Below the pieces are notes generated by a model. The model saw only the letters and a list, made by a program, of their open reading frames with translations, searched no databases and was not told the origin of the DNA. DNA of 63,936 nucleotides, counting the filler, from an uncultured Methanosarcinales archaeon (GTDB taxonomy: Archaea > Nanobdellota > Nanobdellia > Woesearchaeales > CALCXY01), in assembly GCA_964385185.1 (NCBI GenBank). It is 3 parts of 3 records of this genome, joined end to end, with 100 filler letters (N's around TTAATTAATTAA, not from the genome) between each part and the next. Parts side by side here need not be neighbours in the genome. Positions count along the whole stretch, not along the records: positions 23,528 to 46,743 come from CAYLOA010000020.1; 2 more parts are not named here. One strand, given 5' to 3'. Shown here one piece after another: positions 1 through 63,936 of the stretch (position 1 is the first letter of the stretch; each line of letters starts with the position of its first letter). Both the position numbers and the translations under genes were made by a program.

Positions 1-573
1 TAATCCTGCTTCTATTAATATTCCTCCTGCTCCGCAGAATGGGTCGAGAATTGTTCCTTCTTGGATTCCTGTTAAGTTTATCATTGCTCTTGCTAGTTGA
101 GGATGGAGTGCAGTAGGATGGTTGGATGGTCTCTTGTGTGCTTTTCTTTCGTCGTAGTCGTATGGTATGGTGTAGAGTAGCTTTCCTACTATGATTTGAG
201 TTTTTACTTTGTGGAAATGGATTTCTGTTGAAGGGTTCTGGAGGTTTACTTTTGGTTTTTTTAGAAGGTGCCATATTTGAGAAGCTAAAGTTGCTTCTTT
301 TTGTCTTAAGTTAAACGCTCTTACTGCGAAGGATGAGTTGTAGATAGATTCCCATGGATAGGAAGAGATATGTTTTTTTAGATCTTTATTATTACAGGTG
401 AAAAGATGTTGATAGATAGCTTTAGTAAATGCTAGTCTTTGATGGAGATGTTTTTTATTATCTGTTATTAATAGATGGTTGTGGAGGTTGAAATCACTCG
501 TTTTTGTTAATGCTAAGACTTCTGCTTTAGCTAAGGAAAGGTTAGATTGGTTAAGAAGAAATATTTGTTTCAT
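1..573 (-). CDS. THUMP-domain tRNA guanine-N2 methyltransferase (Trm11/TrmG10-like), 3'-truncated by window edge
   Basis: Hand translation from ATG at 573 (MKQIFLLNQ...) reads open to base 1 and ends ...HPTALHPQLARAMINLTGIQEGTILDPFCGAGGILIEAGL, containing the SAM-binding DPFCGxG motif. Not in the ORF track because it has no stop. ATGA overlap with the upstream ORF. Confidence 0.85.
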   Translation of the reverse strand, partial: MKQIFLLNQSNLSLAKAEVLALTKTSDFNLHNHLLITDNKKHLHQRLAFTKAIYQHLFTCNNKDLKKHISSYPWESIYNSSFAVRAFNLRQKEATLASQIWHLLKKPKVNLQNPSTEIHFHKVKTQIIVGKLLYTIPYDYDERKAHKRPSNHPTALHPQLARAMINLTGIQEGTILDPFCGAGGILIEAGL

Positions 574-1118
574 TTACTAAATTTCTTTTGTCCTATGAAT
601 ATTAGGATTCCTAATACGAGTCCTAAGATGATTAATCTAGCGTATTGTTGGAGTCCTGACCAGTATTGCATGGTTCCGATTACTATGAGGAGTAATCCTC
701 CACCCATTAATCCTGTTCCTATTGCATTTACTTTTGCAACTACTCCTATTCCTATTGCTATGATTCCTACAATTAAACTGATTATGAAAGCTGTTTTTTC
801 GAAATTGTCTCTTGCTTTATCGTAATCTATGTTGCATGTAGAGCATTCTATTGCTTCTTGGCAGCCTAGATCGTTTGTTTTGTATATTACTTGCCCTTTC
901 ATTTCTTGACAGGTGTTTTCTATTCCTGCATTTTGGATCATGGTGTCTTTACAGTCTAATTCTTCTATGAATAATTTTTCTGGTCTTGGATATTGTTCTC
1001 TTGAGCAGAATTGGTCCCATTCAGGTTCATTTAGCATAATTGATTCTGCTTGGATTATGAAAATTGTGAATACTATTGCAATTGCAGTTGATAGAATTCC
1101 TTTCTTCCAGTTTGTCAT
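570..1118 (-). CDS. Hypothetical membrane protein (about 4 TM, Cys-containing extracellular loop)
   Basis: 182-aa ORF with an N-terminal hydrophobic helix, a loop with several Cys and three C-terminal hydrophobic segments. TATA-like box about 25 nt upstream. Confidence 0.7.
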   Translation of the reverse strand: MTNWKKGILSTAIAIVFTIFIIQAESIMLNEPEWDQFCSREQYPRPEKLFIEELDCKDTMIQNAGIENTCQEMKGQVIYKTNDLGCQEAIECSTCNIDYDKARDNFEKTAFIISLIVGIIAIGIGVVAKVNAIGTGLMGGGLLLIVIGTMQYWSGLQQYARLIILGLVLGILIFIGQKKFSK

Positions 1119-1197
1119 AAGATAGTTTTAATGTTACTCCTTTATAGGTTTTTCTATAACTTTTTTGGAAATTAGAGGAGATTGGGATAATTTTATG

Positions 1198-1238
1198 GCA
1201 TCATCACCACTGGTGCCCACAGGGCACAGTGATGATGC
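1198..1238 (+). repeat. REP-like palindrome, copy 1
   Basis: GCATCATCACCACTGG-TGCCC-ACA-GGGCA-CAGTGATGATGC, intergenic. Confidence 0.75.
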
Positions 1239-1266
1239 ACTGTTTGAAAATGTGATTCATTTCAGT

Positions 1267-1308
1267 CACCACTACTGTTGCCTGTGGCAACCAGTAGTAG
1301 TGGTGCTA
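1267..1308 (-). repeat. REP-like palindrome, copy 2 (inverted relative to copy 1)
   Basis: Reverse complement reads TAGCACCACTACTACTGG-TTGCC-ACA-GGCAA-CAGTAGTGGTG. Confidence 0.75.
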
Positions 1309-1403
1309 TAGGGAAATCTCCCTTAGTTTTTTGCAAAAGATTCTTTATTTTCAATATGGTATTTTATCGGAAAGTTTATTAAGGCAGATTCTGGAATTAG
1401 GGT

Positions 1404-1784
1404 ATGGCAGACGAGGACAATTCTGGTGGTAATGAAGGAAGTAGTGCACCACCTAAGAAAGAGACTCGTGGAAGGCCTACTAAATCTGAAGTTAGACAGA
1501 ATATGATTGAAATTCTGTTTTATATGAAAGAAGCTTATGGATATGATATTTATCGCCATTATAAAAAAATATTTGCTCCTGTTACACTTCGTCTTATTTA
1601 TTATCATCTTAAAAAAGGGATTGAGTTAGGAGAGTTTAAGATTTCTTCTGTTAAAAAAGAGCAAGGAAAGTTTTCCTGGGGTGGAGAAGTTGAGAAAAAG
1701 TATTATGCATTAGGTGATAATGCTAAGCCTAAGGATGAAATTAGAGTAAAAGAATTCTTTAGTAAATCTAGAGAAAGTTCTTAA
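1404..1784 (+). CDS. Winged-helix (PadR-like) DNA-binding protein
   Basis: AYGYDIY...TLRLIYYHLKKG...EKKYYAL pattern is PadR-like. N-terminal RGRP motif. TTTATTAA about 25 nt upstream. Confidence 0.65.
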   Translation: MADEDNSGGNEGSSAPPKKETRGRPTKSEVRQNMIEILFYMKEAYGYDIYRHYKKIFAPVTLRLIYYHLKKGIELGEFKISSVKKEQGKFSWGGEVEKKYYALGDNAKPKDEIRVKEFFSKSRESS

Positions 1785-4700
1785 AATGTTACTTCTATTC
1801 TGAATGTTGTTGAGATTTTTAAGATGTTATTAGCAGAGTCTGTGCATTGAACATGGTAGGTGTGGAAGCCTTCATCTAAGTCTATAAGTTGTTGTTCGAA
1901 GTGAAAGTCTGAAGCTTTAGTCATTGGGAAGAATCCTTCGTTTAGTTTTGTATTGTATCCGCAGACTATGTTTGATTTTGAAATAGGTTTTGCTAGAGTG
2001 ATTGCTAATATTGGATTTGGGGTAGATATGATTGCATCTTGTTGTGGAGCTATGATTATATTTTGTAGTCTTCTTGCTCTTGTAAGATTTATTGAATGGG
2101 AGATGGAGTTGGTGTTTCTTGTTTTATTGACTGTTCTCAGACAAGCTATATTGTATGTTTGATTGCCTTTGTTGGGTAATGTTGTGGAGCATTTATAGAG
2201 TCCGATGTCTATAGTGTTTGTTGTCTGGCAAGGTTGGAATTCGTGAGTCATTTCTTGATAGAGTTTTGTGCTATTTGAGAATCTGCATGTTAGTGGATCG
2301 TCTAGATGTAAGTCTAATTGAGTTGATGCTGAATCTGCATAGATGGTGGGATATTGGAGGAAATCTCCTGAAGCAGTTATGGTATTGAAGGATGTGTTGA
2401 GGTATCTTGATGGTGCTCTATTTTTTACTGAAAAGTTGGTGTGTTGTTCTAGCTTTATTCCATATGACTCAACTATTGGAGGGTTGTCTTTACATCTGAA
2501 GTGGTAGAGGGAGGAGTTTTGTGTGAACGGTAGTAGTGTTGTGCACCTATAGGATCCTCCATCGAATGGGTCTAATTGGTAGGGTGATGTGGGACAGGAT
2601 AATTGATGAGGCATGTTGTTGTATGTAGTATCTGTTGTACTATATTTACACTCGGATGGTTCATTGACGAATAGGTTGAATGAGACGTTTTGTGCTGAAG
2701 ATGAGATTGAAGACTCATTGTTTGGAGTGGAGCCTAAGAGTATAGGTGGGTTGGTATCTTTGTATGTTGTGTTCATAACGAAATGGATAAAGAACTCGTC
2801 TTCGTTGGTGTTTCCTGTTCTATCAGTACAAGAGATGAATATATAGTAGGATGATAGCTCCAATTCTCCCAGGATGGTTGTGGCTAATGCTTTTAGGAAT
2901 GAAATTTGTGAGACAAATGGTTGGAGGATGTTTAAAGCTGAAGAGATGATAGGGTTGATGATAGTTATAGGGTCAATTCCAGTAAATCTTTTGTAGATTG
3001 CAAAGTCATCTCTAAATCTGTCTTGATAGATTGCATATTGGTTTTCTAGGTCGAAAAGAATATCTGCAATTTGGGTTAACGAAGTTATGTTGAGACTGTC
3101 ATATACTTTTGAAGGGACTGCTAGACCTGGAGGTAATCTTAGTGAGATATTATGTTGTGTTTTGAACGTGGGATCTCCAAACCAGAATGAGGGGAAGAAT
3201 ATAAGATCTATTTTGGGGATGTAGTTTAATTGGCATCTTGATGGCTCAGAAGTGTTTATACGGAATTGGACTTTATCATAGGGGATAATTTCTGGGGTGA
3301 TTGTAATTCCTGGGTAGGTTGTGGTGTGTATTTTCAGGGTGTCGTCCACTGCTGTGTAGGGGTCATTAAGATATTCTCTGTCTACTTCGATCGTTGGAGG
3401 GGTAATGTCATTTTGAGTAATTGGATAGCAGGACGGAATTCCTTCAAAGGTGAGTTCGTATTGACACAGTTGTCCTAAAGATTTGCAACGGTATTCAGTG
3501 CAAGGTTTTATGGGGTCATCTGTGCATGATTGGCATTTTTGTCCTCCAAGAGGAGATTGCCAGTTTTGGCAGAAAGCATAGTCTAATACCTTTATTTCTG
3601 GATCTGGGGTGAAGGGATTTATGAAATCTGTTAAGGAGAGATCTACAAGATAATCTAGATAATTTAATCCTGCACTAAACATTATGGATAACGTGGATGC
3701 TGGATGAGGAAAGTCTCCTATAATTTGTTGTTGTTTTCTGTTTGTTGTCGTTGTTAGAGTAGCTTTACCAATTTCTCTTGGGTTTTCATTCAATCCTGGG
3801 TTTTGGGATATGATCGAAGACGGTGTTAAGACAGGATCTGTTATGAAATATCCATCCGTTGTTAAGGTGTCTTGATAGTTTCTAGAATTACCACAATCTC
3901 CCATTGCATTGCAGGTGTAGAGTGTGTCAAGTACCCATGCATTGGGGCAAGAGAATCCATCACATTCTTTGAAAGCAGTTGCGACATTACATACTTCATT
4001 TCCATTTCCTTCCCAGTGTTTAAAGCCTGGTGGAACTAAAGGAACACATTGTAGATCTGTTGCAAAGGTGTCATCCCATGAGCAATCTCGTATTTCTGTA
4101 TCTGAACAGCAGGATTCTGTTGTGCATTTAAAACAATCTTCCCATCTGTTATTTTTACAGGTAGCTTGAAGTTGGTTGTTTGATGTTGATTCTGTGCAGA
4201 ATTCCTCTCGATAATCTCTGCACGGTTCGATGACTTCTTTTCCGTTTAGACAAGAGTGTTTGTACGATCTTGATCCTACGTATGCTAATCCTCCAATCCC
4301 TGTTTGAGTGGTTAGGACGGAGTCATAAGAACACCAAGACTCACCATGGTTTCTTTTTGGTCCTGAATTGTCCTCTGTTGTAAATCGATATGTGGTATCA
4401 CAGTTGTTTGGAGTAGGTAAAGTAGTTGGGATGGATTTTGGTGCTGGGCAGGAGCATGCCTGGTTTTCTTTTAATCTGAAGTTATTATTGGTGCATTTAT
4501 TTTGGTCACCATTTTTGAAACAGGTGTTGTCAGAAGGTGAGATGCAACATCCAAAGGCGTAGTCTGTTGGAGGGAGGGAACCAATTTGAGAAACAGTTTC
4601 AGTTCCCTTTAATGCGAAGTTGAATGTTAAGTTTCTTTTGTTGGGGAGAGTTTTTGTGAGTGAGTAGGTAGTGTCTGGATATGGACGTTGTTTTTCTATA

Positions 4701-5371
4701 TTTATTGAGAGGTTGTTATTATACATCCATTCATCTTTGTTGAAAAATTCATTTTCTATTTCCTCATTTATTATTGAGATAGCCATGGAGTATAATTGGC
4801 CAAGAGGGATAGGGAGTATTTTTGCGTATGAGTCTACTTGGATTCTGTTATCTGTTTTCTCTAGTGTTAGTGGATATGATAGTTGGAATGCGATAGCTTC
4901 TGGCAGGATGTCTATGTCGAGTTTGAAGTTTCCAGGAGTTACATTGTAGCCTTCATTTTGGAATGCTTTTATGTCAATACAAGATTCAATTTCTTCAGAT
5001 GTTGCTTGGATTAATTCATATTCCATCTCTTCTCTTAGGAGTAATGTGTGAGCACAAGATTTGAATCCTGGAATGGGAACGCAAAGATAATGGTATAATT
5101 GTTGTTGATAGAGTTTGTAGTTTTCCCTGGTGTTGTTAATTGAACCTCCCAAAGATGCTAGATGAAGTATCGGTTCTATGGCTTCTCTTTCTATGCAAGA
5201 TTCCACGTATTGTTTTAGTGTTGCTTGGTCTAGAGATGAGGGGATGGCTGAAGCTTTTGCAATATTTGAGTTTGATTCTACGATGTTTTGGTTTAGGAAG
5301 ATGAATATTCCAAAGGATAGTGAGATGACTAAGGCTATGATCATAAATGAAGTTATTTGTGCCTTCTTCAT
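1781..5371 (-). CDS. Large Cys-rich surface protein with class III (prepilin-like) signal peptide and Ig-like C-terminal repeats
   Basis: N-terminus MKKAQ|ITSFMIIALVI (K-K-A/G-Q + hydrophobic stretch). Cys-rich middle and repeated T/N-EPSxCxY...FxCxD beta modules. 1196 aa. Confidence 0.75.
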   Translation of the reverse strand: MKKAQITSFMIIALVISLSFGIFIFLNQNIVESNSNIAKASAIPSSLDQATLKQYVESCIEREAIEPILHLASLGGSINNTRENYKLYQQQLYHYLCVPIPGFKSCAHTLLLREEMEYELIQATSEEIESCIDIKAFQNEGYNVTPGNFKLDIDILPEAIAFQLSYPLTLEKTDNRIQVDSYAKILPIPLGQLYSMAISIINEEIENEFFNKDEWMYNNNLSINIEKQRPYPDTTYSLTKTLPNKRNLTFNFALKGTETVSQIGSLPPTDYAFGCCISPSDNTCFKNGDQNKCTNNNFRLKENQACSCPAPKSIPTTLPTPNNCDTTYRFTTEDNSGPKRNHGESWCSYDSVLTTQTGIGGLAYVGSRSYKHSCLNGKEVIEPCRDYREEFCTESTSNNQLQATCKNNRWEDCFKCTTESCCSDTEIRDCSWDDTFATDLQCVPLVPPGFKHWEGNGNEVCNVATAFKECDGFSCPNAWVLDTLYTCNAMGDCGNSRNYQDTLTTDGYFITDPVLTPSSIISQNPGLNENPREIGKATLTTTTNRKQQQIIGDFPHPASTLSIMFSAGLNYLDYLVDLSLTDFINPFTPDPEIKVLDYAFCQNWQSPLGGQKCQSCTDDPIKPCTEYRCKSLGQLCQYELTFEGIPSCYPITQNDITPPTIEVDREYLNDPYTAVDDTLKIHTTTYPGITITPEIIPYDKVQFRINTSEPSRCQLNYIPKIDLIFFPSFWFGDPTFKTQHNISLRLPPGLAVPSKVYDSLNITSLTQIADILFDLENQYAIYQDRFRDDFAIYKRFTGIDPITIINPIISSALNILQPFVSQISFLKALATTILGELELSSYYIFISCTDRTGNTNEDEFFIHFVMNTTYKDTNPPILLGSTPNNESSISSSAQNVSFNLFVNEPSECKYSTTDTTYNNMPHQLSCPTSPYQLDPFDGGSYRCTTLLPFTQNSSLYHFRCKDNPPIVESYGIKLEQHTNFSVKNRAPSRYLNTSFNTITASGDFLQYPTIYADSASTQLDLHLDDPLTCRFSNSTKLYQEMTHEFQPCQTTNTIDIGLYKCSTTLPNKGNQTYNIACLRTVNKTRNTNSISHSINLTRARRLQNIIIAPQQDAIISTPNPILAITLAKPISKSNIVCGYNTKLNEGFFPMTKASDFHFEQQLIDLDEGFHTYHVQCTDSANNILKISTTFRIEVTF

Positions 5372-5505
5372 TTTTTAATCTCCCAACTTTTTCCATTAAA
5401 GATGAATTCAATCTTTTGTTTGTGCTTTAGTTGCATTGCTTCAGCTATGGCTTTAGGAATAGTAACCTTGACTTGTCCGTTTTTTGAGAAGAATACTTTT
5501 ACCAT
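5368..5505 (-). CDS. Small AbrB/MazE/SpoVT-like DNA-binding protein (45 aa)
   Basis: Hand translation MVKVFFSKNGQVKVTIPKAIAEAMQLKHKQKIEFIFNGKSWEIKK*. The GQxxxTIPKxI swapped-hairpin signature is present. Its TGA overlaps the ATG of 1781..5371. Confidence 0.8.
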   Translation of the reverse strand: MVKVFFSKNGQVKVTIPKAIAEAMQLKHKQKIEFIFNGKSWEIKK

Positions 5506-5523
5506 TTTTTGGAGTTTAACTTG

Positions 5524-5568
5524 TATAGGCCTATAATTAGGTTGCTTTATAGGCCTATGCTATTTAAA
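5524..5568 (-). promoter_or_regulatory. TATA box with two palindromic operator-like sites
   Basis: TTTAAATA (5561-5568, minus strand) followed by ATAGGCCTATA (5548-5558) and perfect TATAGGCCTATA (5524-5535). Confidence 0.65.
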
Positions 5569-5619
5569 TGTTTTGGTGTTGGCATAATGTTTAAATAGTT
5601 GAGGAATGGTATGGAGAGT

Positions 5620-5997
5620 ATGAAAAGTCTTTTAGTTATTGTTTTGTTGGCATGTTTGCTTGTTGTAAGTGGATGTGCAAGTTGTGGACAGCAGCAAGAG
5701 AATTGTAAATGTGATTGCCAAGGCGGAACTTGTTCTTTCAGTTGTGATGGAAGTGATGCAGGTGGATGTGGTGGCGGTCAAGGATGTAGTTGTGAAGATG
5801 CCGCTAAGAAAGGGGCAGATACTGAAGACGCTAAAAAGAGATGTGAAAGTAGGACAGCAGGTAGTCCAGAAGCTGATCCAATTCCTGCAAGTGGCTCAAG
5901 TGTCGATGAAGTAGAACCTGAGGAGCGAGAAGAAGAAGTTGTGGAAGAACCTAGTCCAGCTGGTATTACTACAGAGGGTGCTACCCAAGTAATTTAG
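5620..5997 (+). CDS. Small Cys/Gly-rich putative lipoprotein with acidic tail
   Basis: MKSLLVIVLLACLLVVSG|C lipobox-like signal, dense CxC/CxxC cluster, E-rich tail. Start moved from 5599 to ATG 5620, which lies downstream of a TTTAAATA box. Confidence 0.7.
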   Translation: MKSLLVIVLLACLLVVSGCASCGQQQENCKCDCQGGTCSFSCDGSDAGGCGGGQGCSCEDAAKKGADTEDAKKRCESRTAGSPEADPIPASGSSVDEVEPEEREEEVVEEPSPAGITTEGATQVI

Positions 5998-5998
5998 T

Positions 5999-6688
5999 TT
6001 ATTTTTTAATTAATTTCTTTAGAAAACCATGGATTGCAAATGCTTCTCTTCTTGTTAACAGTGCTTTAGCAAATATTCTCTTCCATGCTGTTTTTTGGGT
6101 GTCTTTCTTTTCTTTTGTGGAGAATTCTAGCTTGTTTAATACTTGAGTGAGATGTTTTTGGACTAATTGGAGATCTTGTTTGGATGCTGGAGTGATATTA
6201 TCTATTGATGATTCATTTGTGGAGCTTTGGTAGAGTTCGTAGAAAAGGATTGTAGCTGCTTGGCTTAGGTTAAGCGTTTGGTATTTTGGGGAAGCAGGAA
6301 TATGGCAGATAATATCTGCTTGCTGTATTTCTTCGTTTGTTAATCCGTCACCTTCTCTGCCGAATAGTAAGGCATAATCATGTTTCTTTGTTATTTTTTT
6401 TGATAGTTGGTTTGGAGTGAGGTGTGATCTTGGAAGATTATAGTCTGATCCTAATTGTGCCGTTGTTGCTATTAATAGTGGGAGACGTTTTAGGTAGGTA
6501 GGTGTTTTTACTTTCGCTTTCTTCAAGATATCTTTAGCATGCTTTGCTCTGTTTTGCGCTTCTATTGATAGGTGATCGCATTTTGGATTGATTAGGATAA
6601 GTTCAGTTAGTGCAAAGTTTTTCATTGCTCTAGCTATCGCTCCTATATTACCTGGAGTGGATGGTTCCATGAGGATTACTTTTGGCAT
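5999..6688 (-). CDS. trmJ: SPOUT tRNA 2'-O-methyltransferase (TrmJ/LasT family)
   Basis: PGNIGAIARAMKNF, LLFGREGDGLTNEE and TLNLSQA motifs. Start MPKVILMEP at 6688 with TTTATAAA about 23 nt upstream. Confidence 0.9.
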   Translation of the reverse strand: MPKVILMEPSTPGNIGAIARAMKNFALTELILINPKCDHLSIEAQNRAKHAKDILKKAKVKTPTYLKRLPLLIATTAQLGSDYNLPRSHLTPNQLSKKITKKHDYALLFGREGDGLTNEEIQQADIICHIPASPKYQTLNLSQAATILFYELYQSSTNESSIDNITPASKQDLQLVQKHLTQVLNKLEFSTKEKKDTQKTAWKRIFAKALLTRREAFAIHGFLKKLIKK

Positions 6689-6738
6689 AGATAGAATGTT
6701 AGTTGTTGGTTTATAAATATATGGCAATCTGGTCTTGT

Positions 6739-6778
6739 GATTTTCCCCCTCCCTACAAGGTAAGGGAGGGGGAAAATC
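6739..6778. terminator. Perfect 16-bp stem-loop (terminator-like)
   Basis: GATTTTCCCCCTCCCT-ACAAGGTA-AGGGAGGGGGAAAATC, downstream of the site-2 protease stop and upstream of the trmJ TATA box. Confidence 0.5.
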
Positions 6779-6812
6779 TAGTGAGGTGAAAAAACTATTG
6801 GGCCGTGGAATT

Positions 6813-7991
6813 CTAGATAAATGCAACAGCAATGTTTGCTAGAATTAAGAATAGAATAGCGTATGATATGTGTTTCCACCAGAAATTGGCTTTCTTTTCT
6901 GACATGAATTGTGTGAGGGCTGTGTGGAGCATTCTACCTCCATCAATTGGTCCCATAGGGACAAGATTGAATAATCCGATACCTAAGTTAAGGACATATA
7001 GCCAGTAGAGTAATCCTAAGAACCAGATTATTGCTTCAGTTGTAAATGATCCGTACTTGGCTATGAAGTCTGGGTTCTTCTTTGTATTTTGGATGATGGA
7101 GACTCCGAGGAATGCATTTGAAGCATTATTTGGATGTGGTGAGAGTGTGATGTCGTATGATGATTCATTAGTAGTGAGTGTGATGATGTCTTGGGGTTTT
7201 TTGTCTGCAAGACCTGTGATGAAGTCGTTTACATTGAGTATTTCTTGACCATTTATTTCTGTGATTAATTTTCCTTGTTCTAATCCTGCTTCGAGTGCTG
7301 GCGATTGTGGTTCTACGACTGAGACTATTTTGATATTATCTTCGAGCATGATATTATTTGTTAGAGATGGAAGGACCCAGATAAAAAGTGCAATGATTAC
7401 TAATGCTACTACAATATTTGAGAATGGTCCAGCGGCGAATATGGCTATCTGTTGTTTCTTTGGAAGTTTTGCTACCTGTTGTTCATCAGGTTCAACAAAT
7501 GCTGCTGGAAGGATTGGAAGTAAGATTGCCAATGCTGCAAATCCAGAGGATTTCACTTTGACATTGTATCTTCTTGCTAATACTCCATGAGAGAACTCGT
7601 GGATTACTGCTAGGAAGAATATTGAGAGGATCCAGTAGAAAAATGGCACATAGACAGCTCCTGGAGCTTTGAATGGAAGGACTAATGCTACTCCTGCAAC
7701 TGCTTCTGGTTTTGTTAAAATGTCGAATAAGTTTTTTACGAGGAAGAATGTTATTAGGAGCATTCCTAAGTATCCTATGATAATTGCTAGAGCTGCTAGA
7801 ATGTCTAATAGTCTTGAGTATTTTTTTGCCCAACGATCCATTAAGTTAAGACCTAGTTTGGTCTTGATCATGATGAAGTATAAGAATGGGAAGAATATTT
7901 TTTGGACTGTGATTCTTTTTCTTTCTAGATAGAGTATAATTGAGAATACAATTATGAATGCAATTGCTGCGATAGTTTCTACTCCAGGCAT
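6813..7991 (-). CDS. Site-2 protease (peptidase M50) with PDZ domain
   Basis: HEFSH zinc motif, AAGPFSN, SPALEAGL PDZ-like segment and NLVPMGPIDGG motif. Start MPGVETI at 7991. Confidence 0.9.
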   Translation of the reverse strand: MPGVETIAAIAFIIVFSIILYLERKRITVQKIFFPFLYFIMIKTKLGLNLMDRWAKKYSRLLDILAALAIIIGYLGMLLITFFLVKNLFDILTKPEAVAGVALVLPFKAPGAVYVPFFYWILSIFFLAVIHEFSHGVLARRYNVKVKSSGFAALAILLPILPAAFVEPDEQQVAKLPKKQQIAIFAAGPFSNIVVALVIIALFIWVLPSLTNNIMLEDNIKIVSVVEPQSPALEAGLEQGKLITEINGQEILNVNDFITGLADKKPQDIITLTTNESSYDITLSPHPNNASNAFLGVSIIQNTKKNPDFIAKYGSFTTEAIIWFLGLLYWLYVLNLGIGLFNLVPMGPIDGGRMLHTALTQFMSEKKANFWWKHISYAILFLILANIAVAFI

Positions 7992-8054
7992 TGGTGTATT
8001 TTTATGTGAGAAGTTTATATATGTATGGGTGTAGAAATGTTTTGTGAATTTAGG

Positions 8055-8093
8055 TAGCACCACCACTGGCACTCACAGAGTGCAGTGGTGCTA
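8055..8093 (+). repeat. REP-like palindrome, copy 3
   Basis: (G)TAGCACCACCACTGG-CACTC-ACA-GAGTG-CAGTGGTGCTA. Confidence 0.75.
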
Positions 8094-8143
8094 ACTGCAA
8101 ACTGAAAGGGTTTCAAGTTTTTATAATGGCAATAATAGAATTA

Positions 8144-8305
8144 CTATCTTTTTCTAAGAGGTCTTATGTTGAAGTAACCGCACTTTCGGCATTTAATCTT
8201 TCCAGCTGCAACTAATAACGGTTTAGCTTTAGTAACTGTCTTACATTTAAGACAGGCATACTTGCCTACAAACAATCTCTTATGTGCTTCTGGAAATTTT
8301 GCCAT
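8144..8305 (-). CDS. rpl40e: 50S ribosomal protein L40e
   Basis: Hand translation MAKFPEAHKRLFVGKYACLKCKTVTKAKPLLVAAGKIKCRKCGYFNIRPLRKR* (53 aa). CxxC...CRKCG zinc ribbon. Missed by the ORF track. Confidence 0.9.
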   Translation of the reverse strand: MAKFPEAHKRLFVGKYACLKCKTVTKAKPLLVAAGKIKCRKCGYFNIRPLRKR

Positions 8306-8306
8306 G

Positions 8307-8702
8307 TTATCCTTTTACTTGTTTCATTACTTTGTCGTTTAATATTTCCCAATATAAAACTGTGATACCATCGGAAAGTGTTCCTTTCATATCATCTGGG
8401 ATCTTTAAGTCGAATGTTTCGTATGTTTCTGAATCCATTACATTTGCTGTATCGCCTGTAATAGATAATACTTGAGCGTTTTTCTTTTCAATAATTGGGA
8501 TGGGAATGTTATCGTGCCCTGGCATGACAATAACTCTTTTCTTTTTGTCAATTAATCCAGCAGCTGTTAATCTTACTTTTGCGTGGCCGTGTTTTCCAGG
8601 CCGTGAAACTTGAGTATCTGTTACTTGAGAAGCGATTCCTTCAATAACCACATATGAACCTTTTTTTAAATCTCCTACGTGTCCTTGTCTTACTTCAGCC
8701 AT
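8307..8702 (-). CDS. eif5a: Translation factor aIF5A (eIF5A)
   Basis: SRPGKHGHAKVR hypusine loop, 131 aa. Confidence 0.95.
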   Translation of the reverse strand: MAEVRQGHVGDLKKGSYVVIEGIASQVTDTQVSRPGKHGHAKVRLTAAGLIDKKKRVIVMPGHDNIPIPIIEKKNAQVLSITGDTANVMDSETYETFDLKIPDDMKGTLSDGITVLYWEILNDKVMKQVKG

Positions 8703-8794
8703 GATATCACCAGTATTTTATTATTTATGTTATTAGATAGAGATGGCAGGGGTTTTATAAAGGTTACGTTTGTTTCTAGAAAATATGGTTCTTC

Positions 8795-9616
8795 TTAACT
8801 AATAAAACTAATCAGAGGGAAGACATATACTTCTACAAAGCCTGCTATGATGAGTATGGCAATTGCAACTAGGAATATGATTAATCCGTCTAACATGAGT
8901 TCTTTGAATCTGAACGATCCGTAGTGTTCTCTCACTGTGGCTTTAGAGATAATTCCTCCCGAGATTACGGCGGCGAAATAGGCAAACGCTTCTAATATCA
9001 TATGTGGAGCTACTGAGAGCATTAATAGCGCGAAGAAAACAAAAGGATTCGATTGAGATGCTGAATCTCTGGCTATCGTTGCAAATATCACTCCCCAAGC
9101 TGAAGCGTTCCATGTGATTAAAAATACTGCACCTGCTCCGTAGAGTAGGGATAATATCATGGTAACAATTACAATTTTAAGATTATGTAAGAAGATTCCC
9201 ATGAATGAAAATCCTGGACCGGATGCTTGCCCCGTTAGTCCGTAATATACACCAATTTGGTGTTGATATGCATAGTCTACAAATCTTGCTGGCATGACTA
9301 ATGAGAAAAATGAGAATACTACTAAGATTCCTAAGAAAAGATAGAGGAATACTAAGAACACATCTTTATGATCTACCCAGAGTCTCTTTGCTGTTAACTT
9401 TTCTTCTGAGGCAATTTCATTTGCTTCTAGACTGAATAATTTGTTTAATGATGGGAGAAGTGCTAGTGATGTGAAGGTTACAGCTGCAAAACTTGGATCT
9501 TCAGGGAATAGAAATAAAGCTATGACCATTCCTAGTAATGAATACGTAAGACCTAGTAGAAATGCATATTGTGGCTTTGATTCAAGAAACTTAGCCCCAT
9601 ATATCTGCTCTAACAT
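8795..9616 (-). CDS. SpoIIM-like (DUF95) integral membrane protein
   Basis: Multi-TM; IFLHNL, LITWNAS, APHMILE and AGFVE motifs. Confidence 0.75.
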   Translation of the reverse strand: MLEQIYGAKFLESKPQYAFLLGLTYSLLGMVIALFLFPEDPSFAAVTFTSLALLPSLNKLFSLEANEIASEEKLTAKRLWVDHKDVFLVFLYLFLGILVVFSFFSLVMPARFVDYAYQHQIGVYYGLTGQASGPGFSFMGIFLHNLKIVIVTMILSLLYGAGAVFLITWNASAWGVIFATIARDSASQSNPFVFFALLMLSVAPHMILEAFAYFAAVISGGIISKATVREHYGSFRFKELMLDGLIIFLVAIAILIIAGFVEVYVFPLISFIS

Positions 9617-9703
9617 AGAGATTTTAGAGATTGTGTGTATTTAAGGTTTTCTGATAGATTTTTTTATTTTGAAATTAGAATTGGGGACAAAAATAAGGCA
9701 GAT

Positions 9704-9748
9704 GGCTTGCACAGCAAGCCGACTCTCGCAGTCTTACGACTGCGAGTT
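9704..9748 (+). repeat. REP-like double hairpin, copy 4
   Basis: GG-CTTGC-ACA-GCAAG-CC followed by ACTCTCGCAGTC-TTAC-GACTGCGAGTT. The second hairpin is the exact reverse complement of 51786-51812. Confidence 0.8.
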
Positions 9749-9830
9749 TTGTGTTATGGGGCTTCGCCTTATTAGGTTGGATTAAGTTTGGTTCAGTTTG
9801 TTTGAGTTTGATGTGTGGATTGGATTACGT

Positions 9831-10523
9831 TCATCCGAAGAACCAGCGTTTGACTTTCTTTTTTGCTAGAAAACGTTCAAGTTCTCGTTCTACTTGTTCA
9901 AAGTCTTTGAATTCTTTCTCTTTTTTACGGAATTCTGGGGTGTGATAATAACTTCTGCCTGGTTTCCAGAAAAACTGGAGATGTTTATGGAGAATTTCAT
10001 GATGCATGACTAAGTCTATAAATTTAGTATCTCCTCCATGGAATACTTTACTGAGCATTATCGTATCTGTCTGATAATTATAGTGGCCTAGTTTTCGTAT
10101 ACTTTCTTTACCCCAGACTAAATTTGGTTTTTCCACTTGATGATTGAAGTAGAGTGCGTTTACTCTCTCGAAACTTGCACTGAGATGGGGGTCATCTTTG
10201 TCCTTTATTATGCCGAGATGGAGACTTTTAATGAAATGTTGATAGAGGTCCATTTGTAAAGTAGTTTTTTTATCTGTTTTCTTTGGTTGTTGTCTGGAAA
10301 GTTCTTTTTTCATCATTTTTGTTAGAAGCACTTGGAGGAGACCTATTCTGATGTCTCTGTCAACCTCTTTCCATTTTTTACTGAGATTAAAGGTCATACA
10401 ATTATCTTGTAGACGAATATTGGCATTGTAGTCTGAAAACTTACCCGAGTAGGTTATTTTTCCGAGGTAGGGATATTCTCTCTCTGGATATAAGCCTGCA
10501 AATGCCTCTTCTATCATTCCCAT
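9831..10523 (-). CDS. SprT/M48-like (YgjP/DUF45-type) zinc metallopeptidase
   Basis: FERVNALYF, KLGHY, HHEILH (HExxH) and HTPEFR motifs. Confidence 0.75.
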   Translation of the reverse strand: MGMIEEAFAGLYPEREYPYLGKITYSGKFSDYNANIRLQDNCMTFNLSKKWKEVDRDIRIGLLQVLLTKMMKKELSRQQPKKTDKKTTLQMDLYQHFIKSLHLGIIKDKDDPHLSASFERVNALYFNHQVEKPNLVWGKESIRKLGHYNYQTDTIMLSKVFHGGDTKFIDLVMHHEILHKHLQFFWKPGRSYYHTPEFRKKEKEFKDFEQVERELERFLAKKKVKRWFFG

Positions 10524-10586
10524 GGGCAGATGAGAGAGGGAGTGGTTTAAAAGATTTATGAGGGTGCATACCCATAACCAAAAGAC

Positions 10587-10712
10587 TTATATATAATTAG
10601 TACTAAAAATGGGCTAATAGGGTATAAATTAGGGTTGAATAAGGTTGAATAAGGTTGAATAAGGTTAATTAAGTATAAATTAAGGCTTAGAAATTAATAA
10701 ATTAGTACTAAT
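10587..10712 (+). promoter_or_regulatory. TATA box with two TTAGTACTAA palindromes flanking a 10-nt tandem repeat
   Basis: TTATATATA 10587-10595, TTAGTACTAA at 10597-10606 and 10702-10711, (GGTTGAATAA)x3 at 10633-10662. Confidence 0.6.
10633..10672 (+). repeat. Short tandem repeat (GGTTGAATAA)3 plus one degenerate unit
   Basis: Read directly from the sequence. Confidence 0.85.
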
Positions 10713-10738
10713 GGTAGGGTACAATGAGATGAAACTGA

Positions 10739-10888
10739 ATGGTTAAGGTTGTTGTGAATAACGGACAGTACAAAATAACGATTCCTAAAGAGATAGCTCT
10801 CGCCAAAGGGTGGAGCAAAAATACTCGAGTTTTAGTTTCTCTGGATGCAGAAGGTCAAGTCGTGTTGAGGGAGCTCTCTAAGAAATGA
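10739..10888 (+). CDS. Small AbrB/MazE/SpoVT-like DNA-binding protein (49 aa)
   Basis: Hand translation MVKVVVNNGQYKITIPKEIALAKGWSKNTRVLVSLDAEGQVVLRELSKK*. Its TGA overlaps the ATG of the giant gene. Paralog of 5368..5505. Confidence 0.85.
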   Translation: MVKVVVNNGQYKITIPKEIALAKGWSKNTRVLVSLDAEGQVVLRELSKK

Positions 10889-13800
10889 AATATAGAAATA
10901 TGATAGTGGTGTTGGCCATTTTGCTAGTTCTTAGTTTTGGCGTTTATGGAATTAGCTTGCCAAGCACTCCTGATTGTTTTACTGATAATGATTGTTCTGT
11001 TTTTAACAAAGGAGGGGTTGATTGTAGGGGTGGAGATTGTGTCTGTACTAGTAATTCCTGTGTTAAATCTGTCTGTCAAAATAATGTTAAAGAAGGTTTA
11101 GAAGATTGTGATGATGGAAATAGTAACAATGATGATGCTTGTAGTAGTACTTGTACTTTAACTTTTTGTGGAGATGGAGATACTCAACAACCTAATGGTA
11201 ATGATCTTTCTGAACAATGTGATGATGGTGTAGGAAATTCCAATAGTTGTGTTCCTGGACGGGATGGTGAGTGTACTGTTTGTACTGACCAATGTCTTTC
11301 TCAAACGTTTATTGGAAGTTTTTGTGGAGATTCTCAAGTTGATTCTGCATTTGGTGAGACCTGTGATGATGGGAATACAGTGAACGATGATGGTTGTACT
11401 AATGGATGTTTACTTCCTGCTTGCGGAGATGGTATTCAACAAAATGGTGAGGCTTGTGATGATGGAAATAGTGTGAATACCGATAGTTGTACTAATGCTT
11501 GTACATTGGCTGTATGTGGAGATAGTTTTACTCAAACAGGTGAAGAGTGTGATGATGGTAACGACAATAATAATGATGGTTGTACTAATTCTTGTACCGT
11601 ATTGAGTTGTGGAGATGGATTTATCCAAGGTAGTGAGCAATGTGATGATGGGGTGAATAATGCTGATAGTTGTGTTGCTAGCAGGGATGGCAGTTGTGAT
11701 GTGTGTACTACAGCTTGTGTAGAAAAAACTGTTGTGGGTAGTAGTTGTGGAGATGGCAATGTAGATTCTCATTTTGAACAATGTGATGATGGTAATACTA
11801 ATAGTAATGATGGGTGTAGTAGTACTTGTCGTGATGAATCTTGTGGGGATGGTATACAACAAAGCAATGAAGCATGCGATCTAGGTAGTAATAATGCCAA
11901 CACAGGAACTTGTACTGATGCATGTTCTCTTGCTACTTGTGGGGATGGATTTACTCAAAGTGGAGAGACTTGTGATGATGGTAATAGTGATGAAGATGAT
12001 GGATGTAGTAGTAGTTGTCAAATAGAATTCTGTGGAGATGAAATTCGGCAAGCAAATGAAGCCTGTGATGCTGGCCCTAATGGGAATTTATTATGTACCA
12101 GTTCATGTACACTTACCTTTTGTGGAGATGGAGTAACACAGATTGAAAATGGTGAAGAGGTTGATGAGGCTTGTGATGATGGAAATTCAGTGGAAAGCGA
12201 TGGATGTAATAATATCTGTCAACTTACTATCTGTGGAGATGATATCGTTCAACAACCAAATGGAAACTTACTAGCAGAAGTATGTGATGACGGTACTGAT
12301 AATGCAAATAATTGTGTTGCAACTAGGGATGGTACTTGTTCCTTTTGTGATGTAAATACCTGTCAACCTGCTGATGTTACCGGTGCCTTTTGTGGTGACG
12401 GTAACTTTGATATTGGAGATGAGCAATGCTCAGATTCTAATGCTGCAGGATTCTGTGTAGAGGATTGTAATCAAAATATTAAACCTGAAATCACTTTTAT
12501 TAGTCCAAGTGCTGGAGACAATATGCCTCTTGGGCAAGAAATCGAGGTAGAAGTACGAGTTGTTGATAGAGATGTTAAAGCTGCCAATACATTACAAAGG
12601 ATAGATTTTACGGTTAAACTTGGAAATTCAGTTGTTAGTGAAGAGAGGATTACGAGTATTGGTGAAAACCAATTTTTTACTCACACTTTTACCCCTGTTG
12701 AAACAGGATCGTATTCTATTCAAGTTAAAGCTATAGATAGTGATGTTACGGTTGGCAGTATTGGAGCGGTGACTGAAGTCGATGCTACTATTCAGCTCAA
12801 AACTGTGAAAGAGTTAGGAATTGGAGATAATGATATTGCCACCTATACTTTAAACGATGAATCAATCCAAATTACTGATCCTCCTGAAAAACCTTCACTT
12901 ACTAGTCGATTTGTTCTTTGGTTACGAGGGCTTGTAGGATTTGCAGTTCGAACCAGTGTCATTGCCGATGCTGATCAAAGTAAGGTGGTTAATAATGGAG
13001 CTGATTTCAAAGCTTTCTTATCCTATACTATAGTAAATAGCGCATCCCAAGCTGTTAAAAGAGTAGGACCTACTGAGATTGAGGTGGGGAGAGTAGAAAA
13101 ATTAGATGTTCTCTTCGATGATCTTGCAGGACAAGATGGAAGTAACTTATTTGGATGGGATCCGTTTGATCGAGATATAAGTGTGCAAAGTGTTGAAGAT
13201 ATCTTTGGACTGTATCAACTAAAAGTTCATCTAGAAGATTCTGATGGTGTTGTGATTCGAAATACAGATGGAAGGTCGTTAGCGGTTGTGAGTGATTTTA
13301 GGATTGCAGAATTATGTGGAGATGGAAGAGCAACTGGTGATGAAGTTTGTGATGAAAGTGAATTTGCAGGTAAAGTCTGCTCAGATTTCTTAAATTCTGG
13401 AGGTAAACCATTTACAGGTGGTAGTCTTACTTGTTCTGATAGTTGTGATTTGTCAACGACAGTTGCTTGTGTAACTGAACCTGGATGTGAAAATGGATTA
13501 CGAGACAGTGATATTTCACTTCAAGAGACTGATGTTGATTGTGGAGGTCCTATTGTTAATGGGTGTAGTAGATGTGCTATAACTCAAGCATGTGGTGTAG
13601 ATACTGATTGTGGTAGTGGATTAATTTGTCAAACCAATGTGTGTGTAAAAGATCCTGTTTGTGGAGATTCAGTATTAGATGAGGGAGAGGCTTGTGATGA
13701 TGGAAATACTGTGAATAATGATGTGTGTAGCAGTACTTGTACCAATACTTTTTGTAGTGACTCAGTTCAACAAAGTCCTAATGGTGCGGGACAATTTGAA

Positions 13801-16800
13801 TCTTGTGATGATGGAAATGTAGCTAATAATGATGGATGTAACAGCGTATGTCAAAATGAACAATGTGGAGATGGAGTTCAACAAAATGGAGAATCTTGTG
13901 ATGATGGAAATACTAATAATGGTGATGGATGTAGTGCCTCATGTAATGTAGAGGTGTGTGGAGATGGAGTTGTGCAAACTCCTAATGCTGCTGGATTTAC
14001 TGAATTGTGTGATGATGGAGTCAGTGGAAGTGATACTTGTAACTCACAATGTACCTTCACTTTCTGTGGAGATGGAGTTCGGCAATCTGGTGAGGCTTGT
14101 GATGATGGAAATGGTAATAATAATGATGGATGTAGTGCTACTTGTAGTGAAGAAAGATGTGGAGATGGGATTGTTCAAACAATTGAGGGCTGTGATCTTG
14201 GATTAGGTAATTCTAATACAGGAAGTTGTACATTAAGTTGTAGTTTGGCTGAATGTGGGGATGGATTTAGACAGGTTGGGGAGGCTTGTGATGATGGAGA
14301 TGCCAATTCCAATACAGGAAGTTGTACTTTAAGTTGTAATGTTGCTGGTTGTGGAGATGGATTTTTACAATCAGGTGAGGCTTGTGATGATGGAAATAAT
14401 TTGAATACTGATAGTTGTACAAATGCTTGTGTAGCTGCAGTTTGTGGAGACAGTTTTGTACAATCTGGTGAGGAATGTGACTTTGGAGTTAGTAATTCAA
14501 ATACTGGAATTTGTACTACTTCTTGTTTGTTGCCTACCTGCGGGGATGGATTTAGACAAGCAAGTGAGCAATGTGATGAGGGAGAACAAAATTCTAATAC
14601 AGGAAGTTGTACTTTAACGTGTAGGACTGATCTGTGTGGAGATGGGTTTGTTCAGTCTGGAGAGTTCTGTGATGATGGTAATACCAATAGTGGAGATGGA
14701 TGTAGTAATAGTTGTTTGTTAGAAGTGTGTGGAGATGGGATTGTGCAAACTCCTAATAGAGATGGTCAAAATGAAGCTTGTGATGATGGAAATACTGTTG
14801 ATACTGATAGTTGTACTAATGCTTGTGAAGCTTCCTTCTGTGGAGATGGGACTCAACAATCTGGAGAGGCTTGTGATGACGGTAATGAAATTAATAATGA
14901 TGGATGTAGTGATCTTTGTGTAGTTGAATTCTGTGGAGATGGGATTCAACAGGCTAGTGAGGCTTGTGATGATGGAAACTTAGTCAATAATGATGCATGT
15001 AGCAGTAGTTGTGAGATTGAAGTGTGTGGAGATCAGATTATACAGACAGGTGAGCAGTGTGATGATGGTAATTTCTTAGAGAATGATGCTTGTACTAATT
15101 CTTGTAGGGTAACTACCTGTGGAGATGGTAGGGTGCAAGTTCCTAATGGTGAAGGGGTTTCTGAGAGTTGTGATGATGGAAATAGTGTGAATAATGATGA
15201 GTGCAGTAATTCTTGTAGAGTTACCTTCTGTGGAGATGGTATAATTCAATCTGGAGGGAATGGTTTGGGTGTAGATGAAGGTTGTGATGATGGGGCAGAT
15301 AACGCAAATAGTTGTGTTGCAACTAGGGATGGTACTTGTTCCTTTTGTGATGTAAATACCTGTCAACCTGCTGATGTTACCGGTGCCTTTTGTGGTGACG
15401 GTAACTTTGATATTGGAGATGAGCAATGCTCAGATTCTAATGCTGCAGGATTCTGCTTGGCTGATTGTGATCAAAACATTTTACCTGATATTTCTATTTT
15501 AGAACCTGAAAATGGAGATATTATTCCACTTGGAAAAACTGTTAATATTATAGCTACCGTTACTGATCAAGATATCAACCCAGAGAGAGATTTGGAAGAT
15601 GTAGAAATTATTGTTGAATTGAGAGGTAGGGAGATTACTAAAACTAAATCTAATTCAGTGGGCTCAGTGAGTTCATTTAGTTTTCCCTTCTTACCAGAGC
15701 AAACAGGAGATTATGTTATTAAAGTCATAGCTACTGATTCTGTGGATACAGAGAAAAGTATTGTTGTTCGTTCTGAGATTGATGCGAGTATTCAGATGAA
15801 GACTCTTAAAGATATTAATCTCCCTCCAGGAGAGATTGCAACGTATACGTTACTTGATAAATCTGTACAGTTGACTGATCCTCCCGACCCTGAACCACTT
15901 GTGAAACGAGTAGTAGGATGGTTGAGAGGTTTAGTAGGGTTTGCTGTTCGAGCAAGTGTTGTGGCAGAAGAAGATCAAAGTAAAATTGTCAATAGGGGAG
16001 CTCCGTTTGAGGCTTTTATACGATATCAAATTATTCAAAATTCATTGGCAATAAAGACTATAGGGCCTGTGCCTCTTGCTGTGGATAGTTTAGTTAAGTT
16101 AGATATTACCTTTGATGAATTGTCTGGACAATCCAATGTATTCGGATGGATTCCTACAGATAGGGTTGATACTAATGTAGTTACAGAGGATTTATTTGGA
16201 AGTTATCAATTTAGGGCTCAACTTTTAGATTCCAGCGGAACTGTATTGCATAATAAAGATGAAAATTCATTGACTGTTCTTAGTCCCTTTGTTATTGCAC
16301 CTACCTGTGGAGATACTATTAGGACTGGAGATGAAGTGTGTGATACTACTGACTTTGGAAGTGTACAGTGTAGTGATTTCTTGAATACAGCAGGAAATGC
16401 ATTTACTGGTGGGAGCCTTAGTTGTGGAAATAGTTGTGAAGCAATAGATAAAAGTCAATGTGTAACTGCTGCTGCTTGTGAAAATGGATTATTAGATGCA
16501 GGAAATCCTTTATTTGAAACTGATACTGACTGTGGTGGTCCTGTTGCAAATGGTTGTAGTAGATGTGCAATTACTGATAGTTGCTTAGTTAACTCTGATT
16601 GTGGAACTGGATTGTTATGTGAATCAAATGTATGTGTAAAAGAAGCTGTGTGTGGTGATGGAGTTTTAGATGAAGGGGAAGTGTGTGATGGATCTTCCTC
16701 TGGTGCTCAACCTCTTTGTACTGATCATGCCTTTGGTTCAGGGACCTTCGATTCTGGAGTTGTGGGTTGTGCTGCCGATTGTGGAAGTTATATTTTAACT

Positions 16801-19800
16801 GAATGTAATGTGTGTGGAAATAATGAGTTAGAAGATGGTGAACAGTGTGATGGTAGTGTCCCAAGTGGAACTACTTGTAATCTTGTTGATCCTGATAATA
16901 CTATAGGAAAGGGAACTTTAAGTTGTAGTTCAAGTTGTACCTTGGATGAGGGTGCCTGTTTACAATGTCAAGATGATCCTGCATGTGGATCTGTTGATGA
17001 TATTGTTTGTGATGGTGGACGAAATTTCCAGACATGTGAGCTTGTTAATGGATGTTTACAATTATCTACTACTTCATCTTGTTCGAATGTAATTGATGGT
17101 GGAGATTCCGAAGTTATTTGTCAGCAAAATGAGTGTAGGGTAGAACCTGATGTTATTATTACCTTAGTGAGTCCTACAGTAAGTGCAGTTCCAAGTGCTG
17201 ATGTGAATTTGGTTGTGAGTACGAACAAAGCTGCAAGTTGTACTATTAATATTGGAAATGGGGGGGTGGGTATGTCCAGTGAAGATCAGATTACTCATAC
17301 GAGAAGTGTTACTTTACCTCAGAATGGAGATAACGACCTCATCTTCACGTGTACTGATGACCTTACTGGAAAAACGGTTCCTATTACAGAAACTATTGCT
17401 CTACGAGTTGAAGAACCTGGGATTGGTGCAATTACATTTTTACCGCAAGGTGCAACTACTGTTCAAAATCTTGTAGAGATAGGTACTGGAAATTTACGAT
17501 TTTCCACAGATGAGCTTAGTACTTGTAGATTTGATTTTGGAGTGAATGACTTTTCAAGAATGCAGGAAACTGTTGGTGATGGAAATGGTCGAAATGTACA
17601 TCAAACTGATGTAGTTATTGATGAACTGCGTACTGACCAGATTTTGTTGTTTGTGGGATGTATCACTGAGGTAGGTGTTGTTGAAACCAAACCTCTTACC
17701 ATTGATGTAACATTGAATGCTGAATTTACAGCAAGTGTGGTAAGTCCTCTTGGAGAGGTTGATTTAGGAAGTGTTATTGTAGAAGTTGAAACCAATAAAA
17801 GAGCATTTTGTAAATTACAGGTGGAGGAGGGATTACAATCAGGATTATTACAATCTAATGATCGACATACTCATTCAAGGGCATTTTTAGATTTGGAAGA
17901 AGGAACGTATGTATTTGAACTTCTTTGTCAGAGTGATGATAATGAATTACTTACACAGAGTATTCCGTTTGAGTTCTTCCCTAATGGAAAACCTCCAAGC
18001 TGTAATGATGGTTCTCAGAATGGTGATGAATCTGATGTTGACTGTGGGGGAAGTTGTGGAGGATGTGGAATATCTATTCAATGTGGTGTGAGTTCTGATT
18101 GTAGTTCCAACTTTTGTTCATCTGGTGTATGTGCAGAGGCTTCTTGTACTGATGAAATACAAAACGGACAAGAGACTGCTGTTGATTGTGGTGGAAGTTG
18201 CATTTGTACAACAGGACAAGCTTGCCAAGATAATAATCAATGTGATAGCAGTTCTTGTACAGCCCAAGGTGTTTGTGGAGCAGCTACTTGTATAGATGGA
18301 ATCAAGAACCAAGATGAATCTAGTGTAGATTGTGGAGGATCATGCAAAGGATGTGGAACTGAGGTGTTCTGTAATATAGATAGTGATTGTAGAGATGGAA
18401 TTTGTGGAAGTATTAATTCACCTAATGATCATTTATGTGCTGCTCCAAGTTGTTTCGATTCTGTACAGAATGGATTAGAGACAGGACTTAACTGTGGTAG
18501 AGATTGTGCTGCTTGTAATGTAGGTAATGGATGTTTACTTAATTCAGATTGTGTTGAAGGTGTTTGTGATTCTGGCTCAGGATTATGTGCAGCTGCTAGT
18601 TGTAATGATAGAGTTCTTAATGGTGGAGAGAGTGGGGTAGACTGCGGCGGAAGTTGTAGTGCTACTTGTGATGTGGGCATAGGTTGTTTTAGTGTTACTG
18701 ATTGTAGTTCAGGAATTTGTTCATCTGGTGTGTGTACGGCGCCTACGTGTGAAGATGGACTGCAAAATCAAGGAGAAAGTGATGTAGACTGTGGTGGAAG
18801 TTGTGGAGTTTGTGGAGCTGGAGATACCTGTACGGAGGGTAGTGATTGTAGTTCTAATAAATGTAAGGGGGGATTTTGTACTATTCCGTCTTGTAGTGAT
18901 TCCGTTCTCAACCAGGATGAAACTGGTATTGATTGTGGAGGAGATGTTTGTGGAACATGTCAGATTGGAGACAGCTGTAGTGTAGGAGATGATTGTTTTA
19001 CTGATATTTGTGTAAGTGAAGTGTGTGTTGCTCAAACTTGTGAAGATGGAATAACTAATCAAGATGAGAATGATGTGGATTGTGGTGGAGTCTGTGGAGC
19101 ATGCTCTGAAGGAAATAGTTGTGATATTAGTTCTGATTGTACAAGCAATGTGTGTAAACCTAATGTGGATGGAGATTTTGTATGTCAAGCTCCTAGTTGT
19201 GATGATACTGTGAAAAATGGCAATGAAGCTGATGTAGATTGTGGTGGAAGTTGTGATGAAGCTTGTGTTGCTGGTAATACTTGTAGTATAATATCTGATT
19301 GTAGTGTAGATACCACTTGTACTAATGGTGTTTGTGTTGCTTGTCGACATGCATGTGATATTGATAGTGAGACAGTGTGTACAGATGACTTTAAACAACA
19401 GATTTGTGATGATGTAGATGGAGATCATTGTAGAGATCCTAGTTTTCCTCTTTCCTGTTCAGCTGGAGAATTTTGTGTGAATGATGGATGTGAATTATTG
19501 CTTGATAATAAGCTGACATTGGTTGAGCCAAGTTTTGGAATTGCCAATACAGGAACATTTAGAGTTGTTGTAGAGACTGATAGAGATGCAACTTGTAGGC
19601 AAAGTACTTCAGATGTTGTGTTTGATCAGATGGGTGCATTTAATGTTAATAATGGTGATAGGCATGTCTTGAATCAGCTTGGATTTATTGGGAATCAGGG
19701 AAGTCTTTTTGTAACTTGTGTTGATGTTGTTACCCAGGAGAGCTTTTCTGCTGAGTATGCACTTTCTGTGGATAAACAGCCACCGAAGATTATTGTGAGT

Positions 19801-22800
19801 GCTAGTCCTAATCCTATTGTAGAATCTCCAGCCTTGAGTCTGATTAGAGTTGAAGGGAGTACTGAGGTTCATTGTAGAATAAGTGGAAGTAGTACGGTCT
19901 TTGATGAGATGGAAGACTTAGGTAAGGGTGAGTTTAGTGATTCTCATACCTATAAAACTCCTCATTTACCTGATGGTGGAAGTACCTTCAATGTCGTGTG
20001 TAGAAATAGAGCTGGAGGCGAAGTTTCAGGGTCTGTAACCTTAGATGTTGATTTAGGAGCTAGCTTTGTTGTTAAAGATCGAACTGATGATTTGTTTGTG
20101 GAAAACTCTGGTGTTTTACGGGTTGGTACCAATAAAGCAGCTAGTTGTAGTGTTGAGCGGCCAAGTGGTACTGTTGTTATGGAACCTGATGCTGGAAATT
20201 TAGTGCATGCTCTTACTTTGGTAGGATTGGTAGATGGACTGCAATCTCAATTAGTTACGTGTGAGTCTTTTGAATCTCAGGATGTGGTGAGTTTGGATAT
20301 TTCCTTTGATGTTGCAATCGGTGGGGTCAAGGAAAGTTGTATAGATGGTATTTTGAATCAAGATGAATCAAGTGTAGATTGTGGTGGTGAAGTATGTGGA
20401 GCTTGTTCAGAAGGAGATCGTTGTAAAGTGGTAAGTGATTGTGATATTGATAGTACTTGTGGTAGCGGGGTGTGTGTTGCTTGTCAACATGAGTGTGTGG
20501 ATACTGGTGTAACTGTATGTAATGGATTAGATATTCAAACCTGTCAAGATGCAGATAAAGATCATTGTAGAGAGCTTAGTGAAGCTGTGAGTTGTGCTGT
20601 TGGGCAAGTGTGTCAAGATGATGTATGTAGTGCGCCTACTGTTTTGAAGGGTAAGATTAGCACTCCGGCCTTTGGAGAGGTTGATAAACATGTCTTTAGA
20701 CTTGAAGTGGAAACGAGTAGGGTAGCTACCTGTGTCTGGGATACTTTTGATAGGTCTTTCGATGATATGAAAGAATTTACTGGAGGAGATGGTAGTTTGC
20801 ATACTGTTGAAGGTGTGAATATTCCTGGTAGGGTTGGAGGGGTGTTCGTACGATGTGTGGATCCTCTTGCTGATGGAGTGAGTCTTCCTCAGGAGATTTC
20901 CTTTAATCAAAAAATAATTGTTGATCCGAATCCTCCTATCATTGAGTTTTCGATTGCAGATCCGAATCCGATTACTGATATTCCTGAAAAAACAAGTTTG
21001 ATTGTACATACTGACAAACCTTCGGTATGTGATTTTGTTGAGGGACAGGTAGGTACTAATGGTTTAGAAGGGGATTTCCCTGGAAAAGAGGATGGAGTCT
21101 TTATTACTGAACATGAAGTTATTTTAGATAAATTTGATCTTAGTCAGAAGGAATATGAGTTCAGAGTTACTTGTGAAAGTAAGGCAGGTGTAAGTGTTGC
21201 TGCTAAAATACCTGTAACACTTGCATCAGATGAATTATTTAAGATAACTGATACAGAATTGGCTCCGATTAGTGATATTGATCAGAATGCCTTAGAGATT
21301 GTCACCAATAAATTGGCAAGCTGTGAGTTAGATTTAGATGGTAGTAAGATTAGGCTTAAACAAGAAGATAGATTACACTATACACACCTGTTTAATGAGT
21401 TAACTGAGAGAGAATATCCTTTTACCGTTACTTGTCTTACTAATAGTTTCCAGGAAGATACTCGAGACTTGACATTTAGGGCGATAGAGGGTGGAGAGAA
21501 TTGTCATGATGGATTCCAGAATCAATTGGGAACTGAATTAGCAGAGACTGATGTTGATTGTGGAGGAGATAATACATGTGATCGATGTGAAGCTGGTAAG
21601 AAATGTGTTATTGGCGTTGACTGTGTGTCTCAGGTTTGTGGTGTAGATGGATTATGCCAAGTAGCTAGTTGTAGTGATGGAGTTCAAAATCAAGATGAAG
21701 AGAAAATTGACTGCGGAGGAGATATTTGTGCACGATGTCCTAATATTCCACCAGTTGTGCTTGGGTTGCATGCGGATAAAGAAGGTGTAGAGATTGGAGA
21801 TAGTGTTAAGTTTATTTGTGAGGCTTCCGATGAAGAGTCAAGCAACAATAAACTCATTGGAGAATTTTATTTGCGACAAACTGAGAGTCCAAATTGGAAT
21901 TTAAAAGAAAAAGAAAAGATGTTTTACTCAGATGAAGATGATAACTTTGTATTCAATTATCAAGTAGATGATTTACCTATTGGTCAAGAATTTGTAGGCC
22001 ACTGTGTTATTAGTGATGATGAAGATAGTCAAGGTTTAACGAATGCAGACTTAGGTGTTACTGTAATAAATAGCTTACCTGTTGTGAATCTTCTAACCTT
22101 TGAACCTTTAGATTTAATTCAGAAAAAAGTACGGTTTATTTGCAGAAGTAGTGATAAAAATGAAGATGAATCTAGTCTTGACGTTCGGATGACTGTTAGT
22201 AAAGATGGGAGAGAACTCTTTAGAGGGGCAGCTGCCGTTGATACTCTTAGTGGAGGTCACTTTGTTGATCTGAGTGGGGTGGAAGAAGGTGTTCATGATA
22301 TTACTTGTGAAGTGTTTGATCAAGGAAATGATGTTATTGTTTTACAAGAGAGTAGTGTAGCAGGTGGAATAAGAAAAGTGAATGTTGATTATAATGCCTT
22401 TAAAGACGATATTGATCCTGTATTTGGAGAGATTAGGATTGTTCCTTTCAAAGATAGAACAACTGTCTTCTGGGCTGCAAATGAGCTCGTCAATGGAACT
22501 TTGTTAGTTAAGAAATTAAAAGATGGTAGCCAGGTGGGAATACCAGAAACAACCTTTAAGATAACTCATGAAACGTTAGCTACTGGTTTGGAACCGTCTA
22601 CTGATTATTCGGTTGCTATTATTGCTAGTGATCCTTCAGGAAATATTGCACCTTCCAAAACACTGAGCTTTACCACCACAGGAGCATCCAGTTGTAATGT
22701 TGATACTGATTGTGATCTTACTCAGATGTGTATTGCAAATAGCTGTAGAAAGATTCCTGTTTGTGGAGATAATGTCGCAGACTTTGAAAGTTTCTATGCT

Positions 22801-23403
22801 GGAAGGTCTGATAGAGAAGTTTGTGATTTAGGTGATGCTGCTAATTTAACCTGTACAAATTATCCTGGAGCTGCTGCTGCAGGATTTACAGGAGGAGCAT
22901 TATCATGTGTAACTTCAGTTCCAACCTGTGGATTTGGAGATATTAATACCAGTCAATGCTTTACTTGTGGAGACGGTACACATACTCCTGAGAAGGGTGA
23001 AGTGTGTGAAGTAAATATGAAGACTACCTGTGGTGCTTTAGGTATTGGTGTTGGCGAGGCTACTTGCAGCAATAGTTGTGAGTGGGATGTCAGCGAATGT
23101 AGTTTCTGTGGAAATAATGTGTGTGAAGCTGCTGAAGGTGAGAATGCTGCTAGTTGTGGTGTAGATTGTAAAGGGGAGGGAGCATCATGTAACTTAGATG
23201 AACAGTGTGAGACTGGCTATGAATGTACTCCTGGAAAACTGTGTACAATTACTTCCAAAATTGAATGTAGGACTAACAGTACTTGTTCAAGTGGAGAGTT
23301 TTGTAACGATGCTCTACGATGTGCAGATATTATAGAGTGTACTAGAAATAGTGACTGTGATGATGGATATAGATGTAGCAATGATAATAAGTGTAGCACC
23401 TGA
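10885..23403 (+). CDS. Giant (4172 aa) secreted Cys-rich surface protein with DUF4215/Myxococcus-type Cys repeats, Ig-like and FN3-like domains
   Basis: Sec-type signal peptide. Dozens of CGDG...E-x-CDDGN...DGCS..C repeats and CxDGxxNxxExDVDCGGxC repeats, interspersed beta-sandwich domains, and an FN3-like H...TGLEPSTDYSV segment. No C-terminal TM. Confidence 0.9.
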   Translation: MKYRNMIVVLAILLVLSFGVYGISLPSTPDCFTDNDCSVFNKGGVDCRGGDCVCTSNSCVKSVCQNNVKEGLEDCDDGNSNNDDACSSTCTLTFCGDGDTQQPNGNDLSEQCDDGVGNSNSCVPGRDGECTVCTDQCLSQTFIGSFCGDSQVDSAFGETCDDGNTVNDDGCTNGCLLPACGDGIQQNGEACDDGNSVNTDSCTNACTLAVCGDSFTQTGEECDDGNDNNNDGCTNSCTVLSCGDGFIQGSEQCDDGVNNADSCVASRDGSCDVCTTACVEKTVVGSSCGDGNVDSHFEQCDDGNTNSNDGCSSTCRDESCGDGIQQSNEACDLGSNNANTGTCTDACSLATCGDGFTQSGETCDDGNSDEDDGCSSSCQIEFCGDEIRQANEACDAGPNGNLLCTSSCTLTFCGDGVTQIENGEEVDEACDDGNSVESDGCNNICQLTICGDDIVQQPNGNLLAEVCDDGTDNANNCVATRDGTCSFCDVNTCQPADVTGAFCGDGNFDIGDEQCSDSNAAGFCVEDCNQNIKPEITFISPSAGDNMPLGQEIEVEVRVVDRDVKAANTLQRIDFTVKLGNSVVSEERITSIGENQFFTHTFTPVETGSYSIQVKAIDSDVTVGSIGAVTEVDATIQLKTVKELGIGDNDIATYTLNDESIQITDPPEKPSLTSRFVLWLRGLVGFAVRTSVIADADQSKVVNNGADFKAFLSYTIVNSASQAVKRVGPTEIEVGRVEKLDVLFDDLAGQDGSNLFGWDPFDRDISVQSVEDIFGLYQLKVHLEDSDGVVIRNTDGRSLAVVSDFRIAELCGDGRATGDEVCDESEFAGKVCSDFLNSGGKPFTGGSLTCSDSCDLSTTVACVTEPGCENGLRDSDISLQETDVDCGGPIVNGCSRCAITQACGVDTDCGSGLICQTNVCVKDPVCGDSVLDEGEACDDGNTVNNDVCSSTCTNTFCSDSVQQSPNGAGQFESCDDGNVANNDGCNSVCQNEQCGDGVQQNGESCDDGNTNNGDGCSASCNVEVCGDGVVQTPNAAGFTELCDDGVSGSDTCNSQCTFTFCGDGVRQSGEACDDGNGNNNDGCSATCSEERCGDGIVQTIEGCDLGLGNSNTGSCTLSCSLAECGDGFRQVGEACDDGDANSNTGSCTLSCNVAGCGDGFLQSGEACDDGNNLNTDSCTNACVAAVCGDSFVQSGEECDFGVSNSNTGICTTSCLLPTCGDGFRQASEQCDEGEQNSNTGSCTLTCRTDLCGDGFVQSGEFCDDGNTNSGDGCSNSCLLEVCGDGIVQTPNRDGQNEACDDGNTVDTDSCTNACEASFCGDGTQQSGEACDDGNEINNDGCSDLCVVEFCGDGIQQASEACDDGNLVNNDACSSSCEIEVCGDQIIQTGEQCDDGNFLENDACTNSCRVTTCGDGRVQVPNGEGVSESCDDGNSVNNDECSNSCRVTFCGDGIIQSGGNGLGVDEGCDDGADNANSCVATRDGTCSFCDVNTCQPADVTGAFCGDGNFDIGDEQCSDSNAAGFCLADCDQNILPDISILEPENGDIIPLGKTVNIIATVTDQDINPERDLEDVEIIVELRGREITKTKSNSVGSVSSFSFPFLPEQTGDYVIKVIATDSVDTEKSIVVRSEIDASIQMKTLKDINLPPGEIATYTLLDKSVQLTDPPDPEPLVKRVVGWLRGLVGFAVRASVVAEEDQSKIVNRGAPFEAFIRYQIIQNSLAIKTIGPVPLAVDSLVKLDITFDELSGQSNVFGWIPTDRVDTNVVTEDLFGSYQFRAQLLDSSGTVLHNKDENSLTVLSPFVIAPTCGDTIRTGDEVCDTTDFGSVQCSDFLNTAGNAFTGGSLSCGNSCEAIDKSQCVTAAACENGLLDAGNPLFETDTDCGGPVANGCSRCAITDSCLVNSDCGTGLLCESNVCVKEAVCGDGVLDEGEVCDGSSSGAQPLCTDHAFGSGTFDSGVVGCAADCGSYILTECNVCGNNELEDGEQCDGSVPSGTTCNLVDPDNTIGKGTLSCSSSCTLDEGACLQCQDDPACGSVDDIVCDGGRNFQTCELVNGCLQLSTTSSCSNVIDGGDSEVICQQNECRVEPDVIITLVSPTVSAVPSADVNLVVSTNKAASCTINIGNGGVGMSSEDQITHTRSVTLPQNGDNDLIFTCTDDLTGKTVPITETIALRVEEPGIGAITFLPQGATTVQNLVEIGTGNLRFSTDELSTCRFDFGVNDFSRMQETVGDGNGRNVHQTDVVIDELRTDQILLFVGCITEVGVVETKPLTIDVTLNAEFTASVVSPLGEVDLGSVIVEVETNKRAFCKLQVEEGLQSGLLQSNDRHTHSRAFLDLEEGTYVFELLCQSDDNELLTQSIPFEFFPNGKPPSCNDGSQNGDESDVDCGGSCGGCGISIQCGVSSDCSSNFCSSGVCAEASCTDEIQNGQETAVDCGGSCICTTGQACQDNNQCDSSSCTAQGVCGAATCIDGIKNQDESSVDCGGSCKGCGTEVFCNIDSDCRDGICGSINSPNDHLCAAPSCFDSVQNGLETGLNCGRDCAACNVGNGCLLNSDCVEGVCDSGSGLCAAASCNDRVLNGGESGVDCGGSCSATCDVGIGCFSVTDCSSGICSSGVCTAPTCEDGLQNQGESDVDCGGSCGVCGAGDTCTEGSDCSSNKCKGGFCTIPSCSDSVLNQDETGIDCGGDVCGTCQIGDSCSVGDDCFTDICVSEVCVAQTCEDGITNQDENDVDCGGVCGACSEGNSCDISSDCTSNVCKPNVDGDFVCQAPSCDDTVKNGNEADVDCGGSCDEACVAGNTCSIISDCSVDTTCTNGVCVACRHACDIDSETVCTDDFKQQICDDVDGDHCRDPSFPLSCSAGEFCVNDGCELLLDNKLTLVEPSFGIANTGTFRVVVETDRDATCRQSTSDVVFDQMGAFNVNNGDRHVLNQLGFIGNQGSLFVTCVDVVTQESFSAEYALSVDKQPPKIIVSASPNPIVESPALSLIRVEGSTEVHCRISGSSTVFDEMEDLGKGEFSDSHTYKTPHLPDGGSTFNVVCRNRAGGEVSGSVTLDVDLGASFVVKDRTDDLFVENSGVLRVGTNKAASCSVERPSGTVVMEPDAGNLVHALTLVGLVDGLQSQLVTCESFESQDVVSLDISFDVAIGGVKESCIDGILNQDESSVDCGGEVCGACSEGDRCKVVSDCDIDSTCGSGVCVACQHECVDTGVTVCNGLDIQTCQDADKDHCRELSEAVSCAVGQVCQDDVCSAPTVLKGKISTPAFGEVDKHVFRLEVETSRVATCVWDTFDRSFDDMKEFTGGDGSLHTVEGVNIPGRVGGVFVRCVDPLADGVSLPQEISFNQKIIVDPNPPIIEFSIADPNPITDIPEKTSLIVHTDKPSVCDFVEGQVGTNGLEGDFPGKEDGVFITEHEVILDKFDLSQKEYEFRVTCESKAGVSVAAKIPVTLASDELFKITDTELAPISDIDQNALEIVTNKLASCELDLDGSKIRLKQEDRLHYTHLFNELTEREYPFTVTCLTNSFQEDTRDLTFRAIEGGENCHDGFQNQLGTELAETDVDCGGDNTCDRCEAGKKCVIGVDCVSQVCGVDGLCQVASCSDGVQNQDEEKIDCGGDICARCPNIPPVVLGLHADKEGVEIGDSVKFICEASDEESSNNKLIGEFYLRQTESPNWNLKEKEKMFYSDEDDNFVFNYQVDDLPIGQEFVGHCVISDDEDSQGLTNADLGVTVINSLPVVNLLTFEPLDLIQKKVRFICRSSDKNEDESSLDVRMTVSKDGRELFRGAAAVDTLSGGHFVDLSGVEEGVHDITCEVFDQGNDVIVLQESSVAGGIRKVNVDYNAFKDDIDPVFGEIRIVPFKDRTTVFWAANELVNGTLLVKKLKDGSQVGIPETTFKITHETLATGLEPSTDYSVAIIASDPSGNIAPSKTLSFTTTGASSCNVDTDCDLTQMCIANSCRKIPVCGDNVADFESFYAGRSDREVCDLGDAANLTCTNYPGAAAAGFTGGALSCVTSVPTCGFGDINTSQCFTCGDGTHTPEKGEVCEVNMKTTCGALGIGVGEATCSNSCEWDVSECSFCGNNVCEAAEGENAASCGVDCKGEGASCNLDEQCETGYECTPGKLCTITSKIECRTNSTCSSGEFCNDALRCADIIECTRNSDCDDGYRCSNDNKCST
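12312..12455 (+). repeat. 144-bp exact direct repeat, copy A
   Basis: Identical to 15312-15455. Confidence 0.9.
15312..15455 (+). repeat. 144-bp exact direct repeat, copy B
   Basis: Identical to 12312-12455, offset exactly 3000 nt. Confidence 0.9.
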
Positions 23404-23427
23404 GGCTTTTAAAATTTTTAATGGTGT

Positions 23428-23527
23428 NNNNNNNNNNNNNNNNNNNNNNNNNNNNNNNNNNNNNNNNNNNNTTAATTAATTAANNNNNNNNNNNNNNNNN
23501 NNNNNNNNNNNNNNNNNNNNNNNNNNN
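23428..23527. other. Artificial contig spacer
   Basis: N-run + TTAATTAATTAA (stops in all six frames) + N-run, 100 nt. The same layout occurs at 46744. Confidence 0.95.
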
Positions 23528-24534
<1,007 letters not shown>

Positions 24535-24705
24535 TTATCACGTTCCTAAAACTTAAAAAAATTTACATTTATTGTCGGAAAAACAATTGTACTTCATACA
24601 TGAATGTAATTCAAGTATACATGATTAGCCTTTCACCGACGGTGCTAACATAGTATAGCACCTTAGAAAGTGGTGGCGATAAGAATTAACAGAGGAGCCA
24701 AGTTC

Positions 24706-24727
24706 TTTATAAAGGTTTTGGTTTTTC
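24706..24727 (-). promoter_or_regulatory. Probable rRNA promoter (BRE + TATA)
   Basis: Minus strand GAAAAACCAAAACCTTTATAAAG about 170 nt upstream of the 16S 5' end. Leader contains the hairpin GGTGCTA...TAGCACC. Confidence 0.6.
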
Positions 24728-24738
24728 AGTAAGAATCT

Positions 24739-25461
24739 CTATATATCTTGCACAAATAGTGCGGCCTCCAAGTAATCCTTCCAGGCCAGGATTTCCTTAT
24801 TTATAATATCCCTTAACATTGACACGATCTGCACACCTTCAGGGAAGTTTTTTTTGCATCTTTTTAAGATTGATTTCTGATGAATTGTAGTTAACTGTTC
24901 CTCCAAATGATCAATAGGTTTCTGATAATTTCCTGCTAATTGTACTTCTTGAAAAATAGTATCAATGTCAAAATATAATTTTTTTGCATTGTCTTCTGCT
25001 TCAATTATTTTCTGAACTTCATTACCATATAATCTTTTAGCACCAGCATCAGCTGCTAACGTTTCTAATCGAATACCTTCTGCCAACAATGTTCTTCTTT
25101 GCTCTCTTAAAAATTTACATTTTACATAATCTTTATGGGACACATCCAAACTGGATTTTAATGAATGTAGATCTTCCATTACTTGAGCCTCCATTGATTG
25201 TAGACAAAGATCGTACTCTAAAACTGAAGACTCCAAACTTTGAGCTTTCGAGGAATACCATTTATGGGAAAAGTTATTTTGTTGATAACTTGTGACGGCT
25301 AATCTGATCCGGCCAATGTTCTGAGATGATTCTTCCAATTGATCAACTGAGTCCCATCCTGATTCTAATGTTGAATTCTCAATATGTGTAAGGTGACTTT
25401 GTAGTTTATCATCAGGTACATGTATTGAGGGACAAGGAAAGTTGACATAGTAGTCATCCAT
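24739..25461 (-). CDS. Hypothetical alpha-helical/coiled-coil protein, last gene of AAA-vWA operon
   Basis: 240 aa; start overlaps the vWA gene stop. Confidence 0.7.
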   Translation of the reverse strand: MDDYYVNFPCPSIHVPDDKLQSHLTHIENSTLESGWDSVDQLEESSQNIGRIRLAVTSYQQNNFSHKWYSSKAQSLESSVLEYDLCLQSMEAQVMEDLHSLKSSLDVSHKDYVKCKFLREQRRTLLAEGIRLETLAADAGAKRLYGNEVQKIIEAEDNAKKLYFDIDTIFQEVQLAGNYQKPIDHLEEQLTTIHQKSILKRCKKNFPEGVQIVSMLRDIINKEILAWKDYLEAALFVQDI

Positions 25462-26920
25462 AGATATCCCTCATTTTTCCTGTAACTAAATTTGGCAAGT
25501 CGTCAAAAGTTTGCATGGGGACAACGTTGTATCCCATATTCTCAAATGTTTCTCCAGCATCACTATTCAAATATACACAATTGCCTCCTGCACTCCTAGA
25601 TATTTTTTCCAAGTTAGCCTGTTGGTCAGTCACATTAGCAATATAGGCATCAGTAATTACCAATACATATGTGCCCCAGGAATTTCCATTAAGAAGATCA
25701 TGAATTTCAGAACCAGGAATTTCAGTTCCACCTTTTTGATAGAGTGTTAAAATAGTATCTATAGCTGTATTGTTCCTGGTAAATTCTACTGAATAATTTG
25801 CACTAGAAAAGTTCATTACAGCAACTTTCTGTCCGGCAGATAGTGCACTCTGCTTGGCAATAAAACTAGACAGAACGGGAATTGAGATATCTTCATTTCC
25901 GTCTGGCATACTCGCACTACTATCTAACACGATTAACAAATCTTTTTTCTCCTGGCTTTCTGTGGGGCCATGTGCTTCTCCAAATTTCCATTTAGAAAGA
26001 GCATTTGGATTCAAAACTCCAAATCTTGAAAGACTATACTCAAAATCTGCATCCAAAGCTTTTTCAGGTTCACAATGTATGGGGGATTCAAGAACAACAT
26101 TTCCGCTCCACCCTACGTTTTCAGGGATGAATATTTGATATCTTTTTGCAAGCATATTATAATAATCTGCAGAAACATTACTTTCAGTTCCAATTCCAAT
26201 CCCCCCCAATAATCCTCTGTATTCTCCAAACCTTAATTGTTTTCGAACTTTGTTTAATTCACTCTCACTCACCGGACCAAACTGATCGATGTCCATAGAG
26301 TCAATCAATCCGTCCTGCTCTTCATGTATGTTATGACCCGACATTGTACCAGACATTAACTTTGCAAACTCAACGATTTTATCTGGCCATTGTTTAGACC
26401 GATGCACACAATTTCGTAAGGTATTTGCCATACCTGTCACTTCTTTTGTTTTCTGTAAGCTTCCATAACCGTGAGAGATCATTTCCCCCCACACGGACAT
26501 ATACATGTTCCACCATGACTCTCCACTGTTTGGAATTCTTTCATACACAGTGCGAATTCCAGGATCTCCATTTACAAATAGATGATAATTAACCAAAAGA
26601 TCTGAAAATAAATTTTGTATCAACTTTGCATGTTGCATATTTCCCACCACGCCGTTAGCCTTGCCGATTAAAACCAGGAATGCACTCATGGAAAATGGAC
26701 AGAGCATATAATGGCCAATTTCATGATTGTGAATTGTACTCAGTAGATCTCCCCCTACCTTTTCCTCCAAATTTTTTCCATTAACACAGATTTGTTTACT
26801 TTGCATATTCATGGCGGCAATGCCATCCATGGAATTATAAATAGGATCAGGCAATTTAGGATAATGCCAAAACGCTCGAGCATCATCCCATGCTGTTTTT
26901 TTATCTTGATCTGTTAACAT
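25454..26920 (-). CDS. vWA-domain protein with N-terminal HExxH metallopeptidase-like domain
   Basis: HNHEIGH...NLFSDLLVN in the N-terminus. MIDAS elements LDSSASM, GGTEI and VITDA. ATG start MLTDQ at 26920 preferred. Confidence 0.85.
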   Translation of the reverse strand: MLTDQDKKTAWDDARAFWHYPKLPDPIYNSMDGIAAMNMQSKQICVNGKNLEEKVGGDLLSTIHNHEIGHYMLCPFSMSAFLVLIGKANGVVGNMQHAKLIQNLFSDLLVNYHLFVNGDPGIRTVYERIPNSGESWWNMYMSVWGEMISHGYGSLQKTKEVTGMANTLRNCVHRSKQWPDKIVEFAKLMSGTMSGHNIHEEQDGLIDSMDIDQFGPVSESELNKVRKQLRFGEYRGLLGGIGIGTESNVSADYYNMLAKRYQIFIPENVGWSGNVVLESPIHCEPEKALDADFEYSLSRFGVLNPNALSKWKFGEAHGPTESQEKKDLLIVLDSSASMPDGNEDISIPVLSSFIAKQSALSAGQKVAVMNFSSANYSVEFTRNNTAIDTILTLYQKGGTEIPGSEIHDLLNGNSWGTYVLVITDAYIANVTDQQANLEKISRSAGGNCVYLNSDAGETFENMGYNVVPMQTFDDLPNLVTGKMRDIYG

Positions 26921-28352
26921 AGTGTTTCTGTCGCAACGCACTTATGAGGGGATATTTGGCCAAGGAATCAATTTGTTTTATCACATTGATACATTCATCA
27001 TAATGTTCCGCCTGCCATTCTGATCCCATGTTGGCAGATATGTCCCGATACATAGGAAATAAATGAGAAGTTTCTTCAAATGAATGCAATGAAGTTTTCA
27101 AAAGACTTTTTACCCACTCTTGTCTATCATTAGACCAAACAGGATCTCTAAATGCATCCTTTGTAGGTCTTAATTTGAACCAGGTAGTATAGGTTATGGC
27201 ATGAGTTAAATCTCCCATATCTGCTTCTGAATGATTTCTCCAAGCTGCTAAACCTTTAGTAACTTGGATGATTGAATTGATCGCTCTCGTTGACAAACCA
27301 TTTTCGGTGGAGGAGCAAATATTTCCCTCTGCAGCAAAATGTTCGCAGGTATCACAGGGGGGTGCATTATACAGTGCATTTGATTTTAATTTTGTATCGG
27401 GAGTGGATCCTGCCATATCACATCCCATTAGTTCCCCCGAAAAGTGAGCAAGTTTTGATACTAAGTTTGAATCTATTGTAACATTTTGAATTTGCCTTGC
27501 AACTTCTCCCCTATCTTCTGCATACATTGCAAATGGGGTTTCTTTTTTCCCACCTAAAAAATCTTCATAGTGATAGGGATTGAGATGTTGGACGGTGACT
27601 CCAAGTGGAAATCTATCTAAAAATGGCTCAGGTAAATCAAAATTTCCTGAGTCTGCAGGATTAGCTGTAGCAAAGAGGGGTCCTGGTTTGGCAAATATAG
27701 TTTCATTTTGATAGGTCGTCCAACCCCTATCTACTAACTGATACAATATAGAAAGTGTGGCGGGAGGGATCCTATTTATTTCATCAATAATCTTAACTGC
27801 ACATGTGGTAAAATCTCTCTGGATTAACTCCCGTTCCCCCTGTAACAATTTTACAACATCATACATAGCCACCATTTTTTCCTCGGTAAGTTGCGGATGT
27901 CCATAAATTGTAGCTTGCTGGATATCTTTCATAGGAATATCAAACATCATACTCGAAACGTATTCTGGAAGTGTTGTCTTTCCTAATCCTGGTTTTCCAA
28001 AATAGATCATCGCAGAATCTGGCAACACACAGTTGAGGATGGTAAATGTTAATGGTGCATTATACATCTCTTCGCTGATCACCATTTCTTGGTTGCCTGC
28101 TTCATCTATGGGTACTCTCTGATTTTCTCCATAATGAAGGTCTAACGAGGAGGTGAGAAATTTTCCATCCTGTTGAATGATGTCATACAATTGTTTGCAT
28201 TTTTCCATTCCTGATAGTGTATCATCATGAGGCTTACTCTCAGTGGGAATTTCTTCTATGACTGAATCTAATATTTTAGGGGGAGTAGGACGAACAAAAC
28301 ATGGACGTCTTTTCTTCTCGGACAGATATCTTGATTGGAGTCTAGGATTCAT
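26901..28352 (-). CDS. MoxR-family AAA+ ATPase with Cys-cluster insert
   Basis: Walker A GKPGLGKT, Walker B IIDEINR, FATANP and LPEPFLDRF. GCD...CDTC...IC cluster in the lid region. ATG at 28352 preceded by GAGGTG. Confidence 0.9.
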   Translation of the reverse strand: MNPRLQSRYLSEKKRRPCFVRPTPPKILDSVIEEIPTESKPHDDTLSGMEKCKQLYDIIQQDGKFLTSSLDLHYGENQRVPIDEAGNQEMVISEEMYNAPLTFTILNCVLPDSAMIYFGKPGLGKTTLPEYVSSMMFDIPMKDIQQATIYGHPQLTEEKMVAMYDVVKLLQGERELIQRDFTTCAVKIIDEINRIPPATLSILYQLVDRGWTTYQNETIFAKPGPLFATANPADSGNFDLPEPFLDRFPLGVTVQHLNPYHYEDFLGGKKETPFAMYAEDRGEVARQIQNVTIDSNLVSKLAHFSGELMGCDMAGSTPDTKLKSNALYNAPPCDTCEHFAAEGNICSSTENGLSTRAINSIIQVTKGLAAWRNHSEADMGDLTHAITYTTWFKLRPTKDAFRDPVWSNDRQEWVKSLLKTSLHSFEETSHLFPMYRDISANMGSEWQAEHYDECINVIKQIDSLAKYPLISALRQKHYVNRSR

Positions 28353-29862
28353 GAGTGTGAAATGCACCTCGTGTCTGTAGTTCTTCTCTGTCCTTTCTTC
28401 CGTATTGCTCGATTGTTTTTATAAGAGTCCCTTCAGTAATACAAGGACTAAAATTATTTATCAACTTTTGAGTGTCTTGAATATGATTGCTAGAATAAAG
28501 AGCATGCCACTGATCTGAACTCCATAAGGTTGCCTGTTCTCTTGCTTGTTTAGTCACATCTCTCAATTGTCTCCCCGTAAGCTGATATTCTTGCGCAAGT
28601 GTTCCAAGTGTTCCAAATTCTTGGATATCATGCTTGCTTCCGAGTCCTTCAAGATGTAGTTTGAGAACCTCTCCCCTTTCTTCGGCTGTCTCTGGTCCTG
28701 GACAATATATTCTCTCCAATCTTGCATTCTTTAATGCTCTATCAACTTTCTCAGGATCATTTGCAGTTGCCACCAGAATATAATTCCCCTTATTTTCATA
28801 ATCTCCATCAAGAAATCTCATGAACTCCCCTAACTTCATACGTTGATAGTGAGGGGCTTGTTCATTTCGAGAAGCAAAAACCGTATCAATCTCATCCACA
28901 AAAATAAAATGAGCTTGATCTCCCTGCGTAATTTCTTGCAATTGCGACTGCAACATCTGCACACCCCCTTCTTGATAAGAACTGAACATGTTGAACTTCA
29001 TTACTGAGAATTTTTTGTTGTAGGTAGAGGCCAGAGATTCACCAAGTGACATAGCATATTTGGCACTTAGTGTTTTCCCTGAGCCAGTATCCCCCAATAG
29101 GAGAAATCCTTGTTGATAACCTAGGGAGTTGCCCCTTTGTAATGGATGTGATTGTGACTTAGGATCATACAGTAATAAGTTGCGAACACCTCTTTCAAGT
29201 TTTGAAATCGCTTCTCCATTTCCTATAATCTCAGATCGATTGATATCTGTAGAATGTATCCGTTGTGCAGGAACATTTGCAGGTGTTGATATGGTACTTG
29301 ATTTTTCTCTAAAGGAAATGATTCTATCTGAATGTGAGATTGATAAATCGGCCACTATAGGATTGTATTTTTTTTGAAGAATTTGACTAGTATATCCACA
29401 CAACTGCTCAAAAAATCGAGGTGTTTTTAGAGGGAGAGCACTTCCCGGCTCATGCAGAAATGAAAAATATTCCCTGAGCAAAATATCTAATACAGCTGTA
29501 TCGGTTCTATTAAACGGAATATTGTCAAATGACCTAGTATCCTTAGTTCTCGTTTTGATAGAATCTCCTGCAAATAGTATATTGCCCCCTATATTACCTC
29601 CAATAAGGTGCAGAGCTTCTGCTTCTCTCTTTTTATCCAAACGTCCATGCTGTTGAAGTGAATCTGTACTTGCCAAAAAATAGCTACAAAAATCTACAGC
29701 ACTTTTTATGCTAGAGTCCACATCTCTTTTTGGAAATACTTCTTGGAGGGCAGACTGCTCGGTTCGAAGGAGATGTTCAAACTCAGACTTGGAATATGAT
29801 TCCATCTGTCGTACCAATACAGTATCAAGTGTGACCTTCATTTTATTGATTGGTATAATCAT
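28342..29862 (-). CDS. Classic-clade AAA+ ATPase (Cdc48/FtsH/Vps4-like single module) with novel N-terminal domain
   Basis: GFLLLGDTGSGKT, IFVDEIDTVF, VATANDPEKVDRAL...RLE and LTGRQL motifs. Confidence 0.85.
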   Translation of the reverse strand: MIIPINKMKVTLDTVLVRQMESYSKSEFEHLLRTEQSALQEVFPKRDVDSSIKSAVDFCSYFLASTDSLQQHGRLDKKREAEALHLIGGNIGGNILFAGDSIKTRTKDTRSFDNIPFNRTDTAVLDILLREYFSFLHEPGSALPLKTPRFFEQLCGYTSQILQKKYNPIVADLSISHSDRIISFREKSSTISTPANVPAQRIHSTDINRSEIIGNGEAISKLERGVRNLLLYDPKSQSHPLQRGNSLGYQQGFLLLGDTGSGKTLSAKYAMSLGESLASTYNKKFSVMKFNMFSSYQEGGVQMLQSQLQEITQGDQAHFIFVDEIDTVFASRNEQAPHYQRMKLGEFMRFLDGDYENKGNYILVATANDPEKVDRALKNARLERIYCPGPETAEERGEVLKLHLEGLGSKHDIQEFGTLGTLAQEYQLTGRQLRDVTKQAREQATLWSSDQWHALYSSNHIQDTQKLINNFSPCITEGTLIKTIEQYGRKDREELQTRGAFHTHES

Positions 29863-30949
29863 TTACCAATGATTTCACAATTTGATCATTCTCAGCCATG
29901 AGTTTGTTATTTTTCTGCTGGACATCATTTTGATAGGTCTTGGGATCATGCTCCCTGTTTGCATTTCGTAGTGCAAACACATTTCTATCCAAATCTTGAA
30001 CACTACCTTGGTGAAAAATGCCGATAGCCTCTTTTGACGCTTTGTCCAACTGCATAAGTTCTCCAATTTCTTGCTGAAAGGTGGAGAGAGACCTACCGCC
30101 TTTGTATCGATTAATATAAAATTCAATAACGGTCAGGTCTCCCTTGAGGTTGGTATGAAATTCTTCTGCTTCCATCAAATTAAGTTCTACTGCATCATGA
30201 ATATATTCTATTTTTCCTTTGATAGAATCATTGCGAACAAGCTCTAGTCCTAGCTTTTTCTTTTTCCTCTGAAAGTCTACAATACTTTTCCTCAGTTGTA
30301 TTGTTTCTTGTTGATAGTACTGCAATAAATCGTCAGATTCTTCATCTTCGGGATTTTGTTGTAGTTTTGAATTGTAATCTCCTACTTTCACCTCATGTTC
30401 TGCTTTCATCCTTTCAGCTTGTCTGACATCACGATCGCACTGTTGAATCATGTACGAAATTCCAGTGCACGTTTTAGCATAATGATCCAATTGTGCACCT
30501 AATCCTTTTTTGCTCACAAGTGCTTGAGGGTCATCATCAAATCGATTGTGAAGATCTTCCCTCAACTCACCAATATATTGTAACAGTGATGTTTCATGAT
30601 TTTGTAATCTTTCCTGATATTTTTTTACCTCTAGTTTATAGAGATCTATCCCCCAGCCAAGTAGTTTATCATACAGAAATTTTTTAGTGCCATTAATCTC
30701 TTTAAACGCTTGAGCAACTTCACGATCTATGGATACTTTTTTATCTTCAAAATCTTTATTTTGAACTACTCTTCGGACATCATTATCTTGTTCTTGAAGT
30801 TCTTTAGTGCTGTAAGCAATCTTTTCTAATTCATCTTCCAGCTTAGCTTTTCTAAAAGCTTCAATATCCACACTTTCTTCTTCGGTAGATGGTTGTATGT
30901 CTTTCCTAAAATCATCTTCTGGCATGGCCATAGTTGCTATATCGTTCAT
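29843..30949 (-). CDS. Long coiled-coil protein
   Basis: 368 aa, E/K/Q/L-rich heptad-like pattern, SD GAGGTGA upstream. Confidence 0.75.
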   Translation of the reverse strand: MNDIATMAMPEDDFRKDIQPSTEEESVDIEAFRKAKLEDELEKIAYSTKELQEQDNDVRRVVQNKDFEDKKVSIDREVAQAFKEINGTKKFLYDKLLGWGIDLYKLEVKKYQERLQNHETSLLQYIGELREDLHNRFDDDPQALVSKKGLGAQLDHYAKTCTGISYMIQQCDRDVRQAERMKAEHEVKVGDYNSKLQQNPEDEESDDLLQYYQQETIQLRKSIVDFQRKKKKLGLELVRNDSIKGKIEYIHDAVELNLMEAEEFHTNLKGDLTVIEFYINRYKGGRSLSTFQQEIGELMQLDKASKEAIGIFHQGSVQDLDRNVFALRNANREHDPKTYQNDVQQKNNKLMAENDQIVKSLVNDYTNQ

Positions 30950-30953
30950 AAGA

Positions 30954-31328
30954 TCACCTCAGATTCTCCTCTAAATTTTGCAAACTATTTTTCATAGTTT
31001 GATACGCTTGAATAGTTTTGAGAACATCTTGTAGATTTGGAGAGGATGTATTCGTAGGGGTTGATTGTGGTTTTGTTTGACCAGTTAATGCTTGTAGTCC
31101 TTTGAATTGATGATCAGCATCACCAAGATAGATTTCATTTTGTTGTTGAACCAAAGGATATGATTTTTCAAGTTGATTGGAGTTGAGAAATACAGATTCA
31201 TCTTTTCTGATGATGGTATAGTCTCTATCTTTTGCTGCCTGATAACCGAGGTAACTTCCCGAAATAAAAGATCCAGTTATACTACCCATTAGCATTCCAA
31301 TTCCAATTGTTTTTGATATAATTCCCAT
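30954..31328 (-). CDS. Small N-terminally membrane-anchored protein, first gene of AAA-vWA operon
   Basis: Gly-rich hydrophobic N-terminus (IGIGMLMGSITGSFISGSYLG), 124 aa. Confidence 0.7.
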   Translation of the reverse strand: MGIISKTIGIGMLMGSITGSFISGSYLGYQAAKDRDYTIIRKDESVFLNSNQLEKSYPLVQQQNEIYLGDADHQFKGLQALTGQTKPQSTPTNTSSPNLQDVLKTIQAYQTMKNSLQNLEENLR

Positions 31329-31341
31329 TGTTTCCCCATAG

Positions 31342-31447
31342 CTCCCGCTAATTTGAATTATAATTTGAAAACTGTAGAACCACCAGTCCCCTAGAGGACG
31401 GTGATGCTACAGTGTGTTGAGCCACTAGCCCAACGGTTGCGGGTTCT
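31342..31447 (-). ncRNA. Putative structured 5' leader / cis-regulatory RNA
   Basis: On the minus strand an outer CCCGC/GCGGG pairing encloses the GTTGGGC/GCTCAAC hairpin and a long ACTGTAG...CTACAGT hairpin. GC-rich against AT-rich flanks. Confidence 0.35.
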
Positions 31448-31680
31448 AATATTATATTACATTTACAGGTTAATAACTCCTTCTCAAAAAAATTGTAAAA
31501 TTATTTGGAGGATTTGGAGACTTTTAGGTAGTCAAGATGAAAAAATCTGAAATGAGTCTCTTATAGAGTGATTATTTCGGACTTCCCGGAATAGGACAAA
31601 TTTGTCGTCTTAATTTGTGAATATCATGTATCTACTCAACACCATATATAATTATAAAGAATTATGGCTCAAATGTAAGC

Positions 31681-32295
31681 ATGGTTACACCTATAAAGAG
31701 GAAAATTGTCGTCAGAGGAGACGATGATAAAGAACATCTTGGCATGGTTCATGTAATCACAGGTGATGGAAAAGGTAAAACAACCTCATCATTAGGATTG
31801 GCAATGCGAGCTCTGGGATGTGGCCTTAAAGTATACATGATTCAATTCCTAAAGGCAGGAAACACCGGTGAACATCACACGATCAAAAATCAAATGCCTG
31901 GGATGGAAATTATCCAATATGGAGTTGACGCTGTAAAGGACAGACAGAAAAAATTAGATTTCTTTACAGACAAAGGTTCTCAATTTGTTTTCAATAAAGA
32001 TGAAGATGAAAAGGAGGCGGCCATGCTAGGCTGGATGCATGCTAAGAAGATTATTGAAAGCGGAGATCATAACTTAGTAATTATGGATGAGTTAAATGTC
32101 GTGTTGCAGAAAGATCTAGTTCCAGTTGATATGGTATTAGATGTCATTAAAAGTAATCAGAATGTTGAATTGGTCTTTACCGGTAGAGAAGCTCCTGAGA
32201 AATTAACAGCAGTAGCTGATTATGTGAATCACATTCAAAGAATAAAACATCCTTGGCAGAAAGGAATTAATGCTAGAAAAGGTATAGAGTACTAA
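31681..32295 (+). CDS. cobO: Cob(I)alamin/cob(I)yrinic acid a,c-diamide adenosyltransferase (CobO/BtuR/CobA)
   Basis: TGDGKGKTTSSLGLAMRALG, IQFLK, MDELN, LVFTGR and KHPWQKGINARKGIEY motifs. Confidence 0.93.
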   Translation: MVTPIKRKIVVRGDDDKEHLGMVHVITGDGKGKTTSSLGLAMRALGCGLKVYMIQFLKAGNTGEHHTIKNQMPGMEIIQYGVDAVKDRQKKLDFFTDKGSQFVFNKDEDEKEAAMLGWMHAKKIIESGDHNLVIMDELNVVLQKDLVPVDMVLDVIKSNQNVELVFTGREAPEKLTAVADYVNHIQRIKHPWQKGINARKGIEY

Positions 32296-32326
32296 ATTTT
32301 ATATACTCTAACTTCTAAATCCTGTA

Positions 32327-32812
32327 ATGAATAAAATAATCATCTGCTCATTACTCATTTTACTCTTACCTTTAGTCTCTGGACACCTTGCAGGTGGAGA
32401 AGACCTAACTAAAGACGGTTATCTCATAGACTTCGGTTTTGAACCAAGTCCTATTAAAGAAAAGGAAAAAGTAACGTTAGCATTTAACTTATTGAACGCA
32501 GATACGTTTGAAGTCATTGAGCCATCAAGAGTCTGGATTCGTATATCCAATAAAGATAATGTGGTCTTTGCAGGTAACATGGCGCCACAAGCACAACATA
32601 TTGCATACACCTACACCTTTCCAAAAGGAGGATATTATACAATCGATACAAGATTCTTTGCAGGAGATGAATTATTAGTCGAACAAGATTTTAAAATTAA
32701 TGTAGAGTCTACAAAACGAAGTAAATCCAAATCATTCTATGTTGTAAAATTCTTAATACTACTAACCATTATCGGATTAATATACTGGTATGTTAAAAAG
32801 AAAAAACGTTAA
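32327..32812 (+). CDS. Secreted Ig-like protein with C-terminal membrane anchor
   Basis: Signal peptide, YTFPKGGYY beta motif, C-terminal TM followed by KKKKR. Confidence 0.65.
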   Translation: MNKIIICSLLILLLPLVSGHLAGGEDLTKDGYLIDFGFEPSPIKEKEKVTLAFNLLNADTFEVIEPSRVWIRISNKDNVVFAGNMAPQAQHIAYTYTFPKGGYYTIDTRFFAGDELLVEQDFKINVESTKRSKSKSFYVVKFLILLTIIGLIYWYVKKKKR

Positions 32813-34296
32813 TTCACTTTAATATTAGTATCGCCAAATGTAATCTGTCCTGGAAATTCTTTCATTAATCTTATACCGTTGGGATACATGGTTGAGTGAA
32901 ACATGATGACATTATGATTTTCATCTTCATCCAACCACATTTTTGCTTGCGCATAATCTTGTTGATCGAAAATTCGAGTAGCAACATAGTTTGCCTCTTC
33001 AAATCGTGCTTTCTTATAGAGGAGTTCTGCCTCTCCAAAGTTGTACAATTCAACAGGAATAATATCCAAAGGAAATTCATCTGCAACTAATGCAAAGTAA
33101 TTGTAAGCAGCATCATAGTACTGCAAGGCGTACACATCTCGTGGCCCCGTTGTAGAAACAATTATTTTCTCACCTCTTGTAATAACTAAAGGTGCATTAC
33201 CATACACTGCCTTTCCTTCTGTAAATTTCCAGACAGGACTTCCCACAACATCCAAATCATGGCCTAAAGCAAGATGCATAAACCGATCAGGAAAACACAC
33301 AACTTTTATGCCACTATCTGATAAATGTTTTGCAGCTTTAACTTTACCTGGAAAATCACAGTCAGAAATGACAACATTGGCAAATCTTCTGATAGATTGC
33401 TCTACCAACATATTTACTCCATGAGTGTCAACAATCATAGCTAATCTTGGAGTTAAAAACCGTGTAGTTGGGTAATAAATTTTGTCCAATGGTATTCCAA
33501 ATCTGAAGATCCCATCCTCATCAACGGCGTACCATTTTCCATCTTTTTCAGCAGCAATTGTTCCGGCAACAGAAATTGCTCGGTTTCCAATATTATCTTC
33601 TAAATCTTTAATTCTTCCACCTTCATGCCACCCTACCTCTGTTAGATCTGTGGCATTATACGTCATCCGTTCAGAAAATGTGGTTAAGAATTCTCCTTTG
33701 AAAGGGTCTTGATGTAATTGCACACCTAACCAGTCTCGAAATACTCTTTCAGATTGAGTCACCACAGTATCATCAGGCATAATCTCTATGGTTGTCGTCC
33801 CTAGTGTAATATTATCTCCAGAATCTAAATCAAGGATTGAGGTAGGATCTTCTGTCTCAAAGGTAGATTGTTCTTCAAATGATCCATCAATTATTTGTTG
33901 CAGGAGAAGTGATCTCCACCCTACTTCTAGTGTATCCCAGAATTCAATAGCTTGGATCAGATAAAAGGAAGCCTTATCATTACAGTTTAAACTTGCCATG
34001 GTTTCTAAGAGAATAGCTTCTTCCTCTACTGTAGCTGATTCATGAAATTGGAATTCATCACATGTTTTTTTGTAATACTTGGTATTATTTGTAATTCTTG
34101 CCAGAACTAAATAGGTATCTCCTCTTGCCCATCTATTTTTGGTAAATTCTAAGCTCGCTTCAAGATGTTGTGCATAATTTCCTACATCTTCGCCAGAAAC
34201 TCTTAAAACATAAGCGGGGTCAGAAGAAAGATGAGGATCATACGATACTGAACACCCTAACAACAGCAATAACACTCCAAGAATCCAATATCTCAT
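32809..34296 (-). CDS. Hypothetical lipoprotein
   Basis: MRYWILGVLLLLLG|C lipobox at ATG 34296; about 495 aa, function unknown. Confidence 0.65.
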   Translation of the reverse strand: MRYWILGVLLLLLGCSVSYDPHLSSDPAYVLRVSGEDVGNYAQHLEASLEFTKNRWARGDTYLVLARITNNTKYYKKTCDEFQFHESATVEEEAILLETMASLNCNDKASFYLIQAIEFWDTLEVGWRSLLLQQIIDGSFEEQSTFETEDPTSILDLDSGDNITLGTTTIEIMPDDTVVTQSERVFRDWLGVQLHQDPFKGEFLTTFSERMTYNATDLTEVGWHEGGRIKDLEDNIGNRAISVAGTIAAEKDGKWYAVDEDGIFRFGIPLDKIYYPTTRFLTPRLAMIVDTHGVNMLVEQSIRRFANVVISDCDFPGKVKAAKHLSDSGIKVVCFPDRFMHLALGHDLDVVGSPVWKFTEGKAVYGNAPLVITRGEKIIVSTTGPRDVYALQYYDAAYNYFALVADEFPLDIIPVELYNFGEAELLYKKARFEEANYVATRIFDQQDYAQAKMWLDEDENHNVIMFHSTMYPNGIRLMKEFPGQITFGDTNIKVN

Positions 34297-34372
34297 ATAA
34301 TTCCTACAAGATTGAGCATATTTTAATCTTTCTAACAAAACTATTAAAAACAATGAACTCAAATTCTACTAT

Positions 34373-35317
34373 ATGTCATTAGTCCTCTGGATTGCACTGT
34401 TTATCATCGGTATAGCAGCCTTAGTTAAAAGTGCAGATTACTTCACCGATGCAGCTGAAAAAATAGGATTAAGTTGGGGAATCCCTCCCTTTATTGTAGG
34501 AGTAACCATAGTTTCCATCGGAACCTCTCTTCCAGAGTTAGCATCATCTATCGTTTCTGTCTTACGAGGAGCTTCAGAAGTAGTTGCAGGAAATGTTATC
34601 GGTTCTAATATTGCAAATATCTTTTTAGTGTTGGCTGTTGCTGCCATCTTAGCAAAGCAAATGAAGATTACATATGAAGTCATGCACGTTGATCTTCCAT
34701 TACTTGTGGGGACTGCTTTTTTATTGGCAATATTTCTCTGGGATGGTCAGTTTTCTCTATTTGAAGCAATATTATCATTAGCTGCCTATGTAGTGTATTT
34801 TAGTTATACCATATATTCGGAAAAGAAAACTCGGCACAAAGATATCGATACTCAAGTAAAACATATGAAGGAACACAGTAATATTGGATCTAAATACCTA
34901 ATACTATTTTTATCAGCAATTTTTCTCTATGCGGGTGCAGAGTTAGTCATTAAATCTCTACTTTCATTATCTTCAATTTTGAATATTGGTACAGAAGTTA
35001 TTGCGGTAACTGCAGTTGCTTTCGCAACTTCATTGCCTGAATTAATGGTAGTAATCCAAGCTGCCCGTAAACATCAACCAGAAATTGCCGTAGGAAATGT
35101 GTTAGGATCAAATATCTTCAATGCAACAGTGGTTATGGGCATTCCAGCATTGTTTGGAAAATTAACCATTGCTCCTGCTTTGATTACATTTAGTTTGCCT
35201 TTAATGGTGATGGGAACCATTCTTATGATATTTATGGTGCAAGAAAAACGAATGAGCAGATGGGAAGGGTATATGTTACTGATATTCTATGTGTATTTCT
35301 TAGGATCATTGTTTTAG
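34373..35317 (+). CDS. Ca2+/cation antiporter (CaCA, YrbG-like)
   Basis: Duplicated alpha repeats GTSLPE/GNVIGSNIAN and ATSLPE/GNVLGSNIFN. Confidence 0.93.
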   Translation: MSLVLWIALFIIGIAALVKSADYFTDAAEKIGLSWGIPPFIVGVTIVSIGTSLPELASSIVSVLRGASEVVAGNVIGSNIANIFLVLAVAAILAKQMKITYEVMHVDLPLLVGTAFLLAIFLWDGQFSLFEAILSLAAYVVYFSYTIYSEKKTRHKDIDTQVKHMKEHSNIGSKYLILFLSAIFLYAGAELVIKSLLSLSSILNIGTEVIAVTAVAFATSLPELMVVIQAARKHQPEIAVGNVLGSNIFNATVVMGIPALFGKLTIAPALITFSLPLMVMGTILMIFMVQEKRMSRWEGYMLLIFYVYFLGSLF

Positions 35318-35359
35318 AAAGCAGTCGAATTTATAAGCTACATGAAGATTCCCTGCTGT

Positions 35360-36211
35360 ATGAACAGAAGGGATGTTTTACAGGGATTAGGGGGGGTTGT
35401 CGGCATCACATGGTCCAATATTGGTGCAGTGAATTATTTTAGTGAAGGAAATCCCAAAGTCAGAGTTGATACACAGATGAAGCCAAACTCTGTATTTTCC
35501 TCCAGATCTTTTAGATATGCATCTGGATTTTTGAAGCATTTTTATGATCTAGACGTTACTTTTCAACCGGCTGCAACATTCCAACAAACAGACCACCTTA
35601 CTCACTTTTCAATGCAAGAATTAAGTATATATGAACACGCCATTAATACTTTGGACAATAATTTTGTGCTTTCACCCACACATATCACTGCTATTGGGGG
35701 TCCACCCATTCGTGCAAGTCAAAAAGCAGGTGGTAATTTAATCGAAGCTCAGATTGAAGAGTCCAAGAAGTTAATGGGAGATACATTTCCTGCTATGGGG
35801 ATGAGCTATTTGATTGGACAGCAACCATGTCAACTAGATCTTGGTTATGATCTTTTACTTGATGAACCAAAATTAGCATCTATATATTACGGTGCCATCA
35901 TCGTGCATGAATTTAACCATCTTATTGGTATGTGGCATTCCGATGACTATTCTGGAGATGAGATATCGGATACAATTAATGATAAGGCAAACAATGTGAT
36001 GATGTCAAAGCTTCCTATTTCAGAAAAATATGGTGTGGAGAAAGCTCAAAGAAATTATGTTCGAGAGTATTTTGATATGGGAAAAGTTTTTCAAATGTTT
36101 AAAGATGTTGAGTATGATTATGGTTCCCACACTCAGGCTCTTGCAAAAAAAAACTCTTGGACACCTGCTACTGAGAAGCCCAATTCCTCAAAGTGTTGTC
36201 TAGACCGTTAA
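35360..36211 (+). CDS. Metzincin-type zinc metalloprotease with twin-arginine-like N-terminus
   Basis: HEFNHLIGMWH (HExxHxxGxxH) plus NNVMM Met-turn. MNRRDVLQGLGG start 23 nt after TTTATAAG. Confidence 0.7.
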   Translation: MNRRDVLQGLGGVVGITWSNIGAVNYFSEGNPKVRVDTQMKPNSVFSSRSFRYASGFLKHFYDLDVTFQPAATFQQTDHLTHFSMQELSIYEHAINTLDNNFVLSPTHITAIGGPPIRASQKAGGNLIEAQIEESKKLMGDTFPAMGMSYLIGQQPCQLDLGYDLLLDEPKLASIYYGAIIVHEFNHLIGMWHSDDYSGDEISDTINDKANNVMMSKLPISEKYGVEKAQRNYVREYFDMGKVFQMFKDVEYDYGSHTQALAKKNSWTPATEKPNSSKCCLDR

Positions 36212-37889
36212 TATCTTTGAAATATTCTGGAGTAACCACTTCTGTGCAGAAAGGAAATGCTTTATCATACGCATCAGCAGCTTCAACGAATACTTTAACA
36301 GAGTTGTCTAATTCGGAATAGAACTTAGCATTTCCAGCAGTAAGTATCCTCGCTCCAGCAATATCTTCTACTTGTAATAGTTCATGTGGGTCTACCCGTA
36401 AACTTCTTAGGGCTGGAGGATTTCTAATCTCCCAGTTCAGAATTTGTTTATTGTTTATCTGTTCTATGATGGCATCTTCAAAATGAGCTTTATAGTCTCC
36501 TTCTATAGTAACATCTGCAAACACATTATCTTCTAACACAATATGAGTTTCAGTGTTTTTATCTATATTCTCAATGATAGGATAGTATTTGACTTCAGGT
36601 TTTTCCAGTTGATAAAATATATTCTTGCCAGATTGCACTTGCACATCTCCAATCTGAAATCCTTTCCGTTTGTAATCTACTTTTCCTTTGAGGAGTAGTT
36701 CATGATTGTTAAACATACTAATAAATCCAGCATTCTCTTGGAATTGGATGGTAAACTGCTCTTTGAATGCTCTTCTCTTTATTTTATCAATCCATAACGT
36801 GTAGAAAGGGTTTTCATGCTCTATTTCAAAAGATTGTGCCCAATGTTTGTATTGTTTGAGCGCAAAGATTTCTTGGTATTTTTTTAAATTTCTAAATGAG
36901 AATCTATAGGTTCCTTCTGTGAATAATAGCGCTTCATACACTCCTTCATTTACGTCTAGAGAGAATGATTGTAGATGGGCTTTAATTCTTTCTACAAATT
37001 CATTTCCATAAAAGTAGGTAACGGTGTTTAATGTGTTAATATGATATGCTTCTGATTTGATAATAGAAACTCTCGCAGGTTCATCTTCTAGGATAGTTGT
37101 TTCAAATATCTTTACACCACTACCGCCAATCATAAAAGATGCGTTGTTAGTTAATTCTAAAGTAATATTACTACCAGGACGGTTTCCATTATAGAATGAA
37201 TTATCTCCTTTGAATGAATCTTCTTCATCCCCTCTTGCTTGCCAGAATCCATCGACAACTGGTTGTGATACTGCAGAACCTACTAAGCCATCATTTACTA
37301 TTGAAATCATAGGATTCTTCCAAGTGTATGCATGTGCTCTTGGAAAGGTAACATCCCATCTGATTAATGATCCATCAACCACTTCAAAACTACTCGGACC
37401 CACTTCATCGAAGGAAATAGGATACGGTTTAGTGAATGAAAGTTTGGTTGCTTTGTTAATTGAAAGAATGTTATCTTTAAATTCAAACTGCTCCAAATCA
37501 GATAATGTAAACGTTGACGACCCAAATGACTCAGCTGTCTCTGCTGTTATAGAACCATCTTTGGTTATTTCTACGTTGGTTGCATCTGCAAGATTTTCAT
37601 TCGATGTTGTTTCTAGAGTATTTATAGTTTCAATATTGGTGACTCCATCATTATGTGAGAATTCTCCTTCTCCTTGAAATGTAGAGACAGGACCCGTTGT
37701 CGGTTTCACAATTGTTTTTTCTGGAAGATCACCATCTGTTTCTATATTCTGTTCAATTGATTTTTGGACAGTTTCACCTGCTTCATCAGGCGACATTCCA
37801 GGAGGGAGATCTAACATAATTGAATCTTCTCCCATAGCAATACCCATAAGGAGCAAAAACATAAGACTAAGCAAAGCCAATTTCATCAT
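36168..37889 (-). CDS. Hypothetical secreted beta-rich protein
   Basis: 573 aa with signal peptide and internal GLVGSAV motif. Confidence 0.65.
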   Translation of the reverse strand: MMKLALLSLMFLLLMGIAMGEDSIMLDLPPGMSPDEAGETVQKSIEQNIETDGDLPEKTIVKPTTGPVSTFQGEGEFSHNDGVTNIETINTLETTSNENLADATNVEITKDGSITAETAESFGSSTFTLSDLEQFEFKDNILSINKATKLSFTKPYPISFDEVGPSSFEVVDGSLIRWDVTFPRAHAYTWKNPMISIVNDGLVGSAVSQPVVDGFWQARGDEEDSFKGDNSFYNGNRPGSNITLELTNNASFMIGGSGVKIFETTILEDEPARVSIIKSEAYHINTLNTVTYFYGNEFVERIKAHLQSFSLDVNEGVYEALLFTEGTYRFSFRNLKKYQEIFALKQYKHWAQSFEIEHENPFYTLWIDKIKRRAFKEQFTIQFQENAGFISMFNNHELLLKGKVDYKRKGFQIGDVQVQSGKNIFYQLEKPEVKYYPIIENIDKNTETHIVLEDNVFADVTIEGDYKAHFEDAIIEQINNKQILNWEIRNPPALRSLRVDPHELLQVEDIAGARILTAGNAKFYSELDNSVKVFVEAADAYDKAFPFCTEVVTPEYFKDINGLDNTLRNWASQ

Positions 37890-37919
37890 ACTTCACATTT
37901 AGAAATCTGAATATATAAA

Positions 37920-38402
37920 TTATTGCTTCATACTGTAAGTTTTAGCATATTTCAGCCATCCTAATGCAACTTTATTTTTGGGAGATGTTTCCAAAGCAGT
38001 TTTAATAAAGGGAATTGCCTCTGAGAATTTTCTCTCTCGACATAAATGACCTGCGTAATTAATATTTGTTTCGAAATCATCAGGGTCTAATTTTAAACTT
38101 CTTCTAAAAAGTGCATCTGCCTTTTCAGGTTCATCCATCTTTGAATATGCAGTAGCCATCCCTGCAATTATATCGTCACAATTAGGTTTAATTTTATCTG
38201 CTCTTTGATATGCCTCAAGCGATTCCTGAAACTTTCCTCGATATGCAAGCGTAGTCCCCAAATCTGCTAATCTAGTAACCTGTGCCTGTAACTTATCAGA
38301 AATACCACTATTACTAGCAATCGTTGTATCATCAGCTCTAAGATAGCCTGAACTAGGAGTTAATGCGATAATTCCTGCTAGAGTTAATTCCTTCCATACC
38401 AT
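37920..38402 (-). CDS. Secreted TPR-repeat protein
   Basis: Three TPR-like repeats (LG...G.FQES..AY.RA..I.P; A...F.RSL.LDP; A...IK.ALE.SP). Confidence 0.8.
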   Translation of the reverse strand: MVWKELTLAGIIALTPSSGYLRADDTTIASNSGISDKLQAQVTRLADLGTTLAYRGKFQESLEAYQRADKIKPNCDDIIAGMATAYSKMDEPEKADALFRRSLKLDPDDFETNINYAGHLCRERKFSEAIPFIKTALETSPKNKVALGWLKYAKTYSMKQ

Positions 38403-38462
38403 AAATACTACTTGTTTTTACCTTATTTAAAGTTATCGCTGAGAAGTGACTAATGTTGAAAT

Positions 38463-38777
38463 CTACTGTGTACTAAAAAATTCTTCATCTCTTGTATCCT
38501 CTAGATAGATCAAGTCATCTATCATTTTTAGATTATCATGAGCACATTGATAAGTAGGATCTACTTCAACGGCCAAAGCATAGAAATGTCTTGCTCCTTC
38601 TTGATCATCATCCTTATCATGCATATAATTCCCTACGTTATTCAAACTTATAGCTAGTTTCCGGGCCCTTACAGCATTAAAAAAACCATTCTCTACAACT
38701 AAATTATCTAATCCATCAGAGACTAACTATTGTTCATTCACAACAGCTGGTCCCACATACGGAAGTATATTCACCAT
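38463..38777 (-). pseudogene. Small TPR-like gene interrupted by one in-frame TAG
   Basis: ATG at 38777 (TTTTATATA about 23 nt upstream) reads 16 codons, meets TAG at 38727-38729, then continues in frame to ...ARHFYALAVEVDPTYQCAHDNL. Confidence 0.55.
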
Positions 38778-38851
38778 CCTTCAATATCTATTGTCAAAAT
38801 ATATAAAAGTATCTAACAACATTTATAAACAAAGATTTCTTGTAATTCAAT

Positions 38852-41527
38852 ATGTCTAACCTTACGAAGTTCTTTCGATATGCAGGAGCACTACTCATAT
38901 TCATCATTCTATTCAGTATAACAAAGATAGTTTCATTATATACAGACTTTTTATGGTTTGACGCTCTAGGTTTCTCAGACATATTCATGACCAGTCTCTG
39001 GGCAAAAATTACTTTATTCCTGTTAACAACGACATTTTTCTTCTTTTTCGTAACGATTAACCTAAAAATAGCTCAAAGACTCTTACCTGGAAAGTTCAGT
39101 ATAAAAAACACATCAATCGGAGTAACTCTTATAGCATTAATGATTGGATTATTCTCATCAAGTGCTTGGATGACCTATTTACAGTTCGTTAATCAAGTAT
39201 CATTTAACCTCACAGATCCCATTCTGTTCAAAGATGTATCCTTCTATGTGTTCTCATTACCATTCTATCTCTTCCTACTCACTTTCCTTTTCACAACCTT
39301 AGTCATCACATTATTCATCCTATCCATTTTCTACCTTAAGGATTTAATAAAAAAATTCTTTAATGCTCAACCATTACCGAATAATATAGACTTAGAAACA
39401 AACATTTCATTTGATTACAAAAAAGAACTTGCAAATTTCCCACGAAAACCGATGGCTCATTTAGCCGTCTTAGGTGCTTTTGTATTCTTCTTATTAGCTG
39501 CAAAGCAATATCTAGCAAGATTCTCAGTTATGTATTCAGAAAGCGGAATTGTCGTAGGAGCGGGATATGTAGACGTCCATGTTTTCCTTCCTGTTGTGAA
39601 GCTTATGATGGTGTTAGCCATAATTGTAGGGCTTTTCTTCTTTGGCTGGATGTATATTAGAGGATTCAAAAAGAGACATATTCTACTAGGAGGACTTATC
39701 ATCTATTTCGTTATGGGATTCATAGGCCTTTCATTAGCTCCTGCATTAGTTCAGTCATTTATCGTCAGTCCTAATGAATTAAACTTAGAAAAAGAATACA
39801 TAGCGAACAATATCAAATTTACAAGATTGGCGTACGGTTTAGATGACGTAGAAGAGAAAGACTTTGCGTTAGAACAATCAATAACACCCAAAGTTCTAGA
39901 AAATGCAAAAGAAACGATAGATAATGTCAGAATCTTAGATTATCGACCGTTAATTAAAACGTACAAACAAACCCAAGAAATTAGATTGTACTACGACTTA
40001 TCAGGAATTGACATAGACCGATACCAAATTGATGGAAAGTATACTCAAGTAATGCTTGCACCAAGAGAATTAAATCAAAGACAAGTGGCAGCAAATGCTC
40101 AAACATGGGTAAACCTCCATATGGTCTACACACACGGTTTTGGTGTCGTTATGAGCCCAGTAAACTCAGTTACCGATCAAGGACTGCCTAACTATCTCAT
40201 AAAAGATATTCCTCCTACAAATAGCGTTAAAGAAGAGAATTTAATGATTGAAGAGCCAAGAATCTACTATGGAGAGATCGATAATGATTTTGTATTAGTC
40301 AACACAAACACAGAAGAGTTTGATTTCCCTAAGGGCAATTCAAACGAATACATTCAATATGATGGAAAAGGAGGCATTGATCTCAGTTCCTTTTTCAGAA
40401 AATTACTTATGGCCATCAAGTTCAGCGATATTAAAATTCTATTATCTTCAGATGTAACCACCGATAGTAAAATTCAATTTAACAGAAACATCCAAGACAG
40501 AATTCAAACCATTACACCATTCCTACTCTTAGATCAAGATCCGTATCTAGTTATTGATGACGGTAAATTATTCTGGATTCAAGATGCATATACAGTTACA
40601 GGAAATTATCCTTACTCTCAGAAATTTAAGGGAATAAACTACATTAGAAATGCAGTCAAGGTTGTTGTTGACGCTTACAATGGGGACGTAACCTACTATG
40701 TCATTGAAAACAATCCATTGATGCAAGTCTACCAAAATATCTTCCCGAATCAGTTCAAATCTTTTGATGAGTTTACATTAAACGATCATCTGAGATATCC
40801 AGAGGATCTGTTTACCATTCAAGCACAACTCTACGCTAACTATCACATGGATGATGTCACCGTTTTCTACAATAAAGAAGACGCTTGGGAAATCCCAACA
40901 GAAATCTATGGAACAGGACAACAGATTCGAGTAGAGCCGTATTATATTATTATGAAACTTCCTGGAGAGACAAAAGAAGAGTTTGTCTTAATGACTACCT
41001 TCACCCCGATTAAAAAAGATAATATGAACTCTTGGTTAGCTGCAAGAAGTGATGATGACCATTATGGTAAGTTATTGTTATATAAATTTCCAAAAGATAA
41101 GTTAATCTTTGGTCCTCTGCAAATTGAAGCTAGAATCGACCAAGATTCCGACATTAGTTCTCAAATTACTCTTTGGAGTCAACAAGGCTCAAGAGTGACA
41201 AGAGGTAATTTGTTGGTAATCCCAATTGAAAATAATTTATTGTACATAGAACCGTTATATCTTCAAGCTGAAACAGGTCAATTACCTGAATTGAAACGAG
41301 TAATAGTTTCCGATGGTGATAGGGTAGTAATGGAGAAAAGTTTGGGCGAAGCATTAGCTAAATTATTTGGTAGTGCTGTCCCTAAGAAAACATCTTCAGT
41401 TGTGTTAGATACCACTCAAACTTCATCTGCATCTGATATATACAATAGAATTCTAGATGCCATGAACAAAGGAGATTGGGAAACATTTGGTAAAGAGTTT
41501 AGTGAATTAGGAAGAGTATTGGGATAA
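38852..41527 (+). CDS. UPF0182 family membrane protein
   Basis: YTDFLWF, DPILFKDVSFYVFSLP, GAGYVDVH, HMVYTHGFG, NYIRNAVKVVVDAYNG and FYNKEDAW motifs. Confidence 0.92.
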   Translation: MSNLTKFFRYAGALLIFIILFSITKIVSLYTDFLWFDALGFSDIFMTSLWAKITLFLLTTTFFFFFVTINLKIAQRLLPGKFSIKNTSIGVTLIALMIGLFSSSAWMTYLQFVNQVSFNLTDPILFKDVSFYVFSLPFYLFLLTFLFTTLVITLFILSIFYLKDLIKKFFNAQPLPNNIDLETNISFDYKKELANFPRKPMAHLAVLGAFVFFLLAAKQYLARFSVMYSESGIVVGAGYVDVHVFLPVVKLMMVLAIIVGLFFFGWMYIRGFKKRHILLGGLIIYFVMGFIGLSLAPALVQSFIVSPNELNLEKEYIANNIKFTRLAYGLDDVEEKDFALEQSITPKVLENAKETIDNVRILDYRPLIKTYKQTQEIRLYYDLSGIDIDRYQIDGKYTQVMLAPRELNQRQVAANAQTWVNLHMVYTHGFGVVMSPVNSVTDQGLPNYLIKDIPPTNSVKEENLMIEEPRIYYGEIDNDFVLVNTNTEEFDFPKGNSNEYIQYDGKGGIDLSSFFRKLLMAIKFSDIKILLSSDVTTDSKIQFNRNIQDRIQTITPFLLLDQDPYLVIDDGKLFWIQDAYTVTGNYPYSQKFKGINYIRNAVKVVVDAYNGDVTYYVIENNPLMQVYQNIFPNQFKSFDEFTLNDHLRYPEDLFTIQAQLYANYHMDDVTVFYNKEDAWEIPTEIYGTGQQIRVEPYYIIMKLPGETKEEFVLMTTFTPIKKDNMNSWLAARSDDDHYGKLLLYKFPKDKLIFGPLQIEARIDQDSDISSQITLWSQQGSRVTRGNLLVIPIENNLLYIEPLYLQAETGQLPELKRVIVSDGDRVVMEKSLGEALAKLFGSAVPKKTSSVVLDTTQTSSASDIYNRILDAMNKGDWETFGKEFSELGRVLG

Positions 41528-41528
41528 A

Positions 41529-41987
41529 ATGAAATATTATATAATAATTTTAAGTTTGATTATTATAGTAGGATGTTCATCAGGATCTGTTCTCAATAAA
41601 AGTTTCATCATTGAGAAGGATTTGGGGGAGTTTATCTACGAAGAAACATTAGAATCTGATGGGCCTTGTGGATTAGTCAATGGTGAAGAGGAAATTTACA
41701 TAAAATGTTATGGTGCTACCTATCAGTCAGAGGATAAAGAAATCAGGGTAATTGTGGAATTAGTAGAGGATTCAAAAGGAGTGATAGATTCTTTTAACTA
41801 TATATATGATCAGAATCCCACCCTATTTACAACAGTAGGGAATAAGCTCATTCTTACAACTCCCAATGGTACTAATTGGTACTCTGGCAATTATATTATT
41901 GATTTGGAAGGAGATGTACCAGAAGAATTACTCACAGCATACCTTCAAAGATACCCTCCGAGTATGCTTGTAGATTATACTGCTTAA
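41529..41987 (+). CDS. Hypothetical lipoprotein
   Basis: MKYYIIILSLIIIVG|C lipobox; starts 1 nt after the UPF0182 stop. Confidence 0.65.
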   Translation: MKYYIIILSLIIIVGCSSGSVLNKSFIIEKDLGEFIYEETLESDGPCGLVNGEEEIYIKCYGATYQSEDKEIRVIVELVEDSKGVIDSFNYIYDQNPTLFTTVGNKLILTTPNGTNWYSGNYIIDLEGDVPEELLTAYLQRYPPSMLVDYTA

Positions 41988-42036
41988 ATATATTATAGGA
42001 TTCTATGTAATTTATCAGAGTAGAGAGTTTAGTAAA

Positions 42037-42333
42037 TTACTCAGAATCAATATTCATTAACTCACCAATATCTTGAGGTGTATCCAATCGATCAGTTCTA
42101 AATGTTGTAGCTCCAGATTCATTTGCTAATACTTTAATTAACCCTGTAGCATATCTCCCATCAATCTGAATCTGATGGGGAAATACATGGATAGTACCAT
42201 TTACGCTAGAGTATTCAGGCATTCCGTACAATTCACCATTTTCTAATTCTGACATGTCATCTAAAAATGCTTTAGTTGTACCTAATTGTTCCTCTGTAAA
42301 TTGCTTTTCTGCAGGAAATAAGTAATATGTCAT
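42037..42333 (-). CDS. Hypothetical protein
   Basis: 98-aa ORF filling the gap between neighbours. Confidence 0.55.
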   Translation of the reverse strand: MTYYLFPAEKQFTEEQLGTTKAFLDDMSELENGELYGMPEYSSVNGTIHVFPHQIQIDGRYATGLIKVLANESGATTFRTDRLDTPQDIGELMNIDSE

Positions 42334-42358
42334 GATGAATTATAGAACTTAATCGATA

Positions 42359-42796
42359 TTATAAAGATATGTTTTCAACAACAACTACCAATCCTTCATA
42401 CTCTCTTCTTCCCACACCAGAAACCGTGTACACTTTCTCTGTTCGACCTTTTTGAGGGATTAACTCCAAAGGTGGCCCACTGACCTCTAATCGAACTTTA
42501 TTATTAAAATCATCCACTACAAAGTAACCATAGGCTCCCACATCATCAACACTTCTCTCTAGAAAACCCCGTAGAACAACAGTTTCTCCATCATATCGAT
42601 CTTTATTGATATTATACTTCTCAATTGTGTTTGCAATACCAGGAGCTTCAAACTGTTTAATTTCTTTGATTATAGCCTTACCTACCTCTATCGGACTATC
42701 AAAGTACATACTATACCCTACAATTCCAAAGAAAATTAAGATAACAGCTGCAAGTGCAAATGTTCCAGAACTAACAGGCTCTTCAATCTTAGGCAT
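42359..42796 (-). CDS. Membrane-anchored OB-fold-like protein
   Basis: N-terminal TM followed by EVGKAI, and a YDGETVVLRG...YTVSGV beta pattern. Confidence 0.6.
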   Translation of the reverse strand: MPKIEEPVSSGTFALAAVILIFFGIVGYSMYFDSPIEVGKAIIKEIKQFEAPGIANTIEKYNINKDRYDGETVVLRGFLERSVDDVGAYGYFVVDDFNNKVRLEVSGPPLELIPQKGRTEKVYTVSGVGRREYEGLVVVVENISL

Positions 42797-42816
42797 ATAA
42801 AATTCTTAGATTACAC

Positions 42817-43824
42817 TTATTTAAAACTATCCACATACTCACCATAGCCTTCTTTCTCTAAATCAGCAAGTGGAACAAATCGTAAAGCTGCAGAATTCAT
42901 ACAGTATCGTAATCCAGAAGGTGCTGGACCATCATTAAACAAATGTCCTATATGATGATCTCCTTGTTTGCTTCTAATTTCCGTACGAGTATAAAACAGT
43001 TTATTATCATCTTTTAACACAATACTTTCTTCTACTAAAGGTCGAACAAAGCTTGGCCAACCCGTTCCTGAAACATATTTATCTTGAGAACTAAACAGTG
43101 CCTCTCCAGAAATCCGTTCAACATAAATCCCCTTTTCCTTATTATCCCAATACTCATTATGAAACGGTTGCTCTGTTCCATCTTCCAACAAAACATGCTT
43201 TTGAATAGGAGTTAATTCTTCTGTATCTACAGTGCCCCAAGTCTCTCTCAAGAAGTCATCTCTCCCACTCCCAGAACGATAATAATTGTATCTCACTGGA
43301 TTCTTCTTATGATAATCTTGATGATACTCTTCTGCTTTATAGAATACATCCAATGCGATAACATCTGTTACTATTGGTTTTTCAAATACACCAGAAGCAT
43401 CAAATTCAGCTATAACATCTTCAGCAATCGCTTTCTCTTCTGCATTTGAGTAAAAAATCGCACTTCTATACTGTGATCCACGATCAACAAAACTTCCTTC
43501 TGCATCTGTGGGATCGGTAGTGTGAAACAATTTCTCAACAAGAGTTCTATAACTCACAGAATCATCATAATACACAGTAACCGATTCAATATGACCCGAA
43601 GTTCCAGAACTTACGTCTTTATAGGTGGGATCAACAACATCTCCTCCAGCATACCCACTAATAACTTCAGCTACGCCAGGAACTTTCTCATAGTCAGCCT
43701 CAGTACACCAAAAACAGCCCCCAGCGAAGACTGCAGTATTAAATGAATCTAAATCTTGATACTCTTGAACCTGTGTCGTGCAAGCTACCAAGAGAAACAG
43801 TGCGATGAATATGAATTTTCTCAT
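42817..43824 (-). CDS. msrAB: Bifunctional peptide methionine sulfoxide reductase MsrA/MsrB, lipoprotein
   Basis: [34 protein letters not shown] and RYCMNSAAL motifs. [15 protein letters not shown] signal at 43824. Confidence 0.95.
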
Positions 43825-43900
43825 ACCACGCAATACATTCTTGCCTTTAAAAGTCTTACACACCATCACTCTTAAATATCATCACAAAAAATTAAATTTC

Positions 43901-44251
43901 ATGAGAAAAGTCTATGGTGAATCAAGGACAGATACCTGTCCATTTTGTGACAAACCTGCATACAGTAAAAACGAACAAAAAATACCTGTCTGTAAAGATC
44001 ACACAAAGTCATTAATGGAAGTAAAGTGTGTCTGTGGTGAATACCTAGAGCCAAAAGAAGGCAAGTATGGATCCTTTTTCACTTGTATTAACTGTGGAAC
44101 TATTACAAAAAGAAAAGCTTTGGAAATGGCAACCTTTCAGAAGGACGAACCAAAGATAAATAACTCAGCGAAGGAAGAACCTAAAGAAATCCATAACCCT
44201 AAAGAGGAAAAATACCTCACCCCGGATGAAGTGGATATCTACTTTACTTAA
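43901..44251 (+). CDS. Small zinc-finger protein
   Basis: CPFC...CKDH and CVCG...GKYGSFFTCINC motifs; start MRKVYG at 43901. Confidence 0.75.
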   Translation: MRKVYGESRTDTCPFCDKPAYSKNEQKIPVCKDHTKSLMEVKCVCGEYLEPKEGKYGSFFTCINCGTITKRKALEMATFQKDEPKINNSAKEEPKEIHNPKEEKYLTPDEVDIYFT

Positions 44252-44288
44252 ACGAACACTTTTTAAATAACCTCAAATTCTAGTGTGT

Positions 44289-44663
44289 ATGGCAAGAGAA
44301 AAAGGATACGGTGAGCGATTTGATTTTCTAAAAGGAGAATACGAATTTCATTGGGAATTTGAACCAGCTAAATCATGGGGTAAGGATCGAAACGATTTTG
44401 TAGGTGCCAAATTTAAGGTTCGTGATAATTGGTATACACTCACACTCAAGGCATTACAAACGTACAGAATATGGTATGGATTACCCCTAGAAACAGTAGC
44501 AAAATCACCAGAATCTGTAGATGAGATCCTCACAAATTTAGAAGAGGGCACATTAGTTGAAAAGACAGGCAAAGATAATAATAACCATATTTATCGAGGG
44601 AAAACTCTAAAAGTATGTGTTCGAGCTGACGTTCGAGAAATCTACATTGCCAATCAAAAATAA
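44289..44663 (+). CDS. Hypothetical protein
   Basis: ORF with TTTTAAATA about 20 nt upstream. Confidence 0.6.
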   Translation: MAREKGYGERFDFLKGEYEFHWEFEPAKSWGKDRNDFVGAKFKVRDNWYTLTLKALQTYRIWYGLPLETVAKSPESVDEILTNLEEGTLVEKTGKDNNNHIYRGKTLKVCVRADVREIYIANQK

Positions 44664-44743
44664 AAAGAGTATTCTTTACATAATTCGTATACATTCTCAC
44701 ACTTTTACTAAAAGTTTAAATACCTCACTTCAAAACGGTTTAT

Positions 44744-45676
44744 ATGATTAATAGTCCTCCACCCATTCTTAAATATCTACTGATACCTGCAGCATATGTG
44801 TTAAGTTCTCTACCTACTTTTGGAGATCCAGTGATTGCAAAAGCAGTTCCTAAAGAAAAACCGTATACAGGAATTGAATTAGTAACTCCTGAAAAACCTT
44901 CTATACCACTTATACCAACAAGAACTCCCATTCCAGAAAGAAGAGTTCCTGCAGAGCCTAAAATAGTACAAGATTGGCCGACTGACATTTCATCATTATT
45001 CTTTGATGATACTGTACCAGATTTTGACGATTTAGATTTTAGCGCAATCCCAGAAACAGGAGAATTTCTCACACTGAGTCAAAAAAGAAAGTACTTCAAT
45101 ATGCTTGAAGGCTTTGATAATGGACGGCATGAGTTCGAGCTTGAGTTTGAAGCAATTATTGGAACATACATGCTCACCATGGATGGTTTGTACACCACCG
45201 ATAATTTTCTAATGAAGGCAAAACCTTCAAAATGGCTCATCACTAAAGGAGTAAATCTAGGAGAAGCAGGAAAAGAAATCTTACCCATTTTTGCAAAAGG
45301 TGCTGAAGCAATTACCAGATACAATCCCTTGGCATGGGGAGATAATTTCAAGTTTTATAATCGGATCCCTGACAGAATGGCAGGATACAATGATCTAAAG
45401 CCTAAACCTCTCCACCCATTTGCATACAGATTATTACCCAAATTGGTTACTAATCTAATTGATAATCCTCCAGACGGATTTTTCGATATCCAGCTCAATG
45501 TCAGTTCAAGGGTGAATGATGTACGAGTAAGAGATGTCTGGATCACCTTAGGAAGAATCGAAACACCCGTGTACAAAGTAGAATTTGGATTATTCAAAAC
45601 TTTTAATGAAAGCAGTAGTTTGAACTACACAGACGACCTTCCATTAACACCACATCATGCTTTATTTCCTAAGTAA
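44744..45676 (+). CDS. Hypothetical protein (N-terminal hydrophobic and Pro-rich)
   Basis: 310-aa ORF with upstream TTTAAATA. Confidence 0.6.
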   Translation: MINSPPPILKYLLIPAAYVLSSLPTFGDPVIAKAVPKEKPYTGIELVTPEKPSIPLIPTRTPIPERRVPAEPKIVQDWPTDISSLFFDDTVPDFDDLDFSAIPETGEFLTLSQKRKYFNMLEGFDNGRHEFELEFEAIIGTYMLTMDGLYTTDNFLMKAKPSKWLITKGVNLGEAGKEILPIFAKGAEAITRYNPLAWGDNFKFYNRIPDRMAGYNDLKPKPLHPFAYRLLPKLVTNLIDNPPDGFFDIQLNVSSRVNDVRVRDVWITLGRIETPVYKVEFGLFKTFNESSSLNYTDDLPLTPHHALFPK

Positions 45677-45709
45677 ACATTAATAAAGAACCCTACAATT
45701 TCCTTTCTT

Positions 45710-46426
45710 ATGAATGCAGATACATTTAAGCAACTTATTGATGAATATGTTTTCAACACTGTTGTACTACATATGAAAAGAGAAATTCCCCAATGGGAAC
45801 ACCCTGTAGCTCTAAGTTACCTAAGAGTTTCTAAAATGATACAAGAATTTTCCATGGAACACATGGGTCTAGGCAACAAACCTGTTATTCAAGATAGAAT
45901 TAAATCTCAACAAGGAGCGAGAAAATATCACAGGTTTAAGAGCCTTAAAGATGTAGTTAAAGCCGATATTATGAAAGCCTTGATAGATCATGGCTATCAA
46001 GATGTAGAAGGAGAAGATCAAGATTCAGGATGGTTCGAACCTGTAACCTATCCGATTGAAGCAATCACTCAATGTCTAGATGCTGTTGTAGAGCCTTTTT
46101 TACCCAAAGATGAACATGGAAACTTTAGAAATGAAACAGGATACATGAGAAGAGTATTCTGGCCACAAAGTCATGGAATCGGGGAACATGCAAAAACAAT
46201 GGAATGGAATATTCTTGCTGAGATTGCACCAGAATATAAAAGTTCAACCGGACTAAGCTTTCAATACAGGACTGCAGATTGTCATTTTTCAAATGCAACA
46301 GGTAAGAAAGATTTCCCAAAGGGTTTTGTAGTCCATGTTAAAGAAGCAGGACCAGAATTCTATTCAGCGATGCAAGAATACAAAGCAGAAGTATTGAAGC
46401 TACACGAAGAATGCAAAAGGCCATAA
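45710..46426 (+). CDS. Hypothetical protein
   Basis: 238-aa ORF with upstream TATA-like box. Confidence 0.6.
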   Translation: MNADTFKQLIDEYVFNTVVLHMKREIPQWEHPVALSYLRVSKMIQEFSMEHMGLGNKPVIQDRIKSQQGARKYHRFKSLKDVVKADIMKALIDHGYQDVEGEDQDSGWFEPVTYPIEAITQCLDAVVEPFLPKDEHGNFRNETGYMRRVFWPQSHGIGEHAKTMEWNILAEIAPEYKSSTGLSFQYRTADCHFSNATGKKDFPKGFVVHVKEAGPEFYSAMQEYKAEVLKLHEECKRP

Positions 46427-46481
46427 TCCTAATTTCGTAATTCTCTCAATTATCAAAAGCAAAGCTTTTTATATAAATTAT

Positions 46482-46727
46482 ATGGATGTAGAATTCATGA
46501 AAACAAACGATTATGGTGGATTAACTCCGAGAGCTCAGACTCAAAGAGTACAAAATGATGTAAGTGATACAGTAAGAGGACAAGCTGAAGTTTCCACAAA
46601 TTATTCTTCTAAACATTCGCATCCAATCCAAGCAACAGACCAACAAATTGCAAAAGGGGCAAGAGCCTTAGGATCTGGACGAGGACACACAACTCCCAGT
46701 TATAGGACAGGATATCATTTTGGTTAG
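46482..46727 (+). CDS. Small hypothetical protein
   Basis: 81-aa ORF (start may be 46497); TTTTATATAA upstream. Confidence 0.45.
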   Translation: MDVEFMKTNDYGGLTPRAQTQRVQNDVSDTVRGQAEVSTNYSSKHSHPIQATDQQIAKGARALGSGRGHTTPSYRTGYHFG

Positions 46728-46743
46728 TAACAACATTAATAAA

Positions 46744-46843
46744 NNNNNNNNNNNNNNNNNNNNNNNNNNNNNNNNNNNNNNNNNNNNTTAATTAATTAAN
46801 NNNNNNNNNNNNNNNNNNNNNNNNNNNNNNNNNNNNNNNNNNN
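46744..46843. other. Artificial contig spacer
   Basis: N-run + TTAATTAATTAA + N-run. Confidence 0.95.
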
Positions 46844-46940
46844 TCTAGTCTGGACTACATAATTTCCACACTTATAGTAAAGATCAAGGAGTGTTTTGCA
46901 GTGCATTACACTTACCACAAAAAACAAGGGAGGGGTTAAT

Positions 46941-48011
46941 ATGGACTTTATCGTGGAAAACGCGAAAAAACAAATTGAAGAAACACCAATCGGGATGGAT
47001 CAAAAACAGGCATGCATCCGAGTTGTAGGTGTAGGGGGAGCAGGCAACAATATGGTTGGCTGGTTATACAAAAAAGGTATCAAAGGCGCAGAAATTGTGG
47101 CTTGCAATACCGACCAACAGCATCTGAATCATACAGAAGCTGACAAAAAATTTCTTATTGGAACTGAGATAACAAGAGGACTCGGTTGTGGCGGATTTGC
47201 TGAAAAAGGCGCAGAAGCTGCACAAGAATCTATCCAGGAACTAAAAGAAACCCTAAAAGGATCAGACATGGTTTTTGTCTGCGCTGGTATGGGTGGTGGA
47301 ACAGGAACTGGAGCAGCACCTATCATAGCATCAATTGCTAAGGATACAGGAGCTATTGTTATTGGAACAGTAACCATGCCGTTCAAGATTGAACGGGCTA
47401 GAGTTGACAAAGCAGAGTTTGGTCTAGGCCAATTAAGAAACTTTGCTGACACTGTTATTGTCATTGATAACAACAGATTAGTCAACATTGCTGGAAATCT
47501 ACCGATTCAACAAGCATTTGCAGTTGCAAATGAGCTAATATCTACCATGATTAAGGGAATTGTAGAAACAATTGCCATTCCGTCATTAGTCAACTTAGAC
47601 TATGCAGACGTGAAAACAATCATGACAAATGGAGGCGTAGCAGCCATTGGCGTAGGTTCATCCGACACTAACAATAGAGTCGATGAAGCAGTCAAAGGTG
47701 CACTATCCAACCCACTGTTAGATATATCGTATCAAGGTGCAAAAGGAGCACTTATCCACATTGAAGGTGGAGAAGACCTTACTTTGGACGAAATTAACAG
47801 AGTTGGAGAGCTAGTAACTGAATCTCTTGATGATGACGCTAATGTTATCTGGGGAGCAAGAGTTACTGAAGAAATGAAAGGCAAACTAACAGTAATGACC
47901 ATTATGACAGGAGTACAATCTCCTTGGATTATTGGAAAAACTGCTGAAAAGGGCCTTTCTGCTCAAGCGCAAGAACTCCAGGATGAACTCGGCATCGAGA
48001 TTATTCAATAA
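46941..48011 (+). CDS. ftsZ: Cell division protein FtsZ (FtsZ2-type)
   Basis: GVGGAGNN, GMGGGTGTG and NLDYADV motifs; SD GGAGG before ATG 46941. Confidence 0.95.
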   Translation: MDFIVENAKKQIEETPIGMDQKQACIRVVGVGGAGNNMVGWLYKKGIKGAEIVACNTDQQHLNHTEADKKFLIGTEITRGLGCGGFAEKGAEAAQESIQELKETLKGSDMVFVCAGMGGGTGTGAAPIIASIAKDTGAIVIGTVTMPFKIERARVDKAEFGLGQLRNFADTVIVIDNNRLVNIAGNLPIQQAFAVANELISTMIKGIVETIAIPSLVNLDYADVKTIMTNGGVAAIGVGSSDTNNRVDEAVKGALSNPLLDISYQGAKGALIHIEGGEDLTLDEINRVGELVTESLDDDANVIWGARVTEEMKGKLTVMTIMTGVQSPWIIGKTAEKGLSAQAQELQDELGIEIIQ

Positions 48012-48013
48012 GT

Positions 48014-48037
48014 AGGGCAATAAGCCTTATTTTTTTT
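48014..48037 (+). terminator. Hairpin + T-tract terminator after ftsZ
   Basis: AGGGC-AATAA-GCCTT followed by a T-run. Confidence 0.55.
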
Positions 48038-48054
48038 GTTTTATTTTTTTAAAT

Positions 48055-48345
48055 TACTGTCAGAGACACACGTCTCTGCCATGAACATAAGTAAGTGGTC
48101 AGAATTAGTACAAATATTTCACATTCACCCCCTTGGTCTTTGTGGTGAACGAAATTCTGGCCTTCACCATCTTACCACCCCCAACAAGAACAGGTGAAGG
48201 CTTTTTTTTATTTTTATTCAATTTATCTTTCTAGATAGTATTTCAAGGTAGGCGCATTAGAGGAGTTGAGCGTGTTTTTAGCGAAATTCCTCTTATTCTC
48301 CGTGAGAATTCTAAGCGTCTGCGCTTAGGGTGAAGGCTTATTTTT
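48055..48345. ncRNA. Highly structured intergenic element (unknown ncRNA or repeat cluster)
   Basis: Multiple nested stems; GGTGAAGGCTT occurs twice, each followed by a T-rich run. Confidence 0.3.
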
Positions 48346-48460
48346 ATTTTTGAATAATCCTTTACTTAGTAGAGGATAAATTAAATATGTATTTCTCTTA
48401 ATAGTTGGTATATTCAATCAGAAATCGGTGCTAATTAGTGGAAAGGGGTAAAAGCTAAAT

Positions 48461-49051
48461 TCATCTAGTCTCTTGAACTTTACAAATTTCTCGGACTAAT
48501 CTCTCTGCAAAAATGATTTCTCTTTGATAATCTCCTGAATTGTGACCTGAACGGAGATATACCTCCAATCCAACGTAAGGCAATGCTAAAGAAAAAGCTA
48601 ATTCGTCTGGCATAAAATCTGGGAATTCTGTTCTAAAATCACATTCTTCTTCGATTTTTACTAATTTAACTAACTTTACTCCTTCTTCAACTCCTGCTGA
48701 CCCATATATTAAGGCTCCAGGCTCTTCATTCCTAAGATGAACATAAAGCTCTGGCTCAGAAGTGATTAAGGCCCCTTCCAGATTAGGTAATCTATGATTA
48801 TCGAATTTAGTTGAATGAACATCTATAACAAAATTACTTCCTTTTGCTGTTGCTGCTTGCAATACTTCATCATACGCTATTCTCCTTAATGCTTGCCATT
48901 CAGGATCATGAATTTCATATCTTGAAGAAGGAACTGCATTAACAACAGGATATACATCTAATCCTTCAATATTTTTTATTCGAGTTGTCACTTCTTCACC
49001 AAACTGTTTTTCTTTAGCATCCAATCCAATAACAAATAAGCCTTTTTGCAT
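48461..49051 (-). CDS. Hypothetical protein, possible Zn-carboxypeptidase/deacylase-like fold
   Basis: YPVVN...FVIDVHS...GLEV pattern; weak. Confidence 0.5.
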   Translation of the reverse strand: MQKGLFVIGLDAKEKQFGEEVTTRIKNIEGLDVYPVVNAVPSSRYEIHDPEWQALRRIAYDEVLQAATAKGSNFVIDVHSTKFDNHRLPNLEGALITSEPELYVHLRNEEPGALIYGSAGVEEGVKLVKLVKIEEECDFRTEFPDFMPDELAFSLALPYVGLEVYLRSGHNSGDYQREIIFAERLVREICKVQETR

Positions 49052-49139
49052 AACTAGTGAGAATATATATTCACTTTTAAACTTTTACCCCTGTAATCCT
49101 TTTAATTAATATATCGCATTTACACATTTGAAAGAAATC

Positions 49140-49589
49140 CTAAACCTTCTTCTCCAAAACAACACTATCCTCTTCATCAATAAAAACCTTAAAACCTAAC
49201 TTAACATATAACTTCTTAGCAGGATTGTCAGTAAACACTCGCAATCGAATCTTATCCCTCTTTTTCCTCAAACTTTCCTTCTCCATCAGTCCAACCAAAC
49301 AAGTACCCAATCCCCTCCCTTGCATATTCTCCACAATCTGCAGATCATTAATATGACTAGACTCCTTACGAATCTCAAAAGAATAGAAACCAACTCTCTT
49401 ACCATCAACCTCAACAATCTTAATCTTCCGAGCATCAATGCCCTCCCGAATAACTTTTGCCTGCCACTTCCCCCAATGTTTAACATATAGATCATACATA
49501 TTCTTACGTATCAACCCATACACAAACCTATAATCATCAGAAGTACAATTCCTAAGGGTAAACTCCAATCCTTTCATATCTTGTCCCAT
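49140..49589 (-). CDS. GNAT acetyltransferase
   Basis: QGRGLGT acetyl-CoA loop and NPAKKLYVKLGF motif. Confidence 0.9.
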   Translation of the reverse strand: MGQDMKGLEFTLRNCTSDDYRFVYGLIRKNMYDLYVKHWGKWQAKVIREGIDARKIKIVEVDGKRVGFYSFEIRKESSHINDLQIVENMQGRGLGTCLVGLMEKESLRKKRDKIRLRVFTDNPAKKLYVKLGFKVFIDEEDSVVLEKKV

Positions 49590-49611
49590 TTACAAAGTTG
49601 ATAGCTCCATA

Positions 49612-50220
49612 TTATTTATCCCTACCCAAAACATCAGCTATACAACTCATCAAACCTGTTATTGCCAATGGAAGTATCTGGCCCAATTCAGCCGTATATC
49701 CACCATAGTTATGTCCTGGGAGAATATGAGTATCTTCAGGAAAAGCCACCAAACTTTTAATACTCTCACACAATTGTAAAAAATTACTCCCTTCAAGATC
49801 AAATCTTCCTGTGCTCCCTGTAGCAAACAACAAATCACCAGTAAACAATGCCTCACCAGAATACAAACAAATATGATCAGGAGAATGACCTGGAGTATGC
49901 TCTACAGCTAATTTTAAAGAACCTACCTCTATGTTGTTACCGGTATCGACATAATGATCTACTTTATGCGTAGCAAGGCGATGTGCATATATTGGAACGT
50001 CATATTTTTGCCTAAAATAATCATTACCTTCAATATGATCTTTATGTCCATGAGTGGTAACAATCCCCTTAGGAATATAATTATTCTCACTAACAGTTTC
50101 CTCTATCAACCTAAGTTCACCTGTCGGATCTATAAGCAAACATTCCCTGGCTTTTTTATCAACAAATAAATAGCTTAAATTATCACTATGCCCTTTTACC
50201 TCAATTTGGTGATAATACAT
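49612..50220 (-). CDS. MBL-fold hydrolase (glyoxalase II-like)
   Basis: THGHKDH, HTPGHS, FTGDLLF and PGHNY motifs; start MYYHQIEV 1 nt after the paralog's stop. Confidence 0.9.
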   Translation of the reverse strand: MYYHQIEVKGHSDNLSYLFVDKKARECLLIDPTGELRLIEETVSENNYIPKGIVTTHGHKDHIEGNDYFRQKYDVPIYAHRLATHKVDHYVDTGNNIEVGSLKLAVEHTPGHSPDHICLYSGEALFTGDLLFATGSTGRFDLEGSNFLQLCESIKSLVAFPEDTHILPGHNYGGYTAELGQILPLAITGLMSCIADVLGRDK

Positions 50221-50221
50221 T

Positions 50222-50794
50222 TTAGTAACCCAACATCTCTTTTTTAATTTCACCAACTGTTGTCTTCTTCCCACCATAGTTATGCCCAGGCCATACAATC
50301 TTGTCATCTCCCATCCTAAACAACTTACCTAACGAACGTTTCAAAACTCCTTCATCTCCACCTTTCAAATCAGTCCTACCATGACCTTTACAAAACACAA
50401 CATCCCCCACAATAATATGATCATCACAAACCAAAGCCATTGAATCTTCACTATGCCCAGGCAGATATTTAACAGTGATCAACCCAAACCCCACTTCAAT
50501 CTCATCATTATCTACCAAACGTATATCCACTTTATGGGGGCTTTTCTCATGAGCTACAATCTCAGCATCATATTTCTTCTTAAAATGATCATTCCCCTCA
50601 ACATGATCCGAATGCCCATGAGTATTCACAATAAATAACACATTTACTTTTTTAGCAACAACTACTTTCTCAATCTTATCAAAATCTCCACAAGGGTCAA
50701 CTATAACAGCATCATTACTATCACTGTCCCAGACAACATAGCTCAAATTATCATCCAACCCTCCAACTTCAATTTGCTCAACAATAAGTCCCAT
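50222..50794 (-). CDS. MBL-fold hydrolase (glyoxalase II-like)
   Basis: THGHSDH, LPGHS, VGDVVF, GRTDL and PGHNY motifs. Confidence 0.9.
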   Translation of the reverse strand: MGLIVEQIEVGGLDDNLSYVVWDSDSNDAVIVDPCGDFDKIEKVVVAKKVNVLFIVNTHGHSDHVEGNDHFKKKYDAEIVAHEKSPHKVDIRLVDNDEIEVGFGLITVKYLPGHSEDSMALVCDDHIIVGDVVFCKGHGRTDLKGGDEGVLKRSLGKLFRMGDDKIVWPGHNYGGKKTTVGEIKKEMLGY

Positions 50795-50907
50795 AGGTAC
50801 ATATACCATTCCAAAGTTTAAATAGATTATGCTCATCCATAATTTTTCCATTCTATCCGTAAATCATTCCCCATACACTTATATAGAACCTAGCCTTCTA
50901 TAAAATT

Positions 50908-51741
50908 ATGGAAAAAGAGGGTGAACAAAAATCAATCCAATTCACAAGAATTCAATCCCCTTCTTCCATAAACACATTCAAACAATGCGCTAGAAGATAC
51001 TATTATTCTTATATCAGAAAGCTCTCAACCTTACCAAGTATCCATTTAATCAGGGGAAAAGCAGTTCACTCAGTATTAGAAGATTTTTTCAAACTAAACA
51101 TCGACAACTTCACTGAAGATTCTTACGAATTCGAATTGAAAGTAGTCCTCAACGAACTCTTCAAGAAACATTGGTCAAAATCATACAATGGTTTGCAGTC
51201 ATTAGGCCTATCAGCAGGAGAACTCCATCATTTTTACACAGAGTCAGTAAACATGATTAACAACTTCCACCAAACATTCTGCGTACAATTAAAAAAATAC
51301 GCAGAAAAGGAAGGTTTTCACAAAGCATTCCAACATCTCGCTCCAGAAACAGAAAAACATTATTCTTCAAAAGACCACGGTGTACGAGGTTTTATAGACG
51401 CTATCCACAAAATTGAAGATGAAATCATCCTTATGGATTATAAAACCTCAAAGAAACCAGAAATTTCAGAAGGATATAAACTCCAACTAGCAATCTACGC
51501 ATTACTGTATGAAGAAAAACATGGAGTCCTACCAGACAAGGTGGGAATCAACTTCCTCAAATTCAACGAACAAACATTAGCAGTAGACATGGACTTAGTC
51601 AACTTCGCAAAGAAAGAGGTGGCATTTATCCATGAGAATACCCAATCCACAGAAATGGTAGACTATCCTAAAACAATAACTCCACTTTGCAAATGGCGTA
51701 CCGGACAATGTGATTTCTATAATACCTGTATTAATGAATAA
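50908..51741 (+). CDS. PD-(D/E)XK RecB/Cas4-like nuclease with 4-Cys Fe-S motif
   Basis: SPSSINTFKQC, GKAVH, RGFIDAI...DYKT, QLAIYA and C-terminal CKW...C..YNTC motifs. Confidence 0.88.
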   Translation: MEKEGEQKSIQFTRIQSPSSINTFKQCARRYYYSYIRKLSTLPSIHLIRGKAVHSVLEDFFKLNIDNFTEDSYEFELKVVLNELFKKHWSKSYNGLQSLGLSAGELHHFYTESVNMINNFHQTFCVQLKKYAEKEGFHKAFQHLAPETEKHYSSKDHGVRGFIDAIHKIEDEIILMDYKTSKKPEISEGYKLQLAIYALLYEEKHGVLPDKVGINFLKFNEQTLAVDMDLVNFAKKEVAFIHENTQSTEMVDYPKTITPLCKWRTGQCDFYNTCINE

Positions 51742-51785
51742 TAAAGGGAATTCTCTCAACCAATATCCCTTCCAGTATCAAACGC

Positions 51786-51830
51786 AACTCGCAGTCGTAA
51801 GACTGCGAGAGTGGGCACTCTGTGAGTGCC
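51786..51830 (-). repeat. REP-like double hairpin, copy 5
   Basis: Reverse complement GG-CACTC-ACA-GAGTG-CC-CACTCTCGCAGTC-TTAC-GACTGCGAGTT. Confidence 0.8.
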
Positions 51831-51919
51831 TCCATTTATTCCTTCACACCACCAACCTACAAATATTATTTAAACAATAATGCATTAATTTTATAAACTC
51901 CATTCCCCAAAATACTATT

Positions 51920-52726
51920 ATGAATATATTCATTGACTCTGCTGACATTGACGAAATCAAAGAAGGTCTTACATGGGGTGTAGTAGACGGTATAACAACT
52001 AATCCTTCTTTAATTAAAAAAGCTCAAGAAAAACATAAAGTAAAAGACATGACAGCATACATAAAAACACTTTGCAAAACAGTAGGCAAAGGAAAAGACG
52101 TATCATTAGAAGTCATAGGAACTGACTCAAAAACAATGATCAAACAAGGTCTACACCTCTACAAAACATTCAATCCTATAGCAAAGAATGTAGTTATTAA
52201 AATTCCAGTTAACCCAGCAACAAACAAAGAACCAAACTTCGACGGAATAAAAGCAATAAAAACATTAGCAGATAAAGGAATACCTATCAACACAACCTTA
52301 ATTTTCACACCAGAACAAGCATGGCTCGCTGCAAAAGCAGGAGCTAAATATGTCTCACCGTTTGCAGGAAGAATTGACGATGATATTAGAAAAGCTGCAA
52401 ACCTTAAATTCGAAAAAACAGACTACTACCCTGCAGACGGTCAAGAGAAAAACAACGTCCTACTACAAGACAATGGAGTAATCAGTGGAATAGATTTATG
52501 CGAACAAATTAGAATCTTGTTCGACAATTACAAGTATAAAACTAAAATCTTAGCAGCTTCATTAAGAAATTCAAGACAAATCAGAGAAGCAGCTCTATCA
52601 GGTGCAGACGTGGCAACAATCCCATTCTCAGCATTAACAACCACATTAACACACCACAAAACAAGTGAAGGGATGTCATCATTCATAGCAGACACAGTAA
52701 AAGAATACAAAGCAGTCTTCAAGTAA
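51920..52726 (+). CDS. tal: Transaldolase / fructose-6-phosphate aldolase family
   Basis: FIDSAD, GITTNPSLI, VVIKIP (Schiff-base Lys), YVSPFAGR and ILAASLR motifs. Confidence 0.92.
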   Translation: MNIFIDSADIDEIKEGLTWGVVDGITTNPSLIKKAQEKHKVKDMTAYIKTLCKTVGKGKDVSLEVIGTDSKTMIKQGLHLYKTFNPIAKNVVIKIPVNPATNKEPNFDGIKAIKTLADKGIPINTTLIFTPEQAWLAAKAGAKYVSPFAGRIDDDIRKAANLKFEKTDYYPADGQEKNNVLLQDNGVISGIDLCEQIRILFDNYKYKTKILAASLRNSRQIREAALSGADVATIPFSALTTTLTHHKTSEGMSSFIADTVKEYKAVFK

Positions 52727-52764
52727 CTCCAAACCTTTAAATATATCATTTCTAAAATTCTTCT

Positions 52765-53517
52765 ATGCAAAAAAAAGGACAGCTCTCTTTATTCCTCATA
52801 GTAGCCATAGTACTAGTCCTCCTAACAATCATCATTTTCACCATATTTTCTTCACAACAACGATCACAAACAACAGAAAGACTAGCCATAGCTCAAAATG
52901 AAATTTTTCGAGGAGGAGATGTAGAAACATACACAAAGTCCTGTCTTGACCTCTATGCAAACATAGCAACAAACTTATTAGCAGCCAATGGCGGACATCT
53001 CGACCTACCTGATCCACACCACACTAACCCAGATATGGCATACTACACATACAAACAACAAAACACCTCTCCTACAATGACCACAATCATAGATAATTTC
53101 ATAACATACATAGAAAACAACATCCAAGATTGTCTTTCACAATACAACAATCCATCAATCTCAATATTCAAACAATCCATAACTCCAAAGTTATTCTTAG
53201 AAGATGAAATATTATTATCCTACATAATAAATATAAGATCCGTCCATGAAAATGGAAGAATAGAAGACAGAGAGTTTGAATTTGTAGGAAAAGACTTCAG
53301 ACTCTTCTACGGATACAGAATCATGCATGAAATTACAACAGGAGTTCTATCATCACCCTCAACATTAGACTTAAGTTTTACATACAGAGCAAGAGATGAT
53401 TTACTCAATTCATCATTAGATTCTCCAGAATCAGAACCAGATGTCTACATAATAAAACTCACAGATACGAATGATGGAAATTATGTCTTCCAATCCGTTT
53501 TCGACCGTACCACTTAA
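52765..53517 (+). CDS. Class III signal-peptide (pilin-like) protein
   Basis: MQKKGQ|LSLFLIVAIVLV; YTKSCL...NGG...IQDCL pattern matches the N-terminal domain of 1781..5371. Confidence 0.75.
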   Translation: MQKKGQLSLFLIVAIVLVLLTIIIFTIFSSQQRSQTTERLAIAQNEIFRGGDVETYTKSCLDLYANIATNLLAANGGHLDLPDPHHTNPDMAYYTYKQQNTSPTMTTIIDNFITYIENNIQDCLSQYNNPSISIFKQSITPKLFLEDEILLSYIINIRSVHENGRIEDREFEFVGKDFRLFYGYRIMHEITTGVLSSPSTLDLSFTYRARDDLLNSSLDSPESEPDVYIIKLTDTNDGNYVFQSVFDRTT

Positions 53518-54599
53518 ACAATAGTTTTCAGAACTTCTACAAACCGAGTAACATCTTCCTCTTTGGTAAATGAAGAAATGCTTACCCTCAAACTTCCATG
53601 AGCTTCAACTTTACTCAGTCCCATAGCAATCAAAACATGGCTAGGATCTAAACTCTTAGTGCTACAAGCACTACCAGTGCTCGCCATAATGCCATGTTCA
53701 TCCAACTTCAACACGATAGCTTCCCCTTCAAGACCCTTAAATCCGAAATGAGCATGCGTACACAATGTATCCTTTCCACCGTTCAACCAACTTCCCTTAA
53801 TTTTCAAAACCCCTTCAACAATTGAATCCCGAATCTTACTCACTTTATCACTATCAATCATCTTAACAGCAGTTCCAAATCCAACAATACCGGGAACATT
53901 TTCAGTACCTGAACGAAGTCCAAATTCATGACCTCCTCCAATCAATAAAGGCTTAAGAGCAGTCCCTTTACGAACAAATAATCCACCCACACCTTTAGGG
54001 CCATGAATCTTATGTGCACTAAAACTCGCCATATCAACATTCTCCAAAGGAATTTTCAACTTACAAAGCGATTGAACACAATCCGTGTGAAACAACACAC
54101 CCTTAGCTTTACAAACCTTACCAATGGCATCAATATCTTGAAGAGTACCTACTTCATTATTGGCATGCATAATACTTACCAATTTAGTATTTTCTTTAAT
54201 TGCTTTCTCAACATCAGCAACAGCAACCTTTCCTTCTTTATCTACACCAACTACAGTCAGCTCAACACCCTCTTTCTCAAGAGCTTGAGCAACTTTCAAA
54301 ACAGAATCATGTTCTACACTACTAACAATAAGATGATCACCTTTTACCAAAACACCTCTGAGTGCAGTATTATTACTTTCAGTCCCTCCAGAAGTAAAAA
54401 TAAACTCGTCATCTTTTACACCTAAAAAACCTGCTATCTTACCACGTGCTTTATCAACAGCCTTGGCGCTTAAATCCCCAAGAGTATACAAACTAGACGC
54501 ATTTCCATATCTTGCAGTCTGATGTAACATAACTGACTCAGCTACCTCTTTAGTCATCTGAGTTGTTGCCGCATTATCCAAATAAATTGCTTTGTCCAT
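53514..54599 (-). CDS. iscS: Cysteine desulfurase (IscS/NifS)
   Basis: YLDNAATT, FTSGGTESNN, SAHKIHGPKG, RSGTEN and STGSAC motifs. Confidence 0.95.
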   Translation of the reverse strand: MDKAIYLDNAATTQMTKEVAESVMLHQTARYGNASSLYTLGDLSAKAVDKARGKIAGFLGVKDDEFIFTSGGTESNNTALRGVLVKGDHLIVSSVEHDSVLKVAQALEKEGVELTVVGVDKEGKVAVADVEKAIKENTKLVSIMHANNEVGTLQDIDAIGKVCKAKGVLFHTDCVQSLCKLKIPLENVDMASFSAHKIHGPKGVGGLFVRKGTALKPLLIGGGHEFGLRSGTENVPGIVGFGTAVKMIDSDKVSKIRDSIVEGVLKIKGSWLNGGKDTLCTHAHFGFKGLEGEAIVLKLDEHGIMASTGSACSTKSLDPSHVLIAMGLSKVEAHGSLRVSISSFTKEEDVTRFVEVLKTIV

Positions 54600-54696
54600 A
54601 GTATAGGAGGGATATGAGGGTCTTTAAAAATGTTACGGACCAACCATTCAGCTAACATAATCTTTATATAGCATAAATCTCATATACACAGAATAC

Positions 54697-56745
54697 ATGA
54701 AAAAGGGGATAATTATACTAATTACCATTGTACTAATGGTTTCTAGCATCGCATTTGCAGAATCCACCCCTTTATTGACGAGTGCAAATGACAGAATTAT
54801 TCTGGGTCTTTCTGATGACACATCCTTACTAAAAGTAACCTCCTTAGGATCACAAAACGCACCTCAATTAGTACTAGAAGACTCAGATGGTGTAGGCATA
54901 GGCAGATTAAGAACGATTGACGGCGATGTATTTATAGAACAAACTAAAATAAACCAACCCTTTGAGTCAAAAATAGCCCTCCTAAAAACAGGAGAAATTT
55001 CACTTGAAAATAGTCTAGGAAATATTGTCATGCTGCCAAACGGTCAAGTGGGTATTGGTGTGAAAATTCCTCAAGCAAGATTAGATGTTCTAGGCGATGT
55101 CCTGGCAGGTTCAGATGAATCCACAGTAAGAATAGGGGCAAATGGTGTAGAATTAATCGGCACAGGATATGAAATCAGTATAAAACCTTTTCCAGATGGA
55201 TCTTTTAGTTTTACTCAAGACAGTGATAGAGTTTCTCGATTATTTGTAGATCAGAATGGTCAAATAGGAATTGGCACCGTAGAACCAAACAATCTACTCC
55301 ACATAGCAGGAACAACTCAGTCAGATGATGGTATCATTATCGGAACCGAAGAAAGTGCAGGAAGAATTTCACTTTCAGCAGCAGCAAGAAATGCAAACCA
55401 GCCATTGTTGTTCAGCGGAGTCGGTAACGATCCTATAACTTCAAATTTTATAGGCGACATTTCAGTCACCAATCAAATCCTATTCGGCAACGGCTTAGGA
55501 AGACTATTAAACACTGACGGTGCACCCCAGATTCAATTAAGTGACTCAACTTCAGTTTCAACATTAAGTATTCTAAAAGGAATCCTCACATTAACAGGAA
55601 CACCACTGCGTGTACCAACCCTCCAATTAGCAAACACAGGAAACAATGGAGTCGTATGGAACATAAAAGAGAAAGAAAATAACGCAATATCATTCGATTA
55701 TAATGGAGAAAAATTAATCCTCACAGCTTCGGGACAACTAGGTCTAGGCATTGCTCCAGCAGATAAATTACATATATCTGGTGCCAATAATAATGGTTTA
55801 ACCATTTCAGGAATAAAAAATAAGAATTCTCCCATCATTACACTAGACAATCCAGACAATCCTACTTCAACTATTATCACAGCTAGAGATGGACATGTTT
55901 TAGATGTAGAATATAACGAAAGAAATCTACTTACAATAACTCCAAACGGAAGAGTAGGAATTGGCACAGGCACAGCTTCACCTTCAAGATTGTTTACTGT
56001 TCAAGGGTCAGCCAACATTGGAGGAACCAGCAGCGGACGATTATTCGTAAGACATATAGACGGTAAAAGTGGCGGAAATGCAAACGTAGATCATTTATTC
56101 TTACAACACAATACTGGAAAAAATGTATTTATCGGAAAAGCAAGTAATCCTTCAAATCTTGCAGTAACGGGTACCGTTACATCTCAAGGAAAGAAAGTAT
56201 GCCTGGCAGACGGAACAGATTGTAAACCTTCTTTTGAATTATCAAGCTGTAATGTTAAAACAGCAGCATTTAATGCAGGTTTCCCTACATGCGATACAGG
56301 AGAGCATAGAATGGCTCAATGGTGCAGTGGAGACTGTAATGGAGATGATGCTAAAGCAGTTATTTGCTGCGAAGAGCAAGCCTACTGCGAAGCCCTCCCA
56401 AGTGAAGATCATGGAGTAAATAGACAATGTTCAAAAGGTAAGTCCTTGATGGCAGCTTGGTGCTCTGGAAAATGTGAGGGTAAGGATGCACGAGTATCTT
56501 TATGTTGTGAAGGTCCAGGACCAAATGTTGACCCAGCCAATTATAGGAATCCAGGGAACTCAAGATCAGGTGCAGTTGCAGGAAGATGCGCTGTCTTTCC
56601 AACAAAACCACCTGCTGCTAAAGTACAATGTAAAAAACCAACATTAGAACTATTCAGTTATAAAAACTTTGGAGGAAATACAGAAGTAACCGTCTGTTGT
56701 CTACCTTCACAAATATTAGATATAGGATTATATCCACAAGATTAA
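54697..56745 (+). CDS. Secreted fibre-like protein with GxVGIG beta repeats and Cys-rich C-terminal tip
   Basis: Signal peptide; NGQVGIG, NGQIGIG, SGQLGLG and NGRVGIG repeats; VCLADGTDC; two WCSGxCxGxDAxxxxCC repeats. Confidence 0.7.
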   Translation: MKKGIIILITIVLMVSSIAFAESTPLLTSANDRIILGLSDDTSLLKVTSLGSQNAPQLVLEDSDGVGIGRLRTIDGDVFIEQTKINQPFESKIALLKTGEISLENSLGNIVMLPNGQVGIGVKIPQARLDVLGDVLAGSDESTVRIGANGVELIGTGYEISIKPFPDGSFSFTQDSDRVSRLFVDQNGQIGIGTVEPNNLLHIAGTTQSDDGIIIGTEESAGRISLSAAARNANQPLLFSGVGNDPITSNFIGDISVTNQILFGNGLGRLLNTDGAPQIQLSDSTSVSTLSILKGILTLTGTPLRVPTLQLANTGNNGVVWNIKEKENNAISFDYNGEKLILTASGQLGLGIAPADKLHISGANNNGLTISGIKNKNSPIITLDNPDNPTSTIITARDGHVLDVEYNERNLLTITPNGRVGIGTGTASPSRLFTVQGSANIGGTSSGRLFVRHIDGKSGGNANVDHLFLQHNTGKNVFIGKASNPSNLAVTGTVTSQGKKVCLADGTDCKPSFELSSCNVKTAAFNAGFPTCDTGEHRMAQWCSGDCNGDDAKAVICCEEQAYCEALPSEDHGVNRQCSKGKSLMAAWCSGKCEGKDARVSLCCEGPGPNVDPANYRNPGNSRSGAVAGRCAVFPTKPPAAKVQCKKPTLELFSYKNFGGNTEVTVCCLPSQILDIGLYPQD

Positions 56746-57950
56746 TCAACAAATTCTATCCCTAATTCATTCTGCATCTCTTCTTGAGCTTTTCCAGTAA
56801 TCGTTTTACCAGGCCCAAAAATCTGAGAACTATGCACTCCTGTAATAATTAAAATACATCTAATCGTTTTATCAAGATCGTCATATATTTGAGCTCCCCA
56901 AATAATCTTAGCATCTTCACTTAACTTATCACTCACAGCCTCAACGACCTTTCGAGCTTCATCTAATGTCATATCCTGCCCACCGGCAATATTAATCAAT
57001 GCACCAGCAGCTCCAGAGATATCAACGTCGAGTAGAGGGTTATTAATAGCTTTCTCAACAGCTTCCATAGCTCTCTGGTCGGTATCACTCTCTCCAACAC
57101 CGATAAGAGCCACACCACCGTTAGTCATGACAGCACGAATATCTGCAAAATCTAAATTTACCAATCCAGCTTTAGTAACCATCTCAGCAATACCTTTAAC
57201 AGCATTGGTTAAAATCTCATCTGCAACCTTAAATGCAGTATGTAAAGGCAAATCAGGTGCTAACTCTAACAGTTTATCATTAGGAATTACAATAAGTGTA
57301 TCAACGCTTGCCTCTAATTTCTCCAATCCAAGTGTAGCATTCTCAAACCGCTTCTGACCTTCCATAGCAAAAGGAAGAGTAACAATAGCCACAGTAAGAG
57401 CTCCTAATTTCTTAGAAATCTCAGCAACAACTGGAACACTACCTGTTCCTGTTCCGCCACCCAGTCCACAAGTGATAAAGACAAGATCCGCATCACCAAT
57501 AGCTTTTTTGACTTGTTGTTCAGACTCACGAGCAGCCTCTTCACCGAGTCGAGGATCACTCCCTGCACCCAGTCCTTTAGTAACTTCCTTTCCAATAAGA
57601 ATTTTATGATTACAATTAGTATACAATAAATCTTGAGCGTCAGTATTAATTCCGATAGTCTCCGCACCCACAATACCTACTTCTGTTATTCGATTAATAG
57701 TATTGTTTCCACCACCACCAGCTCCAATAACTCGAATACTAGCACGCTGTTTAGCCAACATCTGTTCTAACTCAGCATCAACACTATGCTCATTCTGAGC
57801 AGGCACATTAACTGCAGCTGAATCCATCTCTGGAGCACTCACTTCTTCAGAACTCATTTCTTGAGGACTAACCTCTTCAGATCGTACTTCGTTAGAAGAA
57901 ACTTCAGGGGTACTTTCCATCTGTTCTGCTTCTTGTATTTCTGGCTCCAT
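56742..57950 (-). CDS. ftsZ: Cell division protein FtsZ (FtsZ1-type) with acidic N-terminal extension
   Basis: GAGGGGNN, GLGAGSDP, GLGGGTGTG and NLDFADI motifs. Confidence 0.96.
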   Translation of the reverse strand: MEPEIQEAEQMESTPEVSSNEVRSEEVSPQEMSSEEVSAPEMDSAAVNVPAQNEHSVDAELEQMLAKQRASIRVIGAGGGGNNTINRITEVGIVGAETIGINTDAQDLLYTNCNHKILIGKEVTKGLGAGSDPRLGEEAARESEQQVKKAIGDADLVFITCGLGGGTGTGSVPVVAEISKKLGALTVAIVTLPFAMEGQKRFENATLGLEKLEASVDTLIVIPNDKLLELAPDLPLHTAFKVADEILTNAVKGIAEMVTKAGLVNLDFADIRAVMTNGGVALIGVGESDTDQRAMEAVEKAINNPLLDVDISGAAGALINIAGGQDMTLDEARKVVEAVSDKLSEDAKIIWGAQIYDDLDKTIRCILIITGVHSSQIFGPGKTITGKAQEEMQNELGIEFVD

Positions 57951-58031
57951 CTACATTATCTACAATAATTACTGCTATTTAAACTTTTATCTCATAGAAA
58001 AGGTGTATCTTAAAGAACATTAGAATAACAA

Positions 58032-58715
58032 TTAAGCCGTCTTTTTAGCTACAGGAGCACTCGGTTTTTCTGTATGTGTACTCAAATATTCAACTTTCTT
58101 AATCTTGGTAAGCTCACTAATCTTTTTAGTAACTAAATCTTGAGCTTCTTTAGGAAGGTCATGTGCAAAAGTAAGAACAGCCTTATCGGAATCAATCTTA
58201 ATCTCAGGCTGAGCCAATTTAAACGTAAATCTCATTAAGGAAACAAGTTGTTTTGTAACATCAGTAATAGTCTTACCTATTTTTACTTCATAAATAACTT
58301 TTCTACCTGCTAAGGGGTTGTTAAAATCAACAATAGTTCTCCCACCACTAACAGTCTTTACGACACCAACCATATCATCAACATTTACTTGCAAACCAGG
58401 CACAGGTTTAAATCCTTGTTTTATAAATTTACTAGTACTAATAAGCTGAATATATTTAGCATCTCGTTTTCCGAATCCCTCTTCAGGCGTTAAAGAAATG
58501 GTATGTTTTCCTTCTTTCTGTCCAACTAATCTCTTGTCAAGTCCAGGTAGAAGATGACCTTCTCCTAAACAGATAGTAGCAGAACCATAAGCAATCTTTT
58601 CATTATATAATTCATTCTCTCGAGCAACCTTTTCATCGGTGGTATCAAAAATAACGTCATCTTCTGTCCTACCTGTATACTCAAGTTCAACAAAATCTCC
58701 TTCTTTTAAGGTCAT
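58032..58715 (-). CDS. FKBP-type peptidyl-prolyl isomerase (archaeal long SlyD-like)
   Basis: GDFVELEYTG, FDTT, PEEGFG and VDFNNPLAG motifs. Confidence 0.9.
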   Translation of the reverse strand: MTLKEGDFVELEYTGRTEDDVIFDTTDEKVARENELYNEKIAYGSATICLGEGHLLPGLDKRLVGQKEGKHTISLTPEEGFGKRDAKYIQLISTSKFIKQGFKPVPGLQVNVDDMVGVVKTVSGGRTIVDFNNPLAGRKVIYEVKIGKTITDVTKQLVSLMRFTFKLAQPEIKIDSDKAVLTFAHDLPKEAQDLVTKKISELTKIKKVEYLSTHTEKPSAPVAKKTA

Positions 58716-58816
58716 TCATACCGTTATCATGATATACTTTATAAGAGTTTTGGATACATTTTATACCTAAAAACAGCAAACTTTATAAATAAAACCCATA
58801 CCTTCATAGTATTATC

Positions 58817-59011
58817 ATGGAATATATTGAGAAACCTTCTCTCGTTTTAAGAATTAAAAATTATCTTAAAGAGAGCTGGAGGGTACTAAGAGTAACGAAA
58901 AAACCGAGCATGATGGAATTTAAAACCATCGTTAAGGTGTCCGGTCTAGGTATCGTTGTTATTGGTCTCATTGGGTTCCTAATAAGTATGGTAAAACAAT
59001 TAGTATTTTAA
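58817..59011 (+). CDS. secE: Protein translocase subunit SecE/Sec61-gamma
   Basis: RVLRVTKKP...EF...GLIGFLI; directly upstream of spt5. Confidence 0.93.
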   Translation: MEYIEKPSLVLRIKNYLKESWRVLRVTKKPSMMEFKTIVKVSGLGIVVIGLIGFLISMVKQLVF

Positions 59012-59015
59012 AAAA

Positions 59016-59549
59016 ATGGCAGAAGAACAAAAGGAAGCAACAGAAGAAGGAAAGGATTCCAAAGAAGGAAAAGAATCTAAAGAAGATACTCCAGAATTCA
59101 ACATCTATGCTCTACGAACTACAGCAAATAGAGAAGACCAAGTTATGGACTTCGTTTCTAGTAACGCTCCTAAGAAAAAATTAGCAGTATATTCAGTTAT
59201 CAGACCGCATGGTATGAAAGGGTATATTTTTATGGAAGCAGCATCTAGACAAGATGCAGAACAAGCTTCATTTGGTGTACCGTATGCAAGAGGACTTCTA
59301 CCAGCAAAAATTAAATACGCAGAAATTGAACACATGCTTGAACAAGTAAAGAGAGATGTTAACATTCAAAAGAATGACATCTGTGAGATCATTTCAGGTC
59401 CGTTCAAGAGAGAAAAGGCAAAGATCACTCGATTGGATAAAACTAAAGAAGAAGTGGTTGTAGAGCTCTTAGAATCAGCTGTTCCTATTCCAATCACTTT
59501 GAAATTTGATTCTGTAAAAGTAATTAGAAGAGAATCAGACGAAGAATAG
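59016..59549 (+). CDS. spt5: Transcription elongation factor Spt5 (NusG)
   Basis: YALRTTANRE, KGYIFME, KOW EIISGPFK and VPIPIT motifs. Confidence 0.95.
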   Translation: MAEEQKEATEEGKDSKEGKESKEDTPEFNIYALRTTANREDQVMDFVSSNAPKKKLAVYSVIRPHGMKGYIFMEAASRQDAEQASFGVPYARGLLPAKIKYAEIEHMLEQVKRDVNIQKNDICEIISGPFKREKAKITRLDKTKEEVVVELLESAVPIPITLKFDSVKVIRRESDEE

Positions 59550-59592
59550 TTTTTCTTTCTTTTTAATCAAATTAAAAAAAGAATAAATACAC

Positions 59593-61203
59593 CTATCTTC
59601 TTCGCTTTCTCCAAGTTCTATAGAAACTTACAAGTAACATTCCACCCACAAAGACGATGATAAACATAGAAATACTTCTTCCTACATTAGTTATGCCTCC
59701 ACCAAAGCCATACGCTCTTCCAATAAGACCTTGTTGTCTTGCAACAACACTTGAAGTACAAGGCTCTTCATCAATGACTCGGTTACAGTTATTATCTAAG
59801 AGATCTTCACAAATTTCAGGGACATTATGTCCAATATCACTTTCATCCGGCCTACAATCAGTAAGATCAGGATCTCCATCTGCATCTCTGTCAACCGTTT
59901 TAGCAAAGGAATTATCAACTGGGAAACAACTACCATAGTGATTATAAGATTGACATACTTGCTCTCCAGCAAAGAAGTCATTAAACTGACATGATCTTAC
60001 CTCTTCAGCCAAACAAGGAAAAATTCTTTTACATCCATGTTCATCACTACAGGCACCTAAGCTCCATTTTCCTCCTTCATCACCACAAACATCCTCGGGA
60101 GTAATGAAACAACCCTCTAATTGCACACAGCATCCTTCAACAATACCACCCTCAATAGGAGTTTCTGGAGCAACGATAGGCACACCAATCTCTGGTGTGC
60201 TAGGTAGTTTAGGAGTTGTAGGATCCACAGGATCAGTAGGTCCATCAGGATCTGTCCCAATTCCAGGAGGTTTAGGAATACTTGGAAGTGAAATAGTGGA
60301 ATCATCATCTTCAAATTCATCATCTATTAGTTGAGGTGTAGTAGGAACAGTAGGTAATGCTGTAAACTCTTCTTCAATATCGTCACTTACTTCATCATCA
60401 GCAGAAGGCAAACTAGGTAATTCACCTATAATACAACTTCCATCCACACACGTAGTAGGGCTCTCACAAGCAGGACTACAACCATCCACAATACTATCTT
60501 CTTCAATCAGAGGATCACCAGGAATCTTATCTTCCATAAATTCGTCATCAATTTCCACCGTTTCTTCAACAATCTCAACAACTTTTGGACACTGCAATGG
60601 TAGTGGCATACCAGTCTCACTAACAACTTGGATATTATCTACATATACTTTCTTGTAATGCCCCATCTCAGAATCTCTCACCACTATTCTAACAACTTTT
60701 CCTTCATGCTGACTTAATCCATTACAACTATCTTTAAACAGAATATCTGTATTCTGTCCATTTTCTGAACTACACAAAACATCTCCATCATTTCCAACAA
60801 CATAAAGACCTGAATCTTCATCCGATCCCCCAGCTCGTAGGAAAGTAACTCTATCTACACCGGATGATATCACAAAGTGAGGACCTTTTGCTTCTCCTGT
60901 TGATTCATCACACCCAGTACTGAGATACTTCTCACCTCTCATCCCTTTGGCTGGTTCACTCGTACCATCACCGCATTGAAAGTGGGCACCAGTAAGCACT
61001 TGAGCTGACCCACTACATTCCCATCCTTGAGGACAACTCCCTAATGAACTATCTTCAAAACTCGATTGGATTGCCATCTGCATCTCAGCTGCACAATCCT
61101 CAACACCTGTTACCGTACCCACAGCCTGGCCAACCTTGTCAACAGTACATCCACTACCAACAATAGCCAAAACAAGTACTAGTAACAAGAAACGCTTTAA
61201 CAT
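59593..61203 (-). CDS. Acidic Cys-rich surface protein (lipobox-like N-terminus, MopE-like motif, C-terminal TM)
   Basis: GSG|CTVDKVGQAV, Pro-rich linker, DADGD...DC...EICEDLLDNNCN..IDE, and C-terminal TM followed by RKRRR. Confidence 0.75.
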   Translation of the reverse strand: MLKRFLLLVLVLAIVGSGCTVDKVGQAVGTVTGVEDCAAEMQMAIQSSFEDSSLGSCPQGWECSGSAQVLTGAHFQCGDGTSEPAKGMRGEKYLSTGCDESTGEAKGPHFVISSGVDRVTFLRAGGSDEDSGLYVVGNDGDVLCSSENGQNTDILFKDSCNGLSQHEGKVVRIVVRDSEMGHYKKVYVDNIQVVSETGMPLPLQCPKVVEIVEETVEIDDEFMEDKIPGDPLIEEDSIVDGCSPACESPTTCVDGSCIIGELPSLPSADDEVSDDIEEEFTALPTVPTTPQLIDDEFEDDDSTISLPSIPKPPGIGTDPDGPTDPVDPTTPKLPSTPEIGVPIVAPETPIEGGIVEGCCVQLEGCFITPEDVCGDEGGKWSLGACSDEHGCKRIFPCLAEEVRSCQFNDFFAGEQVCQSYNHYGSCFPVDNSFAKTVDRDADGDPDLTDCRPDESDIGHNVPEICEDLLDNNCNRVIDEEPCTSSVVARQQGLIGRAYGFGGGITNVGRSISMFIIVFVGGMLLVSFYRTWRKRRR

Positions 61204-63056
61204 AATGATGCACCCTCCTTAAAGTTCAACTCATATCCTATAAAGGTTATATCATCAACTGGGATAAATCCTTCTTTAAACAAAGTTCTGAAAATATCCA
61301 TCTGCCGATCACTTAAGGCACAACAATAATTAGTAAAGTCTGCATTAGGGCATACCCCACTTGCTTCTGCGATAATCTCCACCTCATCAACAACTTCTCT
61401 TGTAAATGAAGGTGCAATATCTCCTTCTCCTTCTACACAAGTAAATCGATCAGGATCACATACCTCTCCTGTAGCACATTCATCATCACTACTACAAATG
61501 GTACTCAGTACACAAAAGCCATTTCCAGTATCACAGTATCTGCCCGGTTCACAACCTGCATCGGTTTTACACGTTTGCTCGAGATCTAAACATTTATTCT
61601 CTTCACTACAAGCAAACCCATCATCACATCGTCCACAAGCCACACTTCCACCACAGCCATCATCTACGATACCACATACATTCTGACTACATTCCTTCGG
61701 TTCGCACAATTCTGCAGCATCTTCTTGTAGACATCTATTTTCGGAGCAGACTTCTCCTTCGTCACACCTACCACATAGTATTTTACCACCACAGCTATCC
61801 TCTGCAACCCCACATGAGGCACCTATCTCTTTACATAATGCTGGTTCACAAGCATCTACACTAAACGTGTATGAAGATAATAATGGAACACCACTTGGGT
61901 CTAACATAATCTGACCATTTTCATTTCGAACATCTACATAGACTTCATACAGCCCTTCATATTCAGGATTAAAGCCACCTTTATTCATCCAAAACTCATC
62001 GAGTTTGACAACACCTGGTTCAAACTGACCATTTTCACTGACACGAGCAGGGGCAATTTCAATCGGTTCTTTACCATTAAGATACACCTCCACAGTTTCA
62101 CCAGCAGTAAGATCTTTTAACCTCATATAAGGAAATACAGTCAACGGTTTCATAAAATAATTAACAATCTGACTTCGGTCTTCGAAAGGTGTTACCCCTT
62201 CAGTCCCTTCAACACTTCCACGAACAGCAAATCCAACTAATCCTCTAAACCAACTAGCCACTTTGGCACCAAAACTCTGCTTAGGTGGAGGATCTGTAAT
62301 CATCACAACAATCTGTCGCTGAATATTATCGAAATCTCCTTCTTTTCCTAATTGATAACTCTCTCGCATAGTTTCAACGTGCACATGCACACCACGTTGA
62401 TCAGGAACGACTACTTCACTATCAAGTTCAAAACCAAGCGCATCAGTTTCAGGCCCACTAGACTCTACCACAGGTGCAGATTCATCGGCAGCAAATAAGG
62501 CATCAATCTCTGCATCGCTTAAAGTTCCACTTGCCTCTACAATACCTGGAGATTCTGGAACAATTTCATCAACAACACTCTTTTCAGAAGCTGCCTCACT
62601 ACTTGCTTCCTCTCTACCTTTGTTGTATAATTCTAATGTTCTTTGATTTTTTTTGTTAATTCGTTTAGGAGCAACTTCAGGTGTACTTTCCTCTGTATCT
62701 TCAACTACTACTTCAACTTCTTCCTCTACAATCTCTTCGGCTTCCACAACTACTTCTTCTACAGTTTCTAAAACTTCAATCTCATCACTAACAGTATCTA
62801 TTTGTTCCTCAGCCTCAATAATTTCTTCCACTTCATCTACTACTACTTCTTCAATCGGCTCCTCATCAATAACTTCTTCTTCCACTTCTTCCACTTCTTC
62901 TTCAACAACTTCCTCCTCCTCAACTTCCTCTTCAACCTCTTCAGGTTCTTCATTAATTTCTTCCTCAACACCTACTGCACGACCGACTTTATCAATCGCA
63001 CATCCACTAAAAAGTAACAATACTATCATTAATATGACGTAGAGCTTAGTATTCAT
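61197..63056 (-). CDS. Glu-rich, Cys-rich surface lipoprotein with TDPP/GLVGFAV domain
   Basis: FSG|CAIDKVGRAV, long E/V-rich tract, CG...DxCGG...CG.C repeats; ATG 63056 after SD GGAGGAG. Confidence 0.75.
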   Translation of the reverse strand: MNTKLYVILMIVLLLFSGCAIDKVGRAVGVEEEINEEPEEVEEEVEEEEVVEEEVEEVEEEVIDEEPIEEVVVDEVEEIIEAEEQIDTVSDEIEVLETVEEVVVEAEEIVEEEVEVVVEDTEESTPEVAPKRINKKNQRTLELYNKGREEASSEAASEKSVVDEIVPESPGIVEASGTLSDAEIDALFAADESAPVVESSGPETDALGFELDSEVVVPDQRGVHVHVETMRESYQLGKEGDFDNIQRQIVVMITDPPPKQSFGAKVASWFRGLVGFAVRGSVEGTEGVTPFEDRSQIVNYFMKPLTVFPYMRLKDLTAGETVEVYLNGKEPIEIAPARVSENGQFEPGVVKLDEFWMNKGGFNPEYEGLYEVYVDVRNENGQIMLDPSGVPLLSSYTFSVDACEPALCKEIGASCGVAEDSCGGKILCGRCDEGEVCSENRCLQEDAAELCEPKECSQNVCGIVDDGCGGSVACGRCDDGFACSEENKCLDLEQTCKTDAGCEPGRYCDTGNGFCVLSTICSSDDECATGEVCDPDRFTCVEGEGDIAPSFTREVVDEVEIIAEASGVCPNADFTNYCCALSDRQMDIFRTLFKEGFIPVDDITFIGYELNFKEGASLC

Positions 63057-63936
63057 CTTCAATCTCCTCCACACGTTGTTTAGTTTTATCAATCTGTCTC
63101 CTCAGAGCTTGCAATCTCTGTTCAGAGCTTAATTTCTTTTTCTTACTCACTTTTGATCGTAAAGTATCAACCTTCTTACCAATCCCCTTCTTAAGTGAAA
63201 TCGATTCTAATGCTACAAATGGATCCTTCTCTTCAGGTTCAGATAAGTTTTCTAGCGCTTTAATCCGAGCTTCATCTTTTTTATTGACCTTTGGAACATG
63301 GAAAGCACTTTCAACAGGAACAGTCCCGGCTCTAGGTCTCTTTTTAGGTCCTGCCAACACCTGGCCCACATGAGGTACCGCAACAGGAGTGTGCACTTTT
63401 TCTCTGAAAGGTTCTTTCGGTCGAGTAACTTTTACACTCTTACGTTCAAAGTGAATGAACAATCCACCCATAAGGACTGATCCTAGTACTCCTAAGCTAA
63501 TGAATACATATATCCAAGGGAATTCTCCTCCACAATCAGCAGGACAACTGTCCTCAGTCTCTTCAGCACTGCACACATTATCTCCACATACAATAATCTT
63601 ACACGCTTTACACGGTCCACCACAATCTATGCCACTCTCACCCTGGTTCTGCACCCGATCAAGACAACTTGCAGTGCTTCCAGACGGGAATTCAACTCTT
63701 GGAGGTTTTGTAGGCTCTCCAGTCGTGGAAGGTGTACCAGGTTGTACAACAACAGTCGTACGAGTAGATGTTCCACCACGAGTAGTTATAGGAACATGAG
63801 TACAACTCTGTTGTTCACTTGGTTTCTCTCTAAAGCAGTTATTTGTGCTAATACATGATCTTGTTTGTTGCCTACTTGCGGGACAATCTACTGGACTCCA
63901 TGCACTGCAAGTCCAGTTAGGCGTACAGACAGGCGA
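63046..63936 (-). CDS. C-terminal part of a large Cys-rich membrane-anchored surface protein (5'-truncated)
   Basis: Frame is open to the window end: CTPNWTCSAWS...QTRSC (TSP1-like), CLDRVQNQGESGIDCGGPC, TM helix and basic cytoplasmic tail. Confidence 0.8.
   Translation of the reverse strand, partial: SPVCTPNWTCSAWSPVDCPASRQQTRSCISTNNCFREKPSEQQSCTHVPITTRGGTSTRTTVVVQPGTPSTTGEPTKPPRVEFPSGSTASCLDRVQNQGESGIDCGGPCKACKIIVCGDNVCSAEETEDSCPADCGGEFPWIYVFISLGVLGSVLMGGLFIHFERKSVKVTRPKEPFREKVHTPVAVPHVGQVLAGPKKRPRAGTVPVESAFHVPKVNKKDEARIKALENLSEPEEKDPFVALESISLKKGIGKKVDTLRSKVSKKKKLSSEQRLQALRRQIDKTKQRVEEIEDEY

Follow-up and report, generated by a model that had tools for sequence, protein, structure and literature searches.

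Minimal AbrB-fold proteins of Woesearchaeota and their predicted phased operator arrays at the promoters of surface-protein operons

Proteins of the AbrB/SpoVT group and of the MazE/VapB/PrlF group are autoregulated via operators located at their own promoters. A promoter-bound form of MraZ is recorded in PDB entry 9sz7, entitled 'MraZ in complex with 4 box promoter'. Among the archaeal proteins, C68 of pSSVx is, according to a review, a 68-aa stand-alone AbrB-like protein that binds its own promoter region at two sites, of which one lies over the BRE (PMC5569661). The chromatin protein Sso7c4 is described as compacting DNA, and as bending and bridging it through R11 and R22 (PMC5222340). DPANN archaea are uncultured and, consequently, their gene regulation is almost unexplored; searches of the full-text literature (subscription journals being outside its coverage) for AbrB together with Woesearchaeota, or for DPANN together with AbrB and 'transcription factor', found no paper.

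The archaeon analyzed here is a tiny marine Woesearchaeote (DPANN), with a genome of 1,297,047 bases. Two cassettes, each composed of a mini-AbrB gene and a large downstream gene, were distinguished in the window (the whole stretch of DNA analyzed; 63,936 nucleotides, filler included). The genes are ORFs, with weak AbrB-family matches for the mini genes, and the TATA-like box was read from the sequence:

1781..5371, minus strand: 1196-aa Cys-rich surface protein with a prepilin-like N-terminus (start overlapping the mini stop, ATGA)
5368..5505, minus strand: mini-AbrB gene of subfamily SF2, 45 aa
5524..5535, minus strand: predicted operator unit 3, TATAGGCCTATA (core 5526-5533)
5536..5547, minus strand: middle 12-nt unit, AAGCAACCTAAT, placed by the 12-nt register, with one half-site (CCTA) still in register
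5548..5559, minus strand: predicted operator unit 1, CATAGGCCTATA (core TAGGCCTA, 5550-5557), holding one of the genome's two ATAGGCCTAT copies
5561..5568, minus strand: TATA-like box TTTAAATA of the distal promoter
10595..10606, plus strand: predicted SF1 operator AATTAGTACTAA, adjoining TTATATATA (10587-10595)
10701..10712, plus strand: predicted SF1 operator ATTAGTACTAAT, 27 nt 5' of the ATG and preceded by TTAATAAAT
10739..10888, plus strand: mini-AbrB gene of subfamily SF1, 49 aa (first cassette)
10885..23403, plus strand: 4172-aa Cys-rich repeat protein (ATGA overlap with the SF1 mini gene)

The 45-aa ORF translates exactly as quoted in the original prediction, and its TGA stop lies within the ATGA overlap, sharing bases with the ATG of the 1196-aa ORF. 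Comparison with the orthologue of G001 (same genus) gave a dN/dS of 0.10 (dS 0.88), which identifies the ORF as a real gene. The genome encodes four mini paralogues, each heading a different operon. The two mini proteins of the window have residues M1, K3, N9, Q11, T15, P17 and K18 in common, as had been noticed earlier.

Mini proteins are 45–55-aa members of the SpoVT/AbrB fold, present in 159 of 401 genomes of this archaeon's order. The 45-aa protein matches PF04014 (E 9.2e-4; 19.6 bits, under the curated cut-off of 24.7) and TIGR01439 of NCBIfam (E 0.0033; 17.1 bits, under the cut-off of 28.3), and the 49-aa protein reaches 19.6 and 23.3 bits, respectively, both under the curated cut-offs; apart from the 0.0033, the E-values lie between 9e-4 and 4e-5, and rival families score no better. 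A profile of the family matches SpoVT (2ro5; E 0.0016), Sso7c4 (E 0.015-0.018), C68 (3o27; E 0.037) and C56 (7xi6; E 0.36). Among the best 120 of 853 family members, many carry a precomputed PF04014 assignment and some the NCBI name 'AbrB/MazE/SpoVT family DNA-binding domain-containing protein'. Structural comparison employed a natural fused-double homologue of SF2 type, P0133 (76% identical to the 45-aa protein; model pLDDT 89.6), which aligns with MraZ 1n0e (Z 8.7; rmsd 1.8 Å over 80/96) and with C56 7xi6 (Z 3.1), and whose halves superpose on Sso7c4 5itj (rmsd 1.1 Å over 42 residues), SpoVT, MazE, VapB and C56; Foldseek on its own yielded no match at E <= 0.001. The swapped-hairpin beta-barrel fold is seen in the model of P0133 rather than of the 45-aa protein itself, and together with the sequence matches it bears out the earlier description of the two proteins as AbrB-fold paralogues. 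Fused doubles, with two AbrB-like domains per chain, occur elsewhere in the family, and their natural existence argues that two domains work together. The 45-aa protein ends about 5 residues past the last strand and has no obvious signal-sensing part. Unlike type II antitoxins (MazE/VapB/PrlF), it has no toxin gene next to it and no C-terminal tail for toxin binding; unlike MraZ, with two AbrB-like domains per chain, it has a single domain.

The original prediction placed one palindrome twice upstream of the 45-aa gene. Two copies are present, but the exact 12-mer TATAGGCCTATA occurs only once, the TATA-proximal copy on the coding strand being CATAGGCCTATA (11/12 match), which begins 1 nt after the TTTAAATA box, as claimed. 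The match of both cassettes to WWTAG-NN-CTAWW was likewise reproduced, with ATTAGTACTAAT representing cassette 1. The whole genome has exactly two copies of the 10-mer ATAGGCCTAT, both in the promoter of the 45-aa gene and 24 bp apart; TTAGTACTAA also occurs exactly twice (at 10597, adjoining TTATATATA, and at 10702), both times upstream of cassette 1. The remaining genomic 8-mers TAGGCCTA and TAGTACTA are unpaired and lie mostly within ORFs, and neither is found in the cassette promoter of the other type. Loose TAG-NN-CTA sites (303 genome-wide, 46 with WW flanks) are not above chance, forming 14 adjacent pairs within 150 nt vs 10.4 expected; among these pairs, only those of the two cassette promoters have the same self-complementary centre in both sites. 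The left part of unit 3, AATTATAG, located 25 nt before the ATG, could, judging from spacing only, also serve a leaderless mRNA as its proximal TATA box.

Motif type follows mini subfamily throughout the order, although the compared genomes are related rather than independent and the statistical significance of the following counts is overstated. The 8-mer TAGTACTA was found upstream in 38 of 55 SF1 promoters vs 5/85 promoters of other subfamilies, with at least two copies in 33 of the 55; about 10 of the 17 SF1 promoters without the exact 8-mer have the variants TATTACTAA or CAGTACTG. Corresponding enrichments were obtained for TTAGTACT (43/55 SF1 promoters vs 4/85 others), TGTATAAT (20/44 SF3 promoters vs 0/96 others) and GTATATAT (15/20 SF5 promoters vs 7/120 others). 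For SF2, paired TAGGCCTA is present in 3 of 6 lineages (G000 and two further, diverged ones, L171 and L173), which keep the motif twice despite saturated synonymous sites between them. The 45-aa protein belongs to a large, undescribed family, every branch of which has a site of its own.

The SF1 sites often adjoin the TATA box or the start codon. In 23/38 SF1 promoters a site core begins -2 to +6 nt past a TATA-like octamer, and in 19/38 a site ends at most 8 nt ahead of the start codon or overlaps it; a TTTAAATA-type TATA unit immediately precedes the site array, in the 12-nt register, in G000, G001, L171 and L173. The sites form phased arrays, a feature overlooked in the original prediction, with a period of about 11 bp in SF1 and 12 bp in SF2. 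In SF1, the 35 distances between sites group around 11, 22, 33, 44, 55, 66 and 77 (circular R 0.83-0.86 at periods of 10.5-11 vs 0.30-0.32 at 9.5 and 13), and stepping from the first site by 11 gives a match to the consensus of 4.8/10, vs 3.1-3.4 for periods of 7-10 and 12-15. The SF2 distances (24, 12+24, 48 and 96) are multiples of 12 bp; since 12 bp is no helical repeat, 'same face' binding does not explain the SF2 arrays.

We consider it likely that the mini protein is a dedicated autoregulator, probably a repressor, acting on a phased operator array in its own promoter, alongside paralogues that regulate locally as well. The 45-aa protein would be a stand-alone swapped-hairpin DNA-binding protein of the SpoVT/AbrB fold; as its predicted homodimer is two-fold symmetric, it should read palindromes. 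Its most probable target is the short phased row in its own promoter, in which a half-site unit separates two strong TAGGCCTA palindromes that lie 24 bp apart; the row starts 1 nt past the TATA box and stops some 20 nt short of the start codon, and dimers may form oligomers on it. The bound protein should hinder assembly of TBP, TFB and RNA polymerase, or initiation, which would result in auto-repression of the bicistronic, translationally coupled operon encoding the mini protein and the 1196-aa surface protein. The SF1 paralogue of the same genome would do likewise with TAGTACTA at the 4172-aa gene.

Two other explanations give the mini protein a different role. The palindromes might be promoter elements (extended TATA/BRE) or be bound by another factor, with the mini protein acting as a non-specific DNA-binding or chromatin protein of the Sso7c4 kind; Sso7c4 is indeed reported to bind and compact DNA (PMC5222340), and the flanks of several sites resemble TATA boxes themselves (TTATAG, GGTATAA). 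This is improbable, given the order-wide correspondence between motif and subfamily, the confinement of both 10-mers to their own promoters, and the presence of four paralogues, one per operon, for which a chromatin protein would have no need. Moreover, none of 42 control loci with a homologue of the large protein but without a mini gene has either TAGTACTA or TAGGCCTA, showing that the motif goes with the mini gene and not with the downstream gene. Even less probable, to the point of being very unlikely, is an antitoxin-like or chaperone-like partnership with the downstream protein, with incidental palindromes. PF04014 is named MazE_antitoxin, JGI calls many of the members listed PrlF/MazE antitoxin, and a 4-nt gene overlap is typical of TA pairs, but no toxin-family gene lies downstream, 45 aa leave no room for a toxin-binding tail, and the sites are conserved and phased. 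The partners are, moreover, diverse (secreted or membrane proteins of 173-4172 aa, a YjeF-like kinase, ABC ATPases), SF2 orthologues lead unrelated downstream genes, and mini genes are not consistently paired with the 1196-aa family, an AbrB gene being located upstream in only 3/67 loci with a homologue of that protein.

A further proposal concerns specificity within the autoregulator reading. The original prediction held that paralogues and operator centres (GC vs TA) had co-evolved, giving a simple code, in its strict form that operators are told apart solely by the centre of TAG-NN-CTA, with residues of the first beta strand deciding. The co-evolution part stands, each subfamily having its own order-wide upstream motif, and operators and paralogues have diverged together; the simple code is only partly supported, and we regard its strict form as doubtful. 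In its favor, the TAG-NN-CTA centres upstream of 141 minis are almost only TA (81) or GC (8), with AC (2), AT (1) and CG (1) making up the others; the SF2 proteins of G000, L171 and L173 have pairs of GC sites and SF1 proteins pairs of TA sites; and the family beta1-beta2 loop aligns, in a weak HMM alignment, with the base-contacting R11 of Sso7c4. Against it, the first strand of L178 is of SF2 type (MVKVFLSKNGQVRVTIPKA...), yet its sites are two TTAGTACTAA, and the SF2 promoter of L171 includes a TA site. In G001 and L172 the strand is equal except for G10K and no GC centre is present: G001 has lost both perfect palindromes and has TAACCCTA, TAGACCTA and TAGGGTTA (the second within ATTAGACCTATT, the counterpart of middle unit AAGCAACCTAAT), while L172 has AATAGGGCTTATG only. 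Conversely, L053 and L166, whose tandem minis are of SF1 type only, also have a TAGGCCTA-type site in the promoter, accompanied in L166 by a CG site. TAG-NN-CTA is used by SF1 and SF2 but not at all by SF3, SF5 and SF6, whose promoters have other scaffolds, and the period is also subfamily-dependent (11 vs 12 bp).

The 1196-aa protein has 121 homologues in Woesearchaeota/Nanoarchaeota, none of them named. Many of its cysteines are invariant over 32 homologues (consensus N-terminus KKxQITxFIIxG), in agreement with its earlier description as Cys-rich. An archaeal class III signal peptide begins with basic residues and G/A/S, which are followed by Q and a hydrophobic helix. The N-terminus MKKAQITSFMIIALVISL (MKKAQITSF followed by a hydrophobic stretch) fits this prepilin-like motif; the AF2 model (pLDDT 84.7) has a helix at residues 3-40 and a beta-rich C-terminal half, and two genes of the genome, at C81 and C27, match Peptidase_A24 with scores over the cut-off. 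The label 'prepilin-type' is thus backed by motif, helix and peptidase genes but not by a curated model, Pfam and NCBIfam models of prepilin-like N-termini giving no match at E <= 0.1. In Foldseek, the model matches tandem Ig/cadherin-like adhesion ectodomains, with a low whole-protein TM.

More tentatively, it is possible that minimal 45-55-aa AbrB-fold regulators of Woesearchaeota polymerise on phased palindrome rows between TATA box and start codon, with both the site (TAGTACTA, TAGGCCTA, TATACATA or another) and the unit length (11 or 12 bp) specific to each paralogue, and together constitute orthogonal, cooperative, self-repressing switches that choose which giant surface/adhesion protein is displayed. 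If so, a DPANN archaeon would select at the level of transcription how it contacts its host; L171, L053 and L166 would be cases of occasional cross-wiring between switches. The family is proposed to act on the largest surface proteins of these episymbionts, which presumably face the host. Regulator family, operators, promoter position and phasing are legible from sequence alone over about 140 promoters, and the predictions are concrete and, with peptides of 45 aa and sites of 12 bp, testable in vitro. Natural paralogues that differ in site and array period while sharing a 45-residue scaffold would, in addition, be a compact model for swapped-hairpin DNA reading.

The closest analogues of the mini regulator are C68, Sso7c4 and MraZ. 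The AbrB/SpoVT N-domains and the MazE/VapB/PrlF antitoxins (PF04014, TIGR01439) belong to the same fold family by sequence, but have C-terminal parts for oligomerisation, sensing or toxin binding, whereas the mini protein has neither such a part nor a toxin gene. C68 (3o27) and C56 of pSSVi (7xi6) are, like the mini protein, stand-alone archaeal swapped-hairpin proteins without a C-terminal domain. C68 has two sites near its own promoter, one at the BRE/TATA, as predicted for the mini protein; it differs in the non-palindromic motif TATG(C/GG)TTTTC and in being encoded on a crenarchaeal mobile element, and the review passages on it describe no paralogue set, phased arrays or link to surface-protein operons (PMC5569661). 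Sso7c4 of Saccharolobus solfataricus (2l66, 5itj, 5itm), a homodimeric archaeal AbrB-fold protein about 53 aa long, gave the closest structural match among single-domain proteins (rmsd 1.1 Å over 42 residues, with the P0133 halves); in place of its R11 and R22, the mini family has G/K/N and A/L (in a weak alignment), plus conserved specific sites. MraZ (1n0e, 9qlg, 9sz7), the best fold match of P0133 (Z 8.7), shares the AbrB-type barrel and binds a row of repeated promoter boxes, but is a bacterial single-chain double domain encoded at the dcw cluster, whereas the mini protein is an archaeal single domain with palindromic boxes of 11- or 12-bp period.

The genome around window positions 1-23427 (contig C19) comprises 1.30 Mb in 85 contigs, with a GC content of 35%. 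Homologues of the C19 proteins carry the names Woesearchaeota, Nanoarchaeota or Nanobdellota, which identifies the organism as a DPANN archaeon. The stretch was present in marine, seawater and hydrothermal-vent metagenome DNA runs; none of the 24 runs listed was an RNA run. Two cassettes were distinguished, each composed of a small SpoVT/AbrB-fold gene (mini-AbrB, or mini; subfamilies SF1-SF6) and a large overlapping gene:

1781-5371, minus strand: gene of the 1196-aa protein; its start overlaps the mini stop codon as ATGA
5368-5505, minus strand: SF2 mini gene (45 aa)
5524-5535, minus strand: putative operator unit 3, TATAGGCCTATA, followed by 18 nt and the mini ATG
5536-5547, minus strand: middle unit, AAGCAACCTAAT (coding-strand reading), between units 1 and 3
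5548-5559, minus strand: putative operator unit 1, CATAGGCCTATA (coding-strand reading)
5561-5568, minus strand: TATA-like TTTAAATA, one base before unit 1
10598-10605 (core), plus strand: putative SF1 site 1, TTAGTACTAA, abutting TTATATATA
10703-10710 (core), plus strand: putative SF1 site 2, TTAGTACTAA, 27 nt before the cassette 1 ATG
10739-10888, plus strand: cassette 1 SF1 mini gene (49 aa), with an ATGA overlap with the 4172-aa gene

The 45-aa protein of the original prediction is the product of the ORF 5368-5505(-), and the ATGA overlap was confirmed in the sequence. The palindrome said to occur twice upstream does have two copies, but the exact 12-mer is found once, the other copy matching at 11 of 12 positions. 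The 10-mer ATAGGCCTAT has two copies genome-wide, both upstream of the SF2 mini, and TTAGTACTAA exactly two, both at cassette 1. The loose TAG-NN-CTA pattern is not rare (303 genomic sites; 14 adjacent pairs within 150 nt vs. 10.4 expected), and pairs (≤150 nt) with the same self-complementary centre occur, genome-wide, only in the SF2 and cassette 1 promoters. The mini together with its upstream sites is a real, non-random feature. The 105-bp operator spacing of cassette 1 is accounted for by a 10-bp tandem repeat located between the two operators (GGTTGAATAA; 10616-10685, 6.7 copies at 80%, including 3.4 perfect copies at 10633-10666). On the plus strand, a divergent gene (5590-5997) specifies a Cys-rich protein of 125 aa whose start resembles that of a lipoprotein (MKSLLVIVLLACLLVVSGC). 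This gene has its own TTTAAATA at 5590-5597, 31 bp away from operator unit 1 and ~23 nt upstream of the ATG (5620), a spacing suggestive of a leaderless mRNA.

Both window minis matched only AbrB-type models of Pfam and NCBIfam, all under the curated cut-offs (PF04014, 19.6 bits; TIGR01439, 17.1 and 23.3 bits). A 23-sequence family profile retrieved from the PDB SpoVT (E 0.0016), Sso7c4 (E 0.015-0.018) and C68 of pSSVx (E 0.037). The predicted fold (pLDDT 89.6) of P0133, a fused-double homologue 76% identical to the SF2 mini, superimposes on MraZ (Z 8.7, rmsd 1.8 Å over 80/96), and each of its halves fits Sso7c4 (rmsd 1.1 Å over 42), SpoVT, MazE, VapB and C56; a Foldseek search with this double-domain model gave no match at E ≤ 0.001. 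Comparison of the SF2 mini with its orthologue in G001, a MAG of the same genus, points to purifying selection (dN/dS 0.10 at dS 0.88). The mini is predicted to be a stand-alone AbrB-fold autoregulator, a known kind of protein. The family numbers 853 proteins at E ≤ 0.001; among the best 120 of these, some carry the NCBI label [quoted passage not shown] and many the JGI label PrlF or MazE antitoxin. Two minis are also found fused in a single chain of 96-109 aa (P0129, P0131, P0133, P0135, P0137, P0138, P0141, P0160; loci L048, L091, L115), several being of SF2 type with non-identical halves, for which asymmetric operators should be expected; the length range of the SF2-type doubles is 96-103 aa. 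A genome scan with fused-double SF2 proteins as queries yielded three loci, none of them fused.

The window's own genome (G000) encodes four close paralogues, one each of SF1, SF2, SF3 and SF4. The SF3 gene (contig C1, 35179-35325) overlaps a YjeF-like kinase gene, and the SF4 gene (contig C54) has an ATGA overlap with the gene of a 333-aa membrane protein. Upstream of SF4 lies a unique perfect palindrome, GGGTACGTACCC (C54 2524-2535, L002), replaced by TTCAGAAtTTTCTGAA in the G001 orthologue (L038). SF3 minis commonly precede, and often overlap, a YjeF-like carbohydrate kinase/NAD(P)HX dehydratase gene of 252-330 aa (e.g., G000 C1 35179-36082, L001), and SF5 minis sit before an ABC-transporter ATPase gene (227-238 aa). 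The family is present in 27 of 41 related genomes (E ≤ 0.01) and in 159 of 401 genomes of the order (E ≤ 1e-9), seven genomes of the latter tally being flagged as unpublished. From 114 fetched regions and the earlier loci, 160 non-redundant minis were compiled (152 single-domain, 8 fused doubles); the promoter set comprises the 140 single-domain minis that are first genes and are preceded by 120 nt or more of sequence.

Unsupervised 8-mer enrichment across these 140 promoters revealed subfamily-specific motifs: TTAGTACT (43/55 vs. 4/85 others) and TAGTACTA (38/55 vs. 5/85) for SF1, TGTATAAT for SF3 (20/44 vs. 0/96), GTATATAT for SF5 (15/20 vs. 7/120) and AATAGTAT for SF6 (4/5 vs. 8/135). The enrichment p-values are overstated, since the genomes are related; the spacers between sites cannot be aligned, however, which points to the sites as the target of selection. 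At least two TAGTACTA copies were found in 33/55 SF1 promoters. About 10 of the 17 promoters without an exact copy have TATTACTAA or CAGTACTG variants, and the remaining ones are GC-rich or apparently operon-internal. Minis with the helix variant AES[HR]GW (H/R for K; SF1 promoters L256, L260, L234, L248 and L154) have sites with C/G flanks (CAGTACTG, AGTACTGA) and not TAGTACTA; this hints at a link between the helix residue and the site flanks, although L275 (K, C/G-flank sites) breaks the pattern. Among 42 loci with a class-III start and no mini, TAGTACTA or TAGGCCTA occurred within 150 nt in none and any TAG-NN-CTA in one, and the motif appears to track the mini gene rather than the downstream cargo.

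Of the 38 SF1 promoters with the TAGTACTA 8-mer, 23 have a site core that begins between -2 and +6 nt relative to the end of a TATA-like octamer, 19 have a site that overlaps the start codon or ends at most 8 nt before it, and 13 show both arrangements. The 35 adjacent SF1 distances were 11, 22 (x2), 32, 33 (x7), 43, 44 (x5), 53 (x2), 55 (x8), 64, 65, 66, 77 (x2), 94, 98 and 105, and their circular R was 0.84-0.86 at periods of 10.5-10.8, 0.83 at 11, 0.62 at 12 and 0.30-0.32 at 9.5 and 13. Between strong SF1 sites, the match to TTAGTACTAA was 5.29/10 at multiples of 11 vs. 3.36/10 out of phase, and a scan of periods 7-15 gave a single peak at 11 (4.8 vs. 3.1-3.4). A motif-free 4-mer self-similarity test placed the peak lags at 11 and 22 bp for SF1, at 12 and 24 bp for SF2, SF3 and SF6, and at 12 bp for SF5. 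Site distances were 12 (x5), 30, 36, 48 (x6) and 60 (x6) in SF3, and 24, 12+24, 48 and 96 in SF2. The two apparent operators therefore mark the strong ends of an array whose unit is 11 or 12 bp. In the bacterial ara and lac systems, looping in vivo is known to follow a period of about 11 bp; a period of 12 bp does not correspond to a helical repeat. The SF1 beta1-beta2 loop, shorter by one residue, was considered as the determinant of the 11-bp vs. 12-bp period and rejected, as seven SF3 members with a short loop still showed lags of 12 and 24 bp. In SF3 short-loop promoters (L046, L232, L239, L240, L241), the units are upstream of a TTTATAAA box located ~25 nt before the ATG, which places the array on the BRE side and not the TSS side.

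Half-sites are kept in the 12-nt register at 4 of 6 positions in G001 and 5 of 6 in G000, which explains the apparent palindrome loss in G001 with no need of an RNA hairpin. Such a hairpin was considered for the inverted repeat of the two genomes (12-nt arms, 10-nt spacer), where GG>AC is compensated by CC>GT. It was judged unlikely, because the left arm begins a single nucleotide downstream of the TATA box and would be outside a transcript from that box; a hairpin may exist in a transcript starting further upstream, and the 12-nt register is preferred as the simpler account.

The original prediction also held that operator centres (GC vs. TA) had co-evolved with the paralogues as a simple specificity code. 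G001 carries the sole close SF2 orthologue (84% identity) among the genome contigs searched, and a metagenome scan added three SF2 lineages. L171 (identical to L177; 80% identity) has a TATA box, AATAGGCCTAAT, TTTAGTACTAAA and TTTTAGGCCTATG, the last overlapping the ATG; L173 (76%) has TTTATATA, then TTAGGCCTAA and, further on, TATAGGCCTAAATG; L172 (84%), 6 nt past an upstream ORF, has the sole site AATAGGGCTTATG. The GC-centred TAGGCCTA pair, with one copy by the TATA box and the other on or close to the ATG, thus recurs in three lineages (G000, L171, L173), between which synonymous sites are saturated. The G001 units (CATAACCCTATA, ATTAGACCTATT, TATAGGGTTATT) lack the GC centre, and L178 has an SF2-type N-terminus, yet two TTAGTACTAA sites 96 bp apart. 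The upstream motifs differ by subfamily. G001 and L178 speak against a simple centre code. Mixed site types suggest cross-regulation of paralogues: in L171, ~7-43 nt before the ATG, an SF1-type TAGTACTA is flanked by two TAGGCCTA, and in L053 and L166 (tandem SF1-type minis) TAGGCCTA lies between TAGTACTA sites, L166 also carrying TAGCGCTA.

The 1196-aa family has 121 homologues, and an AbrB gene was found upstream at only 3 of the 67 homologue loci that have at least 350 nt of sequence before the homologue: G001 (single domain), L091 and L115 (fused doubles). The mini as an obligate partner of this family was therefore rejected. SF2 orthologues precede unrelated genes, encoding a BNR-like secreted protein (L173) or a coiled-coil and transmembrane protein (L171, L172), and SF1 minis mostly precede large signal/anchor-bearing proteins of 173+ (contig end) to 4172 aa, most of them >450 aa. 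The 1196-aa protein matched no Pfam or NCBIfam family model, and a protein atlas search returned only its own unnamed Woesearchaeota clusters. Its AF2 model (pLDDT 84.7) comprises a helix (3-40), an alpha/beta and Cys-rich middle and a beta-sandwich-rich C-terminal third; Foldseek indicated tandem Ig/cadherin-type adhesion ectodomains, with a low whole-protein TM. Its KKAQ-plus-hydrophobic start, a kind of start seen in four other ORFs, and the two Peptidase_A24 genes of the genome make it reasonable to infer an adhesin-like protein that is processed and displayed at the surface. The homologue is split into two adjacent genes in about ten Woesearchaeota genomes (L111, L116, L117, L120, L121, L123, L125-L128), the first encoding 255-280 aa with a class-III-like start and the second 1100-1350 aa, Cys-rich, with its own Sec-type signal (starts ...CCE.T..G..C.Y).

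Most likely, mini-AbrB dimers would occupy the row of sites starting at the TATA box, which would block promoter assembly or initiation and so auto-repress the translationally coupled operon; here the binder, its oligomeric form and the direction of regulation are all inferred. Less probably, the sites are bound by another factor, or the mini is a non-specific protein like Sso7c4, which is described as a chromatin protein (PMC5222340); the subfamily-specific motifs that accompany the mini genes speak against this. A role as antitoxin or chaperone would agree with the PrlF and MazE labels but is unlikely, the sites being conserved and phased. Autoregulation by the mini is the reading we prefer.

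Two features appear to be undescribed: palindromes specific to each subfamily, and the phasing of the arrays. Both are conserved across Woesearchaeota and linked to the genes of giant surface proteins. The closest described case to mini autoregulation is C68 of pSSVx; the closest for rows of boxes is MraZ, according to its PDB title, and the closest solved single domain is Sso7c4.

Follow-up and report, generated by a model that had tools for sequence, protein, structure and literature searches.

The question raised by this locus is whether a very small gene, lying immediately ahead of a gene for a giant surface protein, regulates the predicted operon of which both would be part. DPANN archaea combine tiny genomes and few recognisable regulators with very large surface proteins, which are thought to mediate host contact. 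An example is given by the SPEARE proteins of Nanohaloarchaeota, large surface proteins to which PMC6642349 assigns a likely role in host contact. We analysed a 63,936-base stretch of DNA (hereafter the window) together with 33 related loci (448 kb, from genomes of 31–50% G+C), which are non-independent samples with a poorly resolved family tree (18 of 32 inner branches open). The arrangement, present both in the window and in these related tiny archaea, probably restrains from within the production of cell-surface proteins that are costly to make.

A bare AbrB-type protein ahead of surface-protein genes

The small gene, P0001 (10739–10888, + strand), encodes 49 residues opening with MVKVVVNNGQYKITIPKEIALAKGW, and is assigned as a predicted autorepressor of the mini-AbrB family from its translation and from profile and structure matches. 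Its TGA stop codon and the ATG of the downstream gene (10885–23403, + strand) share the sequence ATGA, and the original observation of a 49-residue frame overlapping a giant gene in this manner agrees with our coordinates throughout. The gene had also been described as hidden, which holds only in that it fell below the length cut-off of the first reading; relatives are already called as genes in public annotations, some under the AbrB/MazE/SpoVT name at NCBI. We found 139 relatives of 26–86 residues, a conserved group of about 50-residue proteins in Woesearchaeota and Nanoarchaeota, with a near-invariant N-terminus, MVKVVVNNGQYKITIPK. The invariant residues (K3, G9, Q10, K12, T14, and P16) make up the N-terminal hairpin and loop, the region that contacts DNA in AbrB-type proteins. 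Among 16 copies with an identical 17-residue N-terminal peptide, all 1091 pairwise nucleotide differences fall at third codon positions; as the copies were selected for that identity, the lack of non-synonymous change is given by construction, and the informative part is the synonymous saturation. Judged from its sequences, mini-AbrB is a real, translated and conserved gene. Tandem duplicates are present in six loci, and fused two-domain relatives occur naturally.

The predicted relationship to AbrB/MazE/SpoVT proteins is borne out by profile searches of the family as a whole, in which PF04014 matches 51 of 61 members at E ≤ 0.01 (best 5.5e-7); a precomputed PF04014 domain is present on 22 among the 120 relatives listed. 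The window copies themselves score below the curated cut-offs: P0001 reaches E 8.9e-4 (19.6 bits, cut-off 24.7) with PF04014 and E 3.7e-5 (23.3 bits, cut-off 28.3) with TIGR01439, and a second copy, P0002, reaches E 9.2e-4 (19.6 bits) and E 3.3e-3 (17.1 bits), respectively. The AlphaFold2 monomer of P0001 (pLDDT 72.7) has a beta-beta-alpha-beta-beta topology, with strands at residues 2–6, 11–15, 31–35, and 41–45 and a helix at 17–23. The first 11 Foldseek ranks for this model are occupied solely by SpoVT, MazE, AbrB-N, C56, Sso7c4 or Sso7c4-like structures (probability 0.63–0.99), a 'histone-like protein' of the last type being among them, at TM 0.48–0.62 and E of at least 0.085; the Sso7c4-type match, 2l66, is weak (probability 0.75). 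At E ≤ 0.001 Foldseek gave no match for either the P0001 monomer or a fused two-domain relative, and the two best matches in a profile search of solved structures are to an unrelated molybdate-binding protein. The fused relative is predicted to fold into a single compact unit (pLDDT 92.5, pTM 0.81) that resembles MraZ in its promoter complexes (PDB 9sz7 and 9r4j among the matches) as well as B3 domains and barrels. Together with the naturally fused genes and the tandem duplicates, this compact unit lends indirect support to a predicted obligate dimer in which two chains would interleave into one swapped-hairpin barrel. On these models the small protein has an AbrB/MazE/SpoVT-like fold, with the window copies sub-threshold by HMM. 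P0001 ends four residues past its fourth strand, the tails of its relatives are short, variable and rich in Lys and Glu, and its sequence contains no ligand-binding or partner-binding extension.

The downstream gene in the window encodes a secreted protein of 4172 residues that is rich in cysteine (8.3% Cys). A single hydrophobic segment is present at its N-terminus, and it contains 16 DUF4215 stretches as well as Ig-like (Big_7) regions; 24 nt separate the stop codon of the gene from a linker that joins two contigs. Across the related loci the small gene overlaps the gene behind it in 26 of 33 cases and is separated from it by 6 nt in two more, so that 28 of 33 overlap or abut, and the remaining five are uncoupled to any downstream gene. 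That homologs should be enriched upstream of large secreted genes is confirmed by the sizes: the downstream product has at least 600 residues in 22 of 33 loci (10% of background open reading frames) and at least 1000 in 14 of 33 (2.9% of background), and 26 of 28 cargo proteins carry a hydrophobic segment within their first 200 residues. Their domains include Ig-like, LamG, beta-helix, cadherin-like, RCC1, and CBM96 modules. Of the proposal that the cassette is a reusable system for giant surface genes, the recurrence in related loci stands, but cargo sizes range from 290 to more than 3300 residues; reuse with unrelated cargo is only partly upheld, as 17 of 30 cargo proteins have one uncharacterised module in common.

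Promoter palindromes and their helical phase

The promoter of the first cassette consists of a TATA box, TTATATATAA (10587–10596, + strand), that follows a purine-rich, BRE-like stretch (aaaagac). It is abutted, with a gap of 0 nt, by a palindrome, TTAGTACTAA (10597–10606, no strand assigned), with the core TAGTACTA (10598–10605), which we take as a putative distal operator, O1. The putative proximal operator, O2, is the longer palindrome ATTAGTACTAAT (10701–10712, no strand assigned; core 10703–10710), preceded by an A/T-rich, TATA-like stretch and containing a second exact copy of TTAGTACTAA (10702–10711) that ends 27 nt upstream of the P0001 ATG, in accordance with the layout originally described, i.e., a palindrome within 2 nt of the TATA box and another 27 nt before the start. 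Between the two lies a tandem array of a 10-nt repeat (10616–10685, + strand; 6.7 copies at 80% matches), of which 3.4 copies (10633–10666) are perfect.

Exact TTAGTACTAA occurs in the window at O1 and O2 only. With one mismatch allowed there are five matches against 3.53 expected, a number reached by 28 of 100 shuffles, and the significance of the palindrome comes from the co-location of its two copies and their conservation across genomes, the window by itself being weak evidence. Of the 60 exact cores in the 448 kb, 51 are located no more than 230 nt ahead of the small gene, a density of 6.95 per kb there versus 0.020 per kb elsewhere; the other nine fall in 440 kb, where about 13 would arise by chance (a hand estimate from base composition). 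The original reading of the upstream palindromes as operators is supported by the same core in 27 of 33 loci, 23 of which have at least two, with six lacking an exact core; when one mismatch is allowed, 31 loci have at least one and 28 at least two. In 14 of 33 loci a TATA motif starts 9–13 nt ahead of the distal core (11 nt in the window), and in many loci the distal site begins 0–3 nt past the TATA box. Since the proximal site adjoins an ATG devoid of a Shine–Dalgarno motif in many loci, one promoter or two are both possible.

The sites are spaced by whole turns of the DNA helix. Sixteen of 22 spacings are divisible by 11 without remainder, and 19 come within 1 nt of such a value; for a 10.8-bp period the periodicity R is 0.87, which none of 20,000 random sets attained. 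Where intervening sequences have the same length they share only 32–68% identity, and the equal spacing is therefore not just recent shared ancestry. Between the strong sites, 8-mers in phase agree with the core at a mean of 4.57 of 8 positions, and 56% agree at five or more, versus 1.8–3.4 positions and at most 21% for out-of-phase 8-mers. In the window the O1–O2 distance is 105 bp, which is 10 × 10.5 and not a multiple of 11, versus 65 bp in the closest relative, L001; the 10-nt repeat array accounts for the greater length, and this spacer contains few operator-like in-phase sites.

A second cassette in the window (1781–5568, - strand) had been described as having identical architecture. The layout is the same: a TATA box, TTTAAATA (5561–5568), is followed after 2 nt by a palindrome, ATAGGCCTAT (5549–5558), and by a second copy (5525–5534), 24 nt from the first and 19 nt before the ATG, neither copy having an assigned strand; the small gene P0002 (5368–5505, 45 residues) then joins by an ATGA overlap a gene (1781–5371) for a protein of 1196 residues that has a hydrophobic segment at its N-terminus and matches Big_13 weakly. 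What differs is the small protein, a divergent paralog belonging to a narrower subfamily of 27 proteins, as well as the palindrome and its 24-nt spacing. The P0002 ortholog in L001 is preceded by ATAACCCTAT and ATAGGGTTAT, also spaced by 24 nt. The pairing of a divergent protein with a different palindrome suggests co-variation of protein and site, as seen in the sequences of this one orthologous pair.

A predicted autorepressor and its rivals

We propose that the mini-AbrB cassette probably encodes a co-transcribed autorepressor acting on a helically phased operator array at its own promoter. The predicted swapped-hairpin protein of about 50 residues would dimerise and then bind the palindromes, one of which follows a canonical archaeal BRE/TATA promoter and the other of which lies whole DNA turns downstream, near the start codon. 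Dimers at sites about 11 bp apart would occupy the same face of the DNA and could bind cooperatively, and in most relatives they may also fill the degenerate sites lying in phase between the strong pair. A dimer on the TATA-abutting site would block polymerase recruitment, and the operon would repress itself. The first 150 nt of the transcript would encode the repressor, with the cargo, a large membrane-anchored or secreted surface protein, translated from the overlapping start inside or at the end of the small gene. Because repressor and cargo would come from one transcript, the repressor level would track the output of the operon and cap the costly protein.

The palindromes might instead be bound by another factor, for example a global regulator, with mini-AbrB serving some other function, e.g., as a general DNA-coating protein like Sso7c4. 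The Sso7c4-type structures among its neighbours and the bare domain would suit such a role, but we consider it improbable: the motif is confined to the upstream region of the small gene, its occurrences elsewhere do not exceed the chance estimate, and the three remaining cores in the window all lie within open reading frames. Moreover, the motif is absent at L025 and L026, in which the small gene stands behind another gene and has a Shine–Dalgarno motif, the divergent P0002 goes with its own palindrome, and the invariant residues lie in the region that contacts DNA in AbrB-type proteins. About equally improbable is that mini-AbrB binds these sites yet activates the operon, or both activates and represses it, so that the outcome would be a switch or positive feedback. 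Cooperative, switch-like behaviour would be in keeping with several phased sites, and the A/T-rich stretch at the proximal site could be a second promoter; against this, the distal site has in many loci a repressor-type position directly after the TATA box. A protein bound there keeps polymerase from being recruited, as in the case of archaeal repressors (e.g., MDR1, LrpA, and Phr), whereas the binding sites of known archaeal activators are upstream of BRE/TATA.

Two further readings are very hard to reconcile with the data. In one, the large neighbour is incidental and mini-AbrB a type II antitoxin (MazE/PrlF-like) that is either orphaned or degenerate, a notion that draws on its best Pfam match, the MazE antitoxin family, and on one public source that labels relatives 'antitoxin component of YhaV-PrlF'. 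Yet none of the 28 coupled loci has a small toxin-like gene downstream, the partners being membrane or secreted proteins (4172 and 1196 residues in the window); the protein stops a few residues past its last strand, with no disordered toxin-wrapping tail, and the arrangement is kept across genomes of 31–50% G+C. In the other, the palindromes act in RNA, the first copy pairing with the second in the 5' leader and hiding the start region. If both were transcribed, the minimum-energy fold would include an 11-bp pairing of the two copies, but that fold is no stabler than shuffled sequences (z = -0.40; 68 of 200 at least as stable). By promoter geometry the TATA-abutting copy should sit upstream of the transcription start, and a hairpin needs only an inverted repeat, not two fixed, conserved self-palindromes or whole-turn spacing.

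The autorepressor proposal can be carried further, to a portable 'governor' for DPANN host-contact proteins. Bare dimers would polymerise on one side of the helix over a turn-quantised array to switch a rapidly diversifying surface protein on or off, the length of the array would be adjusted as 10–11-nt repeats are gained or lost, and the cassette would have been recombined before unrelated cargo several times. We regard this extension as unlikely, albeit somewhat less so than the rivals above; if true, organisms that depend on attachment would have in the cassette a phase switch or heritable rheostat for their attachment proteins. We note that the perfect 10-nt repeats between O1 and O2 would be an example of such repeat-unit tuning.

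Relation to known systems

The cassette offers a concrete, predicted regulator–operator pair for an uncultivated lineage and defines an 8–10-bp motif with a strict helical-phase rule, and the small gene and motif together form a simple marker by which surface-protein loci can be flagged in new genomes. Among the search-result entries, we found no paper linking AbrB-type proteins with DPANN surface genes or reporting a TAGTACTA-type motif there. An antitoxin-type fold would here serve as the first-gene autorepressor of a non-toxin archaeal operon, in parallel with bacterial MraZ and MazE.

Like the AbrB/MazE/SpoVT domain (PF04014, TIGR01439), mini-AbrB has about 45–50 residues in a beta-beta-alpha-beta-beta order, but it is a bare domain with a distinctive N-terminus, free of any C-terminal oligomerisation or partner-binding part. 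In E. coli mazEF, as described in PMC4333400, MazE is a small AbrB-fold protein encoded by the first gene that binds a palindrome in its own promoter and represses it. There the second gene encodes a toxin and the palindrome is single, whereas the cassette has a large surface protein and two or more phased, predicted operators in an archaeal promoter with a site abutting the TATA box; without a toxin-binding tail, mini-AbrB would also show no toxin-enhanced binding. MraZ, according to PMC12957436, is an AbrB-related 'cradle' DNA-binding protein, first in the dcw operon, that binds several repeated promoter boxes. Both are first genes of long operons, and the fused two-domain mini-AbrB relatives are structurally similar to MraZ. 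In MraZ, however, two domains are fused in one chain, which assembles into octamers, binds direct repeats and heads an operon of division genes, whereas the window proteins are single domains associated with palindromes and surface proteins in an archaeon. We therefore rejected an identification of mini-AbrB as MraZ, the resemblance being one of working principle only.

Sso7c4, C56 of pSSVi, and C68 of pSSVx are small archaeal, dimeric DNA binders of about 50–60 residues with the same fold class, although their sequence similarity to mini-AbrB is weak (E 0.03–0.07 in the profile search of solved structures). In PMC3159460, Sso7c4 is described as a chromatin protein that curves DNA; mini-AbrB, by contrast, is accompanied at its own promoter by a specific palindrome that is conserved, and this locus-specific motif argues, at the level of sequence, for specific rather than chromatin-type binding. 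Finally, several tetramers of Bacillus AbrB bind cooperatively over long promoter stretches, as a preprint reports (bioRxiv 10.1101/2024.08.12.607668), a multi-site occupancy that mini-AbrB may share. Bacillus AbrB tetramerises through a C-terminal domain, discriminates only weakly between sequences and controls a global regulon, whereas mini-AbrB, devoid of that domain, appears to pair a sharp 8–10-bp motif with, as far as the 448 kb shows, its own locus only.

Two cassettes on the first contig

The mini-AbrB gene P0001 (49 codons, 10739–10888, + strand; translation MVKVVVNNGQYKITIPKEIALAKGWSKNTRVLVSLDAEGQVVLRELSKK) runs into a giant ORF of 4172 codons (10885–23403), its coupled cargo gene, the ATG of which overlaps the P0001 stop codon as ATGA. 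The TATA box TTATATATAA (10587–10596) is followed directly, with a gap of 0 nt, by the distal palindrome O1 (TTAGTACTAA, 10597–10606), and an exact TTAGTACTAA copy, the proximal palindrome O2 (10702–10711), lies 27 nt upstream of the P0001 start codon. The original prediction is correct on each of these elements, i.e., the 49-aa ORF with its ATGA overlap onto the 4172-aa gene, the palindrome adjacent to the TATA box, and the second copy 27 nt before the start. O1 and O2 are the only exact copies of TTAGTACTAA in the window. With one mismatch allowed, a scan of the window returns five matches against 3.53 expected, an unremarkable count that therefore makes the window by itself little proof; the weight of the motif evidence is in the pairing of O1 with O2 and in the related genomes.

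The closest relative of the window locus, L001, encodes a small protein with 83% identity to P0001 across 46 matched residues, and a cargo protein with 27% identity to the giant protein over partial length. In the alignment of the two promoters, only the BRE/TATA/O1 block is convincing, and the spacer between the palindromes is 40 nt longer in the window because of a 10-nt tandem repeat (3.4 perfect copies, 10616–10685) between O1 and O2. The giant 4172-aa protein has a single N-terminal hydrophobic segment, 8.3% cysteine, and 16 DUF4215 stretches together with Ig-like regions.

The second cassette comprises P0002, a paralog of P0001 (45 codons, 5368–5505, − strand, beginning MVKVFFSKNGQVKVTIPK...), and a cargo ORF of 1196 codons (1781–5371, − strand) that it overlaps as ATGA and whose product carries an N-terminal hydrophobic segment. 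P0001 and P0002 have 15 of their 23 N-terminal residues in common; the P0002 type forms a subfamily of 27 proteins. The order upstream of P0002 is TTTAAATA, 2 nt, ATAGGCCTAT, 14 nt, ATAGGCCTAT, 19 nt, and ATG. Thus, where an identical architecture had been predicted at 1781–5568, the layout is indeed the same, but the palindrome differs. The P0002 ortholog in L001 is associated with related half-sites, again spaced by 24 nt; together with P0002, a divergent paralog that has a palindrome of its own, it fits matched protein–site pairs, within this one lineage. A motif scan and a six-frame HMM search of the window found no third copy of the small gene. Divergent from the second cassette, and having one 114-nt intergenic region in common with it, is a gene (5620–5997, + strand) whose 125-aa product is acidic and rich in Cys and begins like a lipoprotein, with a signal-type stretch (…LLVVSGC…); this gene might be under the predicted operators of the second cassette.

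Both cassettes are located on the first of three contigs, which are joined artificially by linkers of the form N44-TTAATTAATTAA-N44 (23428–23527 and 46744–46843), so that the giant gene has no known neighbour past 23427. A partial archaeal SSU rRNA (23528–24534, − strand) matches Rfam model positions 4–828 at the gathering threshold and extends to about position 1090 in a local scan. Neither an intron nor the giant gene cuts this rRNA short: it stops at the contig end and linker, a joining artefact. The window contains no tRNA. A gene run on the second contig (25454–29862, − strand) encodes VWA-domain and AAA-type ATPase proteins and is unrelated to the cassettes.

Family and fold of the small protein

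The HMM matches of P0001 and P0002 to PF04014 (the MazE antitoxin family of Pfam) and to TIGR01439 (the AbrB family of NCBIfam) are both sub-threshold. A word-based search returned 139 relatives of 26–86 aa, the named ones being Woesearchaeota or Nanoarchaeota; a few relatives carry an AbrB/MazE/SpoVT or PrlF-type antitoxin annotation, and a precomputed PF04014 domain is present in 22 of the 120 relatives listed. An alignment of 61 family sequences shows no variation at residues K3, V4, G9, Q10, K12, T14, and P16. The P0001 monomer is predicted, with moderate confidence, to fold as beta-beta-alpha-beta-beta, and the top eleven structural neighbours of the model are SpoVT, MazE, AbrB-N, C56, and Sso7c4 or Sso7c4-like proteins, none of them at E ≤ 0.001 for this very short chain. 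A profile search against solved structures is not decisive: its top two hits are to an unrelated molybdate/tungstate-binding protein, with SpoVT, C56, and C68 next (E 0.03–0.07). The AbrB/MazE identity originally proposed for the 49-aa ORF, sub-threshold for that ORF itself, is supported by its family, in which 51 of the 61 members match PF04014 at E ≤ 0.01, and by the agreement of the structural neighbours.

An exhaustive profile search yielded 255 representative clusters at E ≤ 0.001, and natural two-domain and four-domain fusions are found among its matches. One two-domain fusion is predicted to form a single compact unit (pLDDT 92.5), and the model resembles promoter-bound MraZ and plant B3 domains, which are classed with the AbrB dimer as ‘cradle-loop barrels’. 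Some of the profile matches, a few long and repetitive proteins, are due to chance occurrences of a ‘TIPK’ motif in Ig-like repeats. We note that P0122–P0129, P0133, P0139, P0170, and P0236 include fusions of two, four, or many domains, and that one relative is fused onto the C-terminus of an HsdM-like methylase.

Codon usage shows the ORF to be translated: among 16 copies picked for an identical 17-residue N-terminus, all 1091 pairwise differences fall at third codon positions. The lack of non-synonymous change follows from the way the copies were picked, and the saturated synonymous change is what carries information.

Gene coupling and phased palindromes across related loci

A conserved, translated AbrB-type gene overlaps a surface-protein gene. 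Related loci (L001–L033) were collected in one scan of species-representative genomes with the single peptide pattern GQYKITIP. The small gene overlaps the next gene by 4, 11, 14, 17, or 20 nt in 26 of the 33, and a 6-nt gap separates the two genes in 2 further loci. Six loci (L005, L006, L013, L017, L021, and L029) carry tandem small-gene pairs, with the cargo after the second copy. The start of the small gene is mostly without a Shine–Dalgarno motif; GGAG(G) is often found 9–13 nt ahead of the cargo start, within the last codons of the small gene. Upstream synteny is conserved only among close relatives (the window with L001; L008 with L009 and L011), and the cassette is not bound to any single chromosomal neighbourhood. 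The records of L002–L004, L009, L012, L013, L016, L019, L021, L029, and L033 are titled ‘uncultured Methanosarcinales archaeon’, labels that may be wrong because the small proteins and cassettes group with Woesearchaeota/Nanoarchaeota records.

The palindrome pair is sequence-specific, confined to the promoter of the small gene itself, and abuts the TATA box. Exact TAGTACTA cores number 60 in 447,957 bases, and 51 of the 60 fall in the 230 nt that precede the small gene, a density ~340 times that elsewhere; the three other TAGTACTA cores of the window are all within ORFs. At least one exact core is present in 27 of the 33 loci and at least two in 23, rising to 31 and 28, respectively, with one mismatch. 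The distal core is preceded by a purine-rich stretch and TTTAWATA, and the TATA motif begins 9–13 nt before it in 14 of the 33 loci (11 nt in the window). Four loci, L012, L023, L025, and L026, have neither an exact core nor coupling to a large gene, and L025 and L026 are without a core even at one mismatch.

The sites are spaced in whole helical turns, with degenerate sites in phase between them. Phasing was computed on 22 spacings between successive exact cores, leaving out the near-duplicates L009, L010, and L011 as well as every locus with fewer than two exact cores, among them L033 with one. Exact multiples of 11 account for 16 of the 22 spacings, and 19 deviate from a multiple by no more than 1 nt; a period of 10.8 bp gives a resultant length of 0.87, a value equalled by 0 of 20,000 random sets. 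Between the strong sites, in-phase 8-mers match a mean of 4.57 of the 8 core positions (1.8–3.4 in other phases), and spacers of equal length are just 32–68% identical. The O1–O2 spacing in the window, 105 bp, is an outlier; it corresponds to ten 10.5-bp turns and is filled by the tandem repeat. Core variants also occur in phase in the upstream array of L017, which reads TAGTACTA, TAGCGCTA (+33), TAGGCCTA (+55), and TAGTACTA (+98), and L005 has TAGGCCTA 11 nt before its proximal TAGTACTA; these two loci with mixed-core-variant arrays have two small genes each.

Cargo proteins, proposed mechanism and known systems

The original prediction that homologs of the small gene precede large secreted genes holds across the related loci. 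The downstream gene encodes at least 1000 aa in 14 of the 33 loci and at least 600 aa in 22, against a background of 2.9% and 10.1%, respectively, among 377 ORFs of the same loci, cargo genes included (binomial tails 1.6e-13 and 7.6e-15; 5e-7 with one count per cargo cluster); two cargo genes run into contig ends and provide no size. A hydrophobic segment is found in the first 200 residues of 26 of 28 cargo proteins, and the Pfam domains comprise Ig-like, LamG, beta-helix, cadherin-like, RCC1, CBM96, DUF285, and MopE-type. The cargo protein of L014 (1501–11487 of that locus; >3329 aa) has 8 LamG-type (Laminin_G_3) stretches and lectin-like matches under several Pfam names.

The notion that all cargo proteins are unrelated was rejected, as BLAST sorts 30 of them into 12 clusters and places 13 in the largest. 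Two HMMs define an unnamed N-proximal module common to 17 of the 30, at residues ~35–750 in L004, L014, L019, L020, L024, and L030, and also in L005, L006, L013, L017, L021, L027–L029, and L031–L033; it is missing from both window cargo proteins. This extracellular module spans ~650 aa with a 220-aa core. Searches of Pfam, NCBIfam, and a protein atlas gave it no firm named family, the only lead being Bdello_MAT_N, the N-domain of a Bdellovibrio ‘mosaic adhesive trimer’ fibre (E 2e-6, under its cut-off). Cargo classes follow regulator clades (10 changes versus a shuffled mean of 17.2) on a family tree that is poorly resolved, too poorly for counting cargo replacements.

In the mechanism we propose, dimers of the small protein would bind the palindromes cooperatively along one face of the DNA. 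Occupancy of the site abutting the TATA box, where known archaeal repressors bind, would prevent recruitment of the polymerase, and the operon would therefore repress itself; cargo and regulator would also be linked at the level of translation. Pairing of the two palindrome copies as an RNA hairpin was rejected, as fold analysis gave no support for it. The cassette is not a toxin–antitoxin pair, because it has neither a toxin nor a toxin-binding tail, and identification of mini-AbrB as MraZ was likewise rejected.

Databases already hold the family assignment of the small protein; there appears to be no description of the cassette, the grammar of its operators, or its association with large surface proteins. 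Full-text literature searches found neither AbrB-type proteins tied to DPANN surface genes nor the motif in that setting, and in the one paper containing both ‘AbrB’ and ‘DPANN’, AbrB occurs only in a figure legend, as the label of an antitoxin. Sso7c4 has the same fold class as mini-AbrB (PMC3159460), and the proposed working principle matches that of MazE at the mazEF promoter (PMC4333400) and of MraZ at the dcw promoter (PMC12957436).

Follow-up and report, generated by a model that had tools for sequence, protein, structure and literature searches.

A DPANN archaeal operon encoding a MoxR ATPase, an HExxH-vWA adaptor and a second, classic-clade AAA+ protein

Pairs of MoxR-class ATPases and vWA proteins are typically dedicated chaperones, as described in the accessible text of three reports (PMC9976466, PMC13036017, PMC3893208). 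In group 2.2 jumbo phages, the partner of MoxR is a metallopeptidase-vWA fusion co-chaperone, and the proposed logic of the pair is the coupling of chaperone action to proteolytic processing (Iyer et al. 2021, PMC7824862). According to the available sections of the same work, an archaeal virus, the Acidianus two-tailed virus, also has a MoxR-vWA pair, and help in virion or tail assembly was proposed or reported for these pairs. In multicellular bacteria, the ternary conflict systems of the FtsH type combine MoxR-vWA with an added classical AAA+ and, according to the available part of the account, work as a large multimeric assembly (Kaur et al. 2020, PMC7159879). In addition, the available part of a further paper describes that the minigluzincin Wss1 works with Cdc48 (PMC4559962). 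An earlier note on the locus analysed here had not recognised its combination of genes as a named system. The combination nevertheless has precedents, since the accessible text of PMC7824862 describes MoxR with metallopeptidase-vWA in jumbo phages, and that of PMC7159879 describes MoxR-vWA with a classical AAA+ in bacteria. Both design themes are thus already in print, and the operon appears to be a novel form of the known MoxR-vWA machines.

The operon lies in a window of 63,936 nucleotides (the whole stretch of DNA that was analysed) from a tiny symbiotic-type (DPANN) archaeon, kin of Woesearchaeota-type DPANN MAGs. ORF calling indeed recovered six co-oriented, tightly packed minus-strand ORFs at 24739-31328 (Table 1), exactly with the coordinates and near-contiguous arrangement that the earlier note had claimed. 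The g1 and g2 genes are separated by 4 nt, and the remaining junctions overlap by 20, 26, 41 and 8 nt. Relatives were found elsewhere for 6/6 genes (g1 in three loci, g2 as 83 cluster representatives, g3 in nine other loci, g6 as two), and the order coiled coil - AAA - MoxR - HExxH-vWA recurred in nine other loci (L001-L007, L085, L162), so that the synteny is conserved beyond the window. The gene set is therefore not a product of chance. These nine loci usually also encode a third P-loop NTPase, a transglutaminase-like protein and TrmB, and often an Mrr-like nuclease.

Table 1. Genes of the operon and the region upstream of it, in window coordinates.
Feature	Length (aa)	Start	Position	Strand	Description
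g6	240		24739-25461	-	ORF, without Pfam family
g5	495	GTG	25454-26941	-	ORF; HExxH zinc-peptidase-like N-domain, helical middle, C-terminal vWA
g4	488	GTG	26901-28367	-	MoxR-class AAA+ with four-Cys cluster
g3	506		28342-29862	-	ORF, PF00004; divergent classic-clade AAA+
g2	368		29843-30949	-	All-helical, long hairpin, acidic disordered N-terminal tail; rare family
g1	124		30954-31328	-	Glycine-rich N-terminal segment, conserved middle motif, C-terminal coiled-coil-like helix
Upstream intergenic region			31329..31680	.	Between g1 and divergent corrinoid adenosyltransferase gene

We then analysed the two proteins at the core of the operon. The ATPase g4 matched AAA_5 (39.6 bits, cut-off 22) and AAA_3 (32.5 bits, cut-off 27) in Pfam, and its family profile retrieved MoxR 2r44 (9e-16), midasin (9e-14) and ChlI (1e-11) from the PDB. 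The Walker A and B motifs, N236 and R252 were kept in 54-60 of the 60 family sequences, with sensor-1 and the Arg finger among the conserved features, and four cysteines C-terminal to the ATPase core (C316, C338, C341, C351) were present in 60/60. In g5, whose identical public protein begins 7 residues later, the HExxH motif reads HEIGH at 73-77. Among 76 aligned family members, H73 was kept in 76, E74 in 73 and H77 in 74, and the MIDAS was complete (D340, S342, S344, T406 and D431, each 76/76); the VWA_2 match of g5 itself, at 25.4 bits, was slightly below the Pfam cut-off of 27. The N-domain profile matched the minigluzincin selecase MJ1213 (E 1.2e-3) across the active-site strand and the HExxH helix, and the motif and this one weak profile match together suggest a zinc-peptidase-like domain. 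No alignment was obtained by hhalign between g5 and the SprT-like protein encoded in the same window. The catalytic motifs of g3, g4 and g5 are maintained by selection across their families.

The MoxR gene was directly upstream of the HExxH-vWA gene, and in the same orientation, in 53 of the 65 genome loci that extend far enough to assess adjacency, elsewhere in the locus in 10 and absent in two. The g5 protein is the putative cognate adaptor of g4, and this pair is the only truly conserved unit. Like the jumbo-phage pair, as described in the available sections of PMC7824862, it places a MoxR ATPase next to a vWA protein with an N-terminal metallopeptidase and would follow the same proposed logic, a likeness at the level of architecture. 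Unlike that pair, the locus is cellular, archaeal and seemingly vertically inherited, g5 has no detectable relative in 50,697 phage records or in the viral contig collection, and, compared with the same sections, the operon adds a second classic AAA+ and helical partners, and its MoxR bears the four-Cys cluster.

The putative metallopeptidase DUF2201_N with the vWA-like DUF2201 shows an analogous domain order, and the vWA part aligned with that of the g5 family (hhalign probability 85%); a language model had also pointed to DUF2201 as a lead (26% of one cluster, score 0.90). In contrast, the N-terminal parts did not align by hhalign, and HExxH was present in only two of seven Asgard DUF2201_N proteins. 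Moreover, PF13203 matched 0/7 family members (six relatives and g5) at E<=1 and missed the HExxH-vWA gene in 5/5 genomes searched, in one of which a separate, true DUF2201_N gene was found. We thus rejected an assignment of g5 to DUF2201_N.

The as yet unnamed MoxR/HExxH-vWA pair is ancient and occurs widely among Archaea. Of 301 Asgard genomes sampled, 142 contain it, mostly in single copy, with stable, housekeeping-looking neighbours including GatC, a HAD hydrolase, a radical-SAM enzyme, a peroxiredoxin and SMC, which speaks against an origin solely in defence. Across the DPANN phylum, the pair is patchily distributed, with any match at E<=1e-10 in 33 of 400 sampled genomes; 11 had a single full-length match and five more matched in two adjacent pieces. 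In a tree of 143 HExxH-vWA sequences, all loci with a g3-type AAA, together with L083, formed one clade of 11 (support 0.936 for the 10-leaf core and 0.998 for the window with L083 and L002). One DPANN clade has extended the pair with g3, g2, g1 and downstream helical or transglutaminase-like proteins, and the inheritance of the pair in the Asgard and DPANN clades seems vertical.

Among these additions, g3 matched PF00004 with 56.9 bits (cut-off 21.2; 4e-15) and consists of a private helical N-domain (~1-185) followed by one AAA module (~250-500); its sequence matched the PDB chains of VAT, Cdc48, Afg2 and Vps4. The Walker A, Walker B and sensor-1 residues were invariant in 10/10 family sequences. 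The classic arginine fingers were not conserved across the family, and g3 may therefore not act as a standard hexamer. For g2, a profile search of 1.84 billion sequences retrieved 83 representatives at E<=1e-3, of which 56 were at <=1e-10; TelA or another specific Pfam family matched 0/83, and no library names the family. The coiled coil claimed for g2 in the earlier note agrees with the AF2 model, which predicts an all-helical protein with a long hairpin (helices 150-198 and 203-281 at pLDDT >90, with a mean of only 65). An acidic-aromatic-acidic tag occurred within the first 25 residues in 14 of 54 g2-family proteins, compared with 0-6 in other 25-residue windows and a mean of 3.3 (maximum 11) in 1000 shuffles; the window's own g2 has only a loose version (EDDF).

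The g1 protein carries the middle motif Y..I.R ... SY.L ... GD..H..K..AL and has homologues at the same position in L003, L004 and L006 (BLAST 3e-12 to 5e-16). Its N-terminal segment is a probable membrane anchor or signal, judging from its composition: of the membrane anchor proposed previously, the glycine-rich hydrophobic N-terminal segment was found, but its hydrophobicity is only moderate, with a best 19-residue Kyte-Doolittle mean of 1.24 against the usual threshold of 1.6. At the other end of the operon, g6 is a short form of the downstream helical or transglutaminase-like proteins of the relatives. A longer helical, transglutaminase-like protein fills its slot there, and g6 weakly matched the helical middle of this family. 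A 240-aa homologue lies directly 3' of the g5 homologue in L083 (28% identity, E 3e-30), and another 240-aa protein, 61% identical to g6, exists elsewhere. No Pfam family was matched by g1, g2 or g6.

We tentatively propose, with a probability of about 45%, that the operon encodes a complex in which ATP gates the proteolysis and remodelling of its own helical partners, probably tethered to the membrane, and that in DPANN it is an accessory stress or conflict module, not core housekeeping. In this scheme, g1 would keep g2 assemblies at the membrane, and the MIDAS of g5 would capture an acidic peptide of the client, for which the acidic-aromatic N-terminal tails of g2-family proteins are the best candidates. 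The MoxR ring of g4 might then remodel g5 or the client, such that the peptidase is positioned or unmasked, and g3 could unfold, extract or disassemble the helical scaffold, or feed it to the peptidase, by analogy with Cdc48 and Wss1 and with FtsH, in which both functions share one chain. The outcome would be limited, ATP-gated proteolysis and remodelling at the membrane. Counted against this proposal are the weak hydrophobic segment of g1 and the loose tag of the window g2, the non-conserved arginine fingers of the g3 family, the single weak profile match besides the motif behind the peptidase assignment, the stable, mostly single-copy Asgard neighbourhoods, the failure to find a PADLOC match or viral and phage relatives, and the site of the operon: in a near-identical strain, 16S-23S rRNA genes lie directly downstream, and neither mobile-element nor defence-island genes were seen in the neighbourhood.

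A somewhat unlikely explanation is a dedicated system directed against viruses or mobile elements. Here MoxR-vWA would serve as sensor and switch and the metallopeptidase as effector, alongside which relatives would also use the transglutaminase-like protease and the Mrr-like nuclease; a large complex would be assembled on demand from the second AAA+ and the helical proteins. Such logic is analogous to that of the MoxR-vWA ternary systems, including the type with an added classical AAA+, in the available text of PMC7159879, and the patchy DPANN distribution is in line with it. The accessory genes of relatives, which are variable and have nuclease and protease folds, likewise suggest an effector or regulated system: Transglut_core was detected by Pfam in two of five downstream proteins scanned and Mrr_cat in L003, members of an Mrr-like family adjoin the pair in L002, L003, L004, L006, L084, L166, L167 and L170, a TrmB regulator was present in 7/7 genome loci, and the full form has three NTPases. 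However, none of the genes for the P-loop NTPase, the transglutaminase-like protein, TrmB and the Mrr-like protein is present in the window copy, and these arguments therefore reach it only indirectly. In agreement with the earlier note, no named system matched: PADLOC gave only weak, generic AAA similarity, with no further match for component or accessory genes, NCBIfam matches were also generic AAA ones, far below the cut-offs, and no model in PADLOC, NCBIfam or Pfam names the six-gene set. The lack of mobile or defence-island genes beside the rRNA operon also speaks against such a system, and the stable, mostly single-copy Asgard neighbourhoods fit a housekeeping chaperone better.

The locus shares with the FtsH-type ternary systems the MoxR-vWA pair, an extra classical-clade AAA+ and private alpha-helical proteins, yet, as far as the available text of PMC7159879 defines them, it departs in several features. 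Their third component carries two AAA domains of the FtsH type, of which the first is inactive, whereas g3 has one AAA behind a helical domain; the MoxR P-loop is often GxxxTAKS, compared with GKPGLGKT in g4; and the vWA is divergent and may lose aspartates, whereas g5 retains a full MIDAS. Their Ubl-ligase, JAB and caspase genes are absent from the window, and their hosts are multicellular bacteria instead of DPANN archaea. We thus rejected identity with this type on AAA number, P-loop and vWA state, which also weakens the conflict-system explanation.

Alternatively, one particular cellular complex might receive its metal from MoxR and vWA, or be remodelled by them, as in NorQ-NorD, CbbQ-CbbO or RavA-ViaA, with HExxH as a metal-binding or processing site and the extra DPANN genes as lineage-specific clients or helpers. 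We regard this as unlikely, even with the stable, mostly single-copy occurrence in Asgard genomes, the invariant four-Cys cluster of the g4 family, the weak likeness of g4 to the chelatase ATPases BchD/ChlI and the dedicated chaperone role typical of such pairs in the accessible parts of PMC9976466, PMC13036017 and PMC3893208. In no lineage did a candidate client enzyme recur consistently next to the pair, few DPANN genomes contain the pair, and the conserved HExxH with its catalytic Glu (73/76) points to hydrolysis, not mere metal delivery. The DPANN additions, namely a second unfoldase-type AAA+, a transglutaminase-like protein and a nuclease, are also atypical of maturation factors. RavA-ViaA, NorQ-NorD, CbbQ-CbbO and CoxD-CoxE do resemble the locus in that a MoxR-class ATPase sits next to a vWA adaptor with a MIDAS. 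However, their known client enzymes are encoded nearby, whereas none is evident at this operon, and their operons have no second AAA+ or coiled-coil partners. To our knowledge, none of these adaptors has an HExxH domain.

A classic AAA+ encoded with a zincin-like peptidase module and a helical-hairpin protein also recalls Cdc48/p97-Wss1/SprT and Vps4-ESCRT-III, but homology with these systems is confined to the AAA core and the HExxH motif. It is quite improbable that the operon is an ESCRT-III/Vps4-like or PspA-like machine, in which g2 would polymerise on the membrane via g1, g3 would recycle it and the MoxR/peptidase-vWA pair would regulate it. The hydrophobic N-terminal segment and C-terminal coil of g1 would suit this arrangement, and the g3 model (AF2, pLDDT 77), aligned over residues ~190-498 only, was closest in fold to ATAD1/Msp1 and Vps4 (VIA-align Z 21.1 and 20.8). 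Rix7 (20.8) and FtsH (20.0), as well as NVL and p97, were nevertheless all <1 Z unit from Vps4, so that similarity at Z ~20-21 extends over ATAD1, Vps4, Rix7, FtsH and p97. The MIT domain is a three-helix structure, whereas the predicted g3 N-domain is a six-helix bundle with a hairpin, and no MIT or Cdc48-N domain was identified in g3; CdvC was likewise rejected (40.9 bits against an NCBIfam cut-off of 650). The g2 hairpin aligned with the cores of Snf7, CHMP4B and Shrub at Z 10.4-10.8, but SMC arms and designed hairpins scored equally well, and the ESCRT-III matches stay under ~13, the tool's generic level for long helices. The g2 fold searches returned only generic hairpins and coiled coils, and no Snf7 or PspA Pfam match appeared even at E<=5. 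The likeness to ESCRT-III and Vps4 thus amounts to a generic helical hairpin and an AAA core, and the antiviral or envelope-remodelling role raised in the earlier note is a hypothesis.

Finally, a leftover virus or provirus assembly module is scarcely credible, because the same pair architecture in group 2.2 jumbo phages, the MoxR-vWA pair of an archaeal virus (both in the available sections of PMC7824862) and the mostly viral clusters among language-model look-alikes of the g5 N-terminal part (scores 0.92 and 0.89; leads only) are set against g3 and g5 profiles that found no relatives in 2.9 million viral contigs, a tblastn of g5 with no match in 50,697 phage records, a neighbourhood with no capsid, terminase or integrase genes, and the vertical-looking inheritance. 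Upstream of the operon, a TATA-like A/T-rich stretch was recognised by eye in the sequence ~20-35 nt ahead of the g1 start, and the intergenic region is therefore likely to hold the operon promoter.

The six genes of the dual-AAA+ locus, here called g1 to g6, form a real and conserved operon. An ORF listing returned the six co-oriented frames, overlapping or 4 nt apart, that the earlier note had described: a gap of 4 nt separates g1 from g2, and the remaining four junctions are overlaps of 8 to 41 nt, including that between the end of g4 and the start of g5. Its assignments of a classic AAA+ (g3), a MoxR AAA+ (g4) and an HExxH-vWA protein (g5) were likewise borne out, by PF00004, by AAA_5/AAA_3 and by the conserved motifs of g5, respectively. 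The operon falls within the MoxR-vWA kind, and the g2 family, the N-domains of g3 and g5, and the proteins g1 and g6 are unnamed families. That the host is an archaeon follows from neighbouring genes in the window, which by Pfam encode aIF5A, an M50 peptidase, a SpoU methylase and UPF0182; the proteins most similar to g5 bear Woesearchaeota names.

Positions of the operon genes in the window, with an example of the MoxR/HExxH-vWA core pair from the loci L008-L080
Feature	Position	Strand	Product	Pfam
g1	30954-31328	minus	124 aa	none
g2	29843-30949	minus	368 aa	none
g3	28342-29862	minus	506 aa	PF00004
g4	26901-28367	minus	488 aa	AAA_5/AAA_3
g5	25454-26941	minus	495 aa	VWA_2, below cut-off
g6	24739-25461	minus	240 aa	none
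Core pair in L058	L058:8175-11638		MoxR, about 575 aa; HExxH-vWA, about 572 aa	

In the adaptor g5, the HExxH motif was retained almost throughout the 76 family members (H73 in 76/76, E74 in 73/76 and H77 in 74/76), and the metal-binding MIDAS residues D340, S342, S344, T406 and D431 were each found in 76/76. VWA_2 matched at E 2.4e-5 with 25.4 bits, just under the Pfam cut-off of 27, and the motif assigns to g5 a predicted vWA domain with a complete MIDAS. The profile of the N-terminal region matched the minigluzincins selecase (1.2e-3) and, weakly, projannalysin (0.03) over a strand and the HExxH helix, which is suggestive of a relationship between the two domains; the invariant N110 and D114 are candidates for the third zinc ligand. 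Two other identities were rejected. A DUF2201_N + DUF2201 composition, for which the DUF2201_N lead came from Atlas language-model features, was ruled out: PF13203 gave no match at E<=1 in 7 proteins, and missed the HExxH-vWA gene in 5/5 genomes searched, and hhalign aligned the vWA part alone. An hhalign comparison of g5 with the SprT-like protein of the window itself gave nothing.

The partner g4 scored above the cut-offs for both AAA_5 (39.6 bits) and AAA_3 (32.5 bits), and its family profile matched MoxR 2r44 (9e-16), midasin (9e-14) and ChlI (1e-11) in the PDB. The P-loop reads GKPGLGKT, and G124, G127, G129, K130 and T131, the D195/E196 pair, sensor-1 N236 and the Arg finger R252 were conserved in 54-60 of 60 relatives. 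These motifs and profiles place g4 in the MoxR class, with the gene of a predicted vWA partner adjacent. Furthermore, C316, C338, C341 and C351 were present in 60/60 MoxR relatives, from DPANN to Asgard archaea, which suggests a putative zinc or iron-sulfur site inserted behind the ATPase core; we know of no such four-cysteine site in characterised MoxR proteins. The cluster lies after the ATPase core at about 27315-27422 of the window, on the minus strand.

For g3, PF00004 matched with 56.9 bits, Walker A/B and sensor-1 were invariant across the family, and the structure model (pLDDT 77) places an AAA core behind a private N-domain. Foldseek paired this model with p97 N-D1 at E 1e-12, and VIA-align with ATAD1 (Z 21.1, rmsd 3.0, 263 aligned), Vps4 (20.8), Rix7 (20.8) and FtsH (20.0). 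Domain match and model together argue for membership of the classic clade, a feature of which is a second region of homology with conserved arginine fingers. Arginines occur in the corresponding stretch of g3 (DRALKNARLERI); in alignment A3, this stretch is free of arginines in several of its relatives, and the classic arginine fingers are not retained across the family. The protein has a single AAA module, and residues 1-185 are modelled as six helices and a beta hairpin, without a beta-alpha-beta core; a word-indexed sequence search with this N-domain returned the identical protein only. The N-terminus of Vps4 is a three-helix MIT domain. We thus rejected Vps4/CdvC as the identity of g3, on the six helices and hairpin of its N-domain of about 185 residues and on the score against the CdvC model NF041006, 40.9 bits versus a cut-off of 650.

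The earlier note had called g2 a coiled coil and g1 a membrane anchor. The first description agrees with the model of g2 (mean pLDDT 65), which is predicted to be all-helical with a long confident hairpin; as for g1, the 124-aa protein stands, but the anchor is a weaker claim, its hydrophobicity being only moderate. For g2, Foldseek returned no match at E<=1e-3. VIA-align matches of g2 were generic hairpins and coiled coils only, and neither g2 nor 6 relatives matched Pfam at E<=5. TelA (PF05816), a lead from Atlas language-model features (0.91), was rejected, being found in 0/83 representatives and 0/7 close members. Among the g2-family proteins P0010-P0064, 14/54 carry an acidic-aromatic-acidic tag in the first 25 residues (e.g. 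MGEFD, MSDFD, MDDFD), compared with 0-6 proteins in other 25-residue windows, and in 1000 shuffles the count averaged 3.3 and never exceeded 11; g2 of the window itself has only the loose form EDDF (residues 11-17). The tag may serve for recognition by the MIDAS site or an AAA+ N-domain, and its enrichment is consistent with a tag-recognition step. A homologue of the last protein, the putatively helical g6, follows the adaptor gene in L083, the nearest relative (E 3e-30), and a 61%-identical g6 protein occurs elsewhere. The protein weakly resembles the helical middle of a longer protein family encoded downstream of related operons.

We then consider how these genes are arranged in relatives of g5, for which one genome per species was scanned; 105 relatives were returned and 80 loci kept. 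Of the 65 loci that extend far enough to show it, 53 have a co-oriented MoxR gene immediately upstream of HExxH-vWA, 10 have MoxR at another place in the locus, and 2 show none. A g3-type AAA+ was also present in only 7/80 loci (L001-L007), in the order Mrr-like gene (4/7), g1-like gene (3/7), helical protein of 380-465 aa, AAA+, MoxR and HExxH-vWA, followed by a P-loop NTPase (6/7), the longer protein (7/7) and a TrmB regulator (7/7); a transglutaminase core was detected in 2/5 copies of the longer protein scanned. For L001 and L005, the helical proteins group with the rest via a joint alignment alone and not by BLAST, and the best g2 match is in L002 (E 1e-25). In the window, tblastn detected no remnants of the P-loop, transglutaminase, TrmB or Mrr genes, and g6 is present instead. 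The genomes of L002 and L007, 2/7 of the genome loci, are flagged as unpublished and contribute rows to alignments A1-A4 and A6 and to the tree; the use of their data in print requires the depositors' permission.

Metagenome searches, which used the g5 alignment, and phylum searches added two further loci of the full type, L085 and L162, so that the neighbourhood comparison proposed at the outset revealed conserved synteny, with the extended order in nine loci besides the window. The same searches also returned near-identical copies: L081 and L082 for the window, L084 for L007 and L161 for L005. In a tree of 143 HExxH-vWA proteins, the ten full-type loci and L083 form one clade, with a support of 0.936 for its 10-leaf core and only 0.168 for the node that adds L162. 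The extension of the operon therefore seems to be of one origin, having arisen once.

Several variants lie around this arrangement. A Mrr_cat-like gene (restriction-endonuclease fold, 160-185 aa) stands beside the MoxR/HExxH-vWA pair in the DPANN loci L002, L003, L004, L006, L084, L166, L167 and L170; it recurs with both the extended and the simple two-gene forms, and the window is without it. A soil-type variant, seen in many metagenome contigs, has a conserved gene of about 242 aa between MoxR and the adaptor (L094, L097, L099-L101, L105, L106, L109, L115, L128, L150 and L151), and several of these loci then carry genes of 454, 135 and 307 aa; g6 bears no similarity to the gene of about 242 aa. 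The full operon is also carried by L001, L003 and L005, from MAGs titled 'uncultured Methanosarcinales archaeon'. These titles look like mislabels: at least the genomes of L003 and L005 came up in the sample of the phylum to which the Woesearchaeota MAG of L004 belongs, and that of L003 is only about 0.9 Mb in size.

The core pair itself is far more widespread than the extended operon. In the DPANN phylum of the L004 genome, 33/400 sampled genomes matched at E<=1e-10, 11 of them with a single full-length protein and 5 more with two adjacent pieces, and a simple arrangement of Mrr-like gene, MoxR and adaptor occurs in several DPANN archaea (L167 and L170, with the Mrr-like gene nearby in L166). 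In the Asgard phylum, 142/301 sampled genomes matched a Loki homologue (E<=1e-15), in most cases with a single copy, and the true share may be higher, since the MAGs are perhaps incomplete. The genes around the Lokiarchaeial pair (575 and 572 aa) are stable and include GatC, a HAD hydrolase, a radical-SAM enzyme, PadR and a peroxiredoxin; in Thor- and Baldr-type loci, SMC or GltD-like genes lie close by. A peptidase-vWA/MoxR pair that is common in Asgard archaea yet unnamed would probably surprise a specialist.

The earlier note had further held that the combination is not a named system. This stood in the databases: Pfam and NCBIfam give the branch only generic AAA/vWA domains, with no family model of their own for the peptidase-like N-domain or the four-cysteine ATPase, and NCBIfam returned nothing specific for the operon. 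The claim is qualified, however, by two precedents. The first is the MoxR-vWA 'ternary' conflict systems (Kaur et al. 2020, PMC7159879), one type of which, the FtsH-type, has a further AAA+ of the classical kind. In the FtsH-type, the third component contains a pair of FtsH-type AAA domains, of which the N-terminal one is inactive, the MoxR P-loop is often GxxxTAKS, the vWA is divergent, and Ubl tri-ligase, JAB or caspase partners are present; in contrast, g3 has one AAA module, the P-loop of g4 is standard, the MIDAS of g5 is intact, and Pfam detected none of these partners in the window or 9 related loci. We thus excluded membership of the FtsH-type on these defining features. The second is a pair from jumbo phages (Iyer et al. 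2021, PMC7824862), which shares the architecture seen here: MoxR next to a vWA protein that carries a metallopeptidase-like domain at its N-terminus. The archaeal family was not found described in the literature, and the member tables supplementing these two papers (PMC7159879, PMC7824862) might list archaeal members. In addition, the minigluzincin Wss1 is reported to cooperate with Cdc48 (PMC4559962), and this offers a functional analogy for a zincin encoded alongside a classic AAA+.

The motifs are conserved and the genes are linked, and we read the locus, with a probability of about 0.45, as an accessory module for regulated proteolysis and remodelling. The patchy distribution among DPANN archaea, together with accessory genes of nuclease and protease type, speaks for a conflict or stress module. 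In such a module, the MIDAS site of g5 would capture an acidic peptide, the MoxR ATPase would remodel the adaptor or client and gate the peptidase, g3 would unfold or disassemble the helical partner, and g1 would tether the assembly at the membrane.

A dedicated defence system is an unlikely alternative. PADLOC, another of the proposed comparisons, gave only generic AAA similarity for the operon (TRIP13 at 2.5e-8 to g3, with DolB and IetA weak), nothing specific for the accessory genes of relatives, and no system-level match, though the branch is found in many Asgard genomes. The stability in those genomes and the location beside the rRNA operon are instead points for a housekeeping chaperone, a reading that we consider a little less probable again. 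An ESCRT/Psp-like remodelling role is very improbable; the Snf7 core scored Z 10.8 against the g2 model of mean pLDDT 65, tied with SMC arms and designed hairpins. A viral remnant is most improbable and was rejected, since tblastn found no g5 relative in phage records and viral contigs contained none either.

Beyond the accessory-module reading, we entertain a further, quite improbable one. The four-cysteine MoxR and HExxH-vWA would be an unnamed, ancient archaeal module that came, in one DPANN lineage, to control a machine tethered to the membrane and comprising as many as three NTPases; there, a Vps4/Msp1-like unfoldase and an ESCRT-III-like hairpin protein would remodel or repair membrane or abort infection under proteolytic control, with partners recruited via acidic-aromatic N-terminal tags read by the MIDAS site. 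If true, this would establish a class of conflict or membrane-repair system new for Archaea and would bear on the origin of AAA+/MIDAS machines such as midasin.

To our knowledge, few AAA+ systems are as poorly understood as MoxR-vWA pairs. As judged from its sequences, the locus defines a well-conserved branch in Archaea, in which the ATPase has four cysteines and the adaptor is fused to a zinc peptidase that is apparently active. With its second motor of the unfoldase type and its private helical partners, the DPANN form presents a compact, fully encoded candidate set of motor, adaptor, protease and substrate, on which the cooperation of two different AAA+ rings with a MIDAS adaptor could be tested. 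DPANN archaea live on other cells, and the catalogue of their conflict or membrane-repair systems is, as far as we know, very sparse; it would be expanded if the role is of either kind. If the role is that of a chaperone, the Asgard pair implies an unknown conserved client.

Downstream of g6, the 1.3-kb stretch 23404-24738 contains the 5' part of an archaeal 16S rRNA gene (match 23722-24531, minus strand, model positions 4-828 of 1478), which halts at two 44-base N runs (23428-23471 and 23484-23527); a second pair, also 12 bases apart, shows the same pattern at 46744-46787 and 46800-46843 and may reflect a scaffold gap or masking. Contig L082, which is nearly identical, has a complete 16S gene and the start of a 23S gene after g6, and the L082 sequence beyond the position of the N runs has no match to the window. 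The break in the 16S gene and this mismatch therefore suggest a join in the window, or masking, within the rRNA operon, and the giant gene across the N runs may not be a true neighbour of the operon. Giant surface proteins are common in DPANN archaea, and the gene, a 4172-aa ORF at 10885-23403 on the plus strand, rich in cysteine repeats and with DUF4215 in 9 stretches, weak Big_7 and Y_Y_Y matches and an N-terminal hydrophobic segment, probably encodes such a protein.
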